NCBI GenBank assembly: GCA_964460155.1
Contig: CAYWSV010000003.1
Location: 1 to 46,048 of the forward strand
Direction of reading: 5' to 3'
Source of the DNA: an uncultured Oligoflexia bacterium
Lineage (GTDB): Bacteria > Bdellovibrionota_B > Oligoflexia > Silvanigrellales > Silvanigrellaceae
Length of the DNA stretch: 46,048 nucleotides
Positions 1 to 46,048 of this stretch are shown piece after piece. The notes under the pieces were generated by a model. It ran no database searches. It had not been told where the DNA came from and worked only from the letters and a program-made list of their open reading frames with translations. Every line of letters starts with the position of its first letter. Position 1 is the first letter of the stretch. The position numbers were made by a program, and so were the translations under genes.

Positions 1-471
1 GAAGAGCGAGAAAAACTTCCCAAGTTTTATTTGGCTGATTCCGACACCAATGACATCATTCGCGAGAATTGGGATGACAAATACATCACAATGCTGCGCT
101 CTGCAGCGGAGGATTCGCGCGCACTTGTCATTTTTGTTCACCCTGCAATTAAGAGAAAGCTCTGTCAGACACCTGCGAACAGAAAACCATGGTTGGCCAA
201 GATCCAACCGTGGTGGGGCCACGATGAACACTTTCACGTGCGCTTGAAGTGTCCTGCAGATGGAAGCAGTCCTAACTGCAAACCAAAGCCAGAATTCACC
301 GAAATCGGCTGTGACACGCCTGAGCTTGCGTGGTGGTTCTCGGACGAATGGCGACAGATGTATGAAGCCCGAAAAAAATGGCAAAAAGATAATCCCAATC
401 CGACCCCCGAGCCACTTCCCACTCTGCCCTCTCAATGCCAATCGCTCCTCAAAGACAATGGATCTCGTTGA
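1..471 (+). CDS. mepA: Penicillin-insensitive murein endopeptidase MepA (peptidase M74), C-terminal part. The 5' end lies outside the window.
   Basis: The frame is open from the window edge. The motif QPWWGHDEHFHVRLKCP matches the MepA zinc-site signature. Confidence 0.8.
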   Translation, partial: EEREKLPKFYLADSDTNDIIRENWDDKYITMLRSAAEDSRALVIFVHPAIKRKLCQTPANRKPWLAKIQPWWGHDEHFHVRLKCPADGSSPNCKPKPEFTEIGCDTPELAWWFSDEWRQMYEARKKWQKDNPNPTPEPLPTLPSQCQSLLKDNGSR

Positions 472-1480
472 ACGAGAACTCAGCTGGGTTCTAAAGTCTC
501 CTGCGTTCTTTTCCGCCGAGGCTGCGGCTGAGGCTCGATCTCAGCTGAGCCGTGATTTTGTTGTTGCGTTGCCCGGATCGGTTATTTATCCGGATATTTA
601 TGATCCCCTAAGTTCAGCTGAGTCTTGTTCTTATCTATCTGAATCCTCGTTGTGGCAGGTTTGTGTGAACGAGCTGCATCAGGAATTGCCGTTGCTGACA
701 TCGGGGCGCTTAGGTCTTCGCTTTGAACAGTATCTGCTCTCCATATTGCGCGCGCAATTTGGTTCTTCAAATGTTCGTCATCGATGGGCTGTCCGGGAAA
801 CTCTTCCCAACCACTCCGTGAAGACTTGGGGTGAGTACGATTTTCTGATTTTCAATGCGTCCATGAACCGGGTTGAGCATTGGGAATCATCAGTCAAGTT
901 TTACCTTCAAATTCAAGATAACTCTGATTGGAAATGGTGTTGGGGGCCAGGAGTTGTCGATAGGCTTGACCTTAAAGGGCCCAAGACATTTCTCCAGCAG
1001 CTTGCGCTGTCTTCAACGGAATTGGGTCACGCATCGATCCCGGCAGAATGGAGGTCGGTGCCGCTCGTCAAACGTGTCTTTGCGAAAGGAACAATTTTTT
1101 ACCGATGGTTACCCAGAGAAGAAACTTTTGAAGAACGCCTGCGCACAATTGTTCTCCCGCGTGCATTGGCGGATGATCATCTGAAATCTTGGTGGATCGA
1201 TCCTCAGGATTTAGCTGCGCTGCGGGTTCATTATCCACGAACTCGGATTGCTTTAATCCCCCGAAAATTTTGGATGACTGGAGTCGATGTGGATACCTGT
1301 GGTCCTGACTCGTTTGAGTCGTGGGAAGAGTTCTCGTCGAAATTGGACGTGCGATTAAAGGCCGCCGCTGAGCGAAAAGAATGTTTGTACATCGGATTGT
1401 ATTCAGATGAACCAAATCATCGCCTCGTGACGGCAGGCTTCGTTTCAGCGCCTCATTTTACCGAGGCTATAAGCGGCTAA
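458..1480 (+). CDS. DUF1853-like protein with a putative PD-(D/E)xK fold
   Basis: The ATG at 458 overlaps the mepA stop by 14 nt. The upstream part of ORF 260..1480 lies out of frame inside mepA. The motif WGEYDFLIF...VEHWESSVKFYLQ resembles the D...E-x-K core recalled for DUF1853. Confidence 0.5.
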   Translation: MDLVERELSWVLKSPAFFSAEAAAEARSQLSRDFVVALPGSVIYPDIYDPLSSAESCSYLSESSLWQVCVNELHQELPLLTSGRLGLRFEQYLLSILRAQFGSSNVRHRWAVRETLPNHSVKTWGEYDFLIFNASMNRVEHWESSVKFYLQIQDNSDWKWCWGPGVVDRLDLKGPKTFLQQLALSSTELGHASIPAEWRSVPLVKRVFAKGTIFYRWLPREETFEERLRTIVLPRALADDHLKSWWIDPQDLAALRVHYPRTRIALIPRKFWMTGVDVDTCGPDSFESWEEFSSKLDVRLKAAAERKECLYIGLYSDEPNHRLVTAGFVSAPHFTEAISG

Positions 1481-1633
1481 TTTGGTCTTAAACAATAATG
1501 AAGTGAGAAGAAAAGCTCCTCGACGTGATTTCTCTAATGACCCGTAATCAAAGATATTAACAAACAATCATTCAGAAATTCATGGGCGTATTCGATATCT
1601 CCTATGGCGATACCCATCCACGGGAGTTTATCT

Positions 1634-3781
1634 ATGAAGAAGACTCAATTCATTCGGCCATTATTTCTTTTGGCGGTCATTGGTTGCGGAATGGATGAGA
1701 ATCGCAATTCGAAGCAGGTAACGCTCGAGAACATGAGTTCCAGATCAGCCAACGAGCCTGAGTCTCTGGGTGTGGATGGAAAATTCGCGTCCGTCGCGTT
1801 GCGCGTTTCGCCGATGACACCGCAGGAACTTCAATCGAAGGAAATCGACTCGTACATCCGGTTTAAGCAGGCCAATGGAGTTGAGTGCTCGGGTGTTGTT
1901 TCGTACGAACCAACAAGCAATGGGTCGGGGATGGTTGATGTGTTTCTCTATACCGCCCTGCACTGCTTACAAGAAACAAATGCCCTTGGAGTCTTGAAAA
2001 ACTCTTCCCCCAAGATTTCAGAATCTTTCGTGTACAGAATGGGTGGATTGGGTAATGGTTCGGTGACGCTGACTACACCTAACAAAACGGTGCTCGTTGA
2101 TGATGCTCGAGTGATTCATGTGCTGCACAACGGTCAGGACAAGGCCGATGTTGCGCGCATTTGGCAGTTCCGAGCACCGCTTGCCGAGGTCTCGGCAAAG
2201 CTCATTCCCGTTTGCACAAACCGACTCTCGGATTCCAAGTCAGAAGAAGTTGCTGCTCTGGGATTTTATATTGAAAAAGGGAACCAGTTTGAATTAATAC
2301 CTTCGCCCTCTTCATGGCACAAAATTGCAGATGAATTTCAACACAAATTAATTTCGTCCGTCATTGCGGAAGTCAATCCAAAAACAGAAATGCTCAATTC
2401 AAGGCTAAAGCAGTTTTTTGGAGCAGGAACAAAAGTTGGTGTTTCACCGTATTTGTTAAAGTTGGGTGCAACTTCCTCGCAACCCGGTGAATCCGGTTCA
2501 CCTGTGTATTCGGTTTCAACAGTCCTCCAGAATTCACTTCAGTTTTCGTCTTCCATATTGAAAACTGATGGAATAAATCAGGAAAAATTTAAGAGGGTAG
2601 GCACATACAATTGCCTCACTGGAATTTTGGCGCGCGAGCTTGCTCAACGGGCTCAGAATGCACCAGCAGGTGCTCCGGCTCTCGTCTATGATACGTACTT
2701 TAGCCCGTTCCGTGATGCATCCGACCGTCGCTGGGTGAGTTTTGATGGTACCAAAGATCTCACACAAACATTCGCACCCCCTGCAGATTTACTTGCATCT
2801 CGAACTTTCAACACTCTTGCGAAGGTTCATATTTCTCGCAATCCTTTAGGCATAACAGAAGATTTCGATGTGTTGGTCGGGAGCAAGCTCGCTGCCTCGA
2901 TGTCTAACTCAGGCATTCTCACAACCGCTAGTCAGGTCATCCCCAGTTCTATTGCAGCTCCCAAGCCAACCATCGAAACCAAAACAATCAATAGCAACCA
3001 AAACAATGTGAATGTTGAAACACTGTTTGGTTCTTCGGTTTACAAATCCAACTCTGCAAAAGTGGTCGTCATCAATAGTTCTGTTGTCATATCTTCGACC
3101 TCCAGCAAGAGCCCTGCACTGTTGATTCCTTCTGGAGCGGGAGGCTCAATCACGATAAAAAATAGCGGAAAAATAATTGGTAAAGGCGGTAGTGCCGGAA
3201 CTGACGGCGGTGATGCGCTGCATGTTCGCAGTCCAGCAATCGTCGAAAATACGGGAACGATTGCAGGTGGTGGCGGCGGCGGTGGCAACGGTGGAAATGG
3301 CGGACGTGGTGGTAATGGCGGTCTAAGTGGATTCACCGGTTCAGCTGGAGTGGGTGGTGCTGGTGGTGCCGGTGGAACTGGCGGCGCAGGTGAGGATACC
3401 CAGCCAGCGCTATCGGGTGAAAAAGGTAAGACTGGTGCGCAGGGAACTCTGCTCGGCGGAACACGTGGCGGCACTGGAGGCACTGGTGGTCAGGGTGGTG
3501 CAGGCGGAAAACTCGGTATGAATGGCTCTGCGGGTCAATCGGGTGGTGTTGGAGGAAAGGGTGCGGATGGCACTCGAACAAAAGGAAGCGCTGGATCAGC
3601 TGGAAGTTCAGCCGGTGCTGGAGGACTGGCTGGATTTGCCATTCAGGGAACAAAGCTCACCAGCGGACGTTTGAAAGTTGGATCGCTGTGTCAAACCGTT
3701 GTGTCACAAATGGGCACACTTTTGGGTCGTCAGGGTGATACAGTCAACGCGACAGATTTTAGTAATTCAAAATGTCAGTAA
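1634..3781 (+). CDS. Lipoprotein with an N-terminal trypsin-like serine protease domain and a C-terminal polyglycine-rich region
   Basis: MKKTQFIRPLFLLAVIGCG is a lipobox signal, preceded by a GGGAG RBS. TALHC supplies the His motif and GESGSPV the Ser motif, typical of S1/trypsin-like peptidases. Residues about 510-680 of the ORF are GGxGG-type repeats, including GGGGGGGNGGNGGRGGNGG. Confidence 0.7.
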   Translation: MKKTQFIRPLFLLAVIGCGMDENRNSKQVTLENMSSRSANEPESLGVDGKFASVALRVSPMTPQELQSKEIDSYIRFKQANGVECSGVVSYEPTSNGSGMVDVFLYTALHCLQETNALGVLKNSSPKISESFVYRMGGLGNGSVTLTTPNKTVLVDDARVIHVLHNGQDKADVARIWQFRAPLAEVSAKLIPVCTNRLSDSKSEEVAALGFYIEKGNQFELIPSPSSWHKIADEFQHKLISSVIAEVNPKTEMLNSRLKQFFGAGTKVGVSPYLLKLGATSSQPGESGSPVYSVSTVLQNSLQFSSSILKTDGINQEKFKRVGTYNCLTGILARELAQRAQNAPAGAPALVYDTYFSPFRDASDRRWVSFDGTKDLTQTFAPPADLLASRTFNTLAKVHISRNPLGITEDFDVLVGSKLAASMSNSGILTTASQVIPSSIAAPKPTIETKTINSNQNNVNVETLFGSSVYKSNSAKVVVINSSVVISSTSSKSPALLIPSGAGGSITIKNSGKIIGKGGSAGTDGGDALHVRSPAIVENTGTIAGGGGGGGNGGNGGRGGNGGLSGFTGSAGVGGAGGAGGTGGAGEDTQPALSGEKGKTGAQGTLLGGTRGGTGGTGGQGGAGGKLGMNGSAGQSGGVGGKGADGTRTKGSAGSAGSSAGAGGLAGFAIQGTKLTSGRLKVGSLCQTVVSQMGTLLGRQGDTVNATDFSNSKCQ

Positions 3782-3846
3782 AGACCGGTTCAATATCGGT
3801 GCGCTGTCCAATGGAGAATCGTGAGGGTATCGAAAGGGGCAGGAAG

Positions 3847-4419
3847 ATGAATTTCAAATTGGTGTCATACATATCGATGTTCATCGCGGGGATTTGCAGC
3901 TCTTTTCCGGCTCAAATACGAGCAGGTTCGGTCAATGGAGTGAGTGGTGTAACTTCGGTGAGCTGTGAAGATCGGCGTACGCATGTCGATATGTCTTGGT
4001 GCACAGACGCCGCTGCCACTCAGCTCTATGAAAAATGTTTGGTGATGATTCATAAAGATGTTGAGAACGTGAGCAAATGCGACTGGCAGGGATGTGGTCC
4101 AATTTCTTTAGTTGGTGAAAAGGCAAAAATCGATGGCGATAATGTTGTCGAGTATGGGATTAAAACTCCTTTTGCCGGAGCCTCGAATCCACCAGCAAAT
4201 TGGAATTTAAACCCTGCAACCAAAGAGGTCCTTCCGAAATTCCCCTACAACCGTCAATATATGACAATTCCAGAGTTTGTTGCGAAACAGGGTGAGTGTA
4301 AACGTGGCACAAATGGTGATCCTGTGCTTGAAAGAATCTGTCCGATAGATTCGAAGGCATATGATATGAACGTTTATTTTTACTGCATGAAGAATAAGGG
4401 AAAGCTGCCCTCACTCTAG
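3847..4419 (+). CDS. Hypothetical secreted cysteine-containing protein
   Basis: The ATG at 3847 follows an AGGAAG RBS. The N-terminal signal peptide is MNFKLVSYISMFIAGICSSFPAQIRA. The mature part has about 9 Cys and no family I recognise. Confidence 0.55.
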   Translation: MNFKLVSYISMFIAGICSSFPAQIRAGSVNGVSGVTSVSCEDRRTHVDMSWCTDAAATQLYEKCLVMIHKDVENVSKCDWQGCGPISLVGEKAKIDGDNVVEYGIKTPFAGASNPPANWNLNPATKEVLPKFPYNRQYMTIPEFVAKQGECKRGTNGDPVLERICPIDSKAYDMNVYFYCMKNKGKLPSL

Positions 4420-4518
4420 TAAAAATACAAATAAAATCAGAAATATATAAAATCATCAATCTTTTTGTCTCAATATATCAGTTCGAATTGCCGATCCTTA
4501 CCCAATGAGGACCGAGCA

Positions 4519-5454
4519 ATGAATTTTTCCGTTTTCATATCTTTGTCTGGAATCTTTGTTGCAGTTGCTGCCTGCACAGGGCCGGCTCCGACGATTATCA
4601 TCAGGAAAACCCCAACCGAAGCTCAGGTTGGAAGTGTGTCTTCCGGCAAAAATCAGAAATCGGATTCAGAGGCAACGGCTGACGTCGGCTCAAAGAGCGT
4701 CGATGGCGATGGCGAGAATAATGGCGGAAACAACAACGCCGAAAATAATGGTGGAAATAATAACGGCGAGAACAATGGTGGTAACAATGTCGCCGAAAAC
4801 AACGGCGAGAACAATGGTGGCAACAAAGTTACAGTTTTGCCACCCGTCGGTAATCAGGATCCATTGGCATGGCTGCCCGTGGGTGACTTTCCGTTGTCGT
4901 CTGCCCAGATGAAGGGAGTCAACGAATGTGCCAACGCCACAAATATTATCCGCTCGGCATGCCAATCGAAGAACAGTCTGTGTCGTTCCTCATTTGCTGT
5001 GACTTGCGATTCTTCAACAGACTGCCGCAGGCTTTTTAAATGCACAACCGGACAAACGGGTGCATTGATATGGTTCCCCATGGGCAACGACGTTAAAAAA
5101 TCAGCTCAGGTATCGAACATATGTCCAATCAATTCGAACATCGCGGGCGCGGCGTGCCAAACAGTCAATGACCGTTGTTTGTCGAGCTTCTGCACGAGTG
5201 GATCTGGCGATGATTGTGGACGACGTCTGTTCAAGTGCATGACCTCCGGCGAACCTGGGAGGTTGTTTTGGCGTTGGGTGGAGGACAAGTCATCCGCTGA
5301 GCTCGCAGCGGCTGGTATTGCCACCTGCCAATTGGACAAAAATGTCGCTGGGGCTTCGTGCTCGGGTATGAATTCACTGTGTCAGTCGTCCTTTTGCGCG
5401 CAGGGAGAGGCTCCCAATTGCACGAAACGCCGATTGTTCAAGTGTACTCCGTAA
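4519..5454 (+). CDS. Hypothetical lipoprotein with an Asn/Gly tandem repeat followed by three six-cysteine modules
   Basis: MNFSVFISLSGIFVAVAACTG is a lipobox signal. The ENNGGNN repeat is followed by three modules that each end in RRLFKC(T/M). Confidence 0.65.
   Translation: MNFSVFISLSGIFVAVAACTGPAPTIIIRKTPTEAQVGSVSSGKNQKSDSEATADVGSKSVDGDGENNGGNNNAENNGGNNNGENNGGNNVAENNGENNGGNKVTVLPPVGNQDPLAWLPVGDFPLSSAQMKGVNECANATNIIRSACQSKNSLCRSSFAVTCDSSTDCRRLFKCTTGQTGALIWFPMGNDVKKSAQVSNICPINSNIAGAACQTVNDRCLSSFCTSGSGDDCGRRLFKCMTSGEPGRLFWRWVEDKSSAELAAAGIATCQLDKNVAGASCSGMNSLCQSSFCAQGEAPNCTKRRLFKCTP
4714..4827 (+). repeat. In-frame tandem repeat with a 27-nt unit, encoding ENNGGNN(N/V)(A/G) about 4 times
   Basis: Read directly from the sequence: gagaataatggcggaaacaacaacgcc / gaaaataatggtggaaataataacggc / gagaacaatggtggtaacaatgtcgcc / partial units. 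Confidence 0.8.
4927..5445 (+). repeat. Three tandem modules of about 55-60 aa, each with six Cys (protein-level repeat)
   Basis: The three modules are CANATNIIRSACQSKNSLCRSSFAVTCDSSTDCRRLFKCT, CPINSNIAGAACQTVNDRCLSSFCTSGSGDDCGRRLFKCM and CQLDKNVAGASCSGMNSLCQSSFCAQGEAPNCTKRRLFKCT. Confidence 0.75.
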
Positions 5455-5544
5455 GTTCTTCACTCAGACATATTTCAAACGTCTTGAATCTTTTTTATGC
5501 TCACCTTAACCTGTTCACGTAGAAATATTTGAACGGGTTTTTAT

Positions 5545-7134
5545 ATGCTTGCAAACGAATTGTCTGCGTCTGCCTACGAGTGGCTTTCGCGCGTGACTTA
5601 TGGCGTCAATGACGAGCTCACCGCGCGTTTCACAAAACTTGGGCCTGATGATTTTAAGCGTTGGCAGGCCTACGTGCAGGACCAACTCAATCAAACTTCA
5701 TTTCTTGATTCGGCGGTCGAAAGTCGAATAGAAAAAATGTCTCTCAAAACCCTCGGACAAAATCTACCACAGCTTTGGACCAATCATTTTTTGGCGAGTC
5801 GAAAAATGAGTCGCATGACCGCTCGTGATTCATCAATGCCGCTCACCTCCGACGAAGAGAAAAAAAGTAGGCGCGCACGACGCGAGGTTGCTCTCGAGCC
5901 CGTTTATGATCTCGAGGCCGCAAGCTGGATTCGGATTGTCTATAGCCCCTTCCAAATCTTCGAAAGGATGGTTGAGTTTTGGCATGATCATTTCAATATT
6001 CATGCGTATGAGGGACGTGTTGCTCCTGCATTTCTTATTCTGAACAGAGACGTTATCCGCACACATGCCCTTGGGAATTTTCGTCAGCTTCTTGGTGGAG
6101 TCTGCAAAAATCCGGCGATGTTGGTTTATTTGGACAATGCGTTCAACCAAAGCGGAAATCCGAATGAAAACTTCGCCCGTGAGCTTTTTGAGCTTCATAC
6201 ACTGGGTGCAGAGAATTATCTCGGAACATTGGATCGAGACAAAGTAAGACGCGATAAAAACAACGTGCCCGAAGGCTACGTTGATGGAGATGTTTATGAG
6301 GCTGCACGTGCATTCACGGGCTGGCGCGTTGAAGATGGAACTTATGGACTATCTGCAAACACTGGGCAATTTATATACTCTGAGATGTGGCATGATCGTT
6401 TTCAAAAGGTCATTCTTGGTAGGAAGTTTTCTGAACATCAACCTCCTTTGAAGGATGGCGAGGATGTTCTGGATTTATTGTGCTCCCATCAGGGAACCGC
6501 GCGTTATATTGTTCGTAAGATGTGTCGAAGGTTTATTTCTGACACGCCCCCAGAAAGCCTTATTCAATCAATCTCGGTGTCTTTTCTGAAGCGGAAGGAT
6601 TCTCCAACACAGATTCGCGATACACTTTCGGACATTCTTAATTCTCAGGAATTTATCTCAAACAAGAGCAGGAAATTTAAACGTCCCGTGGATTATTTCG
6701 CAAGCTTGCTGCGCTCTTCTGCGTCGACATTCGAGACAACAGACAAGTTTGTGAATAGCGTCAATCGGTGTGGACATCGTCTCTTTGGCTGGAAAACACC
6801 CGATGGTCCGCCCGATGAGGCAACGCCTTGGCAATCGCCCCAGAGTCTAATTGAGCGCTGGAAAGTCGCTCAACAGATTCTGTCATCGCAAATTATTGGC
6901 TGTGAAGTCGAACTCAGAGCGTCGAAAGACCCAGTCACACCCGAAGGGCTCGCATCTGAGGTTGGTCGTCGGCTTCTTGGTCCTCGCATGAGTGAGGTCC
7001 TCCGTGCACAACTTGTTCAACGAGCTGCAGGCGGACGACGTGTTGATATGGATTTACCCGAGCAGCTACTGCCTGCCCGTGCCGTTCAAATCGCAGAGCT
7101 TGTTGTCATGAGCCCAGAGTTTCAGTTGAGGTAA
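5545..7134 (+). CDS. DUF1800 domain-containing protein
   Basis: The FWHDHFN and ELHTLG motifs are typical of DUF1800. The gene is immediately followed by its usual DUF1501 partner. Confidence 0.75.
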   Translation: MLANELSASAYEWLSRVTYGVNDELTARFTKLGPDDFKRWQAYVQDQLNQTSFLDSAVESRIEKMSLKTLGQNLPQLWTNHFLASRKMSRMTARDSSMPLTSDEEKKSRRARREVALEPVYDLEAASWIRIVYSPFQIFERMVEFWHDHFNIHAYEGRVAPAFLILNRDVIRTHALGNFRQLLGGVCKNPAMLVYLDNAFNQSGNPNENFARELFELHTLGAENYLGTLDRDKVRRDKNNVPEGYVDGDVYEAARAFTGWRVEDGTYGLSANTGQFIYSEMWHDRFQKVILGRKFSEHQPPLKDGEDVLDLLCSHQGTARYIVRKMCRRFISDTPPESLIQSISVSFLKRKDSPTQIRDTLSDILNSQEFISNKSRKFKRPVDYFASLLRSSASTFETTDKFVNSVNRCGHRLFGWKTPDGPPDEATPWQSPQSLIERWKVAQQILSSQIIGCEVELRASKDPVTPEGLASEVGRRLLGPRMSEVLRAQLVQRAAGGRRVDMDLPEQLLPARAVQIAELVVMSPEFQLR

Positions 7135-7142
7135 CTCGATCT

Positions 7143-8399
7143 ATGTCACTGAGCTTGAAACGAAGAGAATTTCTACTTGGTCTGGCTGGTGGTGTGACTT
7201 CAGTTGTGCTGCTGAAATCCCTCGAAGAAACTGGGGTTTTGAACTCCGCTGCACGAGCTGATTTGGTCGAAAGAAGCCGCAACGTTCTTTTGGTCGTGTT
7301 CCTGCGCGGGGGGTTCGACGGACTGAGTTTAGTGTGCCCAGTTCAAGGGCAAGATCGACGTGATTATGAATCAGCTCGACCTACCCTTGCGCTGCCGTTG
7401 ACTGGCGAGGGTGCCGCTTTAAAACTCGACGAGCAATTCGCTCTGAATTCTGCAGCGAAACCTCTTCATGGATTGTTTCTTGAAAAGAGACTTGCATTCA
7501 TTCAGTCCTGCGGTTTGCCCATCCCATCTCGCAGTCATTTTGCTGCTCAAGCTCTTATGGAATTGGGTGTGAGTCGAACAGGGGCTGACAACCGTGGTTG
7601 GTTGACTCGATTTATGGCTCAGCATCCATCCAAGGCTGCTGTCATCGGTCCGCTACGTCCTACGTCCTTGCAAGGTGCAGACAACATTATGGCCTACAAT
7701 CGGCTCAGAGGGCTTGGGCTTGAAGGCACTCCGCAGCAACAAATTCAACTGCGAAGCGCGTTACGGAGCTTGTATGCTCAGCAGGGTCAAGCTGGGGGAT
7801 ATGGACTGACCGCGCTCAACATGCTCGATGAATTGGAAGACATCTCATTAAAAATGGGGACAAAAGATAAAACTGAACTTCCATCGGGCGAAATAGCTCA
7901 GAAATTTGCAATTGCGTCACAGCTTTTGCAGCGAGACTCCAAGTTACAAATTATGACACTTGATATTGGTGGATGGGATACCCACAGACAGCAAGGCAGT
8001 AACGACGATGGTTACTTTGCCAAACAGCTTGCGAATCTTTCACGTGCGCTTGTCGATTTCCAACAGCACAGTTTGACGAGCAGTAATGCATGGGTGACGA
8101 CTGTGGTGATGAGCGAATTTGGTCGGCGAGTCAAAGAAAACAGCAATCGAGGAACAGATCACGGCCACGGCAATATTATGATGGTTGCTGGGCCACGCGT
8201 GCGCGGTGGACAACTTTTGGGTCAGTGGTCTGGACTTTCGAACGAGAAACTTTTTGAGCGCGCCGACCTCGCTGTGACAACTGATGTTCGTGTTGTGTTG
8301 CATAAGTGTATTCAGGCTCTGGCCCCACAGGTCAATTTGAAGTCTGTTTTTCCTGATGCTGAATTAGGAACATCAGCTCTGTCGGATCTTCTGATTTAA
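7143..8399 (+). CDS. DUF1501 domain-containing protein (sulfatase-like fold) with a Tat signal
   Basis: The N-terminus KRREFLLGLAGG is a twin-arginine signal. The motifs GGWDTH, SEFGRR and TDHGHG match those recalled for DUF1501. Confidence 0.8.
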   Translation: MSLSLKRREFLLGLAGGVTSVVLLKSLEETGVLNSAARADLVERSRNVLLVVFLRGGFDGLSLVCPVQGQDRRDYESARPTLALPLTGEGAALKLDEQFALNSAAKPLHGLFLEKRLAFIQSCGLPIPSRSHFAAQALMELGVSRTGADNRGWLTRFMAQHPSKAAVIGPLRPTSLQGADNIMAYNRLRGLGLEGTPQQQIQLRSALRSLYAQQGQAGGYGLTALNMLDELEDISLKMGTKDKTELPSGEIAQKFAIASQLLQRDSKLQIMTLDIGGWDTHRQQGSNDDGYFAKQLANLSRALVDFQQHSLTSSNAWVTTVVMSEFGRRVKENSNRGTDHGHGNIMMVAGPRVRGGQLLGQWSGLSNEKLFERADLAVTTDVRVVLHKCIQALAPQVNLKSVFPDAELGTSALSDLLI

Positions 8400-8407
8400 G
8401 CTGATTT

Positions 8408-9406
8408 TTAGTTTCGAGATCGGTGGACCTCTGTCCATGGGAGGTTGTTGAGATCAACATTCCCCCCCGACAGTATGACCCCGACCTTCTTGTATGAACT
8501 TGGCAAGAGTGAGTTCATCAACACAGCTATTGGCACAGCAGCAGATGATTCGATGACCAGCTTGCTTCTCTCCCACATGAACTTCATGGCGGAAATGATG
8601 GATTCCTCGCTCACGGTGTGAATGCAGTCAACGTATTCACGCAGGATTGGAAAATTACGCTCACCCAAAGATGTAAGCAATCCGTCTGCAATCGTTTGTG
8701 GAGAAACCGAGGGGATGATGTGACCCGCTTGCAGCGAGCGTGCAGCGTCATCTGCCTTTTCTGGCTCAGCACCAATTACTCTGGTGTGCTTCGAGAAAAA
8801 TCTTGCGGCCAGAGCTGTGCCTCCAAGCAGACCACCGCCACCAACGGGCGCAAGGATAACGTCTAAGTCTGGCTGTTCCTCAAGTAATTCAAGGGCAGCA
8901 GTCGCTTGTCCTGCGATAATGCGCTCGTCATCGTAAGGATGAACGATGTGTGCCCGCGTTCTATTGACGATTTCGGCTTGTGTCGTTTCGCGGGCTTCGA
9001 GCGTTGGTTCGCAGAAGGTGATTTGTCCACCATATCCAGAAACTGCGGCTTTTTTAACTGAGGGAGCGTTGCTTGGCATAACGATATAAGCAGGTATTTT
9101 CCTCATGCGTGCGGCCAGCGCCAACGCCTGAGCATGATTGCCAGACGAATGAGCTACAACGCCGTAGCGAGCCTGTTCATCGGTCAACGAGAAAACGGCA
9201 TTGCAAGCACCACGGAACTTAAATGCACCGACTTTTTGAAAGTTCTCGCATTTGAGATAAACCTGCCGACCCACTCGTTCATCTAACGACGTGCAGGTAA
9301 GAACAGGAGTTCTGTGGACAAACGAACGAATGCGTTCAGCAGCCTCCAGAATGTCACTCAGAGACACACCGATTTCGAATTTTGGATATAAATCAACCCG
9401 CACCAT
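8408..9406 (-). CDS. PLP-dependent serine/threonine dehydratase (short form, serine-racemase-like)
   Basis: GAFKFRGA carries the PLP-lysine motif, SSGNHAQ is present, and GGGGL forms the phosphate loop. At 332 aa the protein has no ACT domain. Confidence 0.8.
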   Translation of the reverse strand: MVRVDLYPKFEIGVSLSDILEAAERIRSFVHRTPVLTCTSLDERVGRQVYLKCENFQKVGAFKFRGACNAVFSLTDEQARYGVVAHSSGNHAQALALAARMRKIPAYIVMPSNAPSVKKAAVSGYGGQITFCEPTLEARETTQAEIVNRTRAHIVHPYDDERIIAGQATAALELLEEQPDLDVILAPVGGGGLLGGTALAARFFSKHTRVIGAEPEKADDAARSLQAGHIIPSVSPQTIADGLLTSLGERNFPILREYVDCIHTVSEESIISAMKFMWERSKLVIESSAAVPIAVLMNSLLPSSYKKVGVILSGGNVDLNNLPWTEVHRSRN

Positions 9407-9555
9407 AATTCATCTCTCAGCTAGGCCGCCATTTCTTGGGTTTCAAATTAATGGCGCGTTATCTCGAACCGATTTCGGCAGAAGGATATAACAGAAGAAC
9501 GGTATTTGAAATTGCTGGACGTCAATTCCATCTTTTTTGTCGGTCCGAGGTTAAA

Positions 9556-11709
9556 ATGCAGGCGCCAAAATGGGAAAAGAAGATTCTAATTGCCATAGCA
9601 CTCGCTTTATCGATCTTTGTTTTCTGGAAGATTCTTACTCATCAGAAAGCCTCTCTTGATGTGAGTGCAAAGAAGATGTCGCTCTTGGAAAAACAGGAGG
9701 TTCTGCAGCTCAAGACGTGGGACATGATCTTTTATTTTTGTCCATATGCCAAGGGCGCGACGACTGCAGAGAATTGTTACGAAGACGTCCTGAGTAAACC
9801 TCAAAAACTAGATCTTCCACTCAAAGACTTTAAAAATCCAACTCTAACCTTCAACGTTGGGTCTCAAAATGTAACGAAACCAGCAAATACGGTACAAATC
9901 TCTTATTCGTTCACTGAGGAAGAAAAGAACACACTCAAAACTTCATCCGAATGGATGCTGCTCATTCCGCGCAACGCCCACCGAGCAACTTTTCTGGGTG
10001 ACAACATGTCTGGTGAGTCGACCTATGGACACGTCACAGATTCAAGCTTTGGGCTGACACTCAACCAAATAATGAAAGCTGGGAAAATTGATCTTATCAT
10101 CAACTACAAGCCATATCCCAGTTTCGGACCGCTGGACTTGCCCATTGCGCTCGCGAAACCAAATTCATCGCGTGAATATTTAAACCTTGTAGATATGCAA
10201 ACGAGCGCAGCTGCTTTGTCAAAACAATTTCTTGTCGGCGTGCCCGTTGTAATGAGTGCAATTGCAAGTGTTCTTGACCACAGCCCAACGATGTTGCTGC
10301 TCGCACTCTTTGGAGTCTGCCGTGCTGTCTTCACTTATTTTGGGTTTGTTTCCGAGACCGCAGCTCTCACGAATCCGCAAATGTTGATTGCCTACATGAG
10401 TTTGGGAGCATCGTTTGCTCTACTTTTGATGTTTGTTGAAAAGCTGCTGGGTCTTTCGTTTAAGAGAATTAGGAATTGGCATCGTGTTGTTTTCACCTTA
10501 TTCTGTGCAATTCTCTGCTACTCCGGTTCTTTTCTCGATTCGAATTATCAAGTTACATCGTCCCTCTGGGTCGATACTTTGGGAGCATTTATTTCCCTCG
10601 GTTTGCTGATTTTCGCACTTTATCCCTGGATGAGATCACGTTTCGGCAGAAAGTCCGACAACACGACGGTCACTGCGCCACAGCAGGCTGAACTTTCACT
10701 TTCAAAGGGCCTTGTCGTCGTGCAATTTGCACTTGCTGCAGCAACATTTTTGATTTCTGGGAGCGTCAATCTGTCCGAGCTTATAGGTCAGATCGGCGGC
10801 GAAAAGGTCTTTGTGGATCCACTTGACTGGCGCCACATGATGCTGATGCCCGCCCTACTGACAGCAGGTTTGCTCGAGGTCGGATCAATTGCCAAACGTA
10901 TGCTGACGTTTGGACACGAGATGGCAGAGAAGGCAGTCATTGAGAAAGAACTCATGGTTGGACGCGACGTTCAGGCACGAATGCTTCCTGATAAACGATT
11001 CATGGGCGAATACTGGAAGTGGCGCGCAATTTATCATCCCGCCGAAGCTCTTGCAGGTGACTGGTTTGATATTCGAGAGATTGAATTCAAGGATGGTCGA
11101 AAATTGCTGGCCGTGTGTCTGGCTGACGTGACGGGGCATGGTGTTGGTTCATCACTTTCAACCAGTGTGATTTGTTCCCACTGGAGTCTTTGGTGCGCTT
11201 CTCTTGGGCTGATGGAGTTTCCAGCGGATAAATCCGACCGTGAAAAAATTCTTGTGACTGCTCCGGTTAAAATTCATGAAGGTCTTTCTGCGCTGAGAAA
11301 GAATGAAAACTGCACAGCTATGATCGCGTTGATTGATCCCTACGCACGTGAACTGACAGTCACCTCGGCAGGCCATCCGGGCGCGCTCATTATCGGTTCC
11401 AAAGCGCTTAGGTACGTGACAACTGCCGGCGAAAGACTTGGTGGCGATTTGATGGGCGAGGCTAAGTGGAATCCTCGAACGGAACCTTTGTCAGATGAGG
11501 ATCTTGTTGTTATTTATTCCGACGGAATTGTGCCCGTTGGTGGAACTGTCTTGGGTTGGGCTGGTCAATTGAAAAAGAAAATTGTTGCCGGGACTGTCGG
11601 TCAACCCGAATTGTTCCTGTTGAAAACCCTGCACGATAACAAGCGGGCATTTATGAAAGATCCGTCTAATGAAGACGACATGACTTTGATTATGCTTCGC
11701 CGAGGTTGA
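9556..11709 (+). CDS. Membrane receptor-type PP2C (SpoIIE-family) serine phosphatase
   Basis: The ATG at 9556 follows a GAGG RBS. The layout is a signal anchor, an extracytoplasmic region of about 220 aa, about 7 predicted TM helices, then a C-terminal PP2C core (GDWFD, ADVTGHGVGSS, SAGHP, YSDGIV, DDMTLI). Confidence 0.75.
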   Translation: MQAPKWEKKILIAIALALSIFVFWKILTHQKASLDVSAKKMSLLEKQEVLQLKTWDMIFYFCPYAKGATTAENCYEDVLSKPQKLDLPLKDFKNPTLTFNVGSQNVTKPANTVQISYSFTEEEKNTLKTSSEWMLLIPRNAHRATFLGDNMSGESTYGHVTDSSFGLTLNQIMKAGKIDLIINYKPYPSFGPLDLPIALAKPNSSREYLNLVDMQTSAAALSKQFLVGVPVVMSAIASVLDHSPTMLLLALFGVCRAVFTYFGFVSETAALTNPQMLIAYMSLGASFALLLMFVEKLLGLSFKRIRNWHRVVFTLFCAILCYSGSFLDSNYQVTSSLWVDTLGAFISLGLLIFALYPWMRSRFGRKSDNTTVTAPQQAELSLSKGLVVVQFALAAATFLISGSVNLSELIGQIGGEKVFVDPLDWRHMMLMPALLTAGLLEVGSIAKRMLTFGHEMAEKAVIEKELMVGRDVQARMLPDKRFMGEYWKWRAIYHPAEALAGDWFDIREIEFKDGRKLLAVCLADVTGHGVGSSLSTSVICSHWSLWCASLGLMEFPADKSDREKILVTAPVKIHEGLSALRKNENCTAMIALIDPYARELTVTSAGHPGALIIGSKALRYVTTAGERLGGDLMGEAKWNPRTEPLSDEDLVVIYSDGIVPVGGTVLGWAGQLKKKIVAGTVGQPELFLLKTLHDNKRAFMKDPSNEDDMTLIMLRRG

Positions 11710-11891
11710 GCCGACGACTCTTTTGGATCAAAGCCTGAGAACGGTATATCTTTCGATTCGGTAAAAATTTCCGAGACCAAGGAACTCTTGCTTTTTCGTT
11801 GCGCCAAGAAACGAAGATTGCCTAACTCATGGTCGCTTGTGTACACTTTCGTCTCCGATCAACAGTTCCCTTGCCACATAAGGAGATGACC

Positions 11892-12314
11892 ATGGCAAAG
11901 AATCTGAACGGTACCAAGACGCATCAGAATCTGAAGGACGCTTTCGCTGGCGAAAGTCAGGCAAACCGCCGTTACCTTTACTTCGCAAAGGTTGCAGACG
12001 TTGAGGGTTATCCTGAAGTTGCAAGCAACTTCCGCGAGACTGCTGAAGGCGAAACAGGCCATGCTCATGGTCATCTCGACTATCTCAAGCAAGTTGGCGA
12101 CCCTGCAACGGGCCTTCCGATGGGCGACACAGTGCTCAATCTGAAAGCTTCCATTGAAGGCGAGACTCACGAGTACACGGATATGTACCCAGGCATGGCT
12201 AAGACGGCACGCGAAGAGGGCTTCCCTGAGATCGCGGACTGGTTCGAGACTCTTGCGAAAGCAGAGAAGTCTCACGCTGGACGTTTTGCGCAGATGCTCA
12301 AGTCGATTTCCTGA
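11892..12314 (+). CDS. Rubrerythrin-family diiron protein with no rubredoxin domain
   Basis: The ATG follows an [22 protein letters not shown] together with the [10 protein letters not shown] and EGETHEY (ExxH) pairs is characteristic of the rubrerythrin/ferritin-like fold. Confidence 0.85.
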
Positions 12315-12327
12315 GACCGCTCGGGAC

Positions 12328-12357
12328 TGAGCGCCGAAAGGCGCTCATTTTTTTTTT
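12328..12357 (+). terminator. Rho-independent terminator downstream of the rubrerythrin gene
   Basis: The hairpin is tgagcgcc-gaaa-ggcgctca, an 8-bp stem with a GNRA-like loop, followed by a T10 run. Confidence 0.8.
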
Positions 12358-12383
12358 CACGCATTAAAATTTGCGGAGGCCAT

Positions 12384-13757
12384 GTGAGCAGTCAAGGCGA
12401 ACGTATTTCTTATCTTCCAACGGACGGTCTGTCCTATGATCCTACTGAGGCAAAGTATTGGGACAAATCCGCACTCAAGAAAGAGGTTACGCGGGCCTTT
12501 GAGATCTGCCACGGTTGTCGCATGTGCTTCAAATATTGTGATTCGTTTCCGAATCTCTTTTCTTTGCTCGACAACAAATACGATGGTGATGTGTCGAAGC
12601 TAAATGACTCTGAAATTCGCGGCGTGATGGATGCATGTTTTCAATGTAAACTCTGCGAAGTTCAATGTCCTTATACCCCAAGAGATAAGCACGAATTTCA
12701 ACTAGATTTCCCGAAACTTGTTCATCGCTACAACGCTCAGCGGCATCGAGACGAAGGCTCCGGATTACGAGAGTCGTTTTTGGGTAATCCAGATCTCGCT
12801 GGACGTTTCTCTCGCGCGAGTTTGGGCATGGCAAACACAATGAACAAGGTTGCCTTGCACAGATGGTTTATGGAAAAGGTTCTGGGAATTCATCGCGACA
12901 AGCTTCTTCCTGACTTTGCCGACGAGACTTTTGAAAGTTGGGCCGAGTCAGAGGGTTTGGTGCAGCCTGAAAATACCAAGTGCGAAGTTGTTCTCTTTCA
13001 GACCTGTTATGTTCAAAACAACGAACCCGAGATCGGGCGCGATACTGTCGAGGTCATGAAGCAGAATAAAGTTGAGATACGTTGTGAGCGCGGCCTTGAA
13101 TGCTGCGGTATGCCTCGCTGGGAGTCTGGCGATCTTGATGGACTGAGGCGGCAGGCAGCAGTCAATTTAAAGAAGCTTGAACCTTACGTCGACGCAGGTG
13201 CAAAGGTTGTCGCTATTAACCCGACCTGTTCGATGATGTTTAGACGTGAATATAAAGAACTCGTTGAACCCGAGTTGCGCCCTTTAGCCGAAAAAATTGG
13301 AGCAGCAACCATGGATCCGAGTGAATTCCTCTGGTCCATTCGCGAACAGGACCGATTTAATACGAATTTCAAGTCCACACCGGGAGCATCGGTGGGTTAC
13401 CACGCGCCATGCCACCTTCGAGCGCAAGCCGTTGGTTTTAAGGGCCGCGATTTGTTGCGCAAGATCCCAGGGGTCGTGCCCAAAACAGTGATGGAATGCT
13501 GCGGCCACGATGGCACGTATGCTATGAAAGTTGAAAGTTTTGAAAGCTCAGCCAAAATTGGTAAAAAAGCATTTGATGGCATGAGTTCATCGAATTCTGA
13601 GGTTTGGTCGACTGACTGTCCTTTGGCAGCCATTCAGTTCAAGCAGTTTGCGGGTGTGAAGCCTATGCATCCAATGACTATTTTGGCCAAGGCATACCGC
13701 GGAGAAGCGTTTGCCTCGAACACCGAAAAAGTGGAGAAGAAAGATGAGAAAAGTTAA
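12384..13757 (+). CDS. Heterodisulfide-reductase-related (Fe-S)-binding oxidoreductase (HdrD/GlcF-like)
   Basis: The GTG start follows a GGAGG RBS. It has two 4Fe-4S ferredoxin motifs (CHGCRMCFKYC, CFQCKLCEVQCP) and two Cys-rich CCG-type regions (ECCGMP, ECCGHDG). Confidence 0.75.
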   Translation: MSSQGERISYLPTDGLSYDPTEAKYWDKSALKKEVTRAFEICHGCRMCFKYCDSFPNLFSLLDNKYDGDVSKLNDSEIRGVMDACFQCKLCEVQCPYTPRDKHEFQLDFPKLVHRYNAQRHRDEGSGLRESFLGNPDLAGRFSRASLGMANTMNKVALHRWFMEKVLGIHRDKLLPDFADETFESWAESEGLVQPENTKCEVVLFQTCYVQNNEPEIGRDTVEVMKQNKVEIRCERGLECCGMPRWESGDLDGLRRQAAVNLKKLEPYVDAGAKVVAINPTCSMMFRREYKELVEPELRPLAEKIGAATMDPSEFLWSIREQDRFNTNFKSTPGASVGYHAPCHLRAQAVGFKGRDLLRKIPGVVPKTVMECCGHDGTYAMKVESFESSAKIGKKAFDGMSSSNSEVWSTDCPLAAIQFKQFAGVKPMHPMTILAKAYRGEAFASNTEKVEKKDEKS

Positions 13758-14301
13758 TCGCGCGAGCATTCTTTCACTAGCTGATTACGAAAAGGTTCGT
13801 CCATCAGAGCGCGAAAAGGCGATGAAGGTTAAGGAACTCAGACGCATTCACGTCGGACCATATCTGACCTTTCTTTTTGAGAACTTTGAAACGATTAAGT
13901 ATCAGGTTCATGAGATGATGCATGCTGAGCGAATCACTGATGAGCAGCAGATTTCACACGAGCTTGAAACATACAACGAGTTGATAGGAGAACAGGGTGA
14001 GCTCGGCTGCACGCTGCTTATTGAAATTGATGATTCTGCTAAGCGTGCCGAGCTTCTATCCCGGTGGATGACGTTACCTGAGACCCTCTATGTGAAGACA
14101 CAGGATGGTTCGAAAATTCCACCCACGATTGATGACCGCCAGATTGGTGAACAGAGAATCAGTTCTGTTCATTACCTTCGCTTCCGATTGGGCGATAAAA
14201 TCCCTGTAGGCGTGGGATGCAGTTTTCCCGAGTTGTGCGCTGAGACGCTGCTGAGACCTGAACAGTCCACGGCACTCTGCAAGGATGTTGTTGCTCGTTG
14301 A
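13744..14301 (+). CDS. DUF3501-like protein
   Basis: The ATG overlaps the end of the preceding gene by 14 nt. The size of about 185 aa and the position after a rubrerythrin and an Hdr-like Fe-S gene match the conserved DUF3501 context as I recall it. I did not verify any motif. Confidence 0.55.
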   Translation: MRKVNRASILSLADYEKVRPSEREKAMKVKELRRIHVGPYLTFLFENFETIKYQVHEMMHAERITDEQQISHELETYNELIGEQGELGCTLLIEIDDSAKRAELLSRWMTLPETLYVKTQDGSKIPPTIDDRQIGEQRISSVHYLRFRLGDKIPVGVGCSFPELCAETLLRPEQSTALCKDVVAR

Positions 14302-14346
14302 GTCGGAGGAGCTATCGCTTTCGCCCCAAGAACACCAGTTATTTCT

Positions 14347-15666
14347 GTGCTTCTGACTGCTGCGGCGGTTTGGTTTTTCAGACTGCTCAACGAAGCAATT
14401 CCCGGAAACGGACACGGGTTCGAAACGCTCTGGCTGGTCTTTGCAAGACCACTTATCTTGGCCGGCATCGGAATTTACTGGGCCTCGCTTTTCATCAGGT
14501 CTTACCAGCTCAATTCGCGCCGGCGTTTTTGGCTTTGGGCTTTTTTCGCAGCGGCCATTTTCTGTATTCCTTATGCGCCTGATATGCATGCATCGTTTGT
14601 GAAAGCCGGAGAGAAGCGGGCTTGGCTCCTCTCTTTAGCGTTCTATTCTCTGGGTATTCTGACTTATGGTCTTATTCGCGGTGGTGCGTGTGCTTTTTGG
14701 ATGACACGCCTTCTCAAAAATGTTCAAAATAGATTCGCTCAGTCCGCTTTTCTGTACGTTTTTTTTCTTGTCATTGAGTTTTTCTTTTTCCACTCGTGGC
14801 ATCCAATTACCTATTTTCCGGCTTTGCCATTGCCTGTTCCGTCCTCTGGATTTTCATCCACAGGGACTCAGAAAAATGTCCGCTATGTTCTTCTCGAGAC
14901 TCACATGGAAGGTGAGACCCGACGTAAAATCGAACAAGGCGGAAGCCTTGCACTCTCGATTCTTGGCTCAAAGTTAGCTGAGGAAATGAAGTCTCAGCTC
15001 CAGAATCTAAGCCTTGCCAAAGACGTCGTTGTTATTCTGCCTGAGACATTTATCGCGGTAAGCGAAGTAAACGAAGCGCGGGCTGTTATGATGCCCGCGA
15101 TACAGACCTTATTCAACATTCAGTCTATTGAGAACGTTGTTTGGATTCAGGGAGCCTTTGTTGCCAATAACAACGTGGTTCTTGGAACCGAGGTTCATCG
15201 CTCTGATTTGAGCGCAAACGCGTTTCAGAGCAATTATAAACCCATATGGGTATTGCGAAAGAAGAACGAAGAGATGCCGATGTTCGAGGCCCCCTCTAAG
15301 GGTCTCTCGTACTCAGCAAAAACCAACGATGGTTCGCTGTCCGAACAGATTGTCCCTGAATCCGCCGCTCGTCTGAGAGAGTTTGTCGATTCGCACAGGA
15401 TATTGATCTGTTATGAGTCGTTATTTCCATCGAACTGGCGTCGTGGCCGAGCGTCTGTGGTGTTGACCAATCATCATCTGTTCAATGAGTTCAAATTGAT
15501 GAATTGGGTATATTTTGGATTTTTGCGACAATTATCTTTTCTTTTCAATTCTGCCACAAAGGTGGTGTCTAATTATAATCCCTCAGGTTTGTTGAAGCCT
15601 ACGTATGCGTTGTCGCCTTCCGACAAGAAAGGCGATGAGGGATGGACGGTGGTGAAGATTCAATAG
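14347..15666 (+). CDS. Apolipoprotein N-acyltransferase-like protein (membrane domain plus CN-hydrolase domain)
   Basis: GTG start. The N-terminal half is hydrophobic and multi-TM. The C-terminal half carries a candidate E-K-C triad in Lnt-like contexts (ILPETF, LRKKNE, LICYESLFP). Confidence 0.55.
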   Translation: MLLTAAAVWFFRLLNEAIPGNGHGFETLWLVFARPLILAGIGIYWASLFIRSYQLNSRRRFWLWAFFAAAIFCIPYAPDMHASFVKAGEKRAWLLSLAFYSLGILTYGLIRGGACAFWMTRLLKNVQNRFAQSAFLYVFFLVIEFFFFHSWHPITYFPALPLPVPSSGFSSTGTQKNVRYVLLETHMEGETRRKIEQGGSLALSILGSKLAEEMKSQLQNLSLAKDVVVILPETFIAVSEVNEARAVMMPAIQTLFNIQSIENVVWIQGAFVANNNVVLGTEVHRSDLSANAFQSNYKPIWVLRKKNEEMPMFEAPSKGLSYSAKTNDGSLSEQIVPESAARLREFVDSHRILICYESLFPSNWRRGRASVVLTNHHLFNEFKLMNWVYFGFLRQLSFLFNSATKVVSNYNPSGLLKPTYALSPSDKKGDEGWTVVKIQ

Positions 15667-15690
15667 CCGTTGGAAAAAACTATGCTCGTT

Positions 15691-16395
15691 TTAGAGGTGG
15701 ATTCTTGTTTGTGCGAGTTTCACACCAACCCTTGTCCAATCGATAGTCTGTAGATCTTTACCGCCCAGCTTTTGCTTCGATTGGCTCCAGCCAAATTCGA
15801 TTCCACTGTTGACCTCGATGTTTTTAGCTGGTTCCCACACCCAAAGGGCCTCTGCAGTGAGACCAAACTCTCCTGCATTTTGGCTGAGGGCACTGTCTGT
15901 GTAGGACGTCGAGACGTTTGAATAAAACGGCGCAAAGCTCAGATCCACTGCAATGTCTTCATCTAAGGCATGTCTGTGATTCACAAAAAGACCAACACGA
16001 TCGGTGTATTCAGTTTTAACCCTTCTGCTATCGGCAGGACTGAAGACAAGATGATTCGTTCCCGCAATGACGCCCACTTCCACCGAATCTCCGGCTTTTA
16101 AACCAAGCCACAGTTCTCGGCCTCCAGCAGCGGCATTGGGATAAGCGTAGGCCACAACATTCCCAATAGACAATCCAATCTCAATCGCGGGCAGTGCAGT
16201 CTGTCCATCGGTTCCGAAAAGGTCCACAGCTGTCGTTGTTGTCGTTGCTGAGTCGCCGGAAACTGGTTTCGTGACTTCTTTTTCTCGCGCAATCGAAAGT
16301 CCATTCAAAGCAAAGCTGACTTTAGCACCGTCGGAAGCAAGACTTGTGTTTGAAAACAAAGACACAAAGAGCGTAGCGGCCATAAGATTACGCAT
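15691..16395 (-). CDS. Hypothetical secreted protein, possibly a small outer-membrane beta-barrel
   Basis: The ATG at 16395 follows a GGAG RBS. MRNLMAATLFVSLFSNTSLA is a signal peptide, and the remainder shows an alternating beta-strand-like pattern. Confidence 0.5.
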   Translation of the reverse strand: MRNLMAATLFVSLFSNTSLASDGAKVSFALNGLSIAREKEVTKPVSGDSATTTTTAVDLFGTDGQTALPAIEIGLSIGNVVAYAYPNAAAGGRELWLGLKAGDSVEVGVIAGTNHLVFSPADSRRVKTEYTDRVGLFVNHRHALDEDIAVDLSFAPFYSNVSTSYTDSALSQNAGEFGLTAEALWVWEPAKNIEVNSGIEFGWSQSKQKLGGKDLQTIDWTRVGVKLAQTRIHL

Positions 16396-16493
16396 AATGA
16401 TACTCCGACTTAGTAAAATGCTGTGATCATAAGAATAATCGGATGATCCAATTGGGGCAAGCGGGCTCGCAGAGAGCGTGTTGAAGGCGCCTA

Positions 16494-17066
16494 TCAGACA
16501 CCGCGTAAGATTGCCTTCGCAAATTTTATGAGTTCCGAACGCGGCATCATCATTTCGCTCCGGGTTCTTCCGCCGCATCCCATAAGTTCGATCATGTATC
16601 CTCCAGACTCCATTCGGGTCACCGACAAAATTCCAGAGGGAGTTTGAATCTCGCAGGCACCGCCAACTGCATTCAAGGCAATTGCTGGATTCTCGCCCTT
16701 GACCAGCCCAGCAATGTATTGACCTGTGACTGTTATTGATTGGTCGAACTCATATCCGCATGGCGGCGGTTCTTTTGCGGGTGGAGTCTCAAGCAGTCCG
16801 AGCGCCTCACGCGGTGGCCGCGAGGAAGACACCTTTCGACCATCTAGTGCGTGCGTAAGACTCGTCTTTCCCGAGGCCTCAAATTCACGAATAGCATTCA
16901 ACATGATCTCAAGTGAAGAATCCGATGGTTTGCACCAATCGAATTTTCTATTGCTCTTTGAGCCAGATGAAGTGCCCTGCAAGGTCGCATCCTTCAACTT
17001 GCATGAGGTCAAGACGGAGAGGCTCAAAAATGGCAGAGCAATGTAAATACGAAAACTGAATTTCAT
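16494..17066 (-). CDS. Hypothetical lipoprotein
   Basis: MKFSFRIYIALPFLSLSVLTSC is a lipobox signal. I recognise no family. Confidence 0.55.
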   Translation of the reverse strand: MKFSFRIYIALPFLSLSVLTSCKLKDATLQGTSSGSKSNRKFDWCKPSDSSLEIMLNAIREFEASGKTSLTHALDGRKVSSSRPPREALGLLETPPAKEPPPCGYEFDQSITVTGQYIAGLVKGENPAIALNAVGGACEIQTPSGILSVTRMESGGYMIELMGCGGRTRSEMMMPRSELIKFAKAILRGV

Positions 17067-17277
17067 CTATGAACCCCATTCTCGGATGCGTTTTGTGACA
17101 GTTCCACCAAAAGATTGGGTTCACCAATCTTGGCTTTTAAGCAGAGATTTCCGAGGTTCAAGATAGATCGGGACAAAGGGCTGATTAAACACAATCAGGC
17201 GTCAATAATTTGGTGTGAGAATGAATCTGAACGAATCGAGCAACGCAAACAAGACGCGTTGCCGGATTTCAAGAAGA

Positions 17278-18732
17278 TTATTTACGGCAGGAAATAGTGA
17301 CTTCTTTTTTGGGGCTCTTTGGATCATTCGTGTCGAAGATTACTTTTAGACCTTCTCCTGCAATCAAATCACGAATTTGATTCTGCGCCAGAATTTCCTT
17401 TCTATACTTGGGATCAGTCATCCAGCGCACAGGATGAGCAATTTGCTCGCCGAGGTCTTTGAAGTCCTTGTAGCGGATGGTGATTGTCAGCATGCCATAG
17501 CTATGTGGCGGGCCATCGCTGTTGCCATTTGTGTTGCTCCATTCGCTTGAACGACGGACGATGCCCAAATCGAAAAAGACCCTCTTATATCTCACGACAA
17601 CTCCAGCCTTGAGGTCAACAACAAAGGGCACGGTTGTCGTGTAATAATCGGAATCACCGTCGATACGGTAATTGTTCATAATGAGTCTTGCTTCAGCACC
17701 AAAATAAAGGTTCAGGCTCCAATTCTTGTTGCTGCAAAGAATCTTCTTGAGTCGGTTTTGAGGGCTCATCATCGCGAGCTCTTCAATAAGTGAGGGAGTC
17801 ATTTTGTTACCGACGTACATGTCGATAAGCGTTCCCAGCAAACGGTAATTAAAAACGACGCCCGCATTTACATAATTCGTAAACGATCCGGCGTTGCCTC
17901 CGCCGTTGATGATGACGTTGTATTCAGGCTCCGAGTCACCGTAGAGATCTCCTTCGCCAACCTTAATAAATTTTTGAAAATTAATACTGAAGTAAAAACG
18001 ATCGGCTGCCTGAAAATCCCAATTGACTTCTTTGTCGCCTATCAGCCTATGAAAACCATTTTGGACCTGTTCGGCAAAAGAGCCGCGACCAATCGTGCCC
18101 AATTGTGTTTCCAATCGCTGCATCGATCTCACTCTGGCTTTGTTCTTATCCATCTTGTACGAATTGACGGCTGCACCGCAGTAAAGAACACCAGCGTTCG
18201 GTGGTTGGTCTGGCCGCTTAGTGCCAATGTCGTTGTTGTTGGTGTTGTAAATATTCTGGCCGCACAGAAAAAAGAAATCGCTGTGATCGAATCCAAGTTT
18301 TTTAAAGAATTTTTCGAACTCAGGATTATTAAAACTTACTTCGACTTTAAGGCCATTGGTGTAATAAACATCCGTGCCCGCAAGAAAGTCATTCTCCATC
18401 GTCATCTTTAGACCATCAATGACCGGACGATCTTTGAGAAGCTCGTCAATCTCCTGTTCCGTCAATCCGTCTCTGCGCAGTGAGTCAACGAAGCGCCGCT
18501 CGTTTTCATCTTTCAATGACCTAAACGTGGGAACCAAGGCTTTATCTTTGACCATAAGCCGAAGCTCACGTTGTTGATTCGTGAGTGATGAGTCATAGAG
18601 AATGTCGATGATGTCTGCGACTTCGTCATATATTTGCTTGTTTTCGAAATAGTCGGGCCTATCGAAAAAGCTTGCCTTCGCCAACGCAGGAAAAAATAAC
18701 AAAATAACAAATAAAAATAACGCTTTTTGCAT
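17278..18732 (-). CDS. LpxR-family lipid A 3'-O-deacylase-like outer-membrane protein (DUF2219) with an N-terminal extension
   Basis: The signal peptide is MQKALFLFVILLFFPALAKA. The motifs ENDFLAGTDVYYTNG and QVQNGFHRLIGDKEVNWDFQ parallel LpxR/DUF2219 signatures (END...D..YT.G; QN..HR.IG). Confidence 0.65.
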   Translation of the reverse strand: MQKALFLFVILLFFPALAKASFFDRPDYFENKQIYDEVADIIDILYDSSLTNQQRELRLMVKDKALVPTFRSLKDENERRFVDSLRRDGLTEQEIDELLKDRPVIDGLKMTMENDFLAGTDVYYTNGLKVEVSFNNPEFEKFFKKLGFDHSDFFFLCGQNIYNTNNNDIGTKRPDQPPNAGVLYCGAAVNSYKMDKNKARVRSMQRLETQLGTIGRGSFAEQVQNGFHRLIGDKEVNWDFQAADRFYFSINFQKFIKVGEGDLYGDSEPEYNVIINGGGNAGSFTNYVNAGVVFNYRLLGTLIDMYVGNKMTPSLIEELAMMSPQNRLKKILCSNKNWSLNLYFGAEARLIMNNYRIDGDSDYYTTTVPFVVDLKAGVVVRYKRVFFDLGIVRRSSEWSNTNGNSDGPPHSYGMLTITIRYKDFKDLGEQIAHPVRWMTDPKYRKEILAQNQIRDLIAGEGLKVIFDTNDPKSPKKEVTISCRK

Positions 18733-18876
18733 GCCACAGGCCTTCAAGTTTTTTTGAAATGACTGGGCACTGGATATAACACAAGCAGTTAAAGTTCAAT
18801 TCCAGGGCAGAATCTGTGTGAGTTGTATGAGAGATACGGACGGCAATCTGCCGTTCTATTAAAATTTATCCCAAAA

Positions 18877-19509
18877 TTACGAGGACTTTTTCCTAGCCTG
18901 ATACTCGACGAGAAGTGAGTGGGCTGGGATGGGAGTTGAACTCTGGCCGTCCGTCTCCAAAACCTGAGTTGAGGCGGGTATCTTGCCCTCTTCTATCAGC
19001 GTGATGAGCCGCTCGAAAGCAAAGGTTTCGTTCAGATGATAATCGCCCTGAACGACTCGAAAGACTCGAGACTTCGACGAGTGAAGTGTATTGAGTGCAC
19101 GGTTAAGTTCGGCGACCACCTCACGGAAGTCGTCTCCGGGGCGGAGCGCAATTCGCCGTCCCAGATTTCCATTATTAATTGCGTGACAGATGCTTCTGAT
19201 TTTAAACATCGGGCCCGCAACCTTGTGCGAGAAAACAATTCCGATCACGGTAATGACCAAAAGAAAAACAAAGCTCAGCACAGTGAGATACATAATAATA
19301 GAGTTGAGCTCTGAATATAAGAGAAATTTGGAATCGTCGGTAATTGGGCTCAGCTCGACAATTGTATCGTAATTTTCTCGGATGAATCGATAGAATACCA
19401 GCCCGTACCCGGCCATTGCAGCAAAGCAAGACGCAACTAAGAAACCAACGTAACGACCTTGATAAGAAGGAATGAGCCAGTAGTTTCGGAGCTTTCGTCG
19501 TTTATTCAT
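18877..19509 (-). CDS. HAMP domain-containing membrane protein
   Basis: Two TM segments flank a short loop. A HAMP-like segment follows (HKVAGPMFKIRSICHAINNGNLGRRIALRPGDDFREVVAELNRALNTL), then a short C-terminal domain. Confidence 0.6.
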   Translation of the reverse strand: MNKRRKLRNYWLIPSYQGRYVGFLVASCFAAMAGYGLVFYRFIRENYDTIVELSPITDDSKFLLYSELNSIIMYLTVLSFVFLLVITVIGIVFSHKVAGPMFKIRSICHAINNGNLGRRIALRPGDDFREVVAELNRALNTLHSSKSRVFRVVQGDYHLNETFAFERLITLIEEGKIPASTQVLETDGQSSTPIPAHSLLVEYQARKKSS

Positions 19510-19548
19510 TCTACACCACCGCCTTTGGAGTCTGTTTACTTTTAAAAT

Positions 19549-19875
19549 TTAAGGTTGTTGCTGTTTCTGAATCGAATCGACAGTTGGATCGAGCCCCAGC
19601 TGCTGAGAAATCGTTCTTATCTTGAGTCTGATGATTACTAAATTTGATTTGAGTTTGATTGATGCTGTCGGGTTGTTTTCGTATTGCTTCAGCTTTTCCT
19701 GATTTTTTTGTTCAAGCATGCGCAGTTTCGCGAGTTGTTCTTTGAGCTGTTCATTGCTGAGCTTGGGTTGCACGCTGGTTGCATCTTGGGCAAATGCCAC
19801 GTCTGGTTGAATCGACATGGTCTCTGACCAGATTTGACTCGCGATGACGGCAAATAAAAGAAACAGATATTTCAC
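19549..19875 (-). CDS. Small secreted coiled-coil protein (hypothetical)
   Basis: I chose an internal GTG start because it yields the signal peptide VKYLFLLFAVIASQIWS. The rest is a heptad-like Q/K/L-rich sequence. The start is uncertain; the full ORF runs to 19989. Confidence 0.35.
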   Translation of the reverse strand: MKYLFLLFAVIASQIWSETMSIQPDVAFAQDATSVQPKLSNEQLKEQLAKLRMLEQKNQEKLKQYENNPTASIKLKSNLVIIRLKIRTISQQLGLDPTVDSIQKQQQP

Positions 19876-20057
19876 AGCGAACCCTTTGCCTTGCGAATCC
19901 TTTTTATACGTTTCAACGCTACAGCAATCCCCTAACCCATAGAATGTCTGTTTCGTTGCCCATGCCAAAAATCCGACAAGCTGCAACAAGTGCGGGAAGA
20001 TATGTGCATCAAACTGCTAGAAATAGTGCGTTACTCTTCGATTTGTAGGTTGCCAGA

Positions 20058-21512
20058 ATGTCAAGTCGAAAGTCGCGACTTTGGAAAATTGCAATAGCTG
20101 TATTCCTTTGTTCTGTTCTTTTAGGACACAGAGCGGCTGCATTCACGTTGCAAACATACCAGAAAGACAAACGTGTTAGGGTCGAAAATCTTTCCCTTCA
20201 GCAGGCACTCGAGAAGCTTCGAAATCAGGGCCCCGAAATAATAAAATTAAAAAGTGAACTGCAGGGCTATGAAGAGGCCTATAGAAAGGCAAAATATATT
20301 TATTGGATGCCGTCAGGGGATTTCACGGCCAGCATCGATTCACAATCCACTGTTGCTCGGTACAAGGGTGCGTTTCCAGACGCGGGTGGTACGCAAGACA
20401 AGTTTTTTGGTCCCACAGCAGGCAGCGCTTCAATCACATTATTTAAATACACAATTTCCGATGGCGGACTCGCAACCCTTGAACTAGAAAAAAACAAGCT
20501 TGATTACGAAGCTAAAGTTAAAGAAGTGACTCTAAAACGGAACAAGGTTGAAAGGGATATTATCAGGTCTTACTCAAAAATTCGAACTCTCACCGAGCAG
20601 CTAGATGTTTCGTTTAGGGGATATCAATTGTGGCAGACTGTTGAACAGTTAATGGCCGCAAGTGCGGGTTCGGGAGGATTAAGCGAATCCGATAAGAACG
20701 AAGTAAAGATTCAATTGAATGATGCAGAAAAAGATTTCGGAAATTATGCATCGGCCTTACTCTCGGAGTATGGAGTGTTGAATACACTTCTTGGAGAGCC
20801 GCCACAAAAGCGATACAACCTGATCACAGAAGTAAAATATGCTCCACTCGAGTATTCTCAGGAAGATGCACTTGCACAAATCGAGAAGACAAGTCTTGAC
20901 GGTATTCAAAAGAGGTTCGAGCTTCAAAGCGAAAGAATCTCATCTCAAAAAGAAATCATGGACCTTGGATTCAGGCCCAAACTCGAGTTTGGAGGATTAG
21001 TATTTAAGTACAACTTCATGCAAAATTCGAGCGCGTCGACCGGTGTTCCAACAACAGTGACCGCGGGCGACGATAAATCTTCGAACTTCAACGTTGCATT
21101 TTCGATGAGTATCTCTGCAAACTTATTTGGTCCCGAGGGCTTTTTCAAACACTTTGCACGCGAGGAAAGGCAACGTAAGCTTCTTGCCAAAGAGCAGGAA
21201 ATGATCGCTCTGAGATTGTCTTGGCAACAAAAGCTCAACGACTCGTTTAACGCACTCTCAAAAAGTCGAAATGACTTGCGATTAGGTGAAGCGTCGCTCA
21301 AAGATGTGACAAGAAATCTTGACCTCTTTCTCGATCGACTTTCCCGAGGTGAAAAAACAAGCGTACGCGATATCAAGGATGCCGTCGGAGAAAGCTTAAA
21401 ACGAAATATCGACCTTCTTGAAAAGAGACATGAGGCCCTGAGTAAGCGTGTAGATCTCGATGAGCTCCTTGGTGTCGACACAATGAAGCTCCTTGGGGAG
21501 ACAAGGTTTTGA
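20058..21512 (+). CDS. TolC-family outer-membrane factor
   Basis: It has a signal peptide, an N-terminal LSLQQALEKLRNQGPEI motif typical of OEP/TolC proteins, a length of 484 aa, and long helical repeats. Confidence 0.7.
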   Translation: MSSRKSRLWKIAIAVFLCSVLLGHRAAAFTLQTYQKDKRVRVENLSLQQALEKLRNQGPEIIKLKSELQGYEEAYRKAKYIYWMPSGDFTASIDSQSTVARYKGAFPDAGGTQDKFFGPTAGSASITLFKYTISDGGLATLELEKNKLDYEAKVKEVTLKRNKVERDIIRSYSKIRTLTEQLDVSFRGYQLWQTVEQLMAASAGSGGLSESDKNEVKIQLNDAEKDFGNYASALLSEYGVLNTLLGEPPQKRYNLITEVKYAPLEYSQEDALAQIEKTSLDGIQKRFELQSERISSQKEIMDLGFRPKLEFGGLVFKYNFMQNSSASTGVPTTVTAGDDKSSNFNVAFSMSISANLFGPEGFFKHFAREERQRKLLAKEQEMIALRLSWQQKLNDSFNALSKSRNDLRLGEASLKDVTRNLDLFLDRLSRGEKTSVRDIKDAVGESLKRNIDLLEKRHEALSKRVDLDELLGVDTMKLLGETRF

Positions 21513-22324
21513 ATAAAGCGAGATTTTTTTATAAAACTACGCTCTTCTTCAGCCTAGAGTTCGTCTGTGGCCAGCTTTACGGAATGGCTTTGGCCCAAAC
21601 ACAGCAACAGGTGAATCGCCAAAAGAATGAGACTCGGCAGAGGTCCCCAGGAGGGTCTACGACTTCATCAAGAGCAAGGGTGAGTCTCTCTGATTCAGAG
21701 AACCTTTTAAAGGTTTACCCATTCAGGCCAACAAATGATTTCTACGTCTCTGGGTTCTTGACCGTCCCTCTAAAGACACACCCGCAATCGAATGGAGTTG
21801 GTTCTGTGTTTGGCCTGCGTCGAGGTCTTTTTGATTTCTATCTGGGAGCACTCAGCGAGAAGCGCGTCTGGCGGCAACTCGAACAGCGTCCCAATGAGGA
21901 TAGCTTGAAGGGATTTCGAGAGGAATTTACTGCCGAGGAAATTGATCCTTCAAAAGTCACTCGGAATCTTAATCGTTTCCGTTGGAGTGCTAGCGATCCG
22001 TTCTCGTTGTGGTCGATTGACGCGGGTTTTGGTGTTCGGTTTCCTGCTCCATTTCTCCCAGAAAGTTTCTCGTCTCACATAAGCACATTCATTTCGTTTG
22101 GCAATTTGACCGACAAACGAACTTCGCTTGTGGAGTATTCAACACGGGGCGCGGGAATACTTTTTCTGGGTTCGTGGAAGACGAATTTCGCTAAACGATT
22201 GCATCTGAGAGGCGGTTTTCGCTATTCCGTGTTGGAGGCATCACCCAATAGTTTCAGCGATGTCTGGGAACAGCTCTCCGTGCAGACTCTTGGGTTTGTA
22301 AGTGGTGTGGAATGGTTCTTATGA
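21509..22324 (+). CDS. Hypothetical secreted protein, possibly an OM beta-barrel
   Basis: The TTG start overlaps the tolC-like stop (TTGA). A signal-peptide-like N-terminus ends in ALAQT, and the C-terminus is aromatic (GVEWFL). Confidence 0.5.
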   Translation: MNKARFFYKTTLFFSLEFVCGQLYGMALAQTQQQVNRQKNETRQRSPGGSTTSSRARVSLSDSENLLKVYPFRPTNDFYVSGFLTVPLKTHPQSNGVGSVFGLRRGLFDFYLGALSEKRVWRQLEQRPNEDSLKGFREEFTAEEIDPSKVTRNLNRFRWSASDPFSLWSIDAGFGVRFPAPFLPESFSSHISTFISFGNLTDKRTSLVEYSTRGAGILFLGSWKTNFAKRLHLRGGFRYSVLEASPNSFSDVWEQLSVQTLGFVSGVEWFL

Positions 22325-23571
22325 GCAGGTCTATTCTGACACTTAAACTTTTAGGCGTGGGGTTTGTTTTTGCTCTGATGCTGCCGTTAATCGGAACAGT
22401 TTCGTGTGGTCATGCAGAGAATGTGTCTCCCCCTAAAATCTCCACGGGCAACGTATTGGGCGACAAGCTTATCAACGCGATGCGTGTTCAACTTAAGGTT
22501 CGTCTGTTTTTGAATGAAGATGTCATCGCATCCTATTTAAAGCAGGCTGTGGCATCTGGTGAATCGTTGTCCTTCGATGGACTCGATTTTAGAGCACCAC
22601 TTTCTTCCGATGCAAAGGCCTACGCGCGAATTGTTTTCGGGCTTATTCGAGAAATTGATAAACTCAGTTCTGTGTATTCCTACGGCAATGCGAGTATTGA
22701 CGCGCAATCGAAAAAATTGCGTGAAAACATTATCAAGTTGGCACTGACCTACACTCGTGTTTTTACTCAAGCGGATTATGCAAGTTCAGGTAAGAAGGCG
22801 GAGCTTGGTTTTGCTACTGCTTATGCTTCCGTTGCTGGGTTTCCTGCCTTAGGTTTATCTGATGCACTCAAGGAAGCAGGACTCAAAGAGATTGAAGCAG
22901 CGGTTCTTGCGGCAGTTGCTGCCGCGAAGTGGTCACCGCTTGAATCAGCAACGAACTACCCCGATACAGCTTCGGCTCTGCTCATTGGGTTGAGAGGAAT
23001 TGAGCTTACTAAGGACCTCAGAATAACGATAATGGGCGATTTCTCGTTAAATTCAGGAAACGTAATTAAGGAACTAGACAAAGACAATGCGGCATTTATT
23101 CCTGTAAGAATTCAGAGTGTTATTTCAAAGGCAGCTCTTTACTTAGGCTTGTTAAAAGGCGCCGGATTTACGGGGCAAGAACTTCCGGATGCGGTCGAGC
23201 CTCTGTTAGAAAAGTCGATTACTCTCCTTCATGAAATCTCCGCAGAGAAGTTAACTGAATCCACTCTGACTTTTGCCACTCGCATTGTCGACGTCTCTGC
23301 CGCATCTCTCACTTCAGTTCAAGCTGAGGAATCACAGCTGTTTTACAAGAAGTTGTCCTATCGATTGATCAAGGACTACAAAGAAAAGGCGACGACTCTG
23401 CCAGATGGATTTGCGAGTCAAATTCAGACAACGATGACTGCCAGAATCAATGCCTCAGCTCTGGATAATTCGAGAAAGTCTGCTGCTGTTACTGGGACTG
23501 GAGAAGGGGTTATTCAGATTCAGGACGAATTGAATCCACCTGCAGACCCACTCGCTGATACACGATTTTGA
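22321..23571 (+). CDS. Hypothetical helical lipoprotein
   Basis: An ATGA start/stop overlap joins it to the preceding gene (alternative ATG at 22312). The lipobox is LPLIGTVSCG, and the body is Ala/Leu-rich and helical. Confidence 0.55.
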   Translation: MSRSILTLKLLGVGFVFALMLPLIGTVSCGHAENVSPPKISTGNVLGDKLINAMRVQLKVRLFLNEDVIASYLKQAVASGESLSFDGLDFRAPLSSDAKAYARIVFGLIREIDKLSSVYSYGNASIDAQSKKLRENIIKLALTYTRVFTQADYASSGKKAELGFATAYASVAGFPALGLSDALKEAGLKEIEAAVLAAVAAAKWSPLESATNYPDTASALLIGLRGIELTKDLRITIMGDFSLNSGNVIKELDKDNAAFIPVRIQSVISKAALYLGLLKGAGFTGQELPDAVEPLLEKSITLLHEISAEKLTESTLTFATRIVDVSAASLTSVQAEESQLFYKKLSYRLIKDYKEKATTLPDGFASQIQTTMTARINASALDNSRKSAAVTGTGEGVIQIQDELNPPADPLADTRF

Positions 23572-23622
23572 TGAAAAGATACAGAACGAAACTCTCTTAC
23601 GTCCGTTCGAATTGTCTCAAAA

Positions 23623-24162
23623 TCATGGATTCAAAATTGGAATGACATGAACGCCGGTAGCCGCAGTCACAGATGCTGCAAGGCATCTGCATTGCTGGTA
23701 GCTTCTTGAGCCATCGTCGACCTTCAGTTTAAAGAAATTCGGCTTTGTTGCACTCAACCATCCGCGTGACTCTGCCTTTTGTTTGAAGACCTCGTTTAAA
23801 TTTGCAGGAGCAACAACAAAACCGCATTTTTCTTTGATGGTGCTCGAGTTTAAGTTTGAAGTGGAAAGCGGCGCAACCGATGTTTCCGTCGCAGTAGCGA
23901 TATGGTTCAGTAGTTCCGAGCTAAGGTCTGCAGAACTGATTGCAGCAGTCGTTTGGTTGTCGGAATATATTTCATCACTCGATTCTACCGAATCACCCTT
24001 CGATTTTTCAGAAACTGCGTCTGAATTTTTCAATTTGACGGTGACAATTGGCTGCGCGATTGGTGGTTGATTTGAGCAAGCGAGAACGAAAAAGAGTATG
24101 ACAACTGATGTTGCTGTTGATATCGCTTTTGAGGTGTAGATTTTTTTTGTCAGGTTTGTCAT
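23623..24162 (-). CDS. Hypothetical lipoprotein
   Basis: The lipobox is VVILFFVLACSNQ. The gene starts 7 nt downstream of the S8 protease gene stop, so the two are likely co-transcribed. Confidence 0.55.
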   Translation of the reverse strand: MTNLTKKIYTSKAISTATSVVILFFVLACSNQPPIAQPIVTVKLKNSDAVSEKSKGDSVESSDEIYSDNQTTAAISSADLSSELLNHIATATETSVAPLSTSNLNSSTIKEKCGFVVAPANLNEVFKQKAESRGWLSATKPNFFKLKVDDGSRSYQQCRCLAASVTAATGVHVIPILNP

Positions 24163-24169
24163 AGATTAA

Positions 24170-26458
24170 TCACTCGCCTCCAATGCTACAGGAGTCGAGT
24201 TTTAGTGATTCGGATTGTTCTCCAAATTCACAGTCGCCATCTGCTTTTCTTGCACCTACGAGAAGCATACGACACATGTTTTTGCAGACGCTGAGGCTCG
24301 GTGTTGTGAATGTTGCATAGTTTTTCCCGGAGACAAGAACTCGGCATGATCTTGAAATCGAGTCTTCTTTAAAAACACCATTCGTGGCGGAGAGGGAAAG
24401 TACTCGAATACTTCCAGCAGCAATTTGGTTTTTCGGGCCCTTGATTGACAATGGTTGTGATTTTCCATCAATAGCTGAATCGAAATCTTTCGGTATTCGT
24501 CCAACACAATTACCGTCGACCTCTGAACATGTTCCAATCTGTGACGAACCAAGAAACAGCATTGCGTTTTGGAGCTGGGCATTTGCTGGGTCGGTAAGCC
24601 GAACAAGAACAGAACTTCCCCTTCCAACGGAGACATCAGTTTTTGTGTCTCCCATTGGTGCTTTGACTTCCAAAGAATAGCCCATAGATGCTCTCAATGC
24701 GCGAAATAAATTTAACCTTCTGCCTTTATCAATTTTGGAAGAAAGCGCTGCAAGTTCATCCGATGTATCAAGTACAAGGCGACGAATATCGCTTGATGTT
24801 CTTGATGGATCGAGACTCCAAATAAGAGCTACAGCCCCCGCAACGTGTGGGGCCGCCATGCTCGTGCCGCTCATGAATTCGTAGCCTTGAGCAGGCATGC
24901 TTATTAAAGTCTGCCTAAAAATTGGCAGGACTGTGAAATCCGGATTGTTTTCGTGCGGTTTGAGAAGCGCCAAGTTCTTTTGCGTCAAGTTACTTGGAAA
25001 TGTAGACATGATCATGTCTCCGGGCGCTGATATGTGGACATTTTTAGGGCCGAAATTCGAATAGAGCGAGACTTGATTGTTCGCACTGATGGAGCCGACG
25101 TTTATTATATTTGGGAGATCGAGCGTGCCGGGGAACTGAGAATTCGCCTCCAGAGAGACATCTACTGCTTCATTACCTGCAGCTGATACAATGATGCCAC
25201 CCTTCTTTCCAAATGAGTCGACCGTTGAATAACTTGGTGACGTCGGCAACTTGTCTGCGGCAGAGAGAGTTCCTGAGAGTGACATATTGAGTACCTTTAC
25301 CCCAATAGATTCTGCATATTTGATCGCCGAAAGAATCTCAGATCGCCTGCCCACACCGCATCGATTCATTGATCTAAGCACAATGATTTCTGCCTTCCAG
25401 CACACACCAGCAACGCCGATTCCGTTGTTTGCGACGGCGCCAATGGTTCCTGCAACGTGTGTACCATGGCCATGTTGATCTGTTATTAGTCCACTGTCGA
25501 CCGTATTTGGCTCGGTCGAGAGAAATTCATTTTTTTTGCAATCGGGCTGTGTCAGTGTTTGTTGAGTTGCAAAATTTCGAGAGAGCGCGAGGTTAAGATT
25601 TCCCTTGAGGTCTGGATGATTCGCATCGACTCCACTGTCAAGAACCCCGATTTTTATTGCGCTGCAATCACGTTTCAGTGGCCAAGAAGTGTCAGCTTTT
25701 AAATTTGCGTCCGGATTGATAGCAAGTAGCGGCGCTATTTCAGCCGGTTCGAATTTAGATCGAACGATGGCACTCGTTTTTTGACCACCAATCGCATATT
25801 GGAGCGGCAAAAGCGGATCGTTCGTTGCTTGGTTGATCGACATGATGTCATCGGGTCCGACACTCGAAATTTTATTCGATGAGCGGACTCTTTCCATCGT
25901 TTCAAAATACTCTTCAGCGGACTGTGCGCTTATTGTTACTTCCCACAGCGTTGGACTGCCAAGGTTGCGCGCTGCAGTGACTCCTGAATTTTTAAGTTCA
26001 GAAATCAGGGTTTCATTCGTTTCTGCATCTGATGTTGTGATGATTAGACTGTCCCCAAGCCATTCACTTGGTTTATTTTTGTTTGAACCTTCTGTTTTAT
26101 AAACTTGGATGATGGGTCGGTATCCTGACTTCGAGATCCATTTGAACACCGTACTGCTTTGCTTTTCCTGTATGCTGTTTTGCGCGTTGAGGCGCGCTGT
26201 ACCCGAGTCTGTATTTTGGGGTTTGTTTTGCGGCCCCAGATTATTAGACCCGGTGGGTGTCAGGTGCGTCTTTGGATTTTCTGATTTTGCATTTAGGCTT
26301 TGTTTTTCTTCGTCGCTCGCTTCCGAATGTCGCGGTTCAGTGCTTGCGAGCTCGATTGCTTCAGTCGTGTTTTTCATGCGTGTGAAAAACCATGTAGAAA
26401 CGGCCAACAGAACGGCCAACAGACTTATAGTCCACGCAAACGTTGACTTTCGTTTCAT
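24170..26458 (-). CDS. Subtilisin-family (S8) serine peptidase with N- and C-terminal extra domains
   Basis: The catalytic triad motifs are VLDSGVDANHPD (Asp), HGHGTHVAGTIGA (His) and SGTSMAAPHVAGAVAL (Ser). There is an N-terminal signal anchor. Confidence 0.85.
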   Translation of the reverse strand: MKRKSTFAWTISLLAVLLAVSTWFFTRMKNTTEAIELASTEPRHSEASDEEKQSLNAKSENPKTHLTPTGSNNLGPQNKPQNTDSGTARLNAQNSIQEKQSSTVFKWISKSGYRPIIQVYKTEGSNKNKPSEWLGDSLIITTSDAETNETLISELKNSGVTAARNLGSPTLWEVTISAQSAEEYFETMERVRSSNKISSVGPDDIMSINQATNDPLLPLQYAIGGQKTSAIVRSKFEPAEIAPLLAINPDANLKADTSWPLKRDCSAIKIGVLDSGVDANHPDLKGNLNLALSRNFATQQTLTQPDCKKNEFLSTEPNTVDSGLITDQHGHGTHVAGTIGAVANNGIGVAGVCWKAEIIVLRSMNRCGVGRRSEILSAIKYAESIGVKVLNMSLSGTLSAADKLPTSPSYSTVDSFGKKGGIIVSAAGNEAVDVSLEANSQFPGTLDLPNIINVGSISANNQVSLYSNFGPKNVHISAPGDMIMSTFPSNLTQKNLALLKPHENNPDFTVLPIFRQTLISMPAQGYEFMSGTSMAAPHVAGAVALIWSLDPSRTSSDIRRLVLDTSDELAALSSKIDKGRRLNLFRALRASMGYSLEVKAPMGDTKTDVSVGRGSSVLVRLTDPANAQLQNAMLFLGSSQIGTCSEVDGNCVGRIPKDFDSAIDGKSQPLSIKGPKNQIAAGSIRVLSLSATNGVFKEDSISRSCRVLVSGKNYATFTTPSLSVCKNMCRMLLVGARKADGDCEFGEQSESLKLDSCSIGGE

Positions 26459-26592
26459 TGTGGTTCCTCGGCTCGCTTAACTTTCACTTCTCGGAATTTT
26501 TATCAACGAACTTAACCTGATATTTCAGACCGCTATCCAAGAAATCAATTTTTCAGAGATTTAGTCGATATTGCCTTTTAAAGTTGGGAGCT

Positions 26593-26940
26593 ATGAGGAG
26601 TGCAGCGTTGAATTCTTGGATTTTCGTTATTGCTTTCGGTTCTTTGATTGTGTCAGCCTGCTCGGATGGTCGTGAGCCTGCGAGCTGCCAGATTTCGATT
26701 ACGAACAACGGCTCCGTTGTGTACTGGGACGCGAGCAAAGACGCGTCTACCGCAGAGGACTGCAAGCGCAAAGGCTCTGATGCTTTTTCTAGTTTTTGCA
26801 CACAAAATGCGTCGTTGTCGTTCGCCGAGAGTGCAAATCTTATCAATAAATTTGAGTGGAAGAGCTCGAAGCCGCGTTTTGGTGAGGCCACAGTCCTTTC
26901 TGGCAGTTTTGGCACTTCAAAGTGTGGCGGTGTTCAATAA
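26593..26940 (+). CDS. Small hypothetical lipoprotein
   Basis: MRSAALNSWIFVIAFGSLIVSAC is a lipobox signal. An alternative TTG start lies at 26584. Confidence 0.5.
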   Translation: MRSAALNSWIFVIAFGSLIVSACSDGREPASCQISITNNGSVVYWDASKDASTAEDCKRKGSDAFSSFCTQNASLSFAESANLINKFEWKSSKPRFGEATVLSGSFGTSKCGGVQ

Positions 26941-26965
26941 ATTATCTCTTTGTGTTGAATGATTT

Positions 26966-26996
26966 ATGTGCGGCCAGTTTGGTCGCACATTTTTTT
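26966..26996 (+). terminator. Rho-independent terminator
   Basis: The hairpin atgtgcggcc-agttt-ggtcgcacat is a 10-bp stem with one G-U pair, followed by a T6 run. Confidence 0.75.
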
Positions 26997-27148
26997 CTGT
27001 TCGATTGTTTTTTTCTTCGTGTTTTCGCTAAGAAATGGCAAATCTGTCTGCGATTTCTGAATGTGCAGAATATTTTGTTTTGAGTTGCTGTAAATTTAGC
27101 TATTGCAACAATAAAAGTACGTAGTTTCGGTAATTTATTTATTTTTTT

Positions 27149-27175
27149 TAAAGTGCAGAAAAATTGCTCCGATGT
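27149..27175 (+). promoter_or_regulatory. Candidate sigma-28 (FliA-type) promoter
   Basis: The site reads TAAA-N15-tCCGATgt against the consensus TAAA-N15-GCCGATAA. It sits 63 nt upstream of the ATG at 27238. Confidence 0.35.
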
Positions 27176-27237
27176 GAATGTATAGGCGGCGGGGAAATAT
27201 TGATTCCGCGACAGTCTACACGAAGAAGGAGCTCCTC

Positions 27238-28263
27238 ATGAGAAATATCATTTTCTTCCCACTTTTTTCACTTATTCTTCAGGCTCAAGGCTGTGGTGCA
27301 AAGGACGCCAAGAATGCCATTTCGAAAATTGCCTCCGAGAATCAGTTTGAGTTCGGAGCACAGGCCACGAGCGAAGCCGTCAGTGCAGCAAGCGCCGGTG
27401 ATAGCGAAGGAGCATCAGGGTTCAGTTTGTCTTTGGCTGACAGTGGTAGTCCCTTTAAATCGGTGACTAGGACGTGTGTTGTGCAGCCCGACAACTCTGC
27501 GCTTGTAACTGTCTCCTCTGAAATCAATGTGGACAAGTCGAATTCGTCAGCGAATATATCTCGCACAAACAAGATCTCGGGGACGAGCACTGAAAGTCGT
27601 GTATGGAGTCACCCTTCGGGTGTTCAATGCGCAAATAGCGAACGTGCAAAATTAAATTTGAAAACGGACGCAGCGTCCTACGGACTCAAGGTCAAGATCG
27701 AGCGCTCGCGTCAGCAAACCATGTCGCAGACCAACCTAAAAAAGAATTCGACTGTTTCCTCGTCACGATCATTTTCGATGTCCGGAGAGCGAGTTATTCA
27801 GGTGATTTCCTACAGCGAGGATACTGCAAATGGTGTGTCACTGCAGGAGAAGAAAATCTCAGGCAGTATGAATCGTAATTTTACATTCATCGACAAAAGT
27901 GGGCAGTCTCAGTCGGGCAGTTTTTCAACGACAACCGTTGGCGATCCTATGGTTGTGAAGGTGAAACGTTCGATCTCATCAAAAGAAGTCGTGTCGCGCG
28001 AGATTGTTTCGGGTGCCCGCAGGAGCACGCTCGCCGATGGTTCTGTCATTGAGCTTGGCTTCAGCAATTTCGTGATGACTGGAGCGGGAGAAAGTTGTGA
28101 GGCTCAATCGGGAAGCGTTTCGATTAAATACTTAGATTCTGCTGGAGCAGTCAGTAGATCTGTTCAATGCGCTGCAGACTCTGGTTTACTCTCCTGCACC
28201 GACGAGAGTGGTGCGGCGGTTGAGATTGAAAGCCCTTCGTGCGATCCCGCGGATGACAAATAA
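27238..28263 (+). CDS. Hypothetical Ser-rich lipoprotein
   Basis: The ATG follows a GAAGGAG RBS. The lipobox is FSLILQAQGCG. I recognise no family. Confidence 0.6.
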   Translation: MRNIIFFPLFSLILQAQGCGAKDAKNAISKIASENQFEFGAQATSEAVSAASAGDSEGASGFSLSLADSGSPFKSVTRTCVVQPDNSALVTVSSEINVDKSNSSANISRTNKISGTSTESRVWSHPSGVQCANSERAKLNLKTDAASYGLKVKIERSRQQTMSQTNLKKNSTVSSSRSFSMSGERVIQVISYSEDTANGVSLQEKKISGSMNRNFTFIDKSGQSQSGSFSTTTVGDPMVVKVKRSISSKEVVSREIVSGARRSTLADGSVIELGFSNFVMTGAGESCEAQSGSVSIKYLDSAGAVSRSVQCAADSGLLSCTDESGAAVEIESPSCDPADDK

Positions 28264-28328
28264 GGTCCCGTTTTTAGCAAAGAAATTGGGCAGTGGTCTC
28301 AAGTTTGCTCTACAAATTCCGACATGCC

Positions 28329-28357
28329 CCAAACGGTCGGTGTGCCTGACCGTTTGG
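28329..28357 (+). terminator. Hairpin, a possible terminator or attenuator between two lipoprotein genes
   Basis: The hairpin ccaaacggtc-ggtgtgcct-gaccgtttgg is a perfect 10-bp stem. The T-tract after it is weak (ctatttgttg), and it ends 23 nt before the next ATG. Confidence 0.4.
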
Positions 28358-28379
28358 CTATTTGTTGTCGGAGTGGTTC

Positions 28380-29054
28380 ATGAGATTGTTGAGTCTCGTT
28401 GTCTTGGTCATGTTTTCAGTAGGCTGTAAAGTAAAAGCGGTTGATGAGAGCGACCCGCAGACACTTAATGCAAGCTATGGCCGCAAGAAGATTTTTCTTT
28501 GGAATAAACGCGTCAAATCATCATTTGATTCAATTCAGCGCAGTTGTTGGTACTACAAAGAGGTTTCACCGAGTCTTGGTCTTTCTGACAATGACGCGAT
28601 GCTCACCTCATCTAAACTGAACGAGTATGCGATTCATGACGGGCATATTCAAAAGCAACTTCAAAATATCGTTAAAGAGAAGCTTATCAACATGGGGGCC
28701 GAATTTGTTCCCTGTGGTTTGGCGACAGTTTCGGTCGCTGCCGCAATCGCGTCTGGCGGGGCATCAGCAATCGCTTTTGGAGTCAGCTCCGCGTGGATGG
28801 CAAACAATTGCATTAAGAATTCACTTAATATTGCACGCTATGCAAAAGAGTTTAGAGGCACCTCTGAGGGCATCGCTTCACTGGAAACAAATGAAACACT
28901 TTTAGGAACTATATTCCCTGCGAGTAAGGCGGAAACAGATATTTTTCGTGAGGCAATTCGTCGAGCCCGACAGTTAGGACTGGAAGACAAAGTCGCTTGT
29001 CCGAAGGCAACTCAATTTGCAGCCGAAATTAAGTCGCAGAAGCATTCCCGATAG
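28380..29054 (+). CDS. Hypothetical lipoprotein with an internal Gly/Ala-zipper hydrophobic segment
   Basis: The ATG follows a GGAG RBS and the lipobox is VMFSVGC. The segment CGLATVSVAAAIASGGASAIAFGVSSAWMANNC is flanked by Cys residues. Confidence 0.6.
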   Translation: MRLLSLVVLVMFSVGCKVKAVDESDPQTLNASYGRKKIFLWNKRVKSSFDSIQRSCWYYKEVSPSLGLSDNDAMLTSSKLNEYAIHDGHIQKQLQNIVKEKLINMGAEFVPCGLATVSVAAAIASGGASAIAFGVSSAWMANNCIKNSLNIARYAKEFRGTSEGIASLETNETLLGTIFPASKAETDIFREAIRRARQLGLEDKVACPKATQFAAEIKSQKHSR

Positions 29055-29097
29055 GTTCGTCTGGTCGAACACTGTAATGAATCAATTGTGACGTCTT

Positions 29098-30816
29098 TTA
29101 ATTGAAGATAATTGTTACACTGCCGGGCTGTCCGCTTCCGCCGGTGCCTGCGGAATAGTGTGGATCGTTTCGATTGACTGCGAGTGCACCTGTCGATGAA
29201 CCGTTACTACCGTTCATAGAAACGCGGCTTGTCGTATTTGGATGAAGAAATCCAGAACCACCGCCACCACCTGAGCCCGTGCAATTGCCCGAGGTCACAT
29301 CTCCAGAGCCCCCAAGCCCACCATAAAACCCAGCCCCCCCGCCTCCGCCTCCGGTGCCCTGATTTGTGATTCTTCCGCCGCCTGAGCAGCCATGGGATTT
29401 CTCGGTCGACCAAATAATGTTGTTACAGCCACCAATGAGCGTTGCTCCGCCGCCTCCAGAAATTCCGCCCGCAGCAGACATTTCGCCCGCTAAACCAGAA
29501 GAATTTCCGCCTCCGCCACCACCGCCTGAACCCGATTGTCCAGCACCGCCTCCGCCGCCGGCCATAACAACGAGGTCATTGTCATAATAAACTGAGGATG
29601 ATTGTCCTCCGGGACCCGCACCAAATTCAGAGAGTCCGACTGGCGATCCAGACGTTGAATCACCAACCAAAATGATTATCTCTTTGTTCTCTGTCACCGT
29701 TAGCGTTCCCTGTGCATAGCCTCCGCCTCCACCGGATCGAACCCCAGATGAGCAGCCGGCGTTGTTTTCCCCTGTCCCGTCGCCACCAGCGCCCCAGACT
29801 TTAACTGTGATTGCTGTTGTGCCGTTTGGAACCAGCAATGAATACCGACCAGCGATGGAAAATGTTTTTGGTGACTTGTCTGATGGGAGAGCGTTAAAAA
29901 GAGGAGAGACGAGCGTTCCGTTTGCCATTTTGACCGATAATTTAAATGAATACCTTCCACCAATAGCGAAGGGGCTCTGTGACAAATCAAATGCACACTT
30001 CGACACCGACGCAGCAGAAAAAGCACCTGTCGTTGAAGAACTCTGGATTCTGTCACTGCAGCTTTCGAAACCTTGAAACACGGTTGCCGAAGCTGGTAAT
30101 TTTTGTGGATCTCCATCCCACGCAGAAATCTCTCTTTCTGCAGATGATTTTCCTGCAATAATTGTAATGATTCCAGACTGTGTTTGTGCATTTCCCCACA
30201 TAAATTGAGCGCGGCCTTCTGATCCGTTGAACTGAACATCTCGCCAGATTTCAATTTGAGTTGAGCTTGAACCTGTCGGTGTTGGCAGTGAGACTGTTGT
30301 GAGTGCCGGCTTATCAGAAGGTCCTGCATTAATGATGCTGTCAGTTAAAAGTATTCCGATGCGTCTTGTGAGTTCACGAACTTCTGCACCTGCACTGCGC
30401 GCGGCTTCGATGAGGGGTGCAATGTCTGTTGGAATAACCCACTGAGTACTGAGTTCCTTGTTAGCGACATTGATCTTGAGCGTGGGCACACTCTCTGGGA
30501 TTTTGCTGACAGGAACAGTGAATTCACCTTGGTCATTTGTTTTTGTCTTGTAATCTGTTTCCACAACGGTAACCGAGGTTTGCTTTGCGCGACTGCCGTC
30601 AGGTAAATTTAAAACCCCCGTAAGGAAAGAACCTGCAACGGGCACGGGTGGAATGACGGTGTCTCCGACAGTTGGGTTTTTTGGGGGCGTCGACGTTCCT
30701 TCGGCAATTGGCTTTTTGGATGGTGTCATCGTTCCAGTGCGAAACGTAGCCGCGCCCCCACACGAACCGGTGAGGATCGCATTCGAAAGAAGAAAAATTT
30801 GAGTTTTCAACTTCAT
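29098..30816 (-). CDS. Lipoprotein with a CarboxypepD_reg-like domain and a C-terminal glycine-rich domain (bacterial Gly_rich / ALK-LTK GRD-like)
   Basis: The lipobox is ILTGSCGG. SFLTGVLNLPDGS...TNDQGEFTVPV resembles a carboxypeptidase-regulatory fold. The C-terminal ~255 aa follow the pattern VKVWGAGGDG...GGGGGYAQGTLTV...IIILVG...VMAGGGGGAG...GGGGGGAGFYGG...GGGGGSGF, which is typical of the glycine-rich-protein family. Confidence 0.65.
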   Translation of the reverse strand: MKLKTQIFLLSNAILTGSCGGAATFRTGTMTPSKKPIAEGTSTPPKNPTVGDTVIPPVPVAGSFLTGVLNLPDGSRAKQTSVTVVETDYKTKTNDQGEFTVPVSKIPESVPTLKINVANKELSTQWVIPTDIAPLIEAARSAGAEVRELTRRIGILLTDSIINAGPSDKPALTTVSLPTPTGSSSTQIEIWRDVQFNGSEGRAQFMWGNAQTQSGIITIIAGKSSAEREISAWDGDPQKLPASATVFQGFESCSDRIQSSSTTGAFSAASVSKCAFDLSQSPFAIGGRYSFKLSVKMANGTLVSPLFNALPSDKSPKTFSIAGRYSLLVPNGTTAITVKVWGAGGDGTGENNAGCSSGVRSGGGGGYAQGTLTVTENKEIIILVGDSTSGSPVGLSEFGAGPGGQSSSVYYDNDLVVMAGGGGGAGQSGSGGGGGGGNSSGLAGEMSAAGGISGGGGATLIGGCNNIIWSTEKSHGCSGGGRITNQGTGGGGGGAGFYGGLGGSGDVTSGNCTGSGGGGGSGFLHPNTTSRVSMNGSNGSSTGALAVNRNDPHYSAGTGGSGQPGSVTIIFN

Positions 30817-30823
30817 GTTGCCA

Positions 30824-31678
30824 TCAATAACCCTTATTTATGGTTGCTATGTCTCCGGGACTGAAGTGAAATATTTTTGAATTGAGTTCCGGGTTATATT
30901 CTTCACGACTCGTTGCGAATCTGCAGTAGTTCATTATCGAGTTTCTATCGTATGGCGTGACAGCACGAGCGTCCTGAGGCAGTCCTGGACGACGCAGGTC
31001 TTCATTAAAAAGGTCGCACTCGCTTTCGGGATGCGCATGCTCATGGCGCAGACCCACAGCGTGTCCGAATTCGTGAAGCGATGTAGATAATGCATAATTC
31101 ATGCGGCCTTGTGGAGTTAGCTTATTCAGGCGCGCGACAGCTCCGCTGTGTCTTCCGAGTCCTGATGTGTTAAGAACGATACCGTGCGCATCGCCTCTCA
31201 AGAATTTTCCCCAATCGCGAACTCTGGGATTCCCCGGCCTGTCTCCAAACGACATCTTTGCAGCAAGGCTTTTGTTCGATTTGAGCAGAGATTGAAACGC
31301 AGGGTCATCGTAGACGACCACTCCAATATCAAACTGTCCGTTCAGTGAATCACAATTTTTCCATCCTTTTTGAATCCGCAAGCGCTGAGTGTTGGCAAAG
31401 TTGGTAATGACATGATTTTCGACATCCTTCCGAAATTCTGCCTGCGAGGAATGGCTCGACGACCAGCAGACCACGAGCGGTTTGCCTGATTGCCACAGTG
31501 TAGATTGCTGAACGAGAACTCCCTGAGCTCCAGCGTCTGTGCTAGAGGCGCCCTCGGGCTGGGCTTTACCGCCCAATTTTCCACATGCGACGACCCAACC
31601 TGTCACAAGGACCGAAGTGCTCACCAAGAGATTCCTCTTGCTCCGTTGGCTTTTATTTAACAATATAAAAAGATTCAT
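30824..31678 (-). CDS. Astacin-like (M12A-type) zinc metalloprotease lipoprotein
   Basis: HEFGHAVGLRHEH fits HExxHxxGxxHE, including the astacin-specific Glu, and the Met-turn is SIMNY. The lipobox is GWVVACG. The stop is 7 nt upstream of the glycine-rich lipoprotein gene. Confidence 0.75.
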   Translation of the reverse strand: MNLFILLNKSQRSKRNLLVSTSVLVTGWVVACGKLGGKAQPEGASSTDAGAQGVLVQQSTLWQSGKPLVVCWSSSHSSQAEFRKDVENHVITNFANTQRLRIQKGWKNCDSLNGQFDIGVVVYDDPAFQSLLKSNKSLAAKMSFGDRPGNPRVRDWGKFLRGDAHGIVLNTSGLGRHSGAVARLNKLTPQGRMNYALSTSLHEFGHAVGLRHEHAHPESECDLFNEDLRRPGLPQDARAVTPYDRNSIMNYCRFATSREEYNPELNSKIFHFSPGDIATINKGY

Positions 31679-31788
31679 GTTATTCCCCGATTAAATCTGC
31701 GGAATTTACTGCAAGAACGAGTATCGGAGTTTGGCCAAAATCACTGAAGAGTGTGCGTGAGCCGAGAATTAAGTCCCCAAAATGATTA

Positions 31789-31821
31789 GGGCCGAGGATC
31801 CTAATGAAGGATCCTCGGCCC
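31789..31821 (-). terminator. Perfect 13-bp hairpin, the probable terminator of the 31861..32406 gene
   Basis: The hairpin is gggccgaggatcc-taatgaa-ggatcctcggccc. It lies 40 nt downstream of the stop, and a U-run follows on the minus strand after a 7-nt gap. Confidence 0.5.
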
Positions 31822-31860
31822 TTTGCAGTTTGTAATCTAAGACTACAAGCTAGGTGTCAC

Positions 31861-32406
31861 TCAGTACGGACACTCGCAGATGCTTTGCGGATAACACACA
31901 GTGCCATTGGGTCCCGCGCTGCATCGGTTTTCGACGCGACAAACGGGCCAGCGGCCTTCATAGCGGGTTGTGATAGCCACAGGGAATTTGAACGACTTGA
32001 CTTCAACAACGCGTCCGCCGTCGGAGTAGGTCACTTCAAAATCATTCATGCCTTCTGCAACAGAGAAGTATCTTTGGCCATGGTGCGAGCGTGGGAAGAA
32101 ATCGATTTTTTCCGAGCGTCCACCCGACTTATACTGGCGGTCGGTGTATGGATAAGGGTCGTTCGACATGCCGGGAGTCACGTTGACAATGCGCACACGG
32201 CGGCCTTCGACTGTAGGCATTTCGGGATCAAAAAAGTAACCGCGCACAGGCTCAAGACGTGAACCAGGACAAGCGCCGGTGAAGACCACGTTCTCCATGA
32301 GAATTGCATCTGTCCGAGGACCCGTAGGTGTATCGGTCACGAAGCCGGGAGAAGCAAAAGCAAAACTCGAAACCAATCCTGCAACCAAAGCAACAAGGCG
32401 TGTCAT
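31861..32406 (-). CDS. Hypothetical secreted protein with a Cys-rich C-terminus
   Basis: The ATG at 32406 follows a GGAGG RBS. MTRLVALVAGLVSSFAFA is a signal peptide. I recognise no family. Confidence 0.55.
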   Translation of the reverse strand: MTRLVALVAGLVSSFAFASPGFVTDTPTGPRTDAILMENVVFTGACPGSRLEPVRGYFFDPEMPTVEGRRVRIVNVTPGMSNDPYPYTDRQYKSGGRSEKIDFFPRSHHGQRYFSVAEGMNDFEVTYSDGGRVVEVKSFKFPVAITTRYEGRWPVCRVENRCSAGPNGTVCYPQSICECPY

Positions 32407-32713
32407 GGGCACCTCCAAAGTGTTCACGTCGACTGTGCTGTCGGGCGTAGCACTCGTCTGACCGCGTTTCAATGAAAAAAAACAGAGTCTAAAAAGAAAC
32501 AACTTCAGGTCTGAAAGCGTATTAAAATCCCAATAAAACCGGTGTGATAAAAGCGCGCCAAACGCGAAGCGTCAATCACTGTCCAACATGGTTTAGGGCA
32601 ATATTCTTGGCATGTCCCCTCCGATCATCTCGGGCTATCTTTGATCAACCGAAAACCGAACTAAAAATCCAGTTGAGCTGCCTACAGAGTCGTTGAATGC
32701 GGAGGCCAGAATC

Positions 32714-35224
32714 ATGATACGCATGCTTTCCATAATTTCAGTACAATTTGTGCTGATTTTTGCACTGACTGCCTGCAAAAGAACGCAAACGGCCTCGGTT
32801 CAAAGCGAAATCTCGGGACCTATCATTCTTCCCTCTGAGAATCCCATCGTCCTCACACAGGTTGGGCAAGCGGCAATCAACAATGCTGCCGACATTATAA
32901 AGACGAGCACTGATGTGATGCTCTACAATCAAGATCATAAATTTAAGCCCGTCGATGTGATTATCGACCCCGATGGCAGCGAGCACGTGCGCTTTCACAG
33001 AACCTACAAAGATGCTCCTGTTCTTGGCGGCGACCTTGTAACGCATCGTCTTAAGAACGACCCATCGAAACGCATCAGTGTTGCATCATCAAATATTATT
33101 GATGTCGACGTCACTGAATTGGTCTCAAAGGAACGCGCAACTCAAATAGCGTCGGCTGCATTTCAGGGAAAGTATGTAGGCACGCGTTCAGCACGGAAAG
33201 TTATTTTTAATGCGAAACAGGAGCCGCGAGTTGCCTGGGAAATTATCCAATCGGGAGTTTCGGCCAGAGGATTAATGATCGAAAAAAAGATCTTCGTCGA
33301 CGCGCGCAGAGCGATTGTGTTGGCACAATGGGATCATCTTCAAAGTGTGGCCGCGCAGGGCCAAGGCTTTCACTCGGGAACCGTGAATCTCAATGTCACA
33401 GCATCGGGCTTACAATTTCTTCTTAAAGATTCAACGAGAGGCAATACACTCACAGGTGACTTGGTGCAGACCGAGAGCGCTGATGTTCCACCTCCAGTGA
33501 GTTCTCCGACCACACTGTTTGGCGATGGAAATTTGAATCCAATGAGCCTTGCCGTAGATGCTCAATTTGGTGCGTCTATCACGTGGGATTACTTTTTAAA
33601 TATTCACAGCCGCAAGGGAACAAACAACGACGGGCGCGGAGTCAAATCGCGTGTTAACTATGGAGTCAACTATGGCAACGCGTTTTATGACCCGCTGTGC
33701 GATTGCGTGACCTATGGTTCCGGCGACGGGCAATTCCTAAATGCCACCACGGCACTGGATGTCGTTGCACATGAAATCAGTCATGGTCTGACAACTCATA
33801 CGGCCGACCTTCTCTATTGGAGCGAATCAGGCGGTCTGAATGAAGCAACGAGCGATATTTTTGGAGCTATGGTTGAGTTCTATGCGAATATTCCAAGTGA
33901 CCCACCTGACTATATTTTAGGAGAAAAAGTTGTTGTTCGAGAGACTCTGGGCGAAGGCCTGAGGTTCCTGTACAACCCAAATCTCGATGGATTTTCTCCC
34001 AATTGTTACACCGATGCAGTCGCAGACATGGAGGTCCATTCATCATCGGGCATCGGGAATCATTTCTTTTATTTGCTGGCAGAAGGATCTAATCCAGCTT
34101 CACCACTTCCTCCTTCGCCAACCTGCAACAACTCTCAGCTCAACGGCATAGGTCGGCAAAAGGCGGCGCGAATTTGGTATCGAGCGCTGGTCACCTACAT
34201 GACCTCGACGACAGATTATCGGGGAGCGCGCTTGGCGACGATTAGAGCTGCAAACGATTTGTTTGGCAAAGCCTCGCCTGAATCGACAGCTGTGGCTTCG
34301 GCTTGGGCCGCTGTTGGTCTAAACTCAAATTTTAAAATTGAAGCCATTCCGGATCAGATGATTCAAACTGGAAAGCGGCACTCAATCGAGATTGTTGTTC
34401 AAAACGCTAAAGAAAATTGCGCAACCGAGCTCAAGGTGACGTCCAGCAACAAAGAACTTATTCCCCAGTCAGGTCTTGTGGCTTCACGTTTTGCTCCAAG
34501 TTGTCTGCTCACAATTCAGCCTGTGGCGAATAAGCGCGGGCAGAGCACAATCACATTGAACTATGGTCAAGGCGAAACAGCGGTCAGTCAGAGTTTTCTC
34601 GTCACCGTTGCAGACATCAACGTTCCTCCTCAAATCACCAACATTCCTGATCAGTCTATTCAAGAAGACACGACTTTGAATGTGAACGTGAAAGTATCCG
34701 ACAAAAATGACCCGCTGAATTGTGCAAAGAATTTGGATGCAACTTGGGACAACCCTGCACTTTTGGATCCACGCGGATTATCGTTCCGCGGAACCGCTCC
34801 TCATTGCACTCTTGTTTTGCGTCCTTATCCGAACGCAAACGGAAAGACCAAGGTGACGGTGACTGTAAAAGACCCAAGTGATGCAGCAGCAACAGATTCA
34901 TTTAATCTGACCGTTGTACCGGTCAACGATGCTCCGAATATCCTCTCCATCAAGGACCAGAGGTTGTTATCGAGCACGACGCTTATCGTGAGTTTGAAGG
35001 TTGTCGATGTCGATAATCAAATACAGTGTGCAGCAGTTAAGGCTACGAGCTCGAATCAGTCGATTGTCAAAAACAGCTCATTAACGGTTTCCGGAACTGC
35101 GCCCAACTGTCTTCTCAAGATTGTACCGCTGAAAAATGGAAACGGTGCGACCGTAATTAAGCTTGATGTCACAGATGGAAAACTCAAAGGCACCAGAAGT
35201 TTTAAGGTGAATGTGACCCGCTGA
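32714..35224 (+). CDS. Thermolysin-family (M4) zinc metalloprotease lipoprotein with three C-terminal cadherin/Ig-like repeats
   Basis: The ATG follows a GGAGG RBS and the lipobox is IFALTAC. The catalytic motifs are VVAHEISHG (HExxH) and GGLNEATSDIFG (the third zinc ligand Glu). The C-terminal 300 aa form three repeats of about 100 aa. Confidence 0.85.
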   Translation: MIRMLSIISVQFVLIFALTACKRTQTASVQSEISGPIILPSENPIVLTQVGQAAINNAADIIKTSTDVMLYNQDHKFKPVDVIIDPDGSEHVRFHRTYKDAPVLGGDLVTHRLKNDPSKRISVASSNIIDVDVTELVSKERATQIASAAFQGKYVGTRSARKVIFNAKQEPRVAWEIIQSGVSARGLMIEKKIFVDARRAIVLAQWDHLQSVAAQGQGFHSGTVNLNVTASGLQFLLKDSTRGNTLTGDLVQTESADVPPPVSSPTTLFGDGNLNPMSLAVDAQFGASITWDYFLNIHSRKGTNNDGRGVKSRVNYGVNYGNAFYDPLCDCVTYGSGDGQFLNATTALDVVAHEISHGLTTHTADLLYWSESGGLNEATSDIFGAMVEFYANIPSDPPDYILGEKVVVRETLGEGLRFLYNPNLDGFSPNCYTDAVADMEVHSSSGIGNHFFYLLAEGSNPASPLPPSPTCNNSQLNGIGRQKAARIWYRALVTYMTSTTDYRGARLATIRAANDLFGKASPESTAVASAWAAVGLNSNFKIEAIPDQMIQTGKRHSIEIVVQNAKENCATELKVTSSNKELIPQSGLVASRFAPSCLLTIQPVANKRGQSTITLNYGQGETAVSQSFLVTVADINVPPQITNIPDQSIQEDTTLNVNVKVSDKNDPLNCAKNLDATWDNPALLDPRGLSFRGTAPHCTLVLRPYPNANGKTKVTVTVKDPSDAAATDSFNLTVVPVNDAPNILSIKDQRLLSSTTLIVSLKVVDVDNQIQCAAVKATSSNQSIVKNSSLTVSGTAPNCLLKIVPLKNGNGATVIKLDVTDGKLKGTRSFKVNVTR
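34334..35221 (+). repeat. Three tandem protein-level repeats of about 100 aa (cadherin-like) in the M4 protease
   Basis: Each unit begins I(P/K)DQ, carries a conserved Cys pair (...C(A/T)... and AP(S/H/N)C(L/T)L) and an N(K/A/G)(R/N)G(Q/K/A)(S/T) turn, and ends F.(V/L)(T/N)V...(V/N)(P/D)(P/A)(Q/N)I. Confidence 0.7.
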
Positions 35225-35242
35225 AGTCAAAAAATCTTATTT

Positions 35243-35644
35243 TTATTGATTTGCACAACTCACACAGCGCCCCTCAAGTACTATTTTATGGGATTCCATA
35301 ATGAACCCAGGGGGTGTGAGTTTATCGAGATGACCGGGACAACCGCCCACAGGATAAACTCTGTCGCAGCGTGTGCATAAAAAGTGATGGTGGTGATGAG
35401 TGCCTGCTCTCTCATACCGTGGAGTCGTTCCGGGAAGATCGACGTGAACGATTTCGTTTTGTTCGAGCAGTGTTTTGATTCCTCGATAAACCGTGGCAAT
35501 TCCGATGTTTGGTTGAATGGAGCTTGCAGCCTCAAACAACTCTTGGGCGGACATAGGCCTGTCCGTGTGTTTGAACAGCCCACGAATGAGGTTTTGTTGT
35601 TGGGTTGTGCGTTTTTCGAGTTTCTCTGATTTGTCCTGATTCAT
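35243..35644 (-). CDS. zur: Fur-family transcriptional regulator, probably Zur
   Basis: It has a winged-helix N-terminus, a THHHHHFLCTRCDRV metal site and a C-terminal CVSC. It is the last gene of the zinc-uptake cluster. Confidence 0.7.
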   Translation of the reverse strand: MNQDKSEKLEKRTTQQQNLIRGLFKHTDRPMSAQELFEAASSIQPNIGIATVYRGIKTLLEQNEIVHVDLPGTTPRYERAGTHHHHHFLCTRCDRVYPVGGCPGHLDKLTPPGFIMESHKIVLEGRCVSCANQ

Positions 35645-35684
35645 CTTTTTACCCGTGCAACTTTCACTCGATGTCCGTATGAGC

Positions 35685-37421
35685 TCAGCGGGAGCCTAAG
35701 CCCGCTGTACGCTCTTTTCGGAGTGCTTTAATCTCGTCAAGTGCCGAACGAATTTCATCGGACTCTGCACCACCCATTCCAAGCTGTTTCTCGCGTATTC
35801 TCAGCGCACGTTCAAGTTGGTCTTGAGCAGAGTTGAGATTGAGACCTGTCGAGAGTTCGAGACGACCCGAAATGTTCAAAAACGTCGCCTCCCATGCAAT
35901 GAGTCCCGATTCCTCAGCAACCTTTAATGCATTTGCTAAAACAACACGAGCCCGTGGAGCGTCGTTCGTTTCAAGTAGAGATGTGACGTAAAGGTGATGA
36001 GCTTCGCACATCAGGAAACGTTCATCAGGGAAATCTGCAAGCGCATTGATGGCGATGCGAAAGAGAGGAAGAGCGGAGTGCACGCGTCCACATTCGCGGT
36101 ACGACAAAGCGAGTTGGAAAGATTCCATCGCAGCAGCAACGAGATCTTTTGAACTCATTTCGAATATCCTTTGTTGCTGCGCTTTAATGCTTTCATCGCT
36201 GCAATCTATTTCACTCTCTTCGGCCATCGGCGGAAGCCAAGCTGGCAGCGGATCTTCAAAAGTGGCCCACAAGCTCTCGCCCAGTTTCAGTTCGGAATCG
36301 GTTAGAAGGCACGCATTCAGTTTTTTGCGCATGTCGTCGTGGTCCATGTTTTGACCAATCACCACGAATTCCTGACACCGGTCGCCCCATTGGCTATCCC
36401 ACTTGGCTTCAACCTCGAGACGCTCCTCTGGAGAGAGAACCCAATCCTCGCGTGGAGTCAGAGCAAGCCAAACTCCTGCGGGCTCCATGCGAATGCTCCC
36501 CCCTGCTTGACCCCATTGAGTGACAAAATCTGAGCGTGTAGCGAGCCAAATGAATCCTTTTGAACGCACAACGGTCTCTGACTGATTCTCAAAGAAATCG
36601 GCAAAACGAGCGGTATGAAAGGGTCGTGCAGCGCGGAAAACAAAGCTTGAAAATCCGTATTCGTCTTTTTCAGATGTCTCCGCTCCACGCATGGTTTTGA
36701 GCCACCCGGGCGCCTGTGAGGCTTTTTCGAAATCAAAAAGACCGGTGTTGAGAATATGCTGAAGTTCAACTTTCGAATTCGTGGTTGGAAGCACAACGGC
36801 TTCAGGGTTCAAGGTCCGAACGAGACCCACGACATCTTTAAGTTCCTCGTTCGAAACAAGGTCGGCTTTGTTGACGACGACAACATTCGCAAATTCAACT
36901 TGGTCCGTGAGGAGGTCTGATAAATTGCGTTCGTCTTCGTCATTGAGAGCTTGCCCTGCTTCAGCGAGAAGCGCCGCCTCTTGAAACTGCCGCTTGAAGT
37001 TAAATGCATCAACGACAGTGACCATTGTGTCGAGTCGGGCAAAATCAGAGAGTGATTTGCCGTCATCGTCCGCAAAGGTAAACGTTTCGGCAACGGGAAG
37101 TGGCTCCGAGATTCCTGTGCTTTCGATGACCAGATAGTCGAAGCGTCCGTCTTGAGCGAGACGTTTGACCTCGATGAGTAGATCTTCGCGAAGCGTGCAG
37201 CAGATGCAGCCGTTGCTCATTTCAACCAATTTTTCTTCAGTGCGCGCGACTCCCACAGCACCCGACTTCACCAGTTTCGCATCAATGTTGAGTTCGCTCA
37301 TGTCATTCACGATGACCGCGACCTTGAGGCCGTGTGGTTGGTTCAGAATGTCATTCAACAAGGTCGTCTTTCCTGCTCCAAGAAAACCGGAAAGAACTGT
37401 CACTGGAAGTTTGTTTATCAT
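35685..37421 (-). CDS. COG0523-family (CobW/ZigA/YeiR-like) metallochaperone GTPase with an extra C-terminal helical-repeat tail of about 180 aa
   Basis: The P-loop is GFLGAGKTTLLN, the metal motif is GCICCTL, and NKADL is present. A CobW_C-like region ends at WATFEDPLPAW, followed by a TPR-like tail. Confidence 0.8.
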   Translation of the reverse strand: MINKLPVTVLSGFLGAGKTTLLNDILNQPHGLKVAVIVNDMSELNIDAKLVKSGAVGVARTEEKLVEMSNGCICCTLREDLLIEVKRLAQDGRFDYLVIESTGISEPLPVAETFTFADDDGKSLSDFARLDTMVTVVDAFNFKRQFQEAALLAEAGQALNDEDERNLSDLLTDQVEFANVVVVNKADLVSNEELKDVVGLVRTLNPEAVVLPTTNSKVELQHILNTGLFDFEKASQAPGWLKTMRGAETSEKDEYGFSSFVFRAARPFHTARFADFFENQSETVVRSKGFIWLATRSDFVTQWGQAGGSIRMEPAGVWLALTPREDWVLSPEERLEVEAKWDSQWGDRCQEFVVIGQNMDHDDMRKKLNACLLTDSELKLGESLWATFEDPLPAWLPPMAEESEIDCSDESIKAQQQRIFEMSSKDLVAAAMESFQLALSYRECGRVHSALPLFRIAINALADFPDERFLMCEAHHLYVTSLLETNDAPRARVVLANALKVAEESGLIAWEATFLNISGRLELSTGLNLNSAQDQLERALRIREKQLGMGGAESDEIRSALDEIKALRKERTAGLGSR

Positions 37422-37443
37422 GAGAGTCGCCTTTACTTACGGA

Positions 37444-38028
37444 TTACAGAGTCACTGCACCGGAGTCTTTTTTGATGGTTGTTCCACTTTGCTTGTCGCC
37501 TGAAAGCACCTGAACGTTCAGAGTTTTAAGCGCCTTAAAAACCTGAGTCACAGCAAATTTCACTGAAGTTCCGGCAACTGGTTTGCCGCATTCGAATTTA
37601 AATGTGGCGTGGACCTCGCTGTGCGTGCCTTTTTTGTGCGAATGCTTCTTGGATTTGTTGTTTTCTTTTGCAGGTTCGTCGTCTGTGACGAAGGGTTTCA
37701 CATCTGTGCTGACGACCTTGCAATTGAGCGCTGGATCAAGAACAAACATTTTGTCTGCGTTCAATTTTAGCTTCTCGACAGCTTCGTCACGCTTTTTAAT
37801 TTCTTCTGGTTTTTTTGCTTCGTGTTCAAATCCATAAATACCATCGGAAGGACTTTCGAGCGCAATTGTGACCGTATTGCCTTCGCCCACAATATTCACC
37901 TGTGCTTTGCCGTGCTCGTGCGCTTTGTGGCCCTTTCCACCTGCAAACGCCAGTGAGGGTGCAACAACGAGACAAAGAATTGCGGTCTCCATTACGCGCG
38001 CCGATTTCGTTTTTAGCGTGTGTTCCAT
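37444..38028 (-). CDS. DUF2796 / ZrgA-like periplasmic zinc-uptake protein
   Basis: It has a signal peptide and the motifs HKAHEHGKAQV...GFEHEAK...HSHKKGTHSEVHATFKFEC. The layout matches DUF2796 as I recall it. Confidence 0.65.
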   Translation of the reverse strand: MEHTLKTKSARVMETAILCLVVAPSLAFAGGKGHKAHEHGKAQVNIVGEGNTVTIALESPSDGIYGFEHEAKKPEEIKKRDEAVEKLKLNADKMFVLDPALNCKVVSTDVKPFVTDDEPAKENNKSKKHSHKKGTHSEVHATFKFECGKPVAGTSVKFAVTQVFKALKTLNVQVLSGDKQSGTTIKKDSGAVTL

Positions 38029-38054
38029 GACTGCTTAATCCTCCATGAATGGAA

Positions 38055-38070
38055 TGATAATGAATTATCG
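38055..38070 (-). promoter_or_regulatory. Candidate Fur-family (Zur) operator 2
   Basis: TGATAATGAATTATCG on the plus strand is identical at 13 of 16 positions to the box at 42406..42421. It lies 27 nt upstream of the DUF2796 start and contains a possible -10 (TATCAT) on the minus strand. Confidence 0.4.
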
Positions 38071-38934
38071 CTAGTGCTGATTTATAGCTCCGTCAAGCCT
38101 TTCTTTCCGGAAAAAAGTTGAACAAATTGAAAGTGCTGCCGTCGAAAAACAGATAATCGGCACTGTGGGTAGATGCGGGAGTCCCAGAGAGGCGAGCATT
38201 CCCAAAGGGGCACCGAGTGCGGCGCAAATGATACACAGACGAATGTGTCGCCGCGCTCCTGATGTTGGACGAAGCGCAAGGAGTGTTGTGGGCAGAAAAA
38301 GCAGAGCGCACGTCAATAGGAAACCGGTTGCCCAAGTGCTCATCGCGATTAAGGCGATGAAAAGAATATGATCCCGCACCGCATGGCTTTTCGGGTGTCT
38401 CAACATCAGTTCTTGGCGAAAGGTTGAATGCATAATCTTATCTTTATTTCGCCACGACAGCAGAATAAAAAGAACGCAGGCAGTTGAAATTATCAACAGG
38501 TCGATATTGGTTAACGTCGAAACATCGCCAACAAGAGAGCGTGCAAAATGCGCTTCGAGAGTTGGCTGGCTTGCAATCAAAATTTGTGTACTTGCGAACA
38601 GGAGTATCCAAAGAGCAAAAAGAGCATTTCCTTTTGTTTGATCCATTCGACTTTGAAAACGAGCAGCCAACCATCCACCTGTGAGAGCTCCTCCGCATGC
38701 ACCAACAAGGCTCGTGATTACAGTTCCGGCAGAGCTCTCAAGACCCATGTAAAAAACCAAAATAAACGTAAGCAGGCTCCCGATTTCCGCACCCTGAGAG
38801 GTGTTCAGGCTCAGGAGGGTCTTCTCTCGCGCTGCGAGATGTGCCCCGGAATAAGAAAGCGTCGCCGCCAGCACCGCGAGGACAGGCAGACTCCAACCGT
38901 AGACTTTCAAGATCTCAGTAAAGGTCATTGTCAT
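38071..38934 (-). CDS. Metal ABC transporter permease (ZnuB/ABC-3 type)
   Basis: It is a 287-aa polytopic membrane protein. Its start overlaps the ATPase gene stop by 4 nt. The family is assigned mainly from context and topology. Confidence 0.6.
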   Translation of the reverse strand: MTMTFTEILKVYGWSLPVLAVLAATLSYSGAHLAAREKTLLSLNTSQGAEIGSLLTFILVFYMGLESSAGTVITSLVGACGGALTGGWLAARFQSRMDQTKGNALFALWILLFASTQILIASQPTLEAHFARSLVGDVSTLTNIDLLIISTACVLFILLSWRNKDKIMHSTFRQELMLRHPKSHAVRDHILFIALIAMSTWATGFLLTCALLFLPTTLLALRPTSGARRHIRLCIICAALGAPLGMLASLGLPHLPTVPIICFSTAALSICSTFFRKERLDGAINQH

Positions 38935-39623
38935 GTGTCTTTCTTTGAAACTCGACGGTGGTCACGTTGATTCGGTTTGAGTGTGAGGGTGATGCATGTC
39001 TCGCCCAGCTGTTCCGAAAGCAGGGGTGTTTGATTGTGCGACACAAGAAAAAGCGTTTTTTTGACAAAATTGCTCTTAAGACTGTGATCGAGAATTGCGT
39101 GTTCGATAGCTTCTGAGGCTATTTGGTCGAGATGATTGAAGGGCTCGTCGAGGAGAAGAACTTCTGCACGACTGCGCAAGGCTCCTGACATGAGCGCGCG
39201 CATGCGCTCTCCTCCACTCGCATTGTTCCACATGATGCTTTTCGTTGTTTCAGGAAACCAAGGTTGGTCTTGAGTTGGTATTAACTCATCTGTTGTCGCA
39301 TCTTCTTCTTGGATCTTCTGGGTTGTCATTGATAGGAGCTGGGCAACTTCGGCGAGAGAGTAGGGAAGTAAAGTTTTGGGCGCATGAAGTTGCGAAAGCA
39401 GAAGAGTTCGTTTGGGGTTTGGTTGGAACTTTACTGTTCCAGAAAAACTTTGCTTTTGCCCATTGAGAAAATCCAGAAAGCTAGATTTTCCTATGCCATT
39501 GATGCCAGAAATTAGAACCACTTTGCCAAAGGGAATATGAATGCTTATGGGTTCAAAAAGCATGCGTCCGTTTTTGAACAGGGAGAAGTTTTCACACTCA
39601 AAGACAACTCTGTCTTGTGTCAT
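38931..39623 (-). CDS. Metal ABC transporter ATP-binding protein (ZnuC-like, divergent)
   Basis: Walker A is GINGIGKSS, the signature is ASGGERMR, Walker B is VLLLDEP and the H-loop is VSHN. Confidence 0.75.
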   Translation of the reverse strand: MTQDRVVFECENFSLFKNGRMLFEPISIHIPFGKVVLISGINGIGKSSFLDFLNGQKQSFSGTVKFQPNPKRTLLLSQLHAPKTLLPYSLAEVAQLLSMTTQKIQEEDATTDELIPTQDQPWFPETTKSIMWNNASGGERMRALMSGALRSRAEVLLLDEPFNHLDQIASEAIEHAILDHSLKSNFVKKTLFLVSHNQTPLLSEQLGETCITLTLKPNQRDHRRVSKKDT

Positions 39624-39630
39624 GACGAAC

Positions 39631-40599
39631 CTACTTGGTGTTTTTGACAGAGGTGTTAGAAGAGTCGATGATTTGGTCGACTATTCCTGTGAGAAGATTT
39701 CTATATGCGTCCTTGTCTGTGAATGATGTCATTGATACCGGAACGATCTGAACTTTCACGCCGCTGAGTTCTTCAAATTTGCGTGCAACAGATTTCGACG
39801 CATGAGTCGATGCAAGAACAGTTCGTATATTTTCTTTCCTGACAAGATCCGCCACTTTAACAAGGTGTGGTGCCGAGGGCTTAATACCGGGTTTGTCTTC
39901 AATCTCAGCTGCGGATTGCAAGCCAAGACTTTGAGCGAGATAATTAAATTCATTATGGTATTGCACGAAACGAGCCTTTTCTTTCGTCACTCCTGCCTTT
40001 TCGAGTTTCTTTTTGAGGTCCTCCTCAAGCGAGCTCATCGTTCTCTTAAGTGCTTCGTAATTCGCTTGAAAGATTTCACGGTTCTCTGGCCGCAGTGTGT
40101 TCATAATTAACAGAACTTCTTGCGCAGCATGCGCAAACGTTTTGGGGGAAAGCCAGAAATGTGGATTTCCGTTGGGGTGCACGTCTCCCATGCTTCTGTC
40201 GACGCGACCTTGTGGTTTGTTCAATGGCTCAACTTTTCTTCCCAATTCGCAGTGGCCAGTTCCACCGGGTTGGATTTGTTTTCGTCCCGTCTTCTTGAGA
40301 ACTTTGGGCATCCAGCCCAATTCCAAATCAAGACCAACAACACAGACGATATCTGCCTTCATGAGGCGTGAAACGTAGTCGGGCCTCACGTCTACAAAAT
40401 GCGGATCCTCTCGACCCGAGAGCAGGCTATTGACCTCTACGCGATCGCCCCCAATCTGGCTGACAACCCATGCAAGATCTGTTGTTGAAGTCACAATATT
40501 GAGGCGCTGGTTCGCATCCGCTCGCTGAAATGGAAATAAGGTCCACAGAAAAAGAATCGTAGGCATGATTCGGATGGAAGATGCGAGAGAGTGTTTCAT
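39631..40599 (-). CDS. Metal ABC transporter substrate-binding protein (ZnuA/TroA cluster A-I)
   Basis: IVTSTTDLAWVVSQIGGDRVEV...REDPHFVDVRPDY...KADIVCVVGLDLE matches the ZnuA/TroA N-lobe pattern. I prefer the ATG at 40599 over the TTG at 40605. Confidence 0.75.
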   Translation of the reverse strand: MKHSLASSIRIMPTILFLWTLFPFQRADANQRLNIVTSTTDLAWVVSQIGGDRVEVNSLLSGREDPHFVDVRPDYVSRLMKADIVCVVGLDLELGWMPKVLKKTGRKQIQPGGTGHCELGRKVEPLNKPQGRVDRSMGDVHPNGNPHFWLSPKTFAHAAQEVLLIMNTLRPENREIFQANYEALKRTMSSLEEDLKKKLEKAGVTKEKARFVQYHNEFNYLAQSLGLQSAAEIEDKPGIKPSAPHLVKVADLVRKENIRTVLASTHASKSVARKFEELSGVKVQIVPVSMTSFTDKDAYRNLLTGIVDQIIDSSNTSVKNTK

Positions 40600-40617
40600 T
40601 GGCAATGTCCGTAAATT

Positions 40618-41712
40618 TTAAAAGTCATGGGCAGGGTGTTCGCCAAGTATAAAGGTTGACTGTAATTCAACCTTTGAATTTTGCACTTTTCGCGTCGAGC
40701 GTGAATCAGTTTCAAATTCCCACGCGTATCCTATTCGGAATGTTGAAAATTCGCTTGGTTTGTAAGTGAGAGTCGGAACAAGAGCTTCAGATTGATTCGC
40801 AATGGTGCTTCCCAAGGCATCTTTCAGGTCAAGAACTTGAAAAGAGTCGTAGCGGATCCCAAGATCAAGCCCGTCGTAAATGTTCGCTTGCGAAAAAAGA
40901 TATGCTCCCACGGCCTTTTCGGATTTTCCTTGGTCAGGCGTGAGGATGCGGTGCCAGATCTCTCCTTGAACGAATGCGCGGAGAGTTCGTCCTTCACGCC
41001 ACTTTGTCGTGAGGTCGAGGCCGACAAGCTGAGTCCTTTCGCTCTTTGAGTCCGTGCGTCCCAGATAATTAAGTCCGAGCTGAATGCCACTGTCGGCATT
41101 TAGGGACGTGAATGTTTGTGTCCTTAAATAGTGCGTTGGAACGAGTGGGCGTTCGCCTGCAGTGTGGGCATGGCCATAGGTCCACCCCTTACCGACTCCG
41201 AGCGTGAGACTCAGCGGAAAACTGATTGGTGCGTTGGTGGTTGATTCGATGATCAGATCCCCTACGCCCTCCTTATCAAAGAAAGTGGCGTGAACTTTTG
41301 GCGCAGAAATAAATGGCCAGTCATGTTGATGTGTGGAGTTCAGTTTTCCAAGTGAAAGAAAAGCTTGTCCGAGTTTGATGTTGGTGAAAGGAATTATTTT
41401 AGATGATGATATTGTTGCTTCGTGTAACTCAAAAACAGAGAGTCCATTCTCGGGGTGGGCTGCGAGGCCCAATCGTCCGTCAAAGTACGGGTCAATTGGA
41501 CCACTGAGATAAATTTCTGCACCTCGGACTTGTCCTTCGTCCGCAATTTTCTTTTTGTCGCGTCGATACGCTTCAGCGGTGATGTCGACGGCGATTAAAT
41601 GTTTGAGTCCTGCGTCATCGGCTCGAGCGGTATTTACAGGCACGAATAATGTGACGGAGAATACAGACATAACGCCAAGAAGTGTTGCGTCGTGCAGCCG
41701 TTTGGTGTGCAT
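40618..41712 (-). CDS. Hypothetical outer-membrane beta-barrel protein (porin-like)
   Basis: It has a signal peptide ending in NTARA and an alternating-strand pattern. It has a His-rich motif NSTHQHDWPF and a C-terminal Phe (AHDF). Confidence 0.5.
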   Translation of the reverse strand: MHTKRLHDATLLGVMSVFSVTLFVPVNTARADDAGLKHLIAVDITAEAYRRDKKKIADEGQVRGAEIYLSGPIDPYFDGRLGLAAHPENGLSVFELHEATISSSKIIPFTNIKLGQAFLSLGKLNSTHQHDWPFISAPKVHATFFDKEGVGDLIIESTTNAPISFPLSLTLGVGKGWTYGHAHTAGERPLVPTHYLRTQTFTSLNADSGIQLGLNYLGRTDSKSERTQLVGLDLTTKWREGRTLRAFVQGEIWHRILTPDQGKSEKAVGAYLFSQANIYDGLDLGIRYDSFQVLDLKDALGSTIANQSEALVPTLTYKPSEFSTFRIGYAWEFETDSRSTRKVQNSKVELQSTFILGEHPAHDF

Positions 41713-41745
41713 GGAGAGTTCCTTCTCATCATCCGAGACAAGTCA

Positions 41746-42381
41746 TTAATCGTGTTCGTACTTGGTGTCCGAGATTGTGACATTCGAAAGTGTCGCTTTG
41801 CTCAGGCTTACACCCCAGAAATTTTCCGCACCTTGACCCGCCGAATTGCCATCGCTTTCCGTGTTGAAAAGTGCGTTCGATTCGGTCGGTGTAGATTCGG
41901 TTCCATTCCAAACCAAAATATGAGCTGGAGACTCGTCATTGTGAACATCGATGGCAACCGAAATTTGCGATGATGCATTAACCGAAAGTGTTTTCTCGGT
42001 CGACGTGTCTTGTTTGTGCGTTGTTTTGATTTTCAATTCACTGCCGGTTCGTGAGAAAACGATGTTGATTCCATTTTCGAGAGTTGCAGAGGCGAATGTC
42101 TTAACACTCAGAGTGCCACCATCATCCACTGAGAAGGTCAATGCGAGGTTCTTCCCTCCGGCTTTGCTCTCGGCGAGTGGCAGCTTTGCAATTGCATCGC
42201 CAGTTCCTTTGAGAGTGGTGCCTTCGAAAGAAAGGCTCGTGTTTTGCAGAATCTTGAAATCGAGAGTTCCGACTTTACCTTCAACCGCGGCAGGCGTCGT
42301 TGAGGTGTCTTTGCGGCATCCTGTTTGGGTCATTGTAGTTGCAAGTGTCAGAATTGAAATGAAAAACACTCGTGAAAACAT
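41746..42381 (-). CDS. Hypothetical lipoprotein, the first gene of the zinc locus
   Basis: The ATG follows a GGAGG RBS and the lipobox-like signal is LTLATTMTQTGC. The body is beta-rich. I recognise no family. Confidence 0.5.
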   Translation of the reverse strand: MFSRVFFISILTLATTMTQTGCRKDTSTTPAAVEGKVGTLDFKILQNTSLSFEGTTLKGTGDAIAKLPLAESKAGGKNLALTFSVDDGGTLSVKTFASATLENGINIVFSRTGSELKIKTTHKQDTSTEKTLSVNASSQISVAIDVHNDESPAHILVWNGTESTPTESNALFNTESDGNSAGQGAENFWGVSLSKATLSNVTISDTKYEHD

Positions 42382-42404
42382 ATTTTTTTCCTCCGTGAAG
42401 AGGT

Positions 42405-42433
42405 TTGATAATGCATTCTCACGAAATAATCAA
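42405..42433 (-). promoter_or_regulatory. Sigma-70-type promoter with an embedded Fur-family (Zur) palindrome
   Basis: The minus strand reads TTGATT-N17-TATCAA, 24 nt upstream of the ATG. Positions 42406..42421 form the palindrome TGATAATGCATTCTCA (14 of 16 self-complementary), spanning the spacer and the -10. Confidence 0.45.
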
Positions 42434-42482
42434 AAGTTGGTTTAACGTATCGGAATAACAGCTAAGATTGAGTAATCTTAAA

Positions 42483-42518
42483 GCCCTGATGACAGTCAAG
42501 AGAAGTAGTCATCAGGGC
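42483..42518 (-). terminator. Terminator hairpin after the esterase gene
   Basis: The hairpin gccctgatgac-N14-gtcatcagggc is a perfect 11-bp stem, starting 13 nt after the stop. TTTAAGATT follows on the minus strand. Confidence 0.6.
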
Positions 42519-42530
42519 GTGTGTGAGGGA

Positions 42531-43535
42531 TTAGCGGGGAAAGCACGTCTTCTTCATGAATTCTGTAACGGAGGGGGTCATACGCTTATCGTTTGGAGCA
42601 CCGATGAGCTGATTGACGTCGCTGTGACTCAAACCTTGTGCGTTGATGACAGACACTGAGTTCGATTTGCTCTCGAGTTCTCTTTTGAAGGCCTCAACCT
42701 GACCATGGCGCTCGGCATTTCCGCGTTTGACAAGCTGGAAACTGGGCCCGTTCACTTGAATATGATTAATGGGCGATGCGGCAGCCCAGACAGTTGGGTC
42801 ATCACCAAATGCGTTGCGATAAAGCGCGCGTTGGCTTGCATCTGGGTCTTTCATGAGTCTTGGAATATCGTATCCCTCAATATCGTAGCTACCGACACAG
42901 CGCAGGTGTTCCGGATTCCATTGGCTGTGTGTCTTGCTGATATAGGTTTGCTCAGTTCCCACCAAGGCTGCGAGATGTCCGCCTGCGGAGTGGCCGAGCA
43001 ACGCCAACTGCTCGGGATTGCCTCCATAGGCTTTAATGTTTCTGTGAACCCATGCCACAGCTGCACCAACATCGTTTGGATGATCGGGGAACATTATCCG
43101 GCCGGGTAGGAGGTTGTCGTTCTTTGGAGATAGACGGTAATTAACGCTGACGAATGCATAACCCAAGCCAGTAAAATACTCGGGCTTGTGTTTCATTTGA
43201 GATTTGTCGCCTGTTCTCCATGCACCGCCATGCACGAAGATCACCACGGGAACACCCTGACAAGGGTTCATGACTTTTGGCATGTAGATGTCTAACGACT
43301 GCAGATTTGGATCGATGCCACTGAGTTGTTGATATTGAACGTTCATGAATTTCTTTTCTCTGAGAGAAGGTCTACCGCACTGTTTCACAAGTGCGAGTTC
43401 TTCCACGGTGGGTGCATCAGGTGTATAGACCCAAGATTTGTCGCCTGCCTGAGCTTGACCATCACCACAGGCGGTCACACAGGCTGAGAGTGCACTGAAC
43501 GCGGCGACTACAAACAAACCTGAAATCTTTTTCAT
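42531..43535 (-). CDS. Secreted alpha/beta-hydrolase (esterase/lipase type)
   Basis: It has a signal peptide, an oxyanion-type motif VIFVHGGAW and a nucleophile elbow LLGHSAGGH. Confidence 0.75.
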   Translation of the reverse strand: MKKISGLFVVAAFSALSACVTACGDGQAQAGDKSWVYTPDAPTVEELALVKQCGRPSLREKKFMNVQYQQLSGIDPNLQSLDIYMPKVMNPCQGVPVVIFVHGGAWRTGDKSQMKHKPEYFTGLGYAFVSVNYRLSPKNDNLLPGRIMFPDHPNDVGAAVAWVHRNIKAYGGNPEQLALLGHSAGGHLAALVGTEQTYISKTHSQWNPEHLRCVGSYDIEGYDIPRLMKDPDASQRALYRNAFGDDPTVWAAASPINHIQVNGPSFQLVKRGNAERHGQVEAFKRELESKSNSVSVINAQGLSHSDVNQLIGAPNDKRMTPSVTEFMKKTCFPR

Positions 43536-43584
43536 GACTCACCCCTTTTTTCCCTCTGCGGATAGATTTCCGCATTTGAAGTAC

Positions 43585-43612
43585 TTATCGGCATTTTTCT
43601 GCAAATCTTTAG
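43585..43612 (-). promoter_or_regulatory. Sigma-28 (FliA-type) promoter, a perfect consensus match
   Basis: The minus strand reads CTAAA-gatttgcagaaaaat-GCCGATAA, which is exactly TAAA-N15-GCCGATAA. The -10 ends 50 nt upstream of the esterase ATG. Confidence 0.7.
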
Positions 43613-43794
43613 TGTGTTTATTCTCAATAGAAACAGTCATTTAGTAAAACACGTCAAAAATAAATAAGTTTTTTCTGCACATCTAAAAAGCAGTCAAATA
43701 CTCCAAGACAGTCGGAGTTGTCTTCACTCGAAGTCAAGACAATTCATCTTTCAGGATAGGTTTATTTTCTCGAGTCCACTGGCGGAAAATAACT

Positions 43795-43827
43795 GAGGCA
43801 CCGCTGACAGTTTGTCTGCGGTGCCTC
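43795..43827 (-). terminator. Terminator hairpin after the 43853..44443 gene
   Basis: The hairpin gaggcaccgc-N13-gcggtgcctc is a perfect 10-bp stem. AGTTATTTT follows on the minus strand. Confidence 0.65.
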
Positions 43828-43852
43828 TGAGTGCTTCTCTATTTGGAGCGGC

Positions 43853-44443
43853 TTATTTCTTGAACTTAACGTCCCCAATGAGAGTGCTAATGTCGCCTGC
43901 ACAGTTCGAACGTTCGGGGTACTCGGCGACATGTGGCTTTCCGTCTTTCTTTTTGAACTCAATTCGTGTTGGACAATAGATTCTCAGACCTTTGCCGTCT
44001 TGAACGCTGTTTGGGCTCGAAACAATCTTCATAATCTGCCAACCTTCCGATTTCGCTTTGGAGATTAATGGATCGCCACCCCTTGTTGTTTTAGGAATCA
44101 GGAACACGTCTCTCATGGCTTGGCCCGTCATGGCGGCAATTACGCCGTCGGCCAGCGCCAGACGAACGGCAATAAAGAAATATTCATCGTTGCGAACCAC
44201 CGACACCTCACCGGTTCTACCATCTGCTGTTCGGAATTCTACATTCGGATTCATAATATGACTGAACTCTTTAATCACCATATCGCCTGGTTTTTGCGCA
44301 GTAATCTCGAATTCACCGTTGCTGTTCGTTGTTCGCTTGACGGCCATTGCGTCGGCATCAGAACTCGATTCGCCGGGGCGGCACCCAGACACAAACAAGA
44401 GACTCGCACCCATAAGCAGCACAGAAGACACAACATTTTTCAT
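43853..44443 (-). CDS. Hypothetical lipoprotein
   Basis: The lipobox is ASLLFVSGC and a GGGGGAA RBS precedes the start. I recognise no family. Confidence 0.55.
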   Translation of the reverse strand: MKNVVSSVLLMGASLLFVSGCRPGESSSDADAMAVKRTTNSNGEFEITAQKPGDMVIKEFSHIMNPNVEFRTADGRTGEVSVVRNDEYFFIAVRLALADGVIAAMTGQAMRDVFLIPKTTRGGDPLISKAKSEGWQIMKIVSSPNSVQDGKGLRIYCPTRIEFKKKDGKPHVAEYPERSNCAGDISTLIGDVKFKK

Positions 44444-44468
44444 TCGATTTCCCCCGCATTTTAGGGTG

Positions 44469-44495
44469 AGATCGGAAGATTCTCGGTCGACTTAA
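44469..44495 (-). promoter_or_regulatory. Weak candidate sigma-28-like promoter
   Basis: The minus strand reads TTAA-N15-tCCGATct, 26 nt upstream of the ATG at 44443. Confidence 0.25.
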
Positions 44496-44580
44496 GAACT
44501 ATTTGTCGTTAAATAAATGCGTGATGATTTTAACGGTTTAAGTGTCACCAGAATGAGCGTTGTTCGTTATTGGCTAAGGT

Positions 44581-45882
44581 TTAAAGAGTTGCAGCAAATT
44601 CACCACGCTGCCTAAACCAGCGATAATATACCACTGCACCGACACACACCGATGCTGCCGAAAGTACGACCATCCAATGGAATTGTGCGTGCTCCGGAAC
44701 GAGCGTTCCTGCTCCGTAGAGGATGAGAGTGGCAAAGCTCGTTAATGCAGATGCAACACCATTCACCTGACCTCGTTGGCCTGCTTCGATTGTGCGTTGT
44801 CGGATTTCCATCTCTCCCAACGAAAAACCGTACAGGCCAATTCTGGAAATCAAAACCAAGCTCAAAAATACAATCCCATCCAGAGCTCTATTGTAGAAAA
44901 ATGGAATCGCGATAAGGAGAGTGACTGCCTGCAATGCGATGAATGCAAGAGACCCTCGAATGACTCCCAGACGCCGCACAACAAAAGGAAAGGTCAACGT
45001 TGCTAGCAAACCAAAGACGGCACCAGCACCACGGAAGATTCCCAAACTGACTTCAGAGAGCTCCCATCCACCCTTGAGAAAACTTGTCAGAAGCACGCCA
45101 TGGGGGCTGAGCGCGGACAACCACAAAAATGCGTAGGCCAGCATTGCAGCTGCGGAGGAATGACTCCAAAATTCACGCCAACCCATTACAGTTTTTGAAA
45201 TGAGTCCACCTGAAAACTTGGATGCAGACAGAGGCAACTGTTGAAGCGACTGCGCACGATGAAAGACTCGCCTGAGAATTAAAATTTCAGGACCAAACGA
45301 AATGACATTCCACAAAACGACAAGCTGAAACCCAAAAAGCGGATTGCTTTGAGTCGACAGTGCGAGAAGTACTCCAGCGACCACGGGCGATAGCACTTCG
45401 GTCAAAAGATCGATCTGTTTCAGACGACTATTCACCGTCGAGAGTTGATCGGGCTCGACCAGTGTGGGGATCCAATCGTTACCCACGGCGATATCCATAA
45501 GTCCTGAACCGAGGGTGGAGAAGATGGAAGAGATTACGACTCCACAAATCAGCATCCCATCGATGCCAAAGTTGAACTTCGCTGACGAAGAACTCTGCGC
45601 AGCTAGAAGGCTATGGATGCATGCGGCAGCAGCAACAACACTCACAAGCTGGATTACTGTTCCGAAGTATGCGGTGAGATTTCGTTTCCACCGGTCAATC
45701 AAGTTCGCAATTATTGGCTGTAAAAGAAATTGGCCGAGTTTGGTGGCGAGGAAGATGGTTGCGATCAGTGAAAACCGTTGCGGAAATAACATTACGAGTG
45801 TCACGGGCAGTGCAAAGTCCCATGCTTGGTCACCGGAACGTGTTAGAAGGCGGCTCAGAAGGATTTGATTGTGCAGGCGCAT
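44581..45882 (-). CDS. Ferroportin-family (SLC40/FPN1-like) MFS metal exporter
   Basis: The N-terminal LLSRLLTRSGDQAWDFALPV matches the ferroportin signature (GD..W.FA) and closely resembles the Bdellovibrio ferroportin homologue as I recall it. The 433-aa protein has about 12 TM segments. Confidence 0.75.
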   Translation of the reverse strand: MRLHNQILLSRLLTRSGDQAWDFALPVTLVMLFPQRFSLIATIFLATKLGQFLLQPIIANLIDRWKRNLTAYFGTVIQLVSVVAAAACIHSLLAAQSSSSAKFNFGIDGMLICGVVISSIFSTLGSGLMDIAVGNDWIPTLVEPDQLSTVNSRLKQIDLLTEVLSPVVAGVLLALSTQSNPLFGFQLVVLWNVISFGPEILILRRVFHRAQSLQQLPLSASKFSGGLISKTVMGWREFWSHSSAAAMLAYAFLWLSALSPHGVLLTSFLKGGWELSEVSLGIFRGAGAVFGLLATLTFPFVVRRLGVIRGSLAFIALQAVTLLIAIPFFYNRALDGIVFLSLVLISRIGLYGFSLGEMEIRQRTIEAGQRGQVNGVASALTSFATLILYGAGTLVPEHAQFHWMVVLSAASVCVGAVVYYRWFRQRGEFAATL

Positions 45883-46048
45883 GGGGCATCTGTAGATTTG
45901 AAAGCAGGTTAATGAAAAGTATCTATCATAGTAAAGGCCTGAACGTGACAGTCTCGTTAATTAATTAATATGAATCACTCTTTGATTAGATTCTTGCTTC
46001 GCATTTGTGCAGTGAGTGACATCAGGACACGCGGATTGTCGTCTTCGT

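Follow-up and report, generated by a model that had tools for sequence, protein, structure and literature searches.

Few protein folds are as rare as the polyglycine-II (PGII) sandwich, which is best known from the tip with which T-even phages bind their receptors. The gp38 protein of these phages is monomeric, unlike the trimeric MAT (mosaic adhesive trimeric) fibres of Bdellovibrio. Found at the T-even tail fibre's tip, gp38 is a receptor-binding adhesin, and that of phage S16 (PDB 6F45) consists of a beta-helix followed by a three-layer PGII sandwich (PMC12032242). Each MAT fibre is a long trimer that ends in a C-terminal S74 self-cleaving chaperone-protease (PMC10769870). They provide a conceptual parallel to the protein described here, in that a predator carries phage-fibre-like adhesin folds, some of them protease-bearing, for recognising bacteria. 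However, the present protein combines an N-terminal S1 fold with a gp38-type domain, and the likeness is one of concept, with no sequence relationship claimed. No account of a protease tethered to a gp38-type domain in a cellular lipoprotein was found in the literature searched.

The DNA analysed (the window, 46048 nucleotides) contains an open reading frame, confirmed in the ORF list, that extends from 1604 or 1634 to 3781 on the + strand and encodes a 715-aa lipoprotein. Of the two starts, 1634 is favoured, as a Shine-Dalgarno-like GGGAG, read from the sequence at 1622-1626, lies 7 nt 5' of the ATG at 1634, and MKKTQFIRPLFLLAVIGC forms a signal peptide with a lipobox. Numbered from this start, TALHC is at residue 107, ADVARIW at 171 and GESGSPV at 285, and in the C-terminal half SITIKNSGKIIGKGGSAG is at 505, AIVENTGTIAGGGG at 535 and GGGGGGGNGGNGGRGGNGG at 545. 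The Cys-bracketed tail described in the earlier note is real, and its C696 and C724, which were counted from 1604, are Cys686 and Cys714 here. The features are as follows.

1622..1626, + strand: Shine-Dalgarno-like GGGAG (from the sequence)
1634..3781, + strand: whole gene, S1-like protease and gp38-like adhesin domain, 715 aa (ORF list, relatives)
1634..1687, + strand: signal peptide and lipobox (LAVIG-C18), the Cys of the lipidation site being followed by Gly (from the sequence)
1688..1828, + strand: N-terminal tether, residues 19-65, with an E-x-x-L-G motif (L45, G46) (alignments)
1829..2749, + strand: divergent S1 serine-peptidase-like domain, residues 66-372 (conservation, profile, AF2, Foldseek)
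1961-1963, 2147-2149 and 2492-2494, + strand: codons for His110, Asp172 and Ser287, respectively
2750..2977, + strand: Ser/Asn/Thr-rich linker, residues 373-448 (composition, low conservation)
2978..3262, + strand: gp38-like beta-helix and first Gly-rich motif, residues 449-543 (...ALLIPSGAGGSITIKNSGKIIGKGGSAGTDGGDALHV...NTGTI) (PHROG, hhalign, Foldseek)
3263..3643, + strand: Gly-rich motifs and variable loops, residues 544-670, predicted PGII sandwich (Gly content, periodicity, collinearity)
3644..3781, + strand: closing gp38-like strand motif (GGLAGFAIQG...MGTLLGR) and Cys686...Cys714, then the stop codon (hhalign, conservation)
3847..4419, + strand: partner gene, product secreted, ~165 aa when mature, 8 Cys (conserved directly downstream)

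The protein is a predicted bacterial lipoprotein, since MKKTQFIRPLFLLAVIG-C18 conforms to the lipobox pattern [LVI][ASTVI][GAS]C. A lipobox ending in C-G was kept in the full-length relatives for which the N-terminus is available, and in most of the relatives that have an N-terminus but only the N-terminal domain. In the tether, L45 and G46 are invariant across the five fusion proteins and a 7-sequence alignment, and the motif is visible in the 28-sequence family alignment. The composition of residues 373-448 agrees with the Ser/Asn-rich linker noticed earlier, and this segment shares only 27% mean identity with four relatives and has an AF2 pLDDT of <50.

The C-terminal half (residues 449-715) was found to be homologous to phage tail-fibre-tip proteins and, more distantly, to the T-even gp38 adhesins. 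It matched phrog_10745 (6.8e-19) and phrog_11439, annotated 'tail fiber protein' (6.8e-8), and 516 phage or prophage tail-fibre-tip homologues of 270-470 aa were collinear with it over profile positions 9-245; at the loci examined, these homologues adjoin tail-fibre or phage genes. The references used for gp38 itself were S16 gp38 (6F45), PP01 gp38 (9V85) and Pfam PF05268. When the beta-helix and first Gly-rich motifs were compared with eight T-even gp38 sequences using hhalign, a score of 52.8 was obtained (92% probability, E = 5e-7), the reversed control reaching 18.5 and the block-shuffle maximum 30.7, and the closing C-terminal motif scored 28.1, its shuffled versions reaching at most 19.9. 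The Foldseek search with an AlphaFold model of the C-terminal region, proposed in the earlier note, placed the gp38 structures 9v85_C (probability 1.00) and 6f45_D (0.99) at ranks 1 and 2, with the next probability, among the 50 matches listed, at 0.13. The earlier suggestion that the I-x-N-x-G-x-I turns are beta-helix-like is borne out, and the alternation of Gly-rich motifs with variable loops, together with a period of three, is also consistent with gp38.

Several searches were less informative. Scanned as a whole against Pfam and NCBIfam, the protein matched no family at E <= 1, scans of the C-region alone gave nothing useful, and the Pfam HMM search that had been suggested matched no model to either domain. 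A hmmscan with PF05268.17 did not match the protein or its phage-like homologues, and detected true gp38, as a positive control, at 1e-63 to 1e-79; PF05268.19 is assigned to the protein, its relatives and the phage homologues in precomputed tables only. The PDB matches of a 121-sequence C-domain profile were dominated by synthetic (GGS)n linkers, showing that E-values are unreliable for a Gly-rich composition, and hhalign, controlled with reversed and shuffled sequences, was relied on instead. A tblastn search of phage genomes with the C-region gave no match, the low-complexity filter being one possible reason, and a scan of viral contigs for the Gly pattern confirmed at least three loci. A combined alignment of N-only and C-only sequences was dropped, as MAFFT had aligned the Gly region with the second halves of the N-only sequences.

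The elements follow one another as in T-even gp38, namely a beta-helix (...I-x-G-x-GG-x-G...GGD-x-I...N-x-G-x-I-GGGGGGG), then conserved Gly-rich motifs with variable loops, then a closing GG-A-AG-x-x-(V/I)-x-G...N-x-G-x-(I/V)-x-G. However, the domain forms the C-terminal part of a lipoprotein protease, is missed by PF05268.17, has a longer Gly region and other loops, and carries in addition the Cys686-Cys714 bracket, which is invariant in the five fusion proteins and lacking in those phage homologues that were inspected. The Gp38_N attachment domain (PF21721) was not matched in the protein, and the position behind a gp37-type fibre gene that is characteristic of gp38 was not seen, the neighbours being cellular genes. 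The closest relatives of residues 449-685 are environmental phage or prophage tail-fibre-tip proteins (phrog_10745 and phrog_11439; for example, EVB35_042 of Rhizobium phage RHph_TM34), which match across the whole domain at profile E-values between 1e-19 and 1e-35. These differ from the fusion protein in standing alone (270-470 aa), with an N-terminal region of their own, beside tail-fibre genes. The earlier note knew of no described architecture in which a protease is tethered to such a tail. This stands, but the Gly-rich region itself is not undescribed and belongs to the phage gp38-type adhesin lineage. The note had also held that its claim would fail if the region aligned to a well-characterised family, and in that general wording it does fail because of the alignment to the gp38-type family, although the two examples named, an autotransporter passenger and a collagen-like triple helix, are both excluded.

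The Gly-rich stretch spans about 127 residues, close to the 120 residues of GGx repeats originally estimated, and residues 545-670 are 47% Gly. Gly occupancy is strongly periodic, with an autocorrelation of 0.64 for a lag of 3 and of 0.40 for a lag of 6. Artefacts of assembly or of low complexity were ruled out, as DNA tandem repeats in this region are weak (2.1-2.6 copies of 9-18 bp), the same Gly positions are retained in four full-length relatives from independent metagenomes, and codons have diverged. Of 56 Gly residues conserved between the window and the relative with 65% identity, 35 are encoded by different codons, indicating purifying selection on the protein. The full-length AF2 model, built from a 5-sequence alignment, had a pLDDT of 35.8 and was usable only at residues 445-545, with a pLDDT of <50 for residues 547-715. 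As AF2 was unconfident there, the case for a PGII sandwich at residues 544-670 is carried by the gp38 homology and the Gly periodicity; on these two lines, polyglycine-II bundles as envisaged earlier are probable.

The Gly-rich tail could instead be a spacer or stalk, whether a stiff rod of PGII or beta-helix type or a flexible low-complexity tether, that does no more than anchor the protease or hold it at a distance, with no specific ligand and a phage ancestry of historical interest only. An aromatic-rich insertion of roughly 60-100 aa that lies between Gly motifs in the phage relatives examined (~100 aa in the closest homologues) is missing from the fusion protein, and its binding surface may therefore be reduced. 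The short loops and the low AF2 confidence for residues 547-715 are in line with a spacer as well. However, the Gly-rich motifs are conserved (identity 0.68-0.88) while three of the four intervening loops are not (0.09-0.40), the fourth, residues 626-636, differing from them at 0.73, and invariant Gly with mostly variable loops is what a receptor-binding gp38 shows. Conservation extends to the beta-helix part and the closing strands, and a conserved Cys-bracketed C-terminus would not be needed in a mere spacer. It is thus unlikely that the tail serves only as a spacer.

The N-terminal half is a very divergent S1 (chymotrypsin/trypsin-fold) protease-like domain with a complete His/Asp/Ser set. 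The S1-type His (TALHC) and Ser (GESGSPV) motifs reported earlier behind the lipobox are present and conserved, and an S1 fold is predicted by AF2 and Foldseek. His110 (TALHC), Asp172 (DVARIW) and Ser287 (GESGSPV) are invariant in the five fusion proteins and in the 7-sequence alignment, and nearly invariant (>=90%) across 28 family members. C85, C111, C194 and G288 are invariant in these 28 sequences, for which mean column identity is 15%. Cys85 and Cys111 bracket His110 in a manner resembling the S1 'histidine loop', and distant members have GDSG(S/A)PV around the catalytic-type Ser.

The family is very rare (36 clusters among 1.84 billion representatives), and zero Pfam or NCBIfam families were found for 20 distant relatives of the domain. 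A single-sequence phmmer search of PDB sequences gave no match. A family profile reached lysyl endopeptidase at E = 0.0018, with S1 proteases making up most of the 22 matches, as collinear His and Ser pieces limited to the regions of these two motifs. The AF2 model of the domain alone had a pLDDT of 71.3 and a pTM of 0.78, and predicts a double beta-barrel for residues 66-372. With this model, the top 41 Foldseek matches were all S1-fold, 24 of them at E <= 1e-3, led by 1try (E = 1.9e-5), though with modest TM-scores of 0.43-0.55.

The domain resembles peptidase family S1, including lysyl endopeptidase (Achromobacter protease I, 1ARB/4NSY) and Fusarium trypsin (1TRY), in its His-Asp-Ser order, its C...TA-x-HC, D-x-x-R and G-(D/E)-SG-x-P motifs and its predicted double beta-barrel, and a G-(I/V)-x-(S/T)-R-E segment corresponds to the GIVSWG of trypsins. 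It is unlike the S1 trypsins in not matching the Pfam trypsin models (Trypsin/Trypsin_2), in its 10-14% identity to the structural matches and in its large insertions (307 aa versus about 225), and also in its lipoprotein anchor, in having Glu before the catalytic Ser and in its obligatory pairing with a partner gene. The triad is intact, and the domain may be catalytically active.

The partner gene lies directly downstream of the fusion gene in the window and at three further loci (L001, L002 and L004), and also downstream of relatives without the Gly tail at two others (L007 and L021); it was adjacent in all six family genes with readable downstream DNA. Its product had no match in Pfam, NCBIfam or the PDB, and the copies share 46-87% identity with eight invariant Cys. 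The partner gene thus follows the presence of the protease and not that of the adhesin domain. As the relatives without the Gly tail keep both the triad and the partner, the protease has a role that does not depend on the adhesin.

These data also bear on whether the S1-like domain, instead of acting freely as a protease, is a pseudo-enzyme or serves in maturation or auto-processing, perhaps cutting its own linker with release of the adhesin or acting only on the partner. The partner gene adjoins the protease gene in every case and shows the higher conservation of the two (46-47% versus about 25% identity), and self-cleaving protease-chaperone domains occur in phage fibres and in the Bdellovibrio MAT fibres (PMC10769870). 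The residue preceding the catalytic Ser, Glu where Asp is usual (GESGSP), would also suit such a role. However, the known self-cleaving domains are of the S74 type and lie at the C-terminus, whereas the present fold is S1 and N-terminal, and triad and partner persist in relatives that have no adhesin to release, making a dedicated processing role or a pseudo-enzyme distinctly improbable.

The fusion of the protease with a gp38-type domain was found in only about six sequences, in chromosomal, non-phage settings. Four full-length relatives with 34-65% identity came from independent metagenomes, and a sixth copy, in MAG WB4_1_1462, is interrupted at the contig end. At four independent loci, the annotated neighbours included M74, DUF1853, DUF1800/DUF1501, M48, VirK and Lnb_N, and no phage-associated Pfam family was present among them. 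A ferroportin aligned to the 5aym chain with E = 4e-92, and the gene neighbourhood is rich in proteases. The host is probably Bdellovibrio-like, the ferroportin match and the protease-rich neighbourhood being suggestive pointers only.

On another reading the gene encodes a phage or prophage receptor-binding protein, a tail-fibre remnant, and the closest relatives of the C-terminal domain are indeed phage or prophage proteins beside tail-fibre genes. However, the cellular neighbours just described, the presence of a lipobox, the absence of Gp38_N as well as of the N-terminal region found in the phage homologues, and the occurrence of the protease domain on its own in cellular lipoproteins make a non-cellular gene highly improbable, and this reading was rejected. 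Readings of the tail as the passenger of an autotransporter, as a collagen-like triple helix or as low complexity without meaning are scarcely credible, and the first two were likewise rejected, for although the I-x-N-x-G-x-I turns resemble passenger beta-helices and there were weak compositional matches to collagen chains (E > 3), the protein ends 45 residues past the Gly region with no C-terminal beta-barrel and no autotransporter Pfam match, the repeat is GGx (two Gly in three, almost no Pro) and not G-X-Y, the matches go to gp38 and to neither family, and conservation is position-specific despite heavy synonymous change.

The balance of the evidence leans towards an exported, lipid-anchored protein of two modules, in which a divergent S1 protease is joined to a gp38-type adhesin that targets the tethered enzyme to a surface. 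The first module would be a lipid-anchored chymotrypsin-fold serine peptidase from a tiny lipoprotein family, paired with a disulfide-rich secreted partner. The second would be a cellular copy of the gp38-type tail-fibre-tip fold, with a short beta-helix carrying a PGII sandwich, and in a small lineage this phage-type binding domain may have been added to the C-terminus of the protease via the flexible Ser/Asn linker. If exposed at the surface, the gp38-like domain could recognise a defined surface structure by means of its variable loops, and by analogy with gp38 the ligand may be the LPS of another bacterium or loops of its outer-membrane proteins. Once bound, the domain would keep the tethered protease against its substrate, and the partner probably regulates the protease, as inhibitor, chaperone or substrate.

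More tentatively, a predatory or antagonistic Gram-negative bacterium might have domesticated the phage tip as a surface 'protease-armed adhesin' that, by means of its variable loops, recognises particular outer-membrane proteins or LPS on other bacteria and cleaves them upon contact, the 8-Cys partner acting as a safety catch.

Two known folds are joined here in a new domain architecture that is extremely rare in the databases searched. The gp38 fold family is far broader than the T-even phages, taking in hundreds of unannotated environmental phage proteins, and in this case a gp38-type fold appears to have been captured by a cellular gene and joined to an enzyme. The enzyme itself represents a previously unrecognised family of S1-like lipoprotein proteases with an obligatory disulfide-rich partner. 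If it is true that the adhesin targets other bacteria, it would constitute a compact, monomeric and engineerable targeting module, and a new case of phage-to-predator exaptation alongside the MAT fibres of Bdellovibrio.

An ORF was found at positions 1604 to 3781 on the forward strand of the window. As the sequence GGGAG (1622-1626) precedes an ATG at 1634, and translation from 1634 begins with MKKTQFIRPLFLLAVIGC, a classical signal peptide and lipobox, residues are numbered from this codon, giving a product of 715 aa. All of the motifs quoted in the earlier note, which described a trypsin-like protease fused to a polyglycine-rich tail, were found in this ORF:

Motifs in the 715-aa lipoprotein
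Residue 107, TALHC
Residue 171, ADVARIW
Residue 285, GESGSPV
Residue 505, SITIKNSGKIIGKGGSAG
Residue 535, AIVENTGTIAGGGG
Residue 545, start of the glycine run
Cys686 and Cys714 (696 and 724 when counted from 1604)

The N-terminal half had no match in Pfam or NCBIfam, and searches of the PDB with a single sequence or five sequences found nothing. A word-indexed search across 5.8 billion proteins recovered only three further relatives, lipoproteins of 461-530 aa without the Gly tail. When 1.84 billion representatives were searched exhaustively with an HMM, the domain turned up in 36 proteins in total; none of the 20 members scanned had a Pfam domain. The sole carrier among 185,579 species genomes was the MAG 'Proteobacteria bacterium WB4_1_1462', which has two copies, and the domain is very rare.

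Alignment of the family is diagnostic all the same. The invariant residues Cys85 and Cys111 flank (T)A-x-H110-C, D172-x-x-R is almost invariant, G-(D/E)-S287-G-x-P-V is kept (GDSGSPV or SDSGAPV in distant members), and a C327-x-x-G-(I/V)-x-(S/T)-R-E segment occupies the place of trypsin GIVSWG. Most members that retain the N-terminus have a lipobox. The otherwise variable tether that follows the lipidated Cys (residues 19-65; positions 1688-1828) contains a short E-x-x-L-G motif conserved across the whole family. Candidate roles for this motif are a propeptide, a processing site or a sorting signal.

When a 28-sequence family profile was compared with the PDB, S1 proteases were matched, with lysyl endopeptidase (E = 0.0018; His-motif and Ser-motif pieces collinear) followed by a factor Xa-trypsin chimera, plasminogen activator, streptogrisin B, plasmin and TMPRSS11A. 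An AlphaFold2 model of residues 66-372 built from the family alignment (pLDDT 71.3, pTM 0.78) gave 24 Foldseek matches in the PDB at E <= 1e-3, and the first 41 matches were all of the S1 fold, including Fusarium trypsin (1.9e-5), granzymes, trypsins, TMPRSS2, exfoliative toxin and NAL1. The protease proposed earlier is borne out to the extent that the N-terminal half appears to be a strongly diverged domain of the S1 fold in which the triad is complete; its peptidase activity is putative.

Glycine makes up 47% of residues 545-670 and recurs with a period of 3 (autocorrelation 0.64 at lag 3, 0.40 at lag 6 and 0.25 at lag 9). Tandem repetition at the DNA level is minimal, four full-length relatives recovered from separate metagenomes and 34-65% identical retain the Gly positions, and the codon differs from that in the closest relative at 35 of 56 conserved Gly residues. 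The region is therefore a conserved protein sequence under selection, rather than an artefact of assembly or low-complexity sequence adrift.

In PHROGs, residues 449-562 matched phrog_10745 (6.8e-19) and a longer stretch matched phrog_11439, 'tail fiber protein' (6.8e-8). A profile search with the C-terminal domain found 516 proteins of about 270-470 aa that cover profile positions 9-245 as two pieces with an insertion between them. One homologue, in Rhizobium phage RHph_TM34, lies directly 3' of an annotated tail-fibre gene, and others lie amid phage lysozyme, Gp77 and SU10-adaptor genes or follow a Peptidase_S74 fibre gene at the edge of a prophage. These unannotated phage and prophage proteins (>500 clusters, 270-470 aa) make up a family of gp38-like adhesins beyond the T-even phages; they have an N-terminal region in common and are 'hypothetical protein' in Rhizobium phage records.

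Examples of gp38-like phage and prophage proteins (P0006-P0125)
Locus L005, 6001-7029
Locus L019, 8001-9152
Locus L020, 4053-5273

The window family was compared using hhalign with eight T-even gp38 adhesins (S16-like, T2, RB6, JS10, Merlin and others), pairing residues 457-554 with gp38 residues 54-159 (probability 92%, E = 5e-7, score 52.8). The reversed profile scored 18.5, sixty column shuffles at most 24.7, and sixty 8-column block shuffles a mean of 18.6 (sd 4.0, maximum 30.7). The closing motif GGLAG-x-x-I-x-G…N-x-GT-x-x-G aligned with gp38 GGAAG-x-AV-x-G…N-x-G-x-IYG at 28.1, against 13.5 for shuffles (sd 2.3, maximum 19.9). When a large profile of the domain was searched against the PDB, artificial GGS linkers flooded the results. 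The full-length AlphaFold2 model was poor overall, with residues 445-545 at pLDDT 55-77; even so, its two best Foldseek matches in the whole PDB were gp38 crystal structures, 9v85_C (probability 1.00) and 6f45_D (0.99; rmsd 3.8 Å over 109 columns); the remaining listed matches had probabilities <= 0.13. PF05268.17 did not report the domain in hmmscan and finds only true T-even gp38 (1e-63 to 1e-79), whereas precomputed tables assign PF05268.19 (GP38) to these proteins, and the GP38 label therefore depends on Pfam version or filter settings.

The gp38 protein is a monomeric adhesin with an N-terminal attachment domain, a beta-helix that N-terminal and C-terminal segments form together, and a polyglycine-II sandwich in which Gly-rich motifs make three layers; hypervariable loops of this sandwich bind outer-membrane proteins (PMC12032242). 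The window family shows the same alternation: identity among the five homologues is 68-88% in the Gly motifs and 9-40% in three of the four intervening loops (73% in the fourth, 626-636). The window protein has neither the Gp38_N domain nor the aromatic-rich insertion of ~60-100 aa that separates Gly motifs in those environmental phage homologues that were examined, and the Cys686…Cys714 bracket is specific to the fusion family. The C-terminal half is a member of the gp38 adhesin lineage, so the tail is no orphan; the polyglycine-II idea holds as a prediction, for a conformation modelled at low confidence. A stalk without a ligand, ranked highest by estimate among the alternatives, is unlikely.

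A partner gene lies directly 3' of every protease-family member with readable downstream DNA, with or without the Gly tail:

Partner genes
Window, 3847-4419, forward strand
L001, 10145-10717, fusion
L002, 10312-10953, fusion
L004, 10323-10901, fusion
L007, 7579-8166, relative without Gly tail
L021, 3488-4075, relative without Gly tail

It encodes a secreted protein (~165 aa mature, eight invariant Cys) with no Pfam, NCBIfam or PDB match, and neither it nor the protease family has a Pfam or NCBIfam model. The partner is more conserved than the protease, those in L007 and L021 being 46-47% identical to that in the window while the proteases share only ~25%. As it also follows relatives without the Gly tail, the partner goes with the protease module, and one small clade acquired the adhesin domain later. 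Six members of the fusion are known: the window protein, P0002-P0005 and a copy in WB4_1_1462 that is truncated where its contig ends. The tail-less paralogue in that MAG looks split into adjacent ORFs (L007, 5791-6993 and 6997-7428), the second being the counterpart of the Cys-containing C-terminal extension of P0126-type proteins; a stop codon, frameshift or sequencing error could account for this. That the protease is a maturation or partner-processing module ranks second, slightly less likely than the stalk.

The neighbours in the window and L001 are cellular genes (M74 endopeptidase, DUF1853, a DUF1800/DUF1501 pair, PLP enzyme and SpoIIE phosphatase), as are those in a more distant clade (M48, VirK-like and Lnb_N), and no phage-associated Pfam family was found among neighbours of the examined loci. 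A phage remnant ranks third and is very improbable, and an autotransporter, collagen or junk tail, ranked last, can hardly be credited.

The DUF1800/DUF1501 pair (5545-8399, forward strand) is immediately 3' of the module, as in L001. A lipoprotein-like ORF (FVAVAAC; 4465-5454, forward strand, probable start near 4519) with no Pfam match contains an Asn/Gly-rich repeat encoded by 3.2-3.9 tandem copies of a 27-bp unit (4713-4816), followed by three Cys-rich repeats ending RRLFKC; L001 has a 270-aa gene, also with no Pfam match, in the equivalent position (10853-11665). The window is dense in exported hydrolases.

Other genes in the window
31-471, forward, partial M74 murein endopeptidase
17278-18747, reverse, LpxR lipid A deacylase homologue
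24170-26458, reverse, S8 subtilase, 762 aa
32693-35224, forward, M4 thermolysin-like protease with FTP propeptide, 843 aa
44581-45882, reverse, bacterial ferroportin (PF06963)

The ferroportin can be aligned along almost all of its length with the chain of PDB 5AYM (E = 4e-92), which is a Bdellovibrio protein, and this makes a Bdellovibrio-like source organism plausible.

Both folds are already known, and a limited literature search found no description of them combined in a cellular lipoprotein; the combination is extremely rare in sequence space. Predators use phage-fibre-like adhesins, the Bdellovibrio MAT fibres; these are trimeric with S74 domains and are therefore an analogy to the window protein, not a relative (PMC10769870). 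The gene encodes an exported lipoprotein in which a flexible linker joins an S1-fold domain, its triad conserved, to a gp38-type domain, and has an obligatory partner gene. The gp38-like module would bind a surface ligand through its loops, this binding would position the tethered protease, and the partner protein may regulate it.

Follow-up and report, generated by a model that had tools for sequence, protein, structure and literature searches.

A lipoprotein with a phage-type glycine-rich tip, encoded beside an astacin-like protease gene in an uncultured Oligoflexia bacterium: a candidate modular adhesin in a gene pair that lacks conservation across lineages

We analyzed a stretch of 46,048 nucleotides from an uncultured Oligoflexia bacterium (hereafter the window), in which an astacin-like protease gene is directly followed by the gene of a lipoprotein that ends in a glycine-rich domain (GRD). 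In the reading that we favor, with a probability of about 0.55, the two genes would encode separately evolving secreted lipoproteins, the second one a modular adhesin that ends in a tip of phage type, and would form a two-gene operon specific to their lineage. As observed here, the 572-aa GRD lipoprotein belongs to an uncharacterised family of lipoproteins in which an N-terminal module of about 300 aa is conserved and the binding tips are interchangeable, and the astacin-GRD adjacency lacks conservation across lineages. The source genome is that of a protease-rich and probably predatory member of the Bdellovibrionota.

Both genes lie on the minus strand. The ORFs of the astacin-like protein (30824..31678, 284 aa) and of the GRD lipoprotein (29098..30816, 572 aa) are separated by the spacer TGGCAAC (30817..30823, minus strand), which leads from the astacin stop codon to the ATG of the GRD gene. 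The distance of 7 nt given in the preliminary description is thus correct, and the spacer is likewise of 7 nt in the homologous locus L001. A GGGGA ribosome-binding site precedes the astacin ATG. A strong terminator-like hairpin, found by a scan and read in the sequence (31788..31822, minus strand, 15 bp stem with 10 GC pairs), closes an upstream gene of 213 aa and delimits the probable astacin-GRD transcription unit on its 5' side; a convergent gene sits downstream of the GRD gene. An operon layout is plausible from this arrangement, and co-transcription of the two genes is predicted from the sequence.

The first gene encodes an M12A-like metzincin. Its zinc motif HEFGHAVGLRHEH, of the form HExxHxxGxxHE (31040..31075, residues 202-214), is invariant across three orthologues, as are the S, M and Y of the Met-turn variant SIMNY (consensus SxMHY; 30926..30940, residues 247-251), and the lipobox Cys (VVAC followed by G) is conserved across orthologues. 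Pfam Astacin (PF01400) matched the protein with 28.0 bits for a gathering threshold of 22.5, over an aligned stretch of only 22 residues. The closest solved relatives in a PDB profile search were myroilysin (E=1.5e-5 over ~80 residues) and BMP1/tolloid (2.6e-3), and NCBIfam LegP gave a weak match. The protein has the HExxHxxGxxHE site and a Tyr-containing Met-turn in common with the bacterial astacin-like metalloproteases myroilysin and Legionella LegP, but the similarity is confined to ~80 residues around the active site; unlike these proteases, it is a lipoprotein, and its N-terminal half has no recognisable match. The zinc motif, the Met-turn and the conserved lipobox Cys bear out the preliminary call of an astacin-like lipoprotein.

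The N-module of the second protein (residues 1-317; 29866..30816, minus strand) is composed of a signal peptide with the lipobox Cys19, a Pro-rich linker, a CarboxypepD_reg-like beta-sandwich and further beta-rich sequence. S18-C19-G20, which includes the lipobox Cys, is invariant among orthologues, and the gene product had rightly been called a lipoprotein. When representative sequences were searched with the 572-aa protein, the matches fell into two classes, GRD-only and N-module-only. At their C-terminal tips, N-module relatives carry FG-GAP, Big_9 (Ig-like), cadherin-like, Laminin_G_3 (ConA-like lectin), F5/8-C (discoidin), beta-helix or GRD domains. CarboxypepD_reg was detected in 8 and CarbopepD_reg_2 in 4 of 40 N-module family members, and a peptidase domain was found in none of the relatives examined (n=40). 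In the window protein itself, the N-module went unrecognised in a Pfam search, and AF2 gave a pLDDT below 50 on this part, with no usable structure.

The C-terminal 255 aa of the lipoprotein (residues 318-572 plus stop; 29098..29865, minus strand), from 'ITVKVWGAGG' through 'GSVTIIFN', are an ALK/LTK-type GRD, with a Gly content of 31% compared to 7.7% for the window proteome. The isolated domain aligned over the full length of Pfam Gly_rich_2 (PF21722) with E=0.005 and 17.3 bits, below the threshold of 24.3, in a program whose composition correction (HMMER) lowers the scores of Gly-rich queries; PF12810 gave no match in the same Pfam search. Precomputed PF21722 matches are present in two orthologues of the GRD (P0002 and P0003). 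In two sets of relatives recovered by the GRD profile, PF12810 was found in 20/45 and 21/62 proteins and PF21722 in 13/45 and 23/62, and two PF12810 carriers (P0018 and P0019) were recovered by phmmer at ~1e-4 against 5.8 billion sequences. The preliminary description had therefore named the right type of domain, with PF21722 rather than PF12810 as the best family.

We then compared the fold of the GRD protein with the PDB using Foldseek and an AF2 model of low confidence (mean pLDDT 43; 62-82 in the GRD strands and below 50 in the Gly-rich segments). The top 21 matches were all ALK/LTK TG domains, in which a TNF-like beta-sandwich is joined to a Gly-rich subdomain (E 6.5e-7 to 5.9e-5, probability 1.0), with TM-scores of 0.30-0.42 and a Gly content that may help the amino-acid term of the score; the match after these dropped to E=0.17. 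No match was returned when the GRD alignment was run as a sequence profile against the PDB. Taken together, the fold matches and the presence of PF12810 and PF21722 in relatives agree with the relationship to the ALK/LTK ligand-binding GRD that had been proposed for these 255 aa. The window domain and the ALK/LTK TG domain (PF12810, sister family PF21722) have in common the pattern ..VP.g.t.i..K.WGAGG.G ... GGGGG runs ... G.V.I.F. By contrast, the window GRD is devoid of a kinase, MAM, LDLa or EGF context, caps a bacterial lipoprotein as its C-terminal tip and has a Cys-flanked insert, GGCNNIIWSTEKSHGC, which is common to phage-type GRDs such as P0040. We know of no bacterial ALK/LTK-type GRD with an assigned function.

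Beyond the orthologues, the closest GRD sequences are of phage type (45-54% identity, E down to 1e-32). Matches of the GRD were obtained with phrog_7388 and phrog_863 among PHROG families and with 89 BFVD folds at E<=1e-3, mainly Caudovirales 'glycine-rich domain' and tail proteins. The GRD genes of P0005 and P0012 are located inside baseplate/tail modules with GPW_gp25, Gp6-like, Gp5_OB and M23 genes, and the gene of P0040, the closest stand-alone GRD, adjoins a weakly scoring Phage_tail_APC gene. In pattern scans of contigs and IMG/VR, for which an alignment of the N-terminal half of five sequences served, the eight-sequence version being too divergent for a pattern, 51 GRD loci were recovered from IMG/VR. 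A scan of genome contigs with the pattern of the full GRD alignment gave 600 Gly-run stretches, none of which was confirmed by tblastn, and a tblastn search with both Gly-rich modules of the window against GenBank phages gave no match, probably through low-complexity masking. The GRD is at the C-terminus both in the window protein and in the Caudovirales tail-fibre/baseplate GRD proteins, consistent with a receptor-binding role; the window gene differs from the latter by its lipoprotein signal, its bacterial N-module and the absence of phage structural genes nearby.

Since the GRD is one of many interchangeable tips on the stalk and has its closest kin in phage tail proteins, a receptor-binding role is supported, and the earlier reading of the Gly-rich part as a binding module fits the contexts of the GRD family. 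Could the domain rather have a structural or physico-chemical role, as an ice- or surface-active polyglycine-II sheet like that of the snow-flea antifreeze protein, or as a cell-envelope spacer? Antifreeze proteins are known to contain polyglycine-II bundles too (PMC13243192), and we know of no ligand for a bacterial GRD. We consider this role very improbable: it is the ligand-binding TG domain of ALK/LTK that the fold search singled out, relatives have lectin, cadherin or discoidin domains in the C-terminal position of the GRD, and phage GRDs sit in tail and baseplate proteins.

The phage kinship also raises the alternative that the GRD gene derives from phage tail-fibre DNA, either as a remnant or as a recently transferred piece, with no cellular function of its own; the presence or absence of the gene at an otherwise syntenic site (see below) points in the same direction. 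Against it, the ORF is intact, its lipobox is conserved, homologues with 54-81% identity are found in two other assemblies, and the N-module defines a family of bacterial lipoproteins, many of whose tips are not of phage type. No phage genes were found in the window neighborhood, for which reason a prophage origin of the locus was rejected; a recent transfer was rejected on composition, the GC content being unremarkable after allowing for Gly codons. We regard the remnant explanation as highly improbable.

The preliminary description had proposed that the recurrence of Gly-rich modules with proteases in the window marks a functional unit, in which the GRD lipoprotein would dock or position the astacin or be processed by it, a trypsin/Gly-rich fusion elsewhere in the window being the same solution. 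The short gap, the common strand and the bounded two-gene unit are in line with this proposal, and so is the retention of the pair in L001. This is the only other locus where the pair was found, and it is close and fully syntenic, with flanking genes 84-98% identical to those of the window; it therefore brings no independent evidence. Between the two loci, conservation is lower for the astacin (86%) and for the GRD protein (81%) than for the genes that flank them (94-98%), which could reflect a shared selective pressure.

The other loci, L002-L006 and L007, lack the pair. In the MAG GCA_039799905.1 (L002), the syntenic site has an upstream neighbor of 79% and an astacin of 54% identity, and the GRD gene is missing. 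In the metagenome 3300035703, the astacin orthologue (L005), which is followed by small unrelated ORFs, and the N-module+GRD homologue (P0052, L180) are carried by separate contigs. Upstream of the GRD orthologue of L007 (54% identical), no astacin C-terminus was found in any frame, and no GRD or N-module ORF was detected within 6 kb of any of the 33 astacin-like loci that species-representative genomes provided. Paired only in this lineage, the two genes are unlike a conserved protease-plus-polyglycine machine.

We also analyzed whether peptidases are enriched beside GRD genes, as the functional-unit proposal supposes. Among the 114 genes that flank a non-redundant set of 45 GRD genes, in a sample of viral and metagenome contigs that is mostly phage and marine, one encoded a peptidase (M13), as judged from the best 25 of 51 families. 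Among 107 GRD proteins, one contained a protease domain (the subtilase P0122). These counts speak against the supposed enrichment. The subtilase fusion and a convergent M48 peptidase gene that adjoins the GRD gene of L180 can be cited in favor of the proposal, but the peptidase partners that do occur vary in family and orientation. With four peptidase genes among ~42 ORFs (trypsin-like, S8, astacin and M4), the window is dense in proteases, so about 18% of its genes would have a peptidase neighbor by chance. A peptidase neighbor was present at 2 of the 3 independent Bdellovibrionota-like GRD loci, the only three in the sample (binomial P about 0.1 at a background of ~19%), and a loose protease association of GRD genes may exist within this phylum.

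The other Gly-rich protein of the window is a trypsin-like/GP38-like lipoprotein (1634..3781, plus strand, 715 aa; the ORF 1604..3781 has 725 aa), a member of a five-protein family, with a C-terminal GP38-like Gly-rich module (2966..3781, plus strand; residues 455-725 of the longer ORF). In the numbering of ORF 1604..3781, the motifs YTALHC (H120), DVARIW (D182) and GESGSPV (S297) are invariant in the five homologues and suggest, for residues ~60-455, a putative His-Asp-Ser triad in S1-like (clan PA) order; no protease profile or fold match was obtained for these residues in Pfam, NCBIfam, PHROG and PDB-sequence searches. PF05268 matched residues 461-559 (E=2.3e-4, 21.5 bits for a threshold of 25) only after the Gly-rich part was cut off, and all five family members have precomputed PF05268 matches, that of P0039 reaching E<=1e-5. 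The protein also matched PHROG families 10745 (8e-19) and 11439, a tail-fibre family (1e-7). An AF2 model of the 725-aa protein from 5 sequences had a pLDDT of 34 and was uninformative in Foldseek; PDB sequence-profile matches of the family were rejected as Gly-linker artefacts. Like the T-even long-tail-fibre adhesin Gp38 (PF05268; phage S16 gp38, PDB 6F45), the window protein has Gly-rich motifs after a beta-rich attachment-like region. It differs in being a bacterial lipoprotein fused to a putative trypsin-fold domain and in its long GGxGGxGG run, whereas Gp38 has short Gly-rich motifs split by hypervariable loops.

The sequence comparisons place this second Gly-rich region in a different, phage GP38-like family, with no detectable homology to the GRD. 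Aligned with hhalign, the two regions of the window gave a probability of 1.6% over a 13-residue Gly run, GRD-HMM scores on the GP38-like region were negative, and the Pfam and PHROG families are separate. The two regions, which had been taken for the same kind of module, thus show no detectable relationship at the family level. The functional-unit proposal can still draw on the conservation of the trypsin-like/GP38-like fusion in five proteins (34-65% identity) and on the fact that both Gly-rich families are known to build ligand-binding polyglycine-II helix bundles (PMC13243192). With the adjacency limited to L001, peptidases rare beside GRDs and Gly-rich modules that lack detectable homology, the claim that recurrence marks such a unit was not supported, and we judge the unit itself unlikely.

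A broader scenario, which we hold to be quite unlikely, is that predatory Bdellovibrionota have put to their own use two mutually unrelated polyglycine-II modules with which phages bind receptors, and so aim secreted proteases at prey surfaces, the GP38-like module through fusion to a trypsin-like enzyme and the GRD through a stalk-bearing lipoprotein that is expressed together with the astacin and either recruits it or is matured by it. If true, 'protease plus phage-type Gly-rich tip' would be a recurrent design of predatory weapon.

In the favored reading of two separately evolving lipoproteins, the first gene would provide a small astacin-like zinc endopeptidase held by its lipid tail. The N-module of the second protein, with its lipid anchor, Pro-rich linker, CarboxypepD_reg-like beta-sandwich and further beta domains, may serve as a stalk bearing an exchangeable C-terminal binding domain, here an ALK/LTK-type GRD whose nearest kin are tips of the tail and baseplate of tailed phages. 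We infer that this protein is exposed at the surface and acts as an adhesin; it would most likely recognize a ligand or surface, for example components of the prey envelope, as the tips of phage tail fibres and the MAT fibres of Bdellovibrio do. The GRD gene may have been inserted downstream of the astacin gene, or lost elsewhere, at an otherwise syntenic site, and co-transcription may bring co-expression, with no sign of an obligate partnership of protease and GRD.

For predator adhesins that keep their N-termini and swap phage-like tips, a precedent exists in the mosaic adhesive trimer (MAT) fibres of Bdellovibrio bacteriovorus (PMC10769870). [quoted passage not shown] The window protein, a 572-aa lipoprotein with a CarboxypepD_reg-like module, is set apart from MAT by this description.

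Overall, in genomes this rich in proteases, a neighboring protease gene should count as a functional partner only when comparative evidence supports it. For a protease-plus-targeting-module design, the better candidate is the fusion of trypsin-like and GP38-like parts, which has a conserved partner ORF of 215 aa (3772..4419). For the recognition of prey or substrates by a predatory lineage, the GRD lipoprotein provides a concrete candidate, in parallel to the MAT fibres of Bdellovibrio.

The preliminary description had placed an astacin-like gene immediately before a glycine-rich-domain lipoprotein gene, and this layout was borne out: both are minus-strand ORFs, and the astacin-like ORF (30824..31678, 284 aa) ends 7 nt (TGGCAAC) before the start of the 572-aa ORF directly downstream (29098..30816). 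A strong hairpin (31822..31788, 15 bp with 10 GC pairs) lies 3' of the 213-aa gene that precedes the pair, a GGGGA ribosome-binding site stands before the astacin ATG, and a convergent gene is found 43 nt beyond the end of the lipoprotein gene. Judged from these sequence features, a bicistronic unit is therefore likely.

The two domain assignments, astacin-like and ALK/LTK-type glycine-rich domain (GRD), also proved right, as supported by motifs, Pfam, PDB and fold matches. The astacin-like protein has the motif HEFGHAVGLRHEH and the Met-turn SIMNY, which do not vary between it and its two orthologues; the lipobox cysteine is conserved there as well. Pfam Astacin scored 28.0 bits (gathering threshold 22.5) over a short stretch only, and in the PDB the profile of the three orthologues matched myroilysin (1.5e-5) and BMP1/tolloid. 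Upstream, we observed a Cys-rich protein of 213 aa (31861..32502, minus strand) with no family match. Identity to its counterpart in MAG GCA_039799905.1 is 79%, against only 54% for the astacin next to it, so the astacin evolves much faster than its neighbour. Divergent from the astacin side is a gene (32693..35224, plus strand) for an M4 thermolysin-like peptidase with an FTP propeptide and, C-terminally, tandem Ig-like repeats (Big_9/He_PIG/tandem-95). Just downstream of these two zinc metalloprotease genes is a zinc-homeostasis cluster encoding a CobW-type GTPase, ZrgA, an ABC-3 permease, an ABC ATPase and ZnuA (35685..40605, minus strand).

In the 572-aa lipoprotein, the lipobox S18-C19-G20 is invariant and the C-terminal 255 residues contain 31% Gly, compared to 7.7% in the window proteome. 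Pfam Gly_rich_2 (PF21722) aligned to this GRD over its full profile length, yet below threshold (E=0.005); precomputed PF21722 matches are present in both orthologues, and many matches to PF12810 ALK_LTK_GRD and PF21722 were found among the relatives recovered with the GRD profile. The AF2 model was poor overall (pLDDT 43; GRD beta-strands 62-82); its best 21 PDB matches were all ALK/LTK TG domains (E 6.5e-7 to 5.9e-5), the next one being at E=0.17. Against viral predicted structures it gave 89 matches at E<=1e-3, mostly Caudovirales "glycine-rich domain" or tail proteins, and, apart from the orthologues, the nearest GRDs belong to phage tail/baseplate modules or adjoin a tail assembly chaperone-like gene. 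Four metagenome contigs (L129, L163, L164 and L174) have GRD genes in rows of three or four, ~490-670 aa each, an arrangement suggestive of paralogues arrayed in tandem.

A HMMER search with the whole lipoprotein against 1.84 billion representatives returned 202 matches of two classes, covering either residues ~310-571 only (the GRD) or residues ~20-318 only (the N-module). The N-module is common to 40 proteins of the second class, with CarboxypepD_reg in 8 and CarbopepD_reg_2 in 4 of them, and is followed by varying C-terminal domains (FG-GAP, Big_9, cadherin-like, Laminin_G_3, F5/8 type C, beta-helix or GRD); none of the 40 has a peptidase domain. The best reading is that of a lipoprotein whose stalk bears an exchangeable binding tip, which in the window's protein would be of the phage tail-fibre type. 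It would functionally resemble the mosaic adhesive trimer (MAT) fibres of Bdellovibrio bacteriovorus, in which N-termini are conserved and phage-like tips are swapped (PMC10769870).

The preliminary description had further proposed that protease and polyglycine module form a functional unit, which the comparative data available did not support, although within Bdellovibrionota it may still hold. The only other instance of the pair was in L001, a fully syntenic contig, which, as the corresponding locus of a close relative, is not independent evidence. Identities to L001 were 86% for the astacin, 81% for the GRD protein and 84-98% for the flanking genes; 27178..28263 (94%), 28362..29054 (98%) and the S8 peptidase (91%) all exceeded the pair, and only 23623..24162 (71%) was lower. 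The site in GCA_039799905.1 is syntenic, with 54% identity for the astacin and 79% for the preceding gene, the counterpart of 31861..32502; it lacks the pair, the astacin being followed by a 135-aa ORF and then a methyltransferase. In metagenome 3300035703, the astacin orthologue precedes 144- and 128-aa ORFs without a paired GRD gene, and an N-module+GRD homologue (P0052) is on a different contig. For L007, a GRD orthologue of 54% identity, the 245 nt upstream encode no astacin C-terminus in any frame. None of 33 astacin-like loci in species-representative genomes (mostly Oligoflexales, Bdellovibrionales and Oligoflexia MAGs) had a GRD or N-module protein within 6 kb, and the N-module relatives P0043 and P0046, flanked by TerC and PALP genes, have no protease in their vicinity.

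We then considered GRD genes in general, using 51 viral and 79 metagenome loci gathered with that half of the domain that is poorer in Gly (146 GRD genes, 45 clusters at 70% identity). The 45 cluster representatives have 114 genes at most two positions away; among the best 25 of 51 Pfam families in these neighbours, we observed one peptidase (M13) and several phage tail/baseplate families. The 45 proteins combine the GRD with Ig, lectin, cadherin, EGF, T7-tail and S74-chaperone domains, and 62 further diverse representatives included one subtilase with a C-terminal GRD (P0122, 1540 aa: Peptidase_S8, P_proprotein, Ig and ALK_LTK_GRD), the only protease fusion among the 107 GRD proteins examined. 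Peptidases are thus not enriched around GRD genes, at ~1% of neighbours in the families listed and ~1% as fusions. This sample is mostly phage and marine contigs, with only three independent Bdellovibrionota-like GRD loci; in one of them (L180) a convergent M48 peptidase adjoins the GRD gene. A peptidase-adjacent GRD in two of the three loci (P about 0.1) is not significant because ~10% of genes in these contigs are peptidases (4 of ~42 in the window).

The proposed unit had also drawn on a trypsin/poly-Gly fusion, a plus-strand lipoprotein gene at 1634..3781 whose likely start is 1634 (MKKTQFIRPLFLLAVIGCG lipobox) rather than 1604. Its family has five members (34-65% identity) with an invariant putative triad in trypsin order (YTALHC, DVARIW, GESGSPV); no protease profile or fold match was obtained for the putative trypsin-like domain. 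The two polyglycine cases are not the same domain: the C-terminal module shows no homology to the GRD, hhalign against the GRD alignment giving only a 13-residue Gly run at 1.6% probability, with negative GRD-HMM scores. GP38 (PF05268) matched residues 461-559 with the Gly run trimmed off (E=2.3e-4), precomputed GP38 matches are present in all five members, and PHROGs gave phrog_10745 (8e-19) and a tail-fibre family (1e-7). By these profile matches, the window therefore has phage-type Gly-rich modules of two different families, each known to build bundles of polyglycine-II helices (PMC13243192). For such proteins, composition-bias filters mask true matches (PF05268 was visible only after trimming), precomputed Pfam tables and live hmmscan disagree, and Gly-run-seeded pattern scans fail. 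The fusion is conserved together with a 215-aa ORF (3772..4419, plus strand) overlapping its end by 10 nt, which in L048, another locus compared, has the same position (12312..12953) and 53% identity, against 34% for the fusion protein itself. Matching no family, the product of this ORF contains many Cys residues and has a hydrophobic stretch at its N-terminus; it may act with the fusion protein as a partner or chaperone, or inhibit it. Immediately 3' of the locus lies a DUF1800/DUF1501 gene pair (5545..8399, plus strand).

Overall, the astacin-GRD locus is probably a lineage-specific operon in a protease-dense genome, in which an astacin-like lipoprotein is joined with a modular GRD-tipped lipoprotein.
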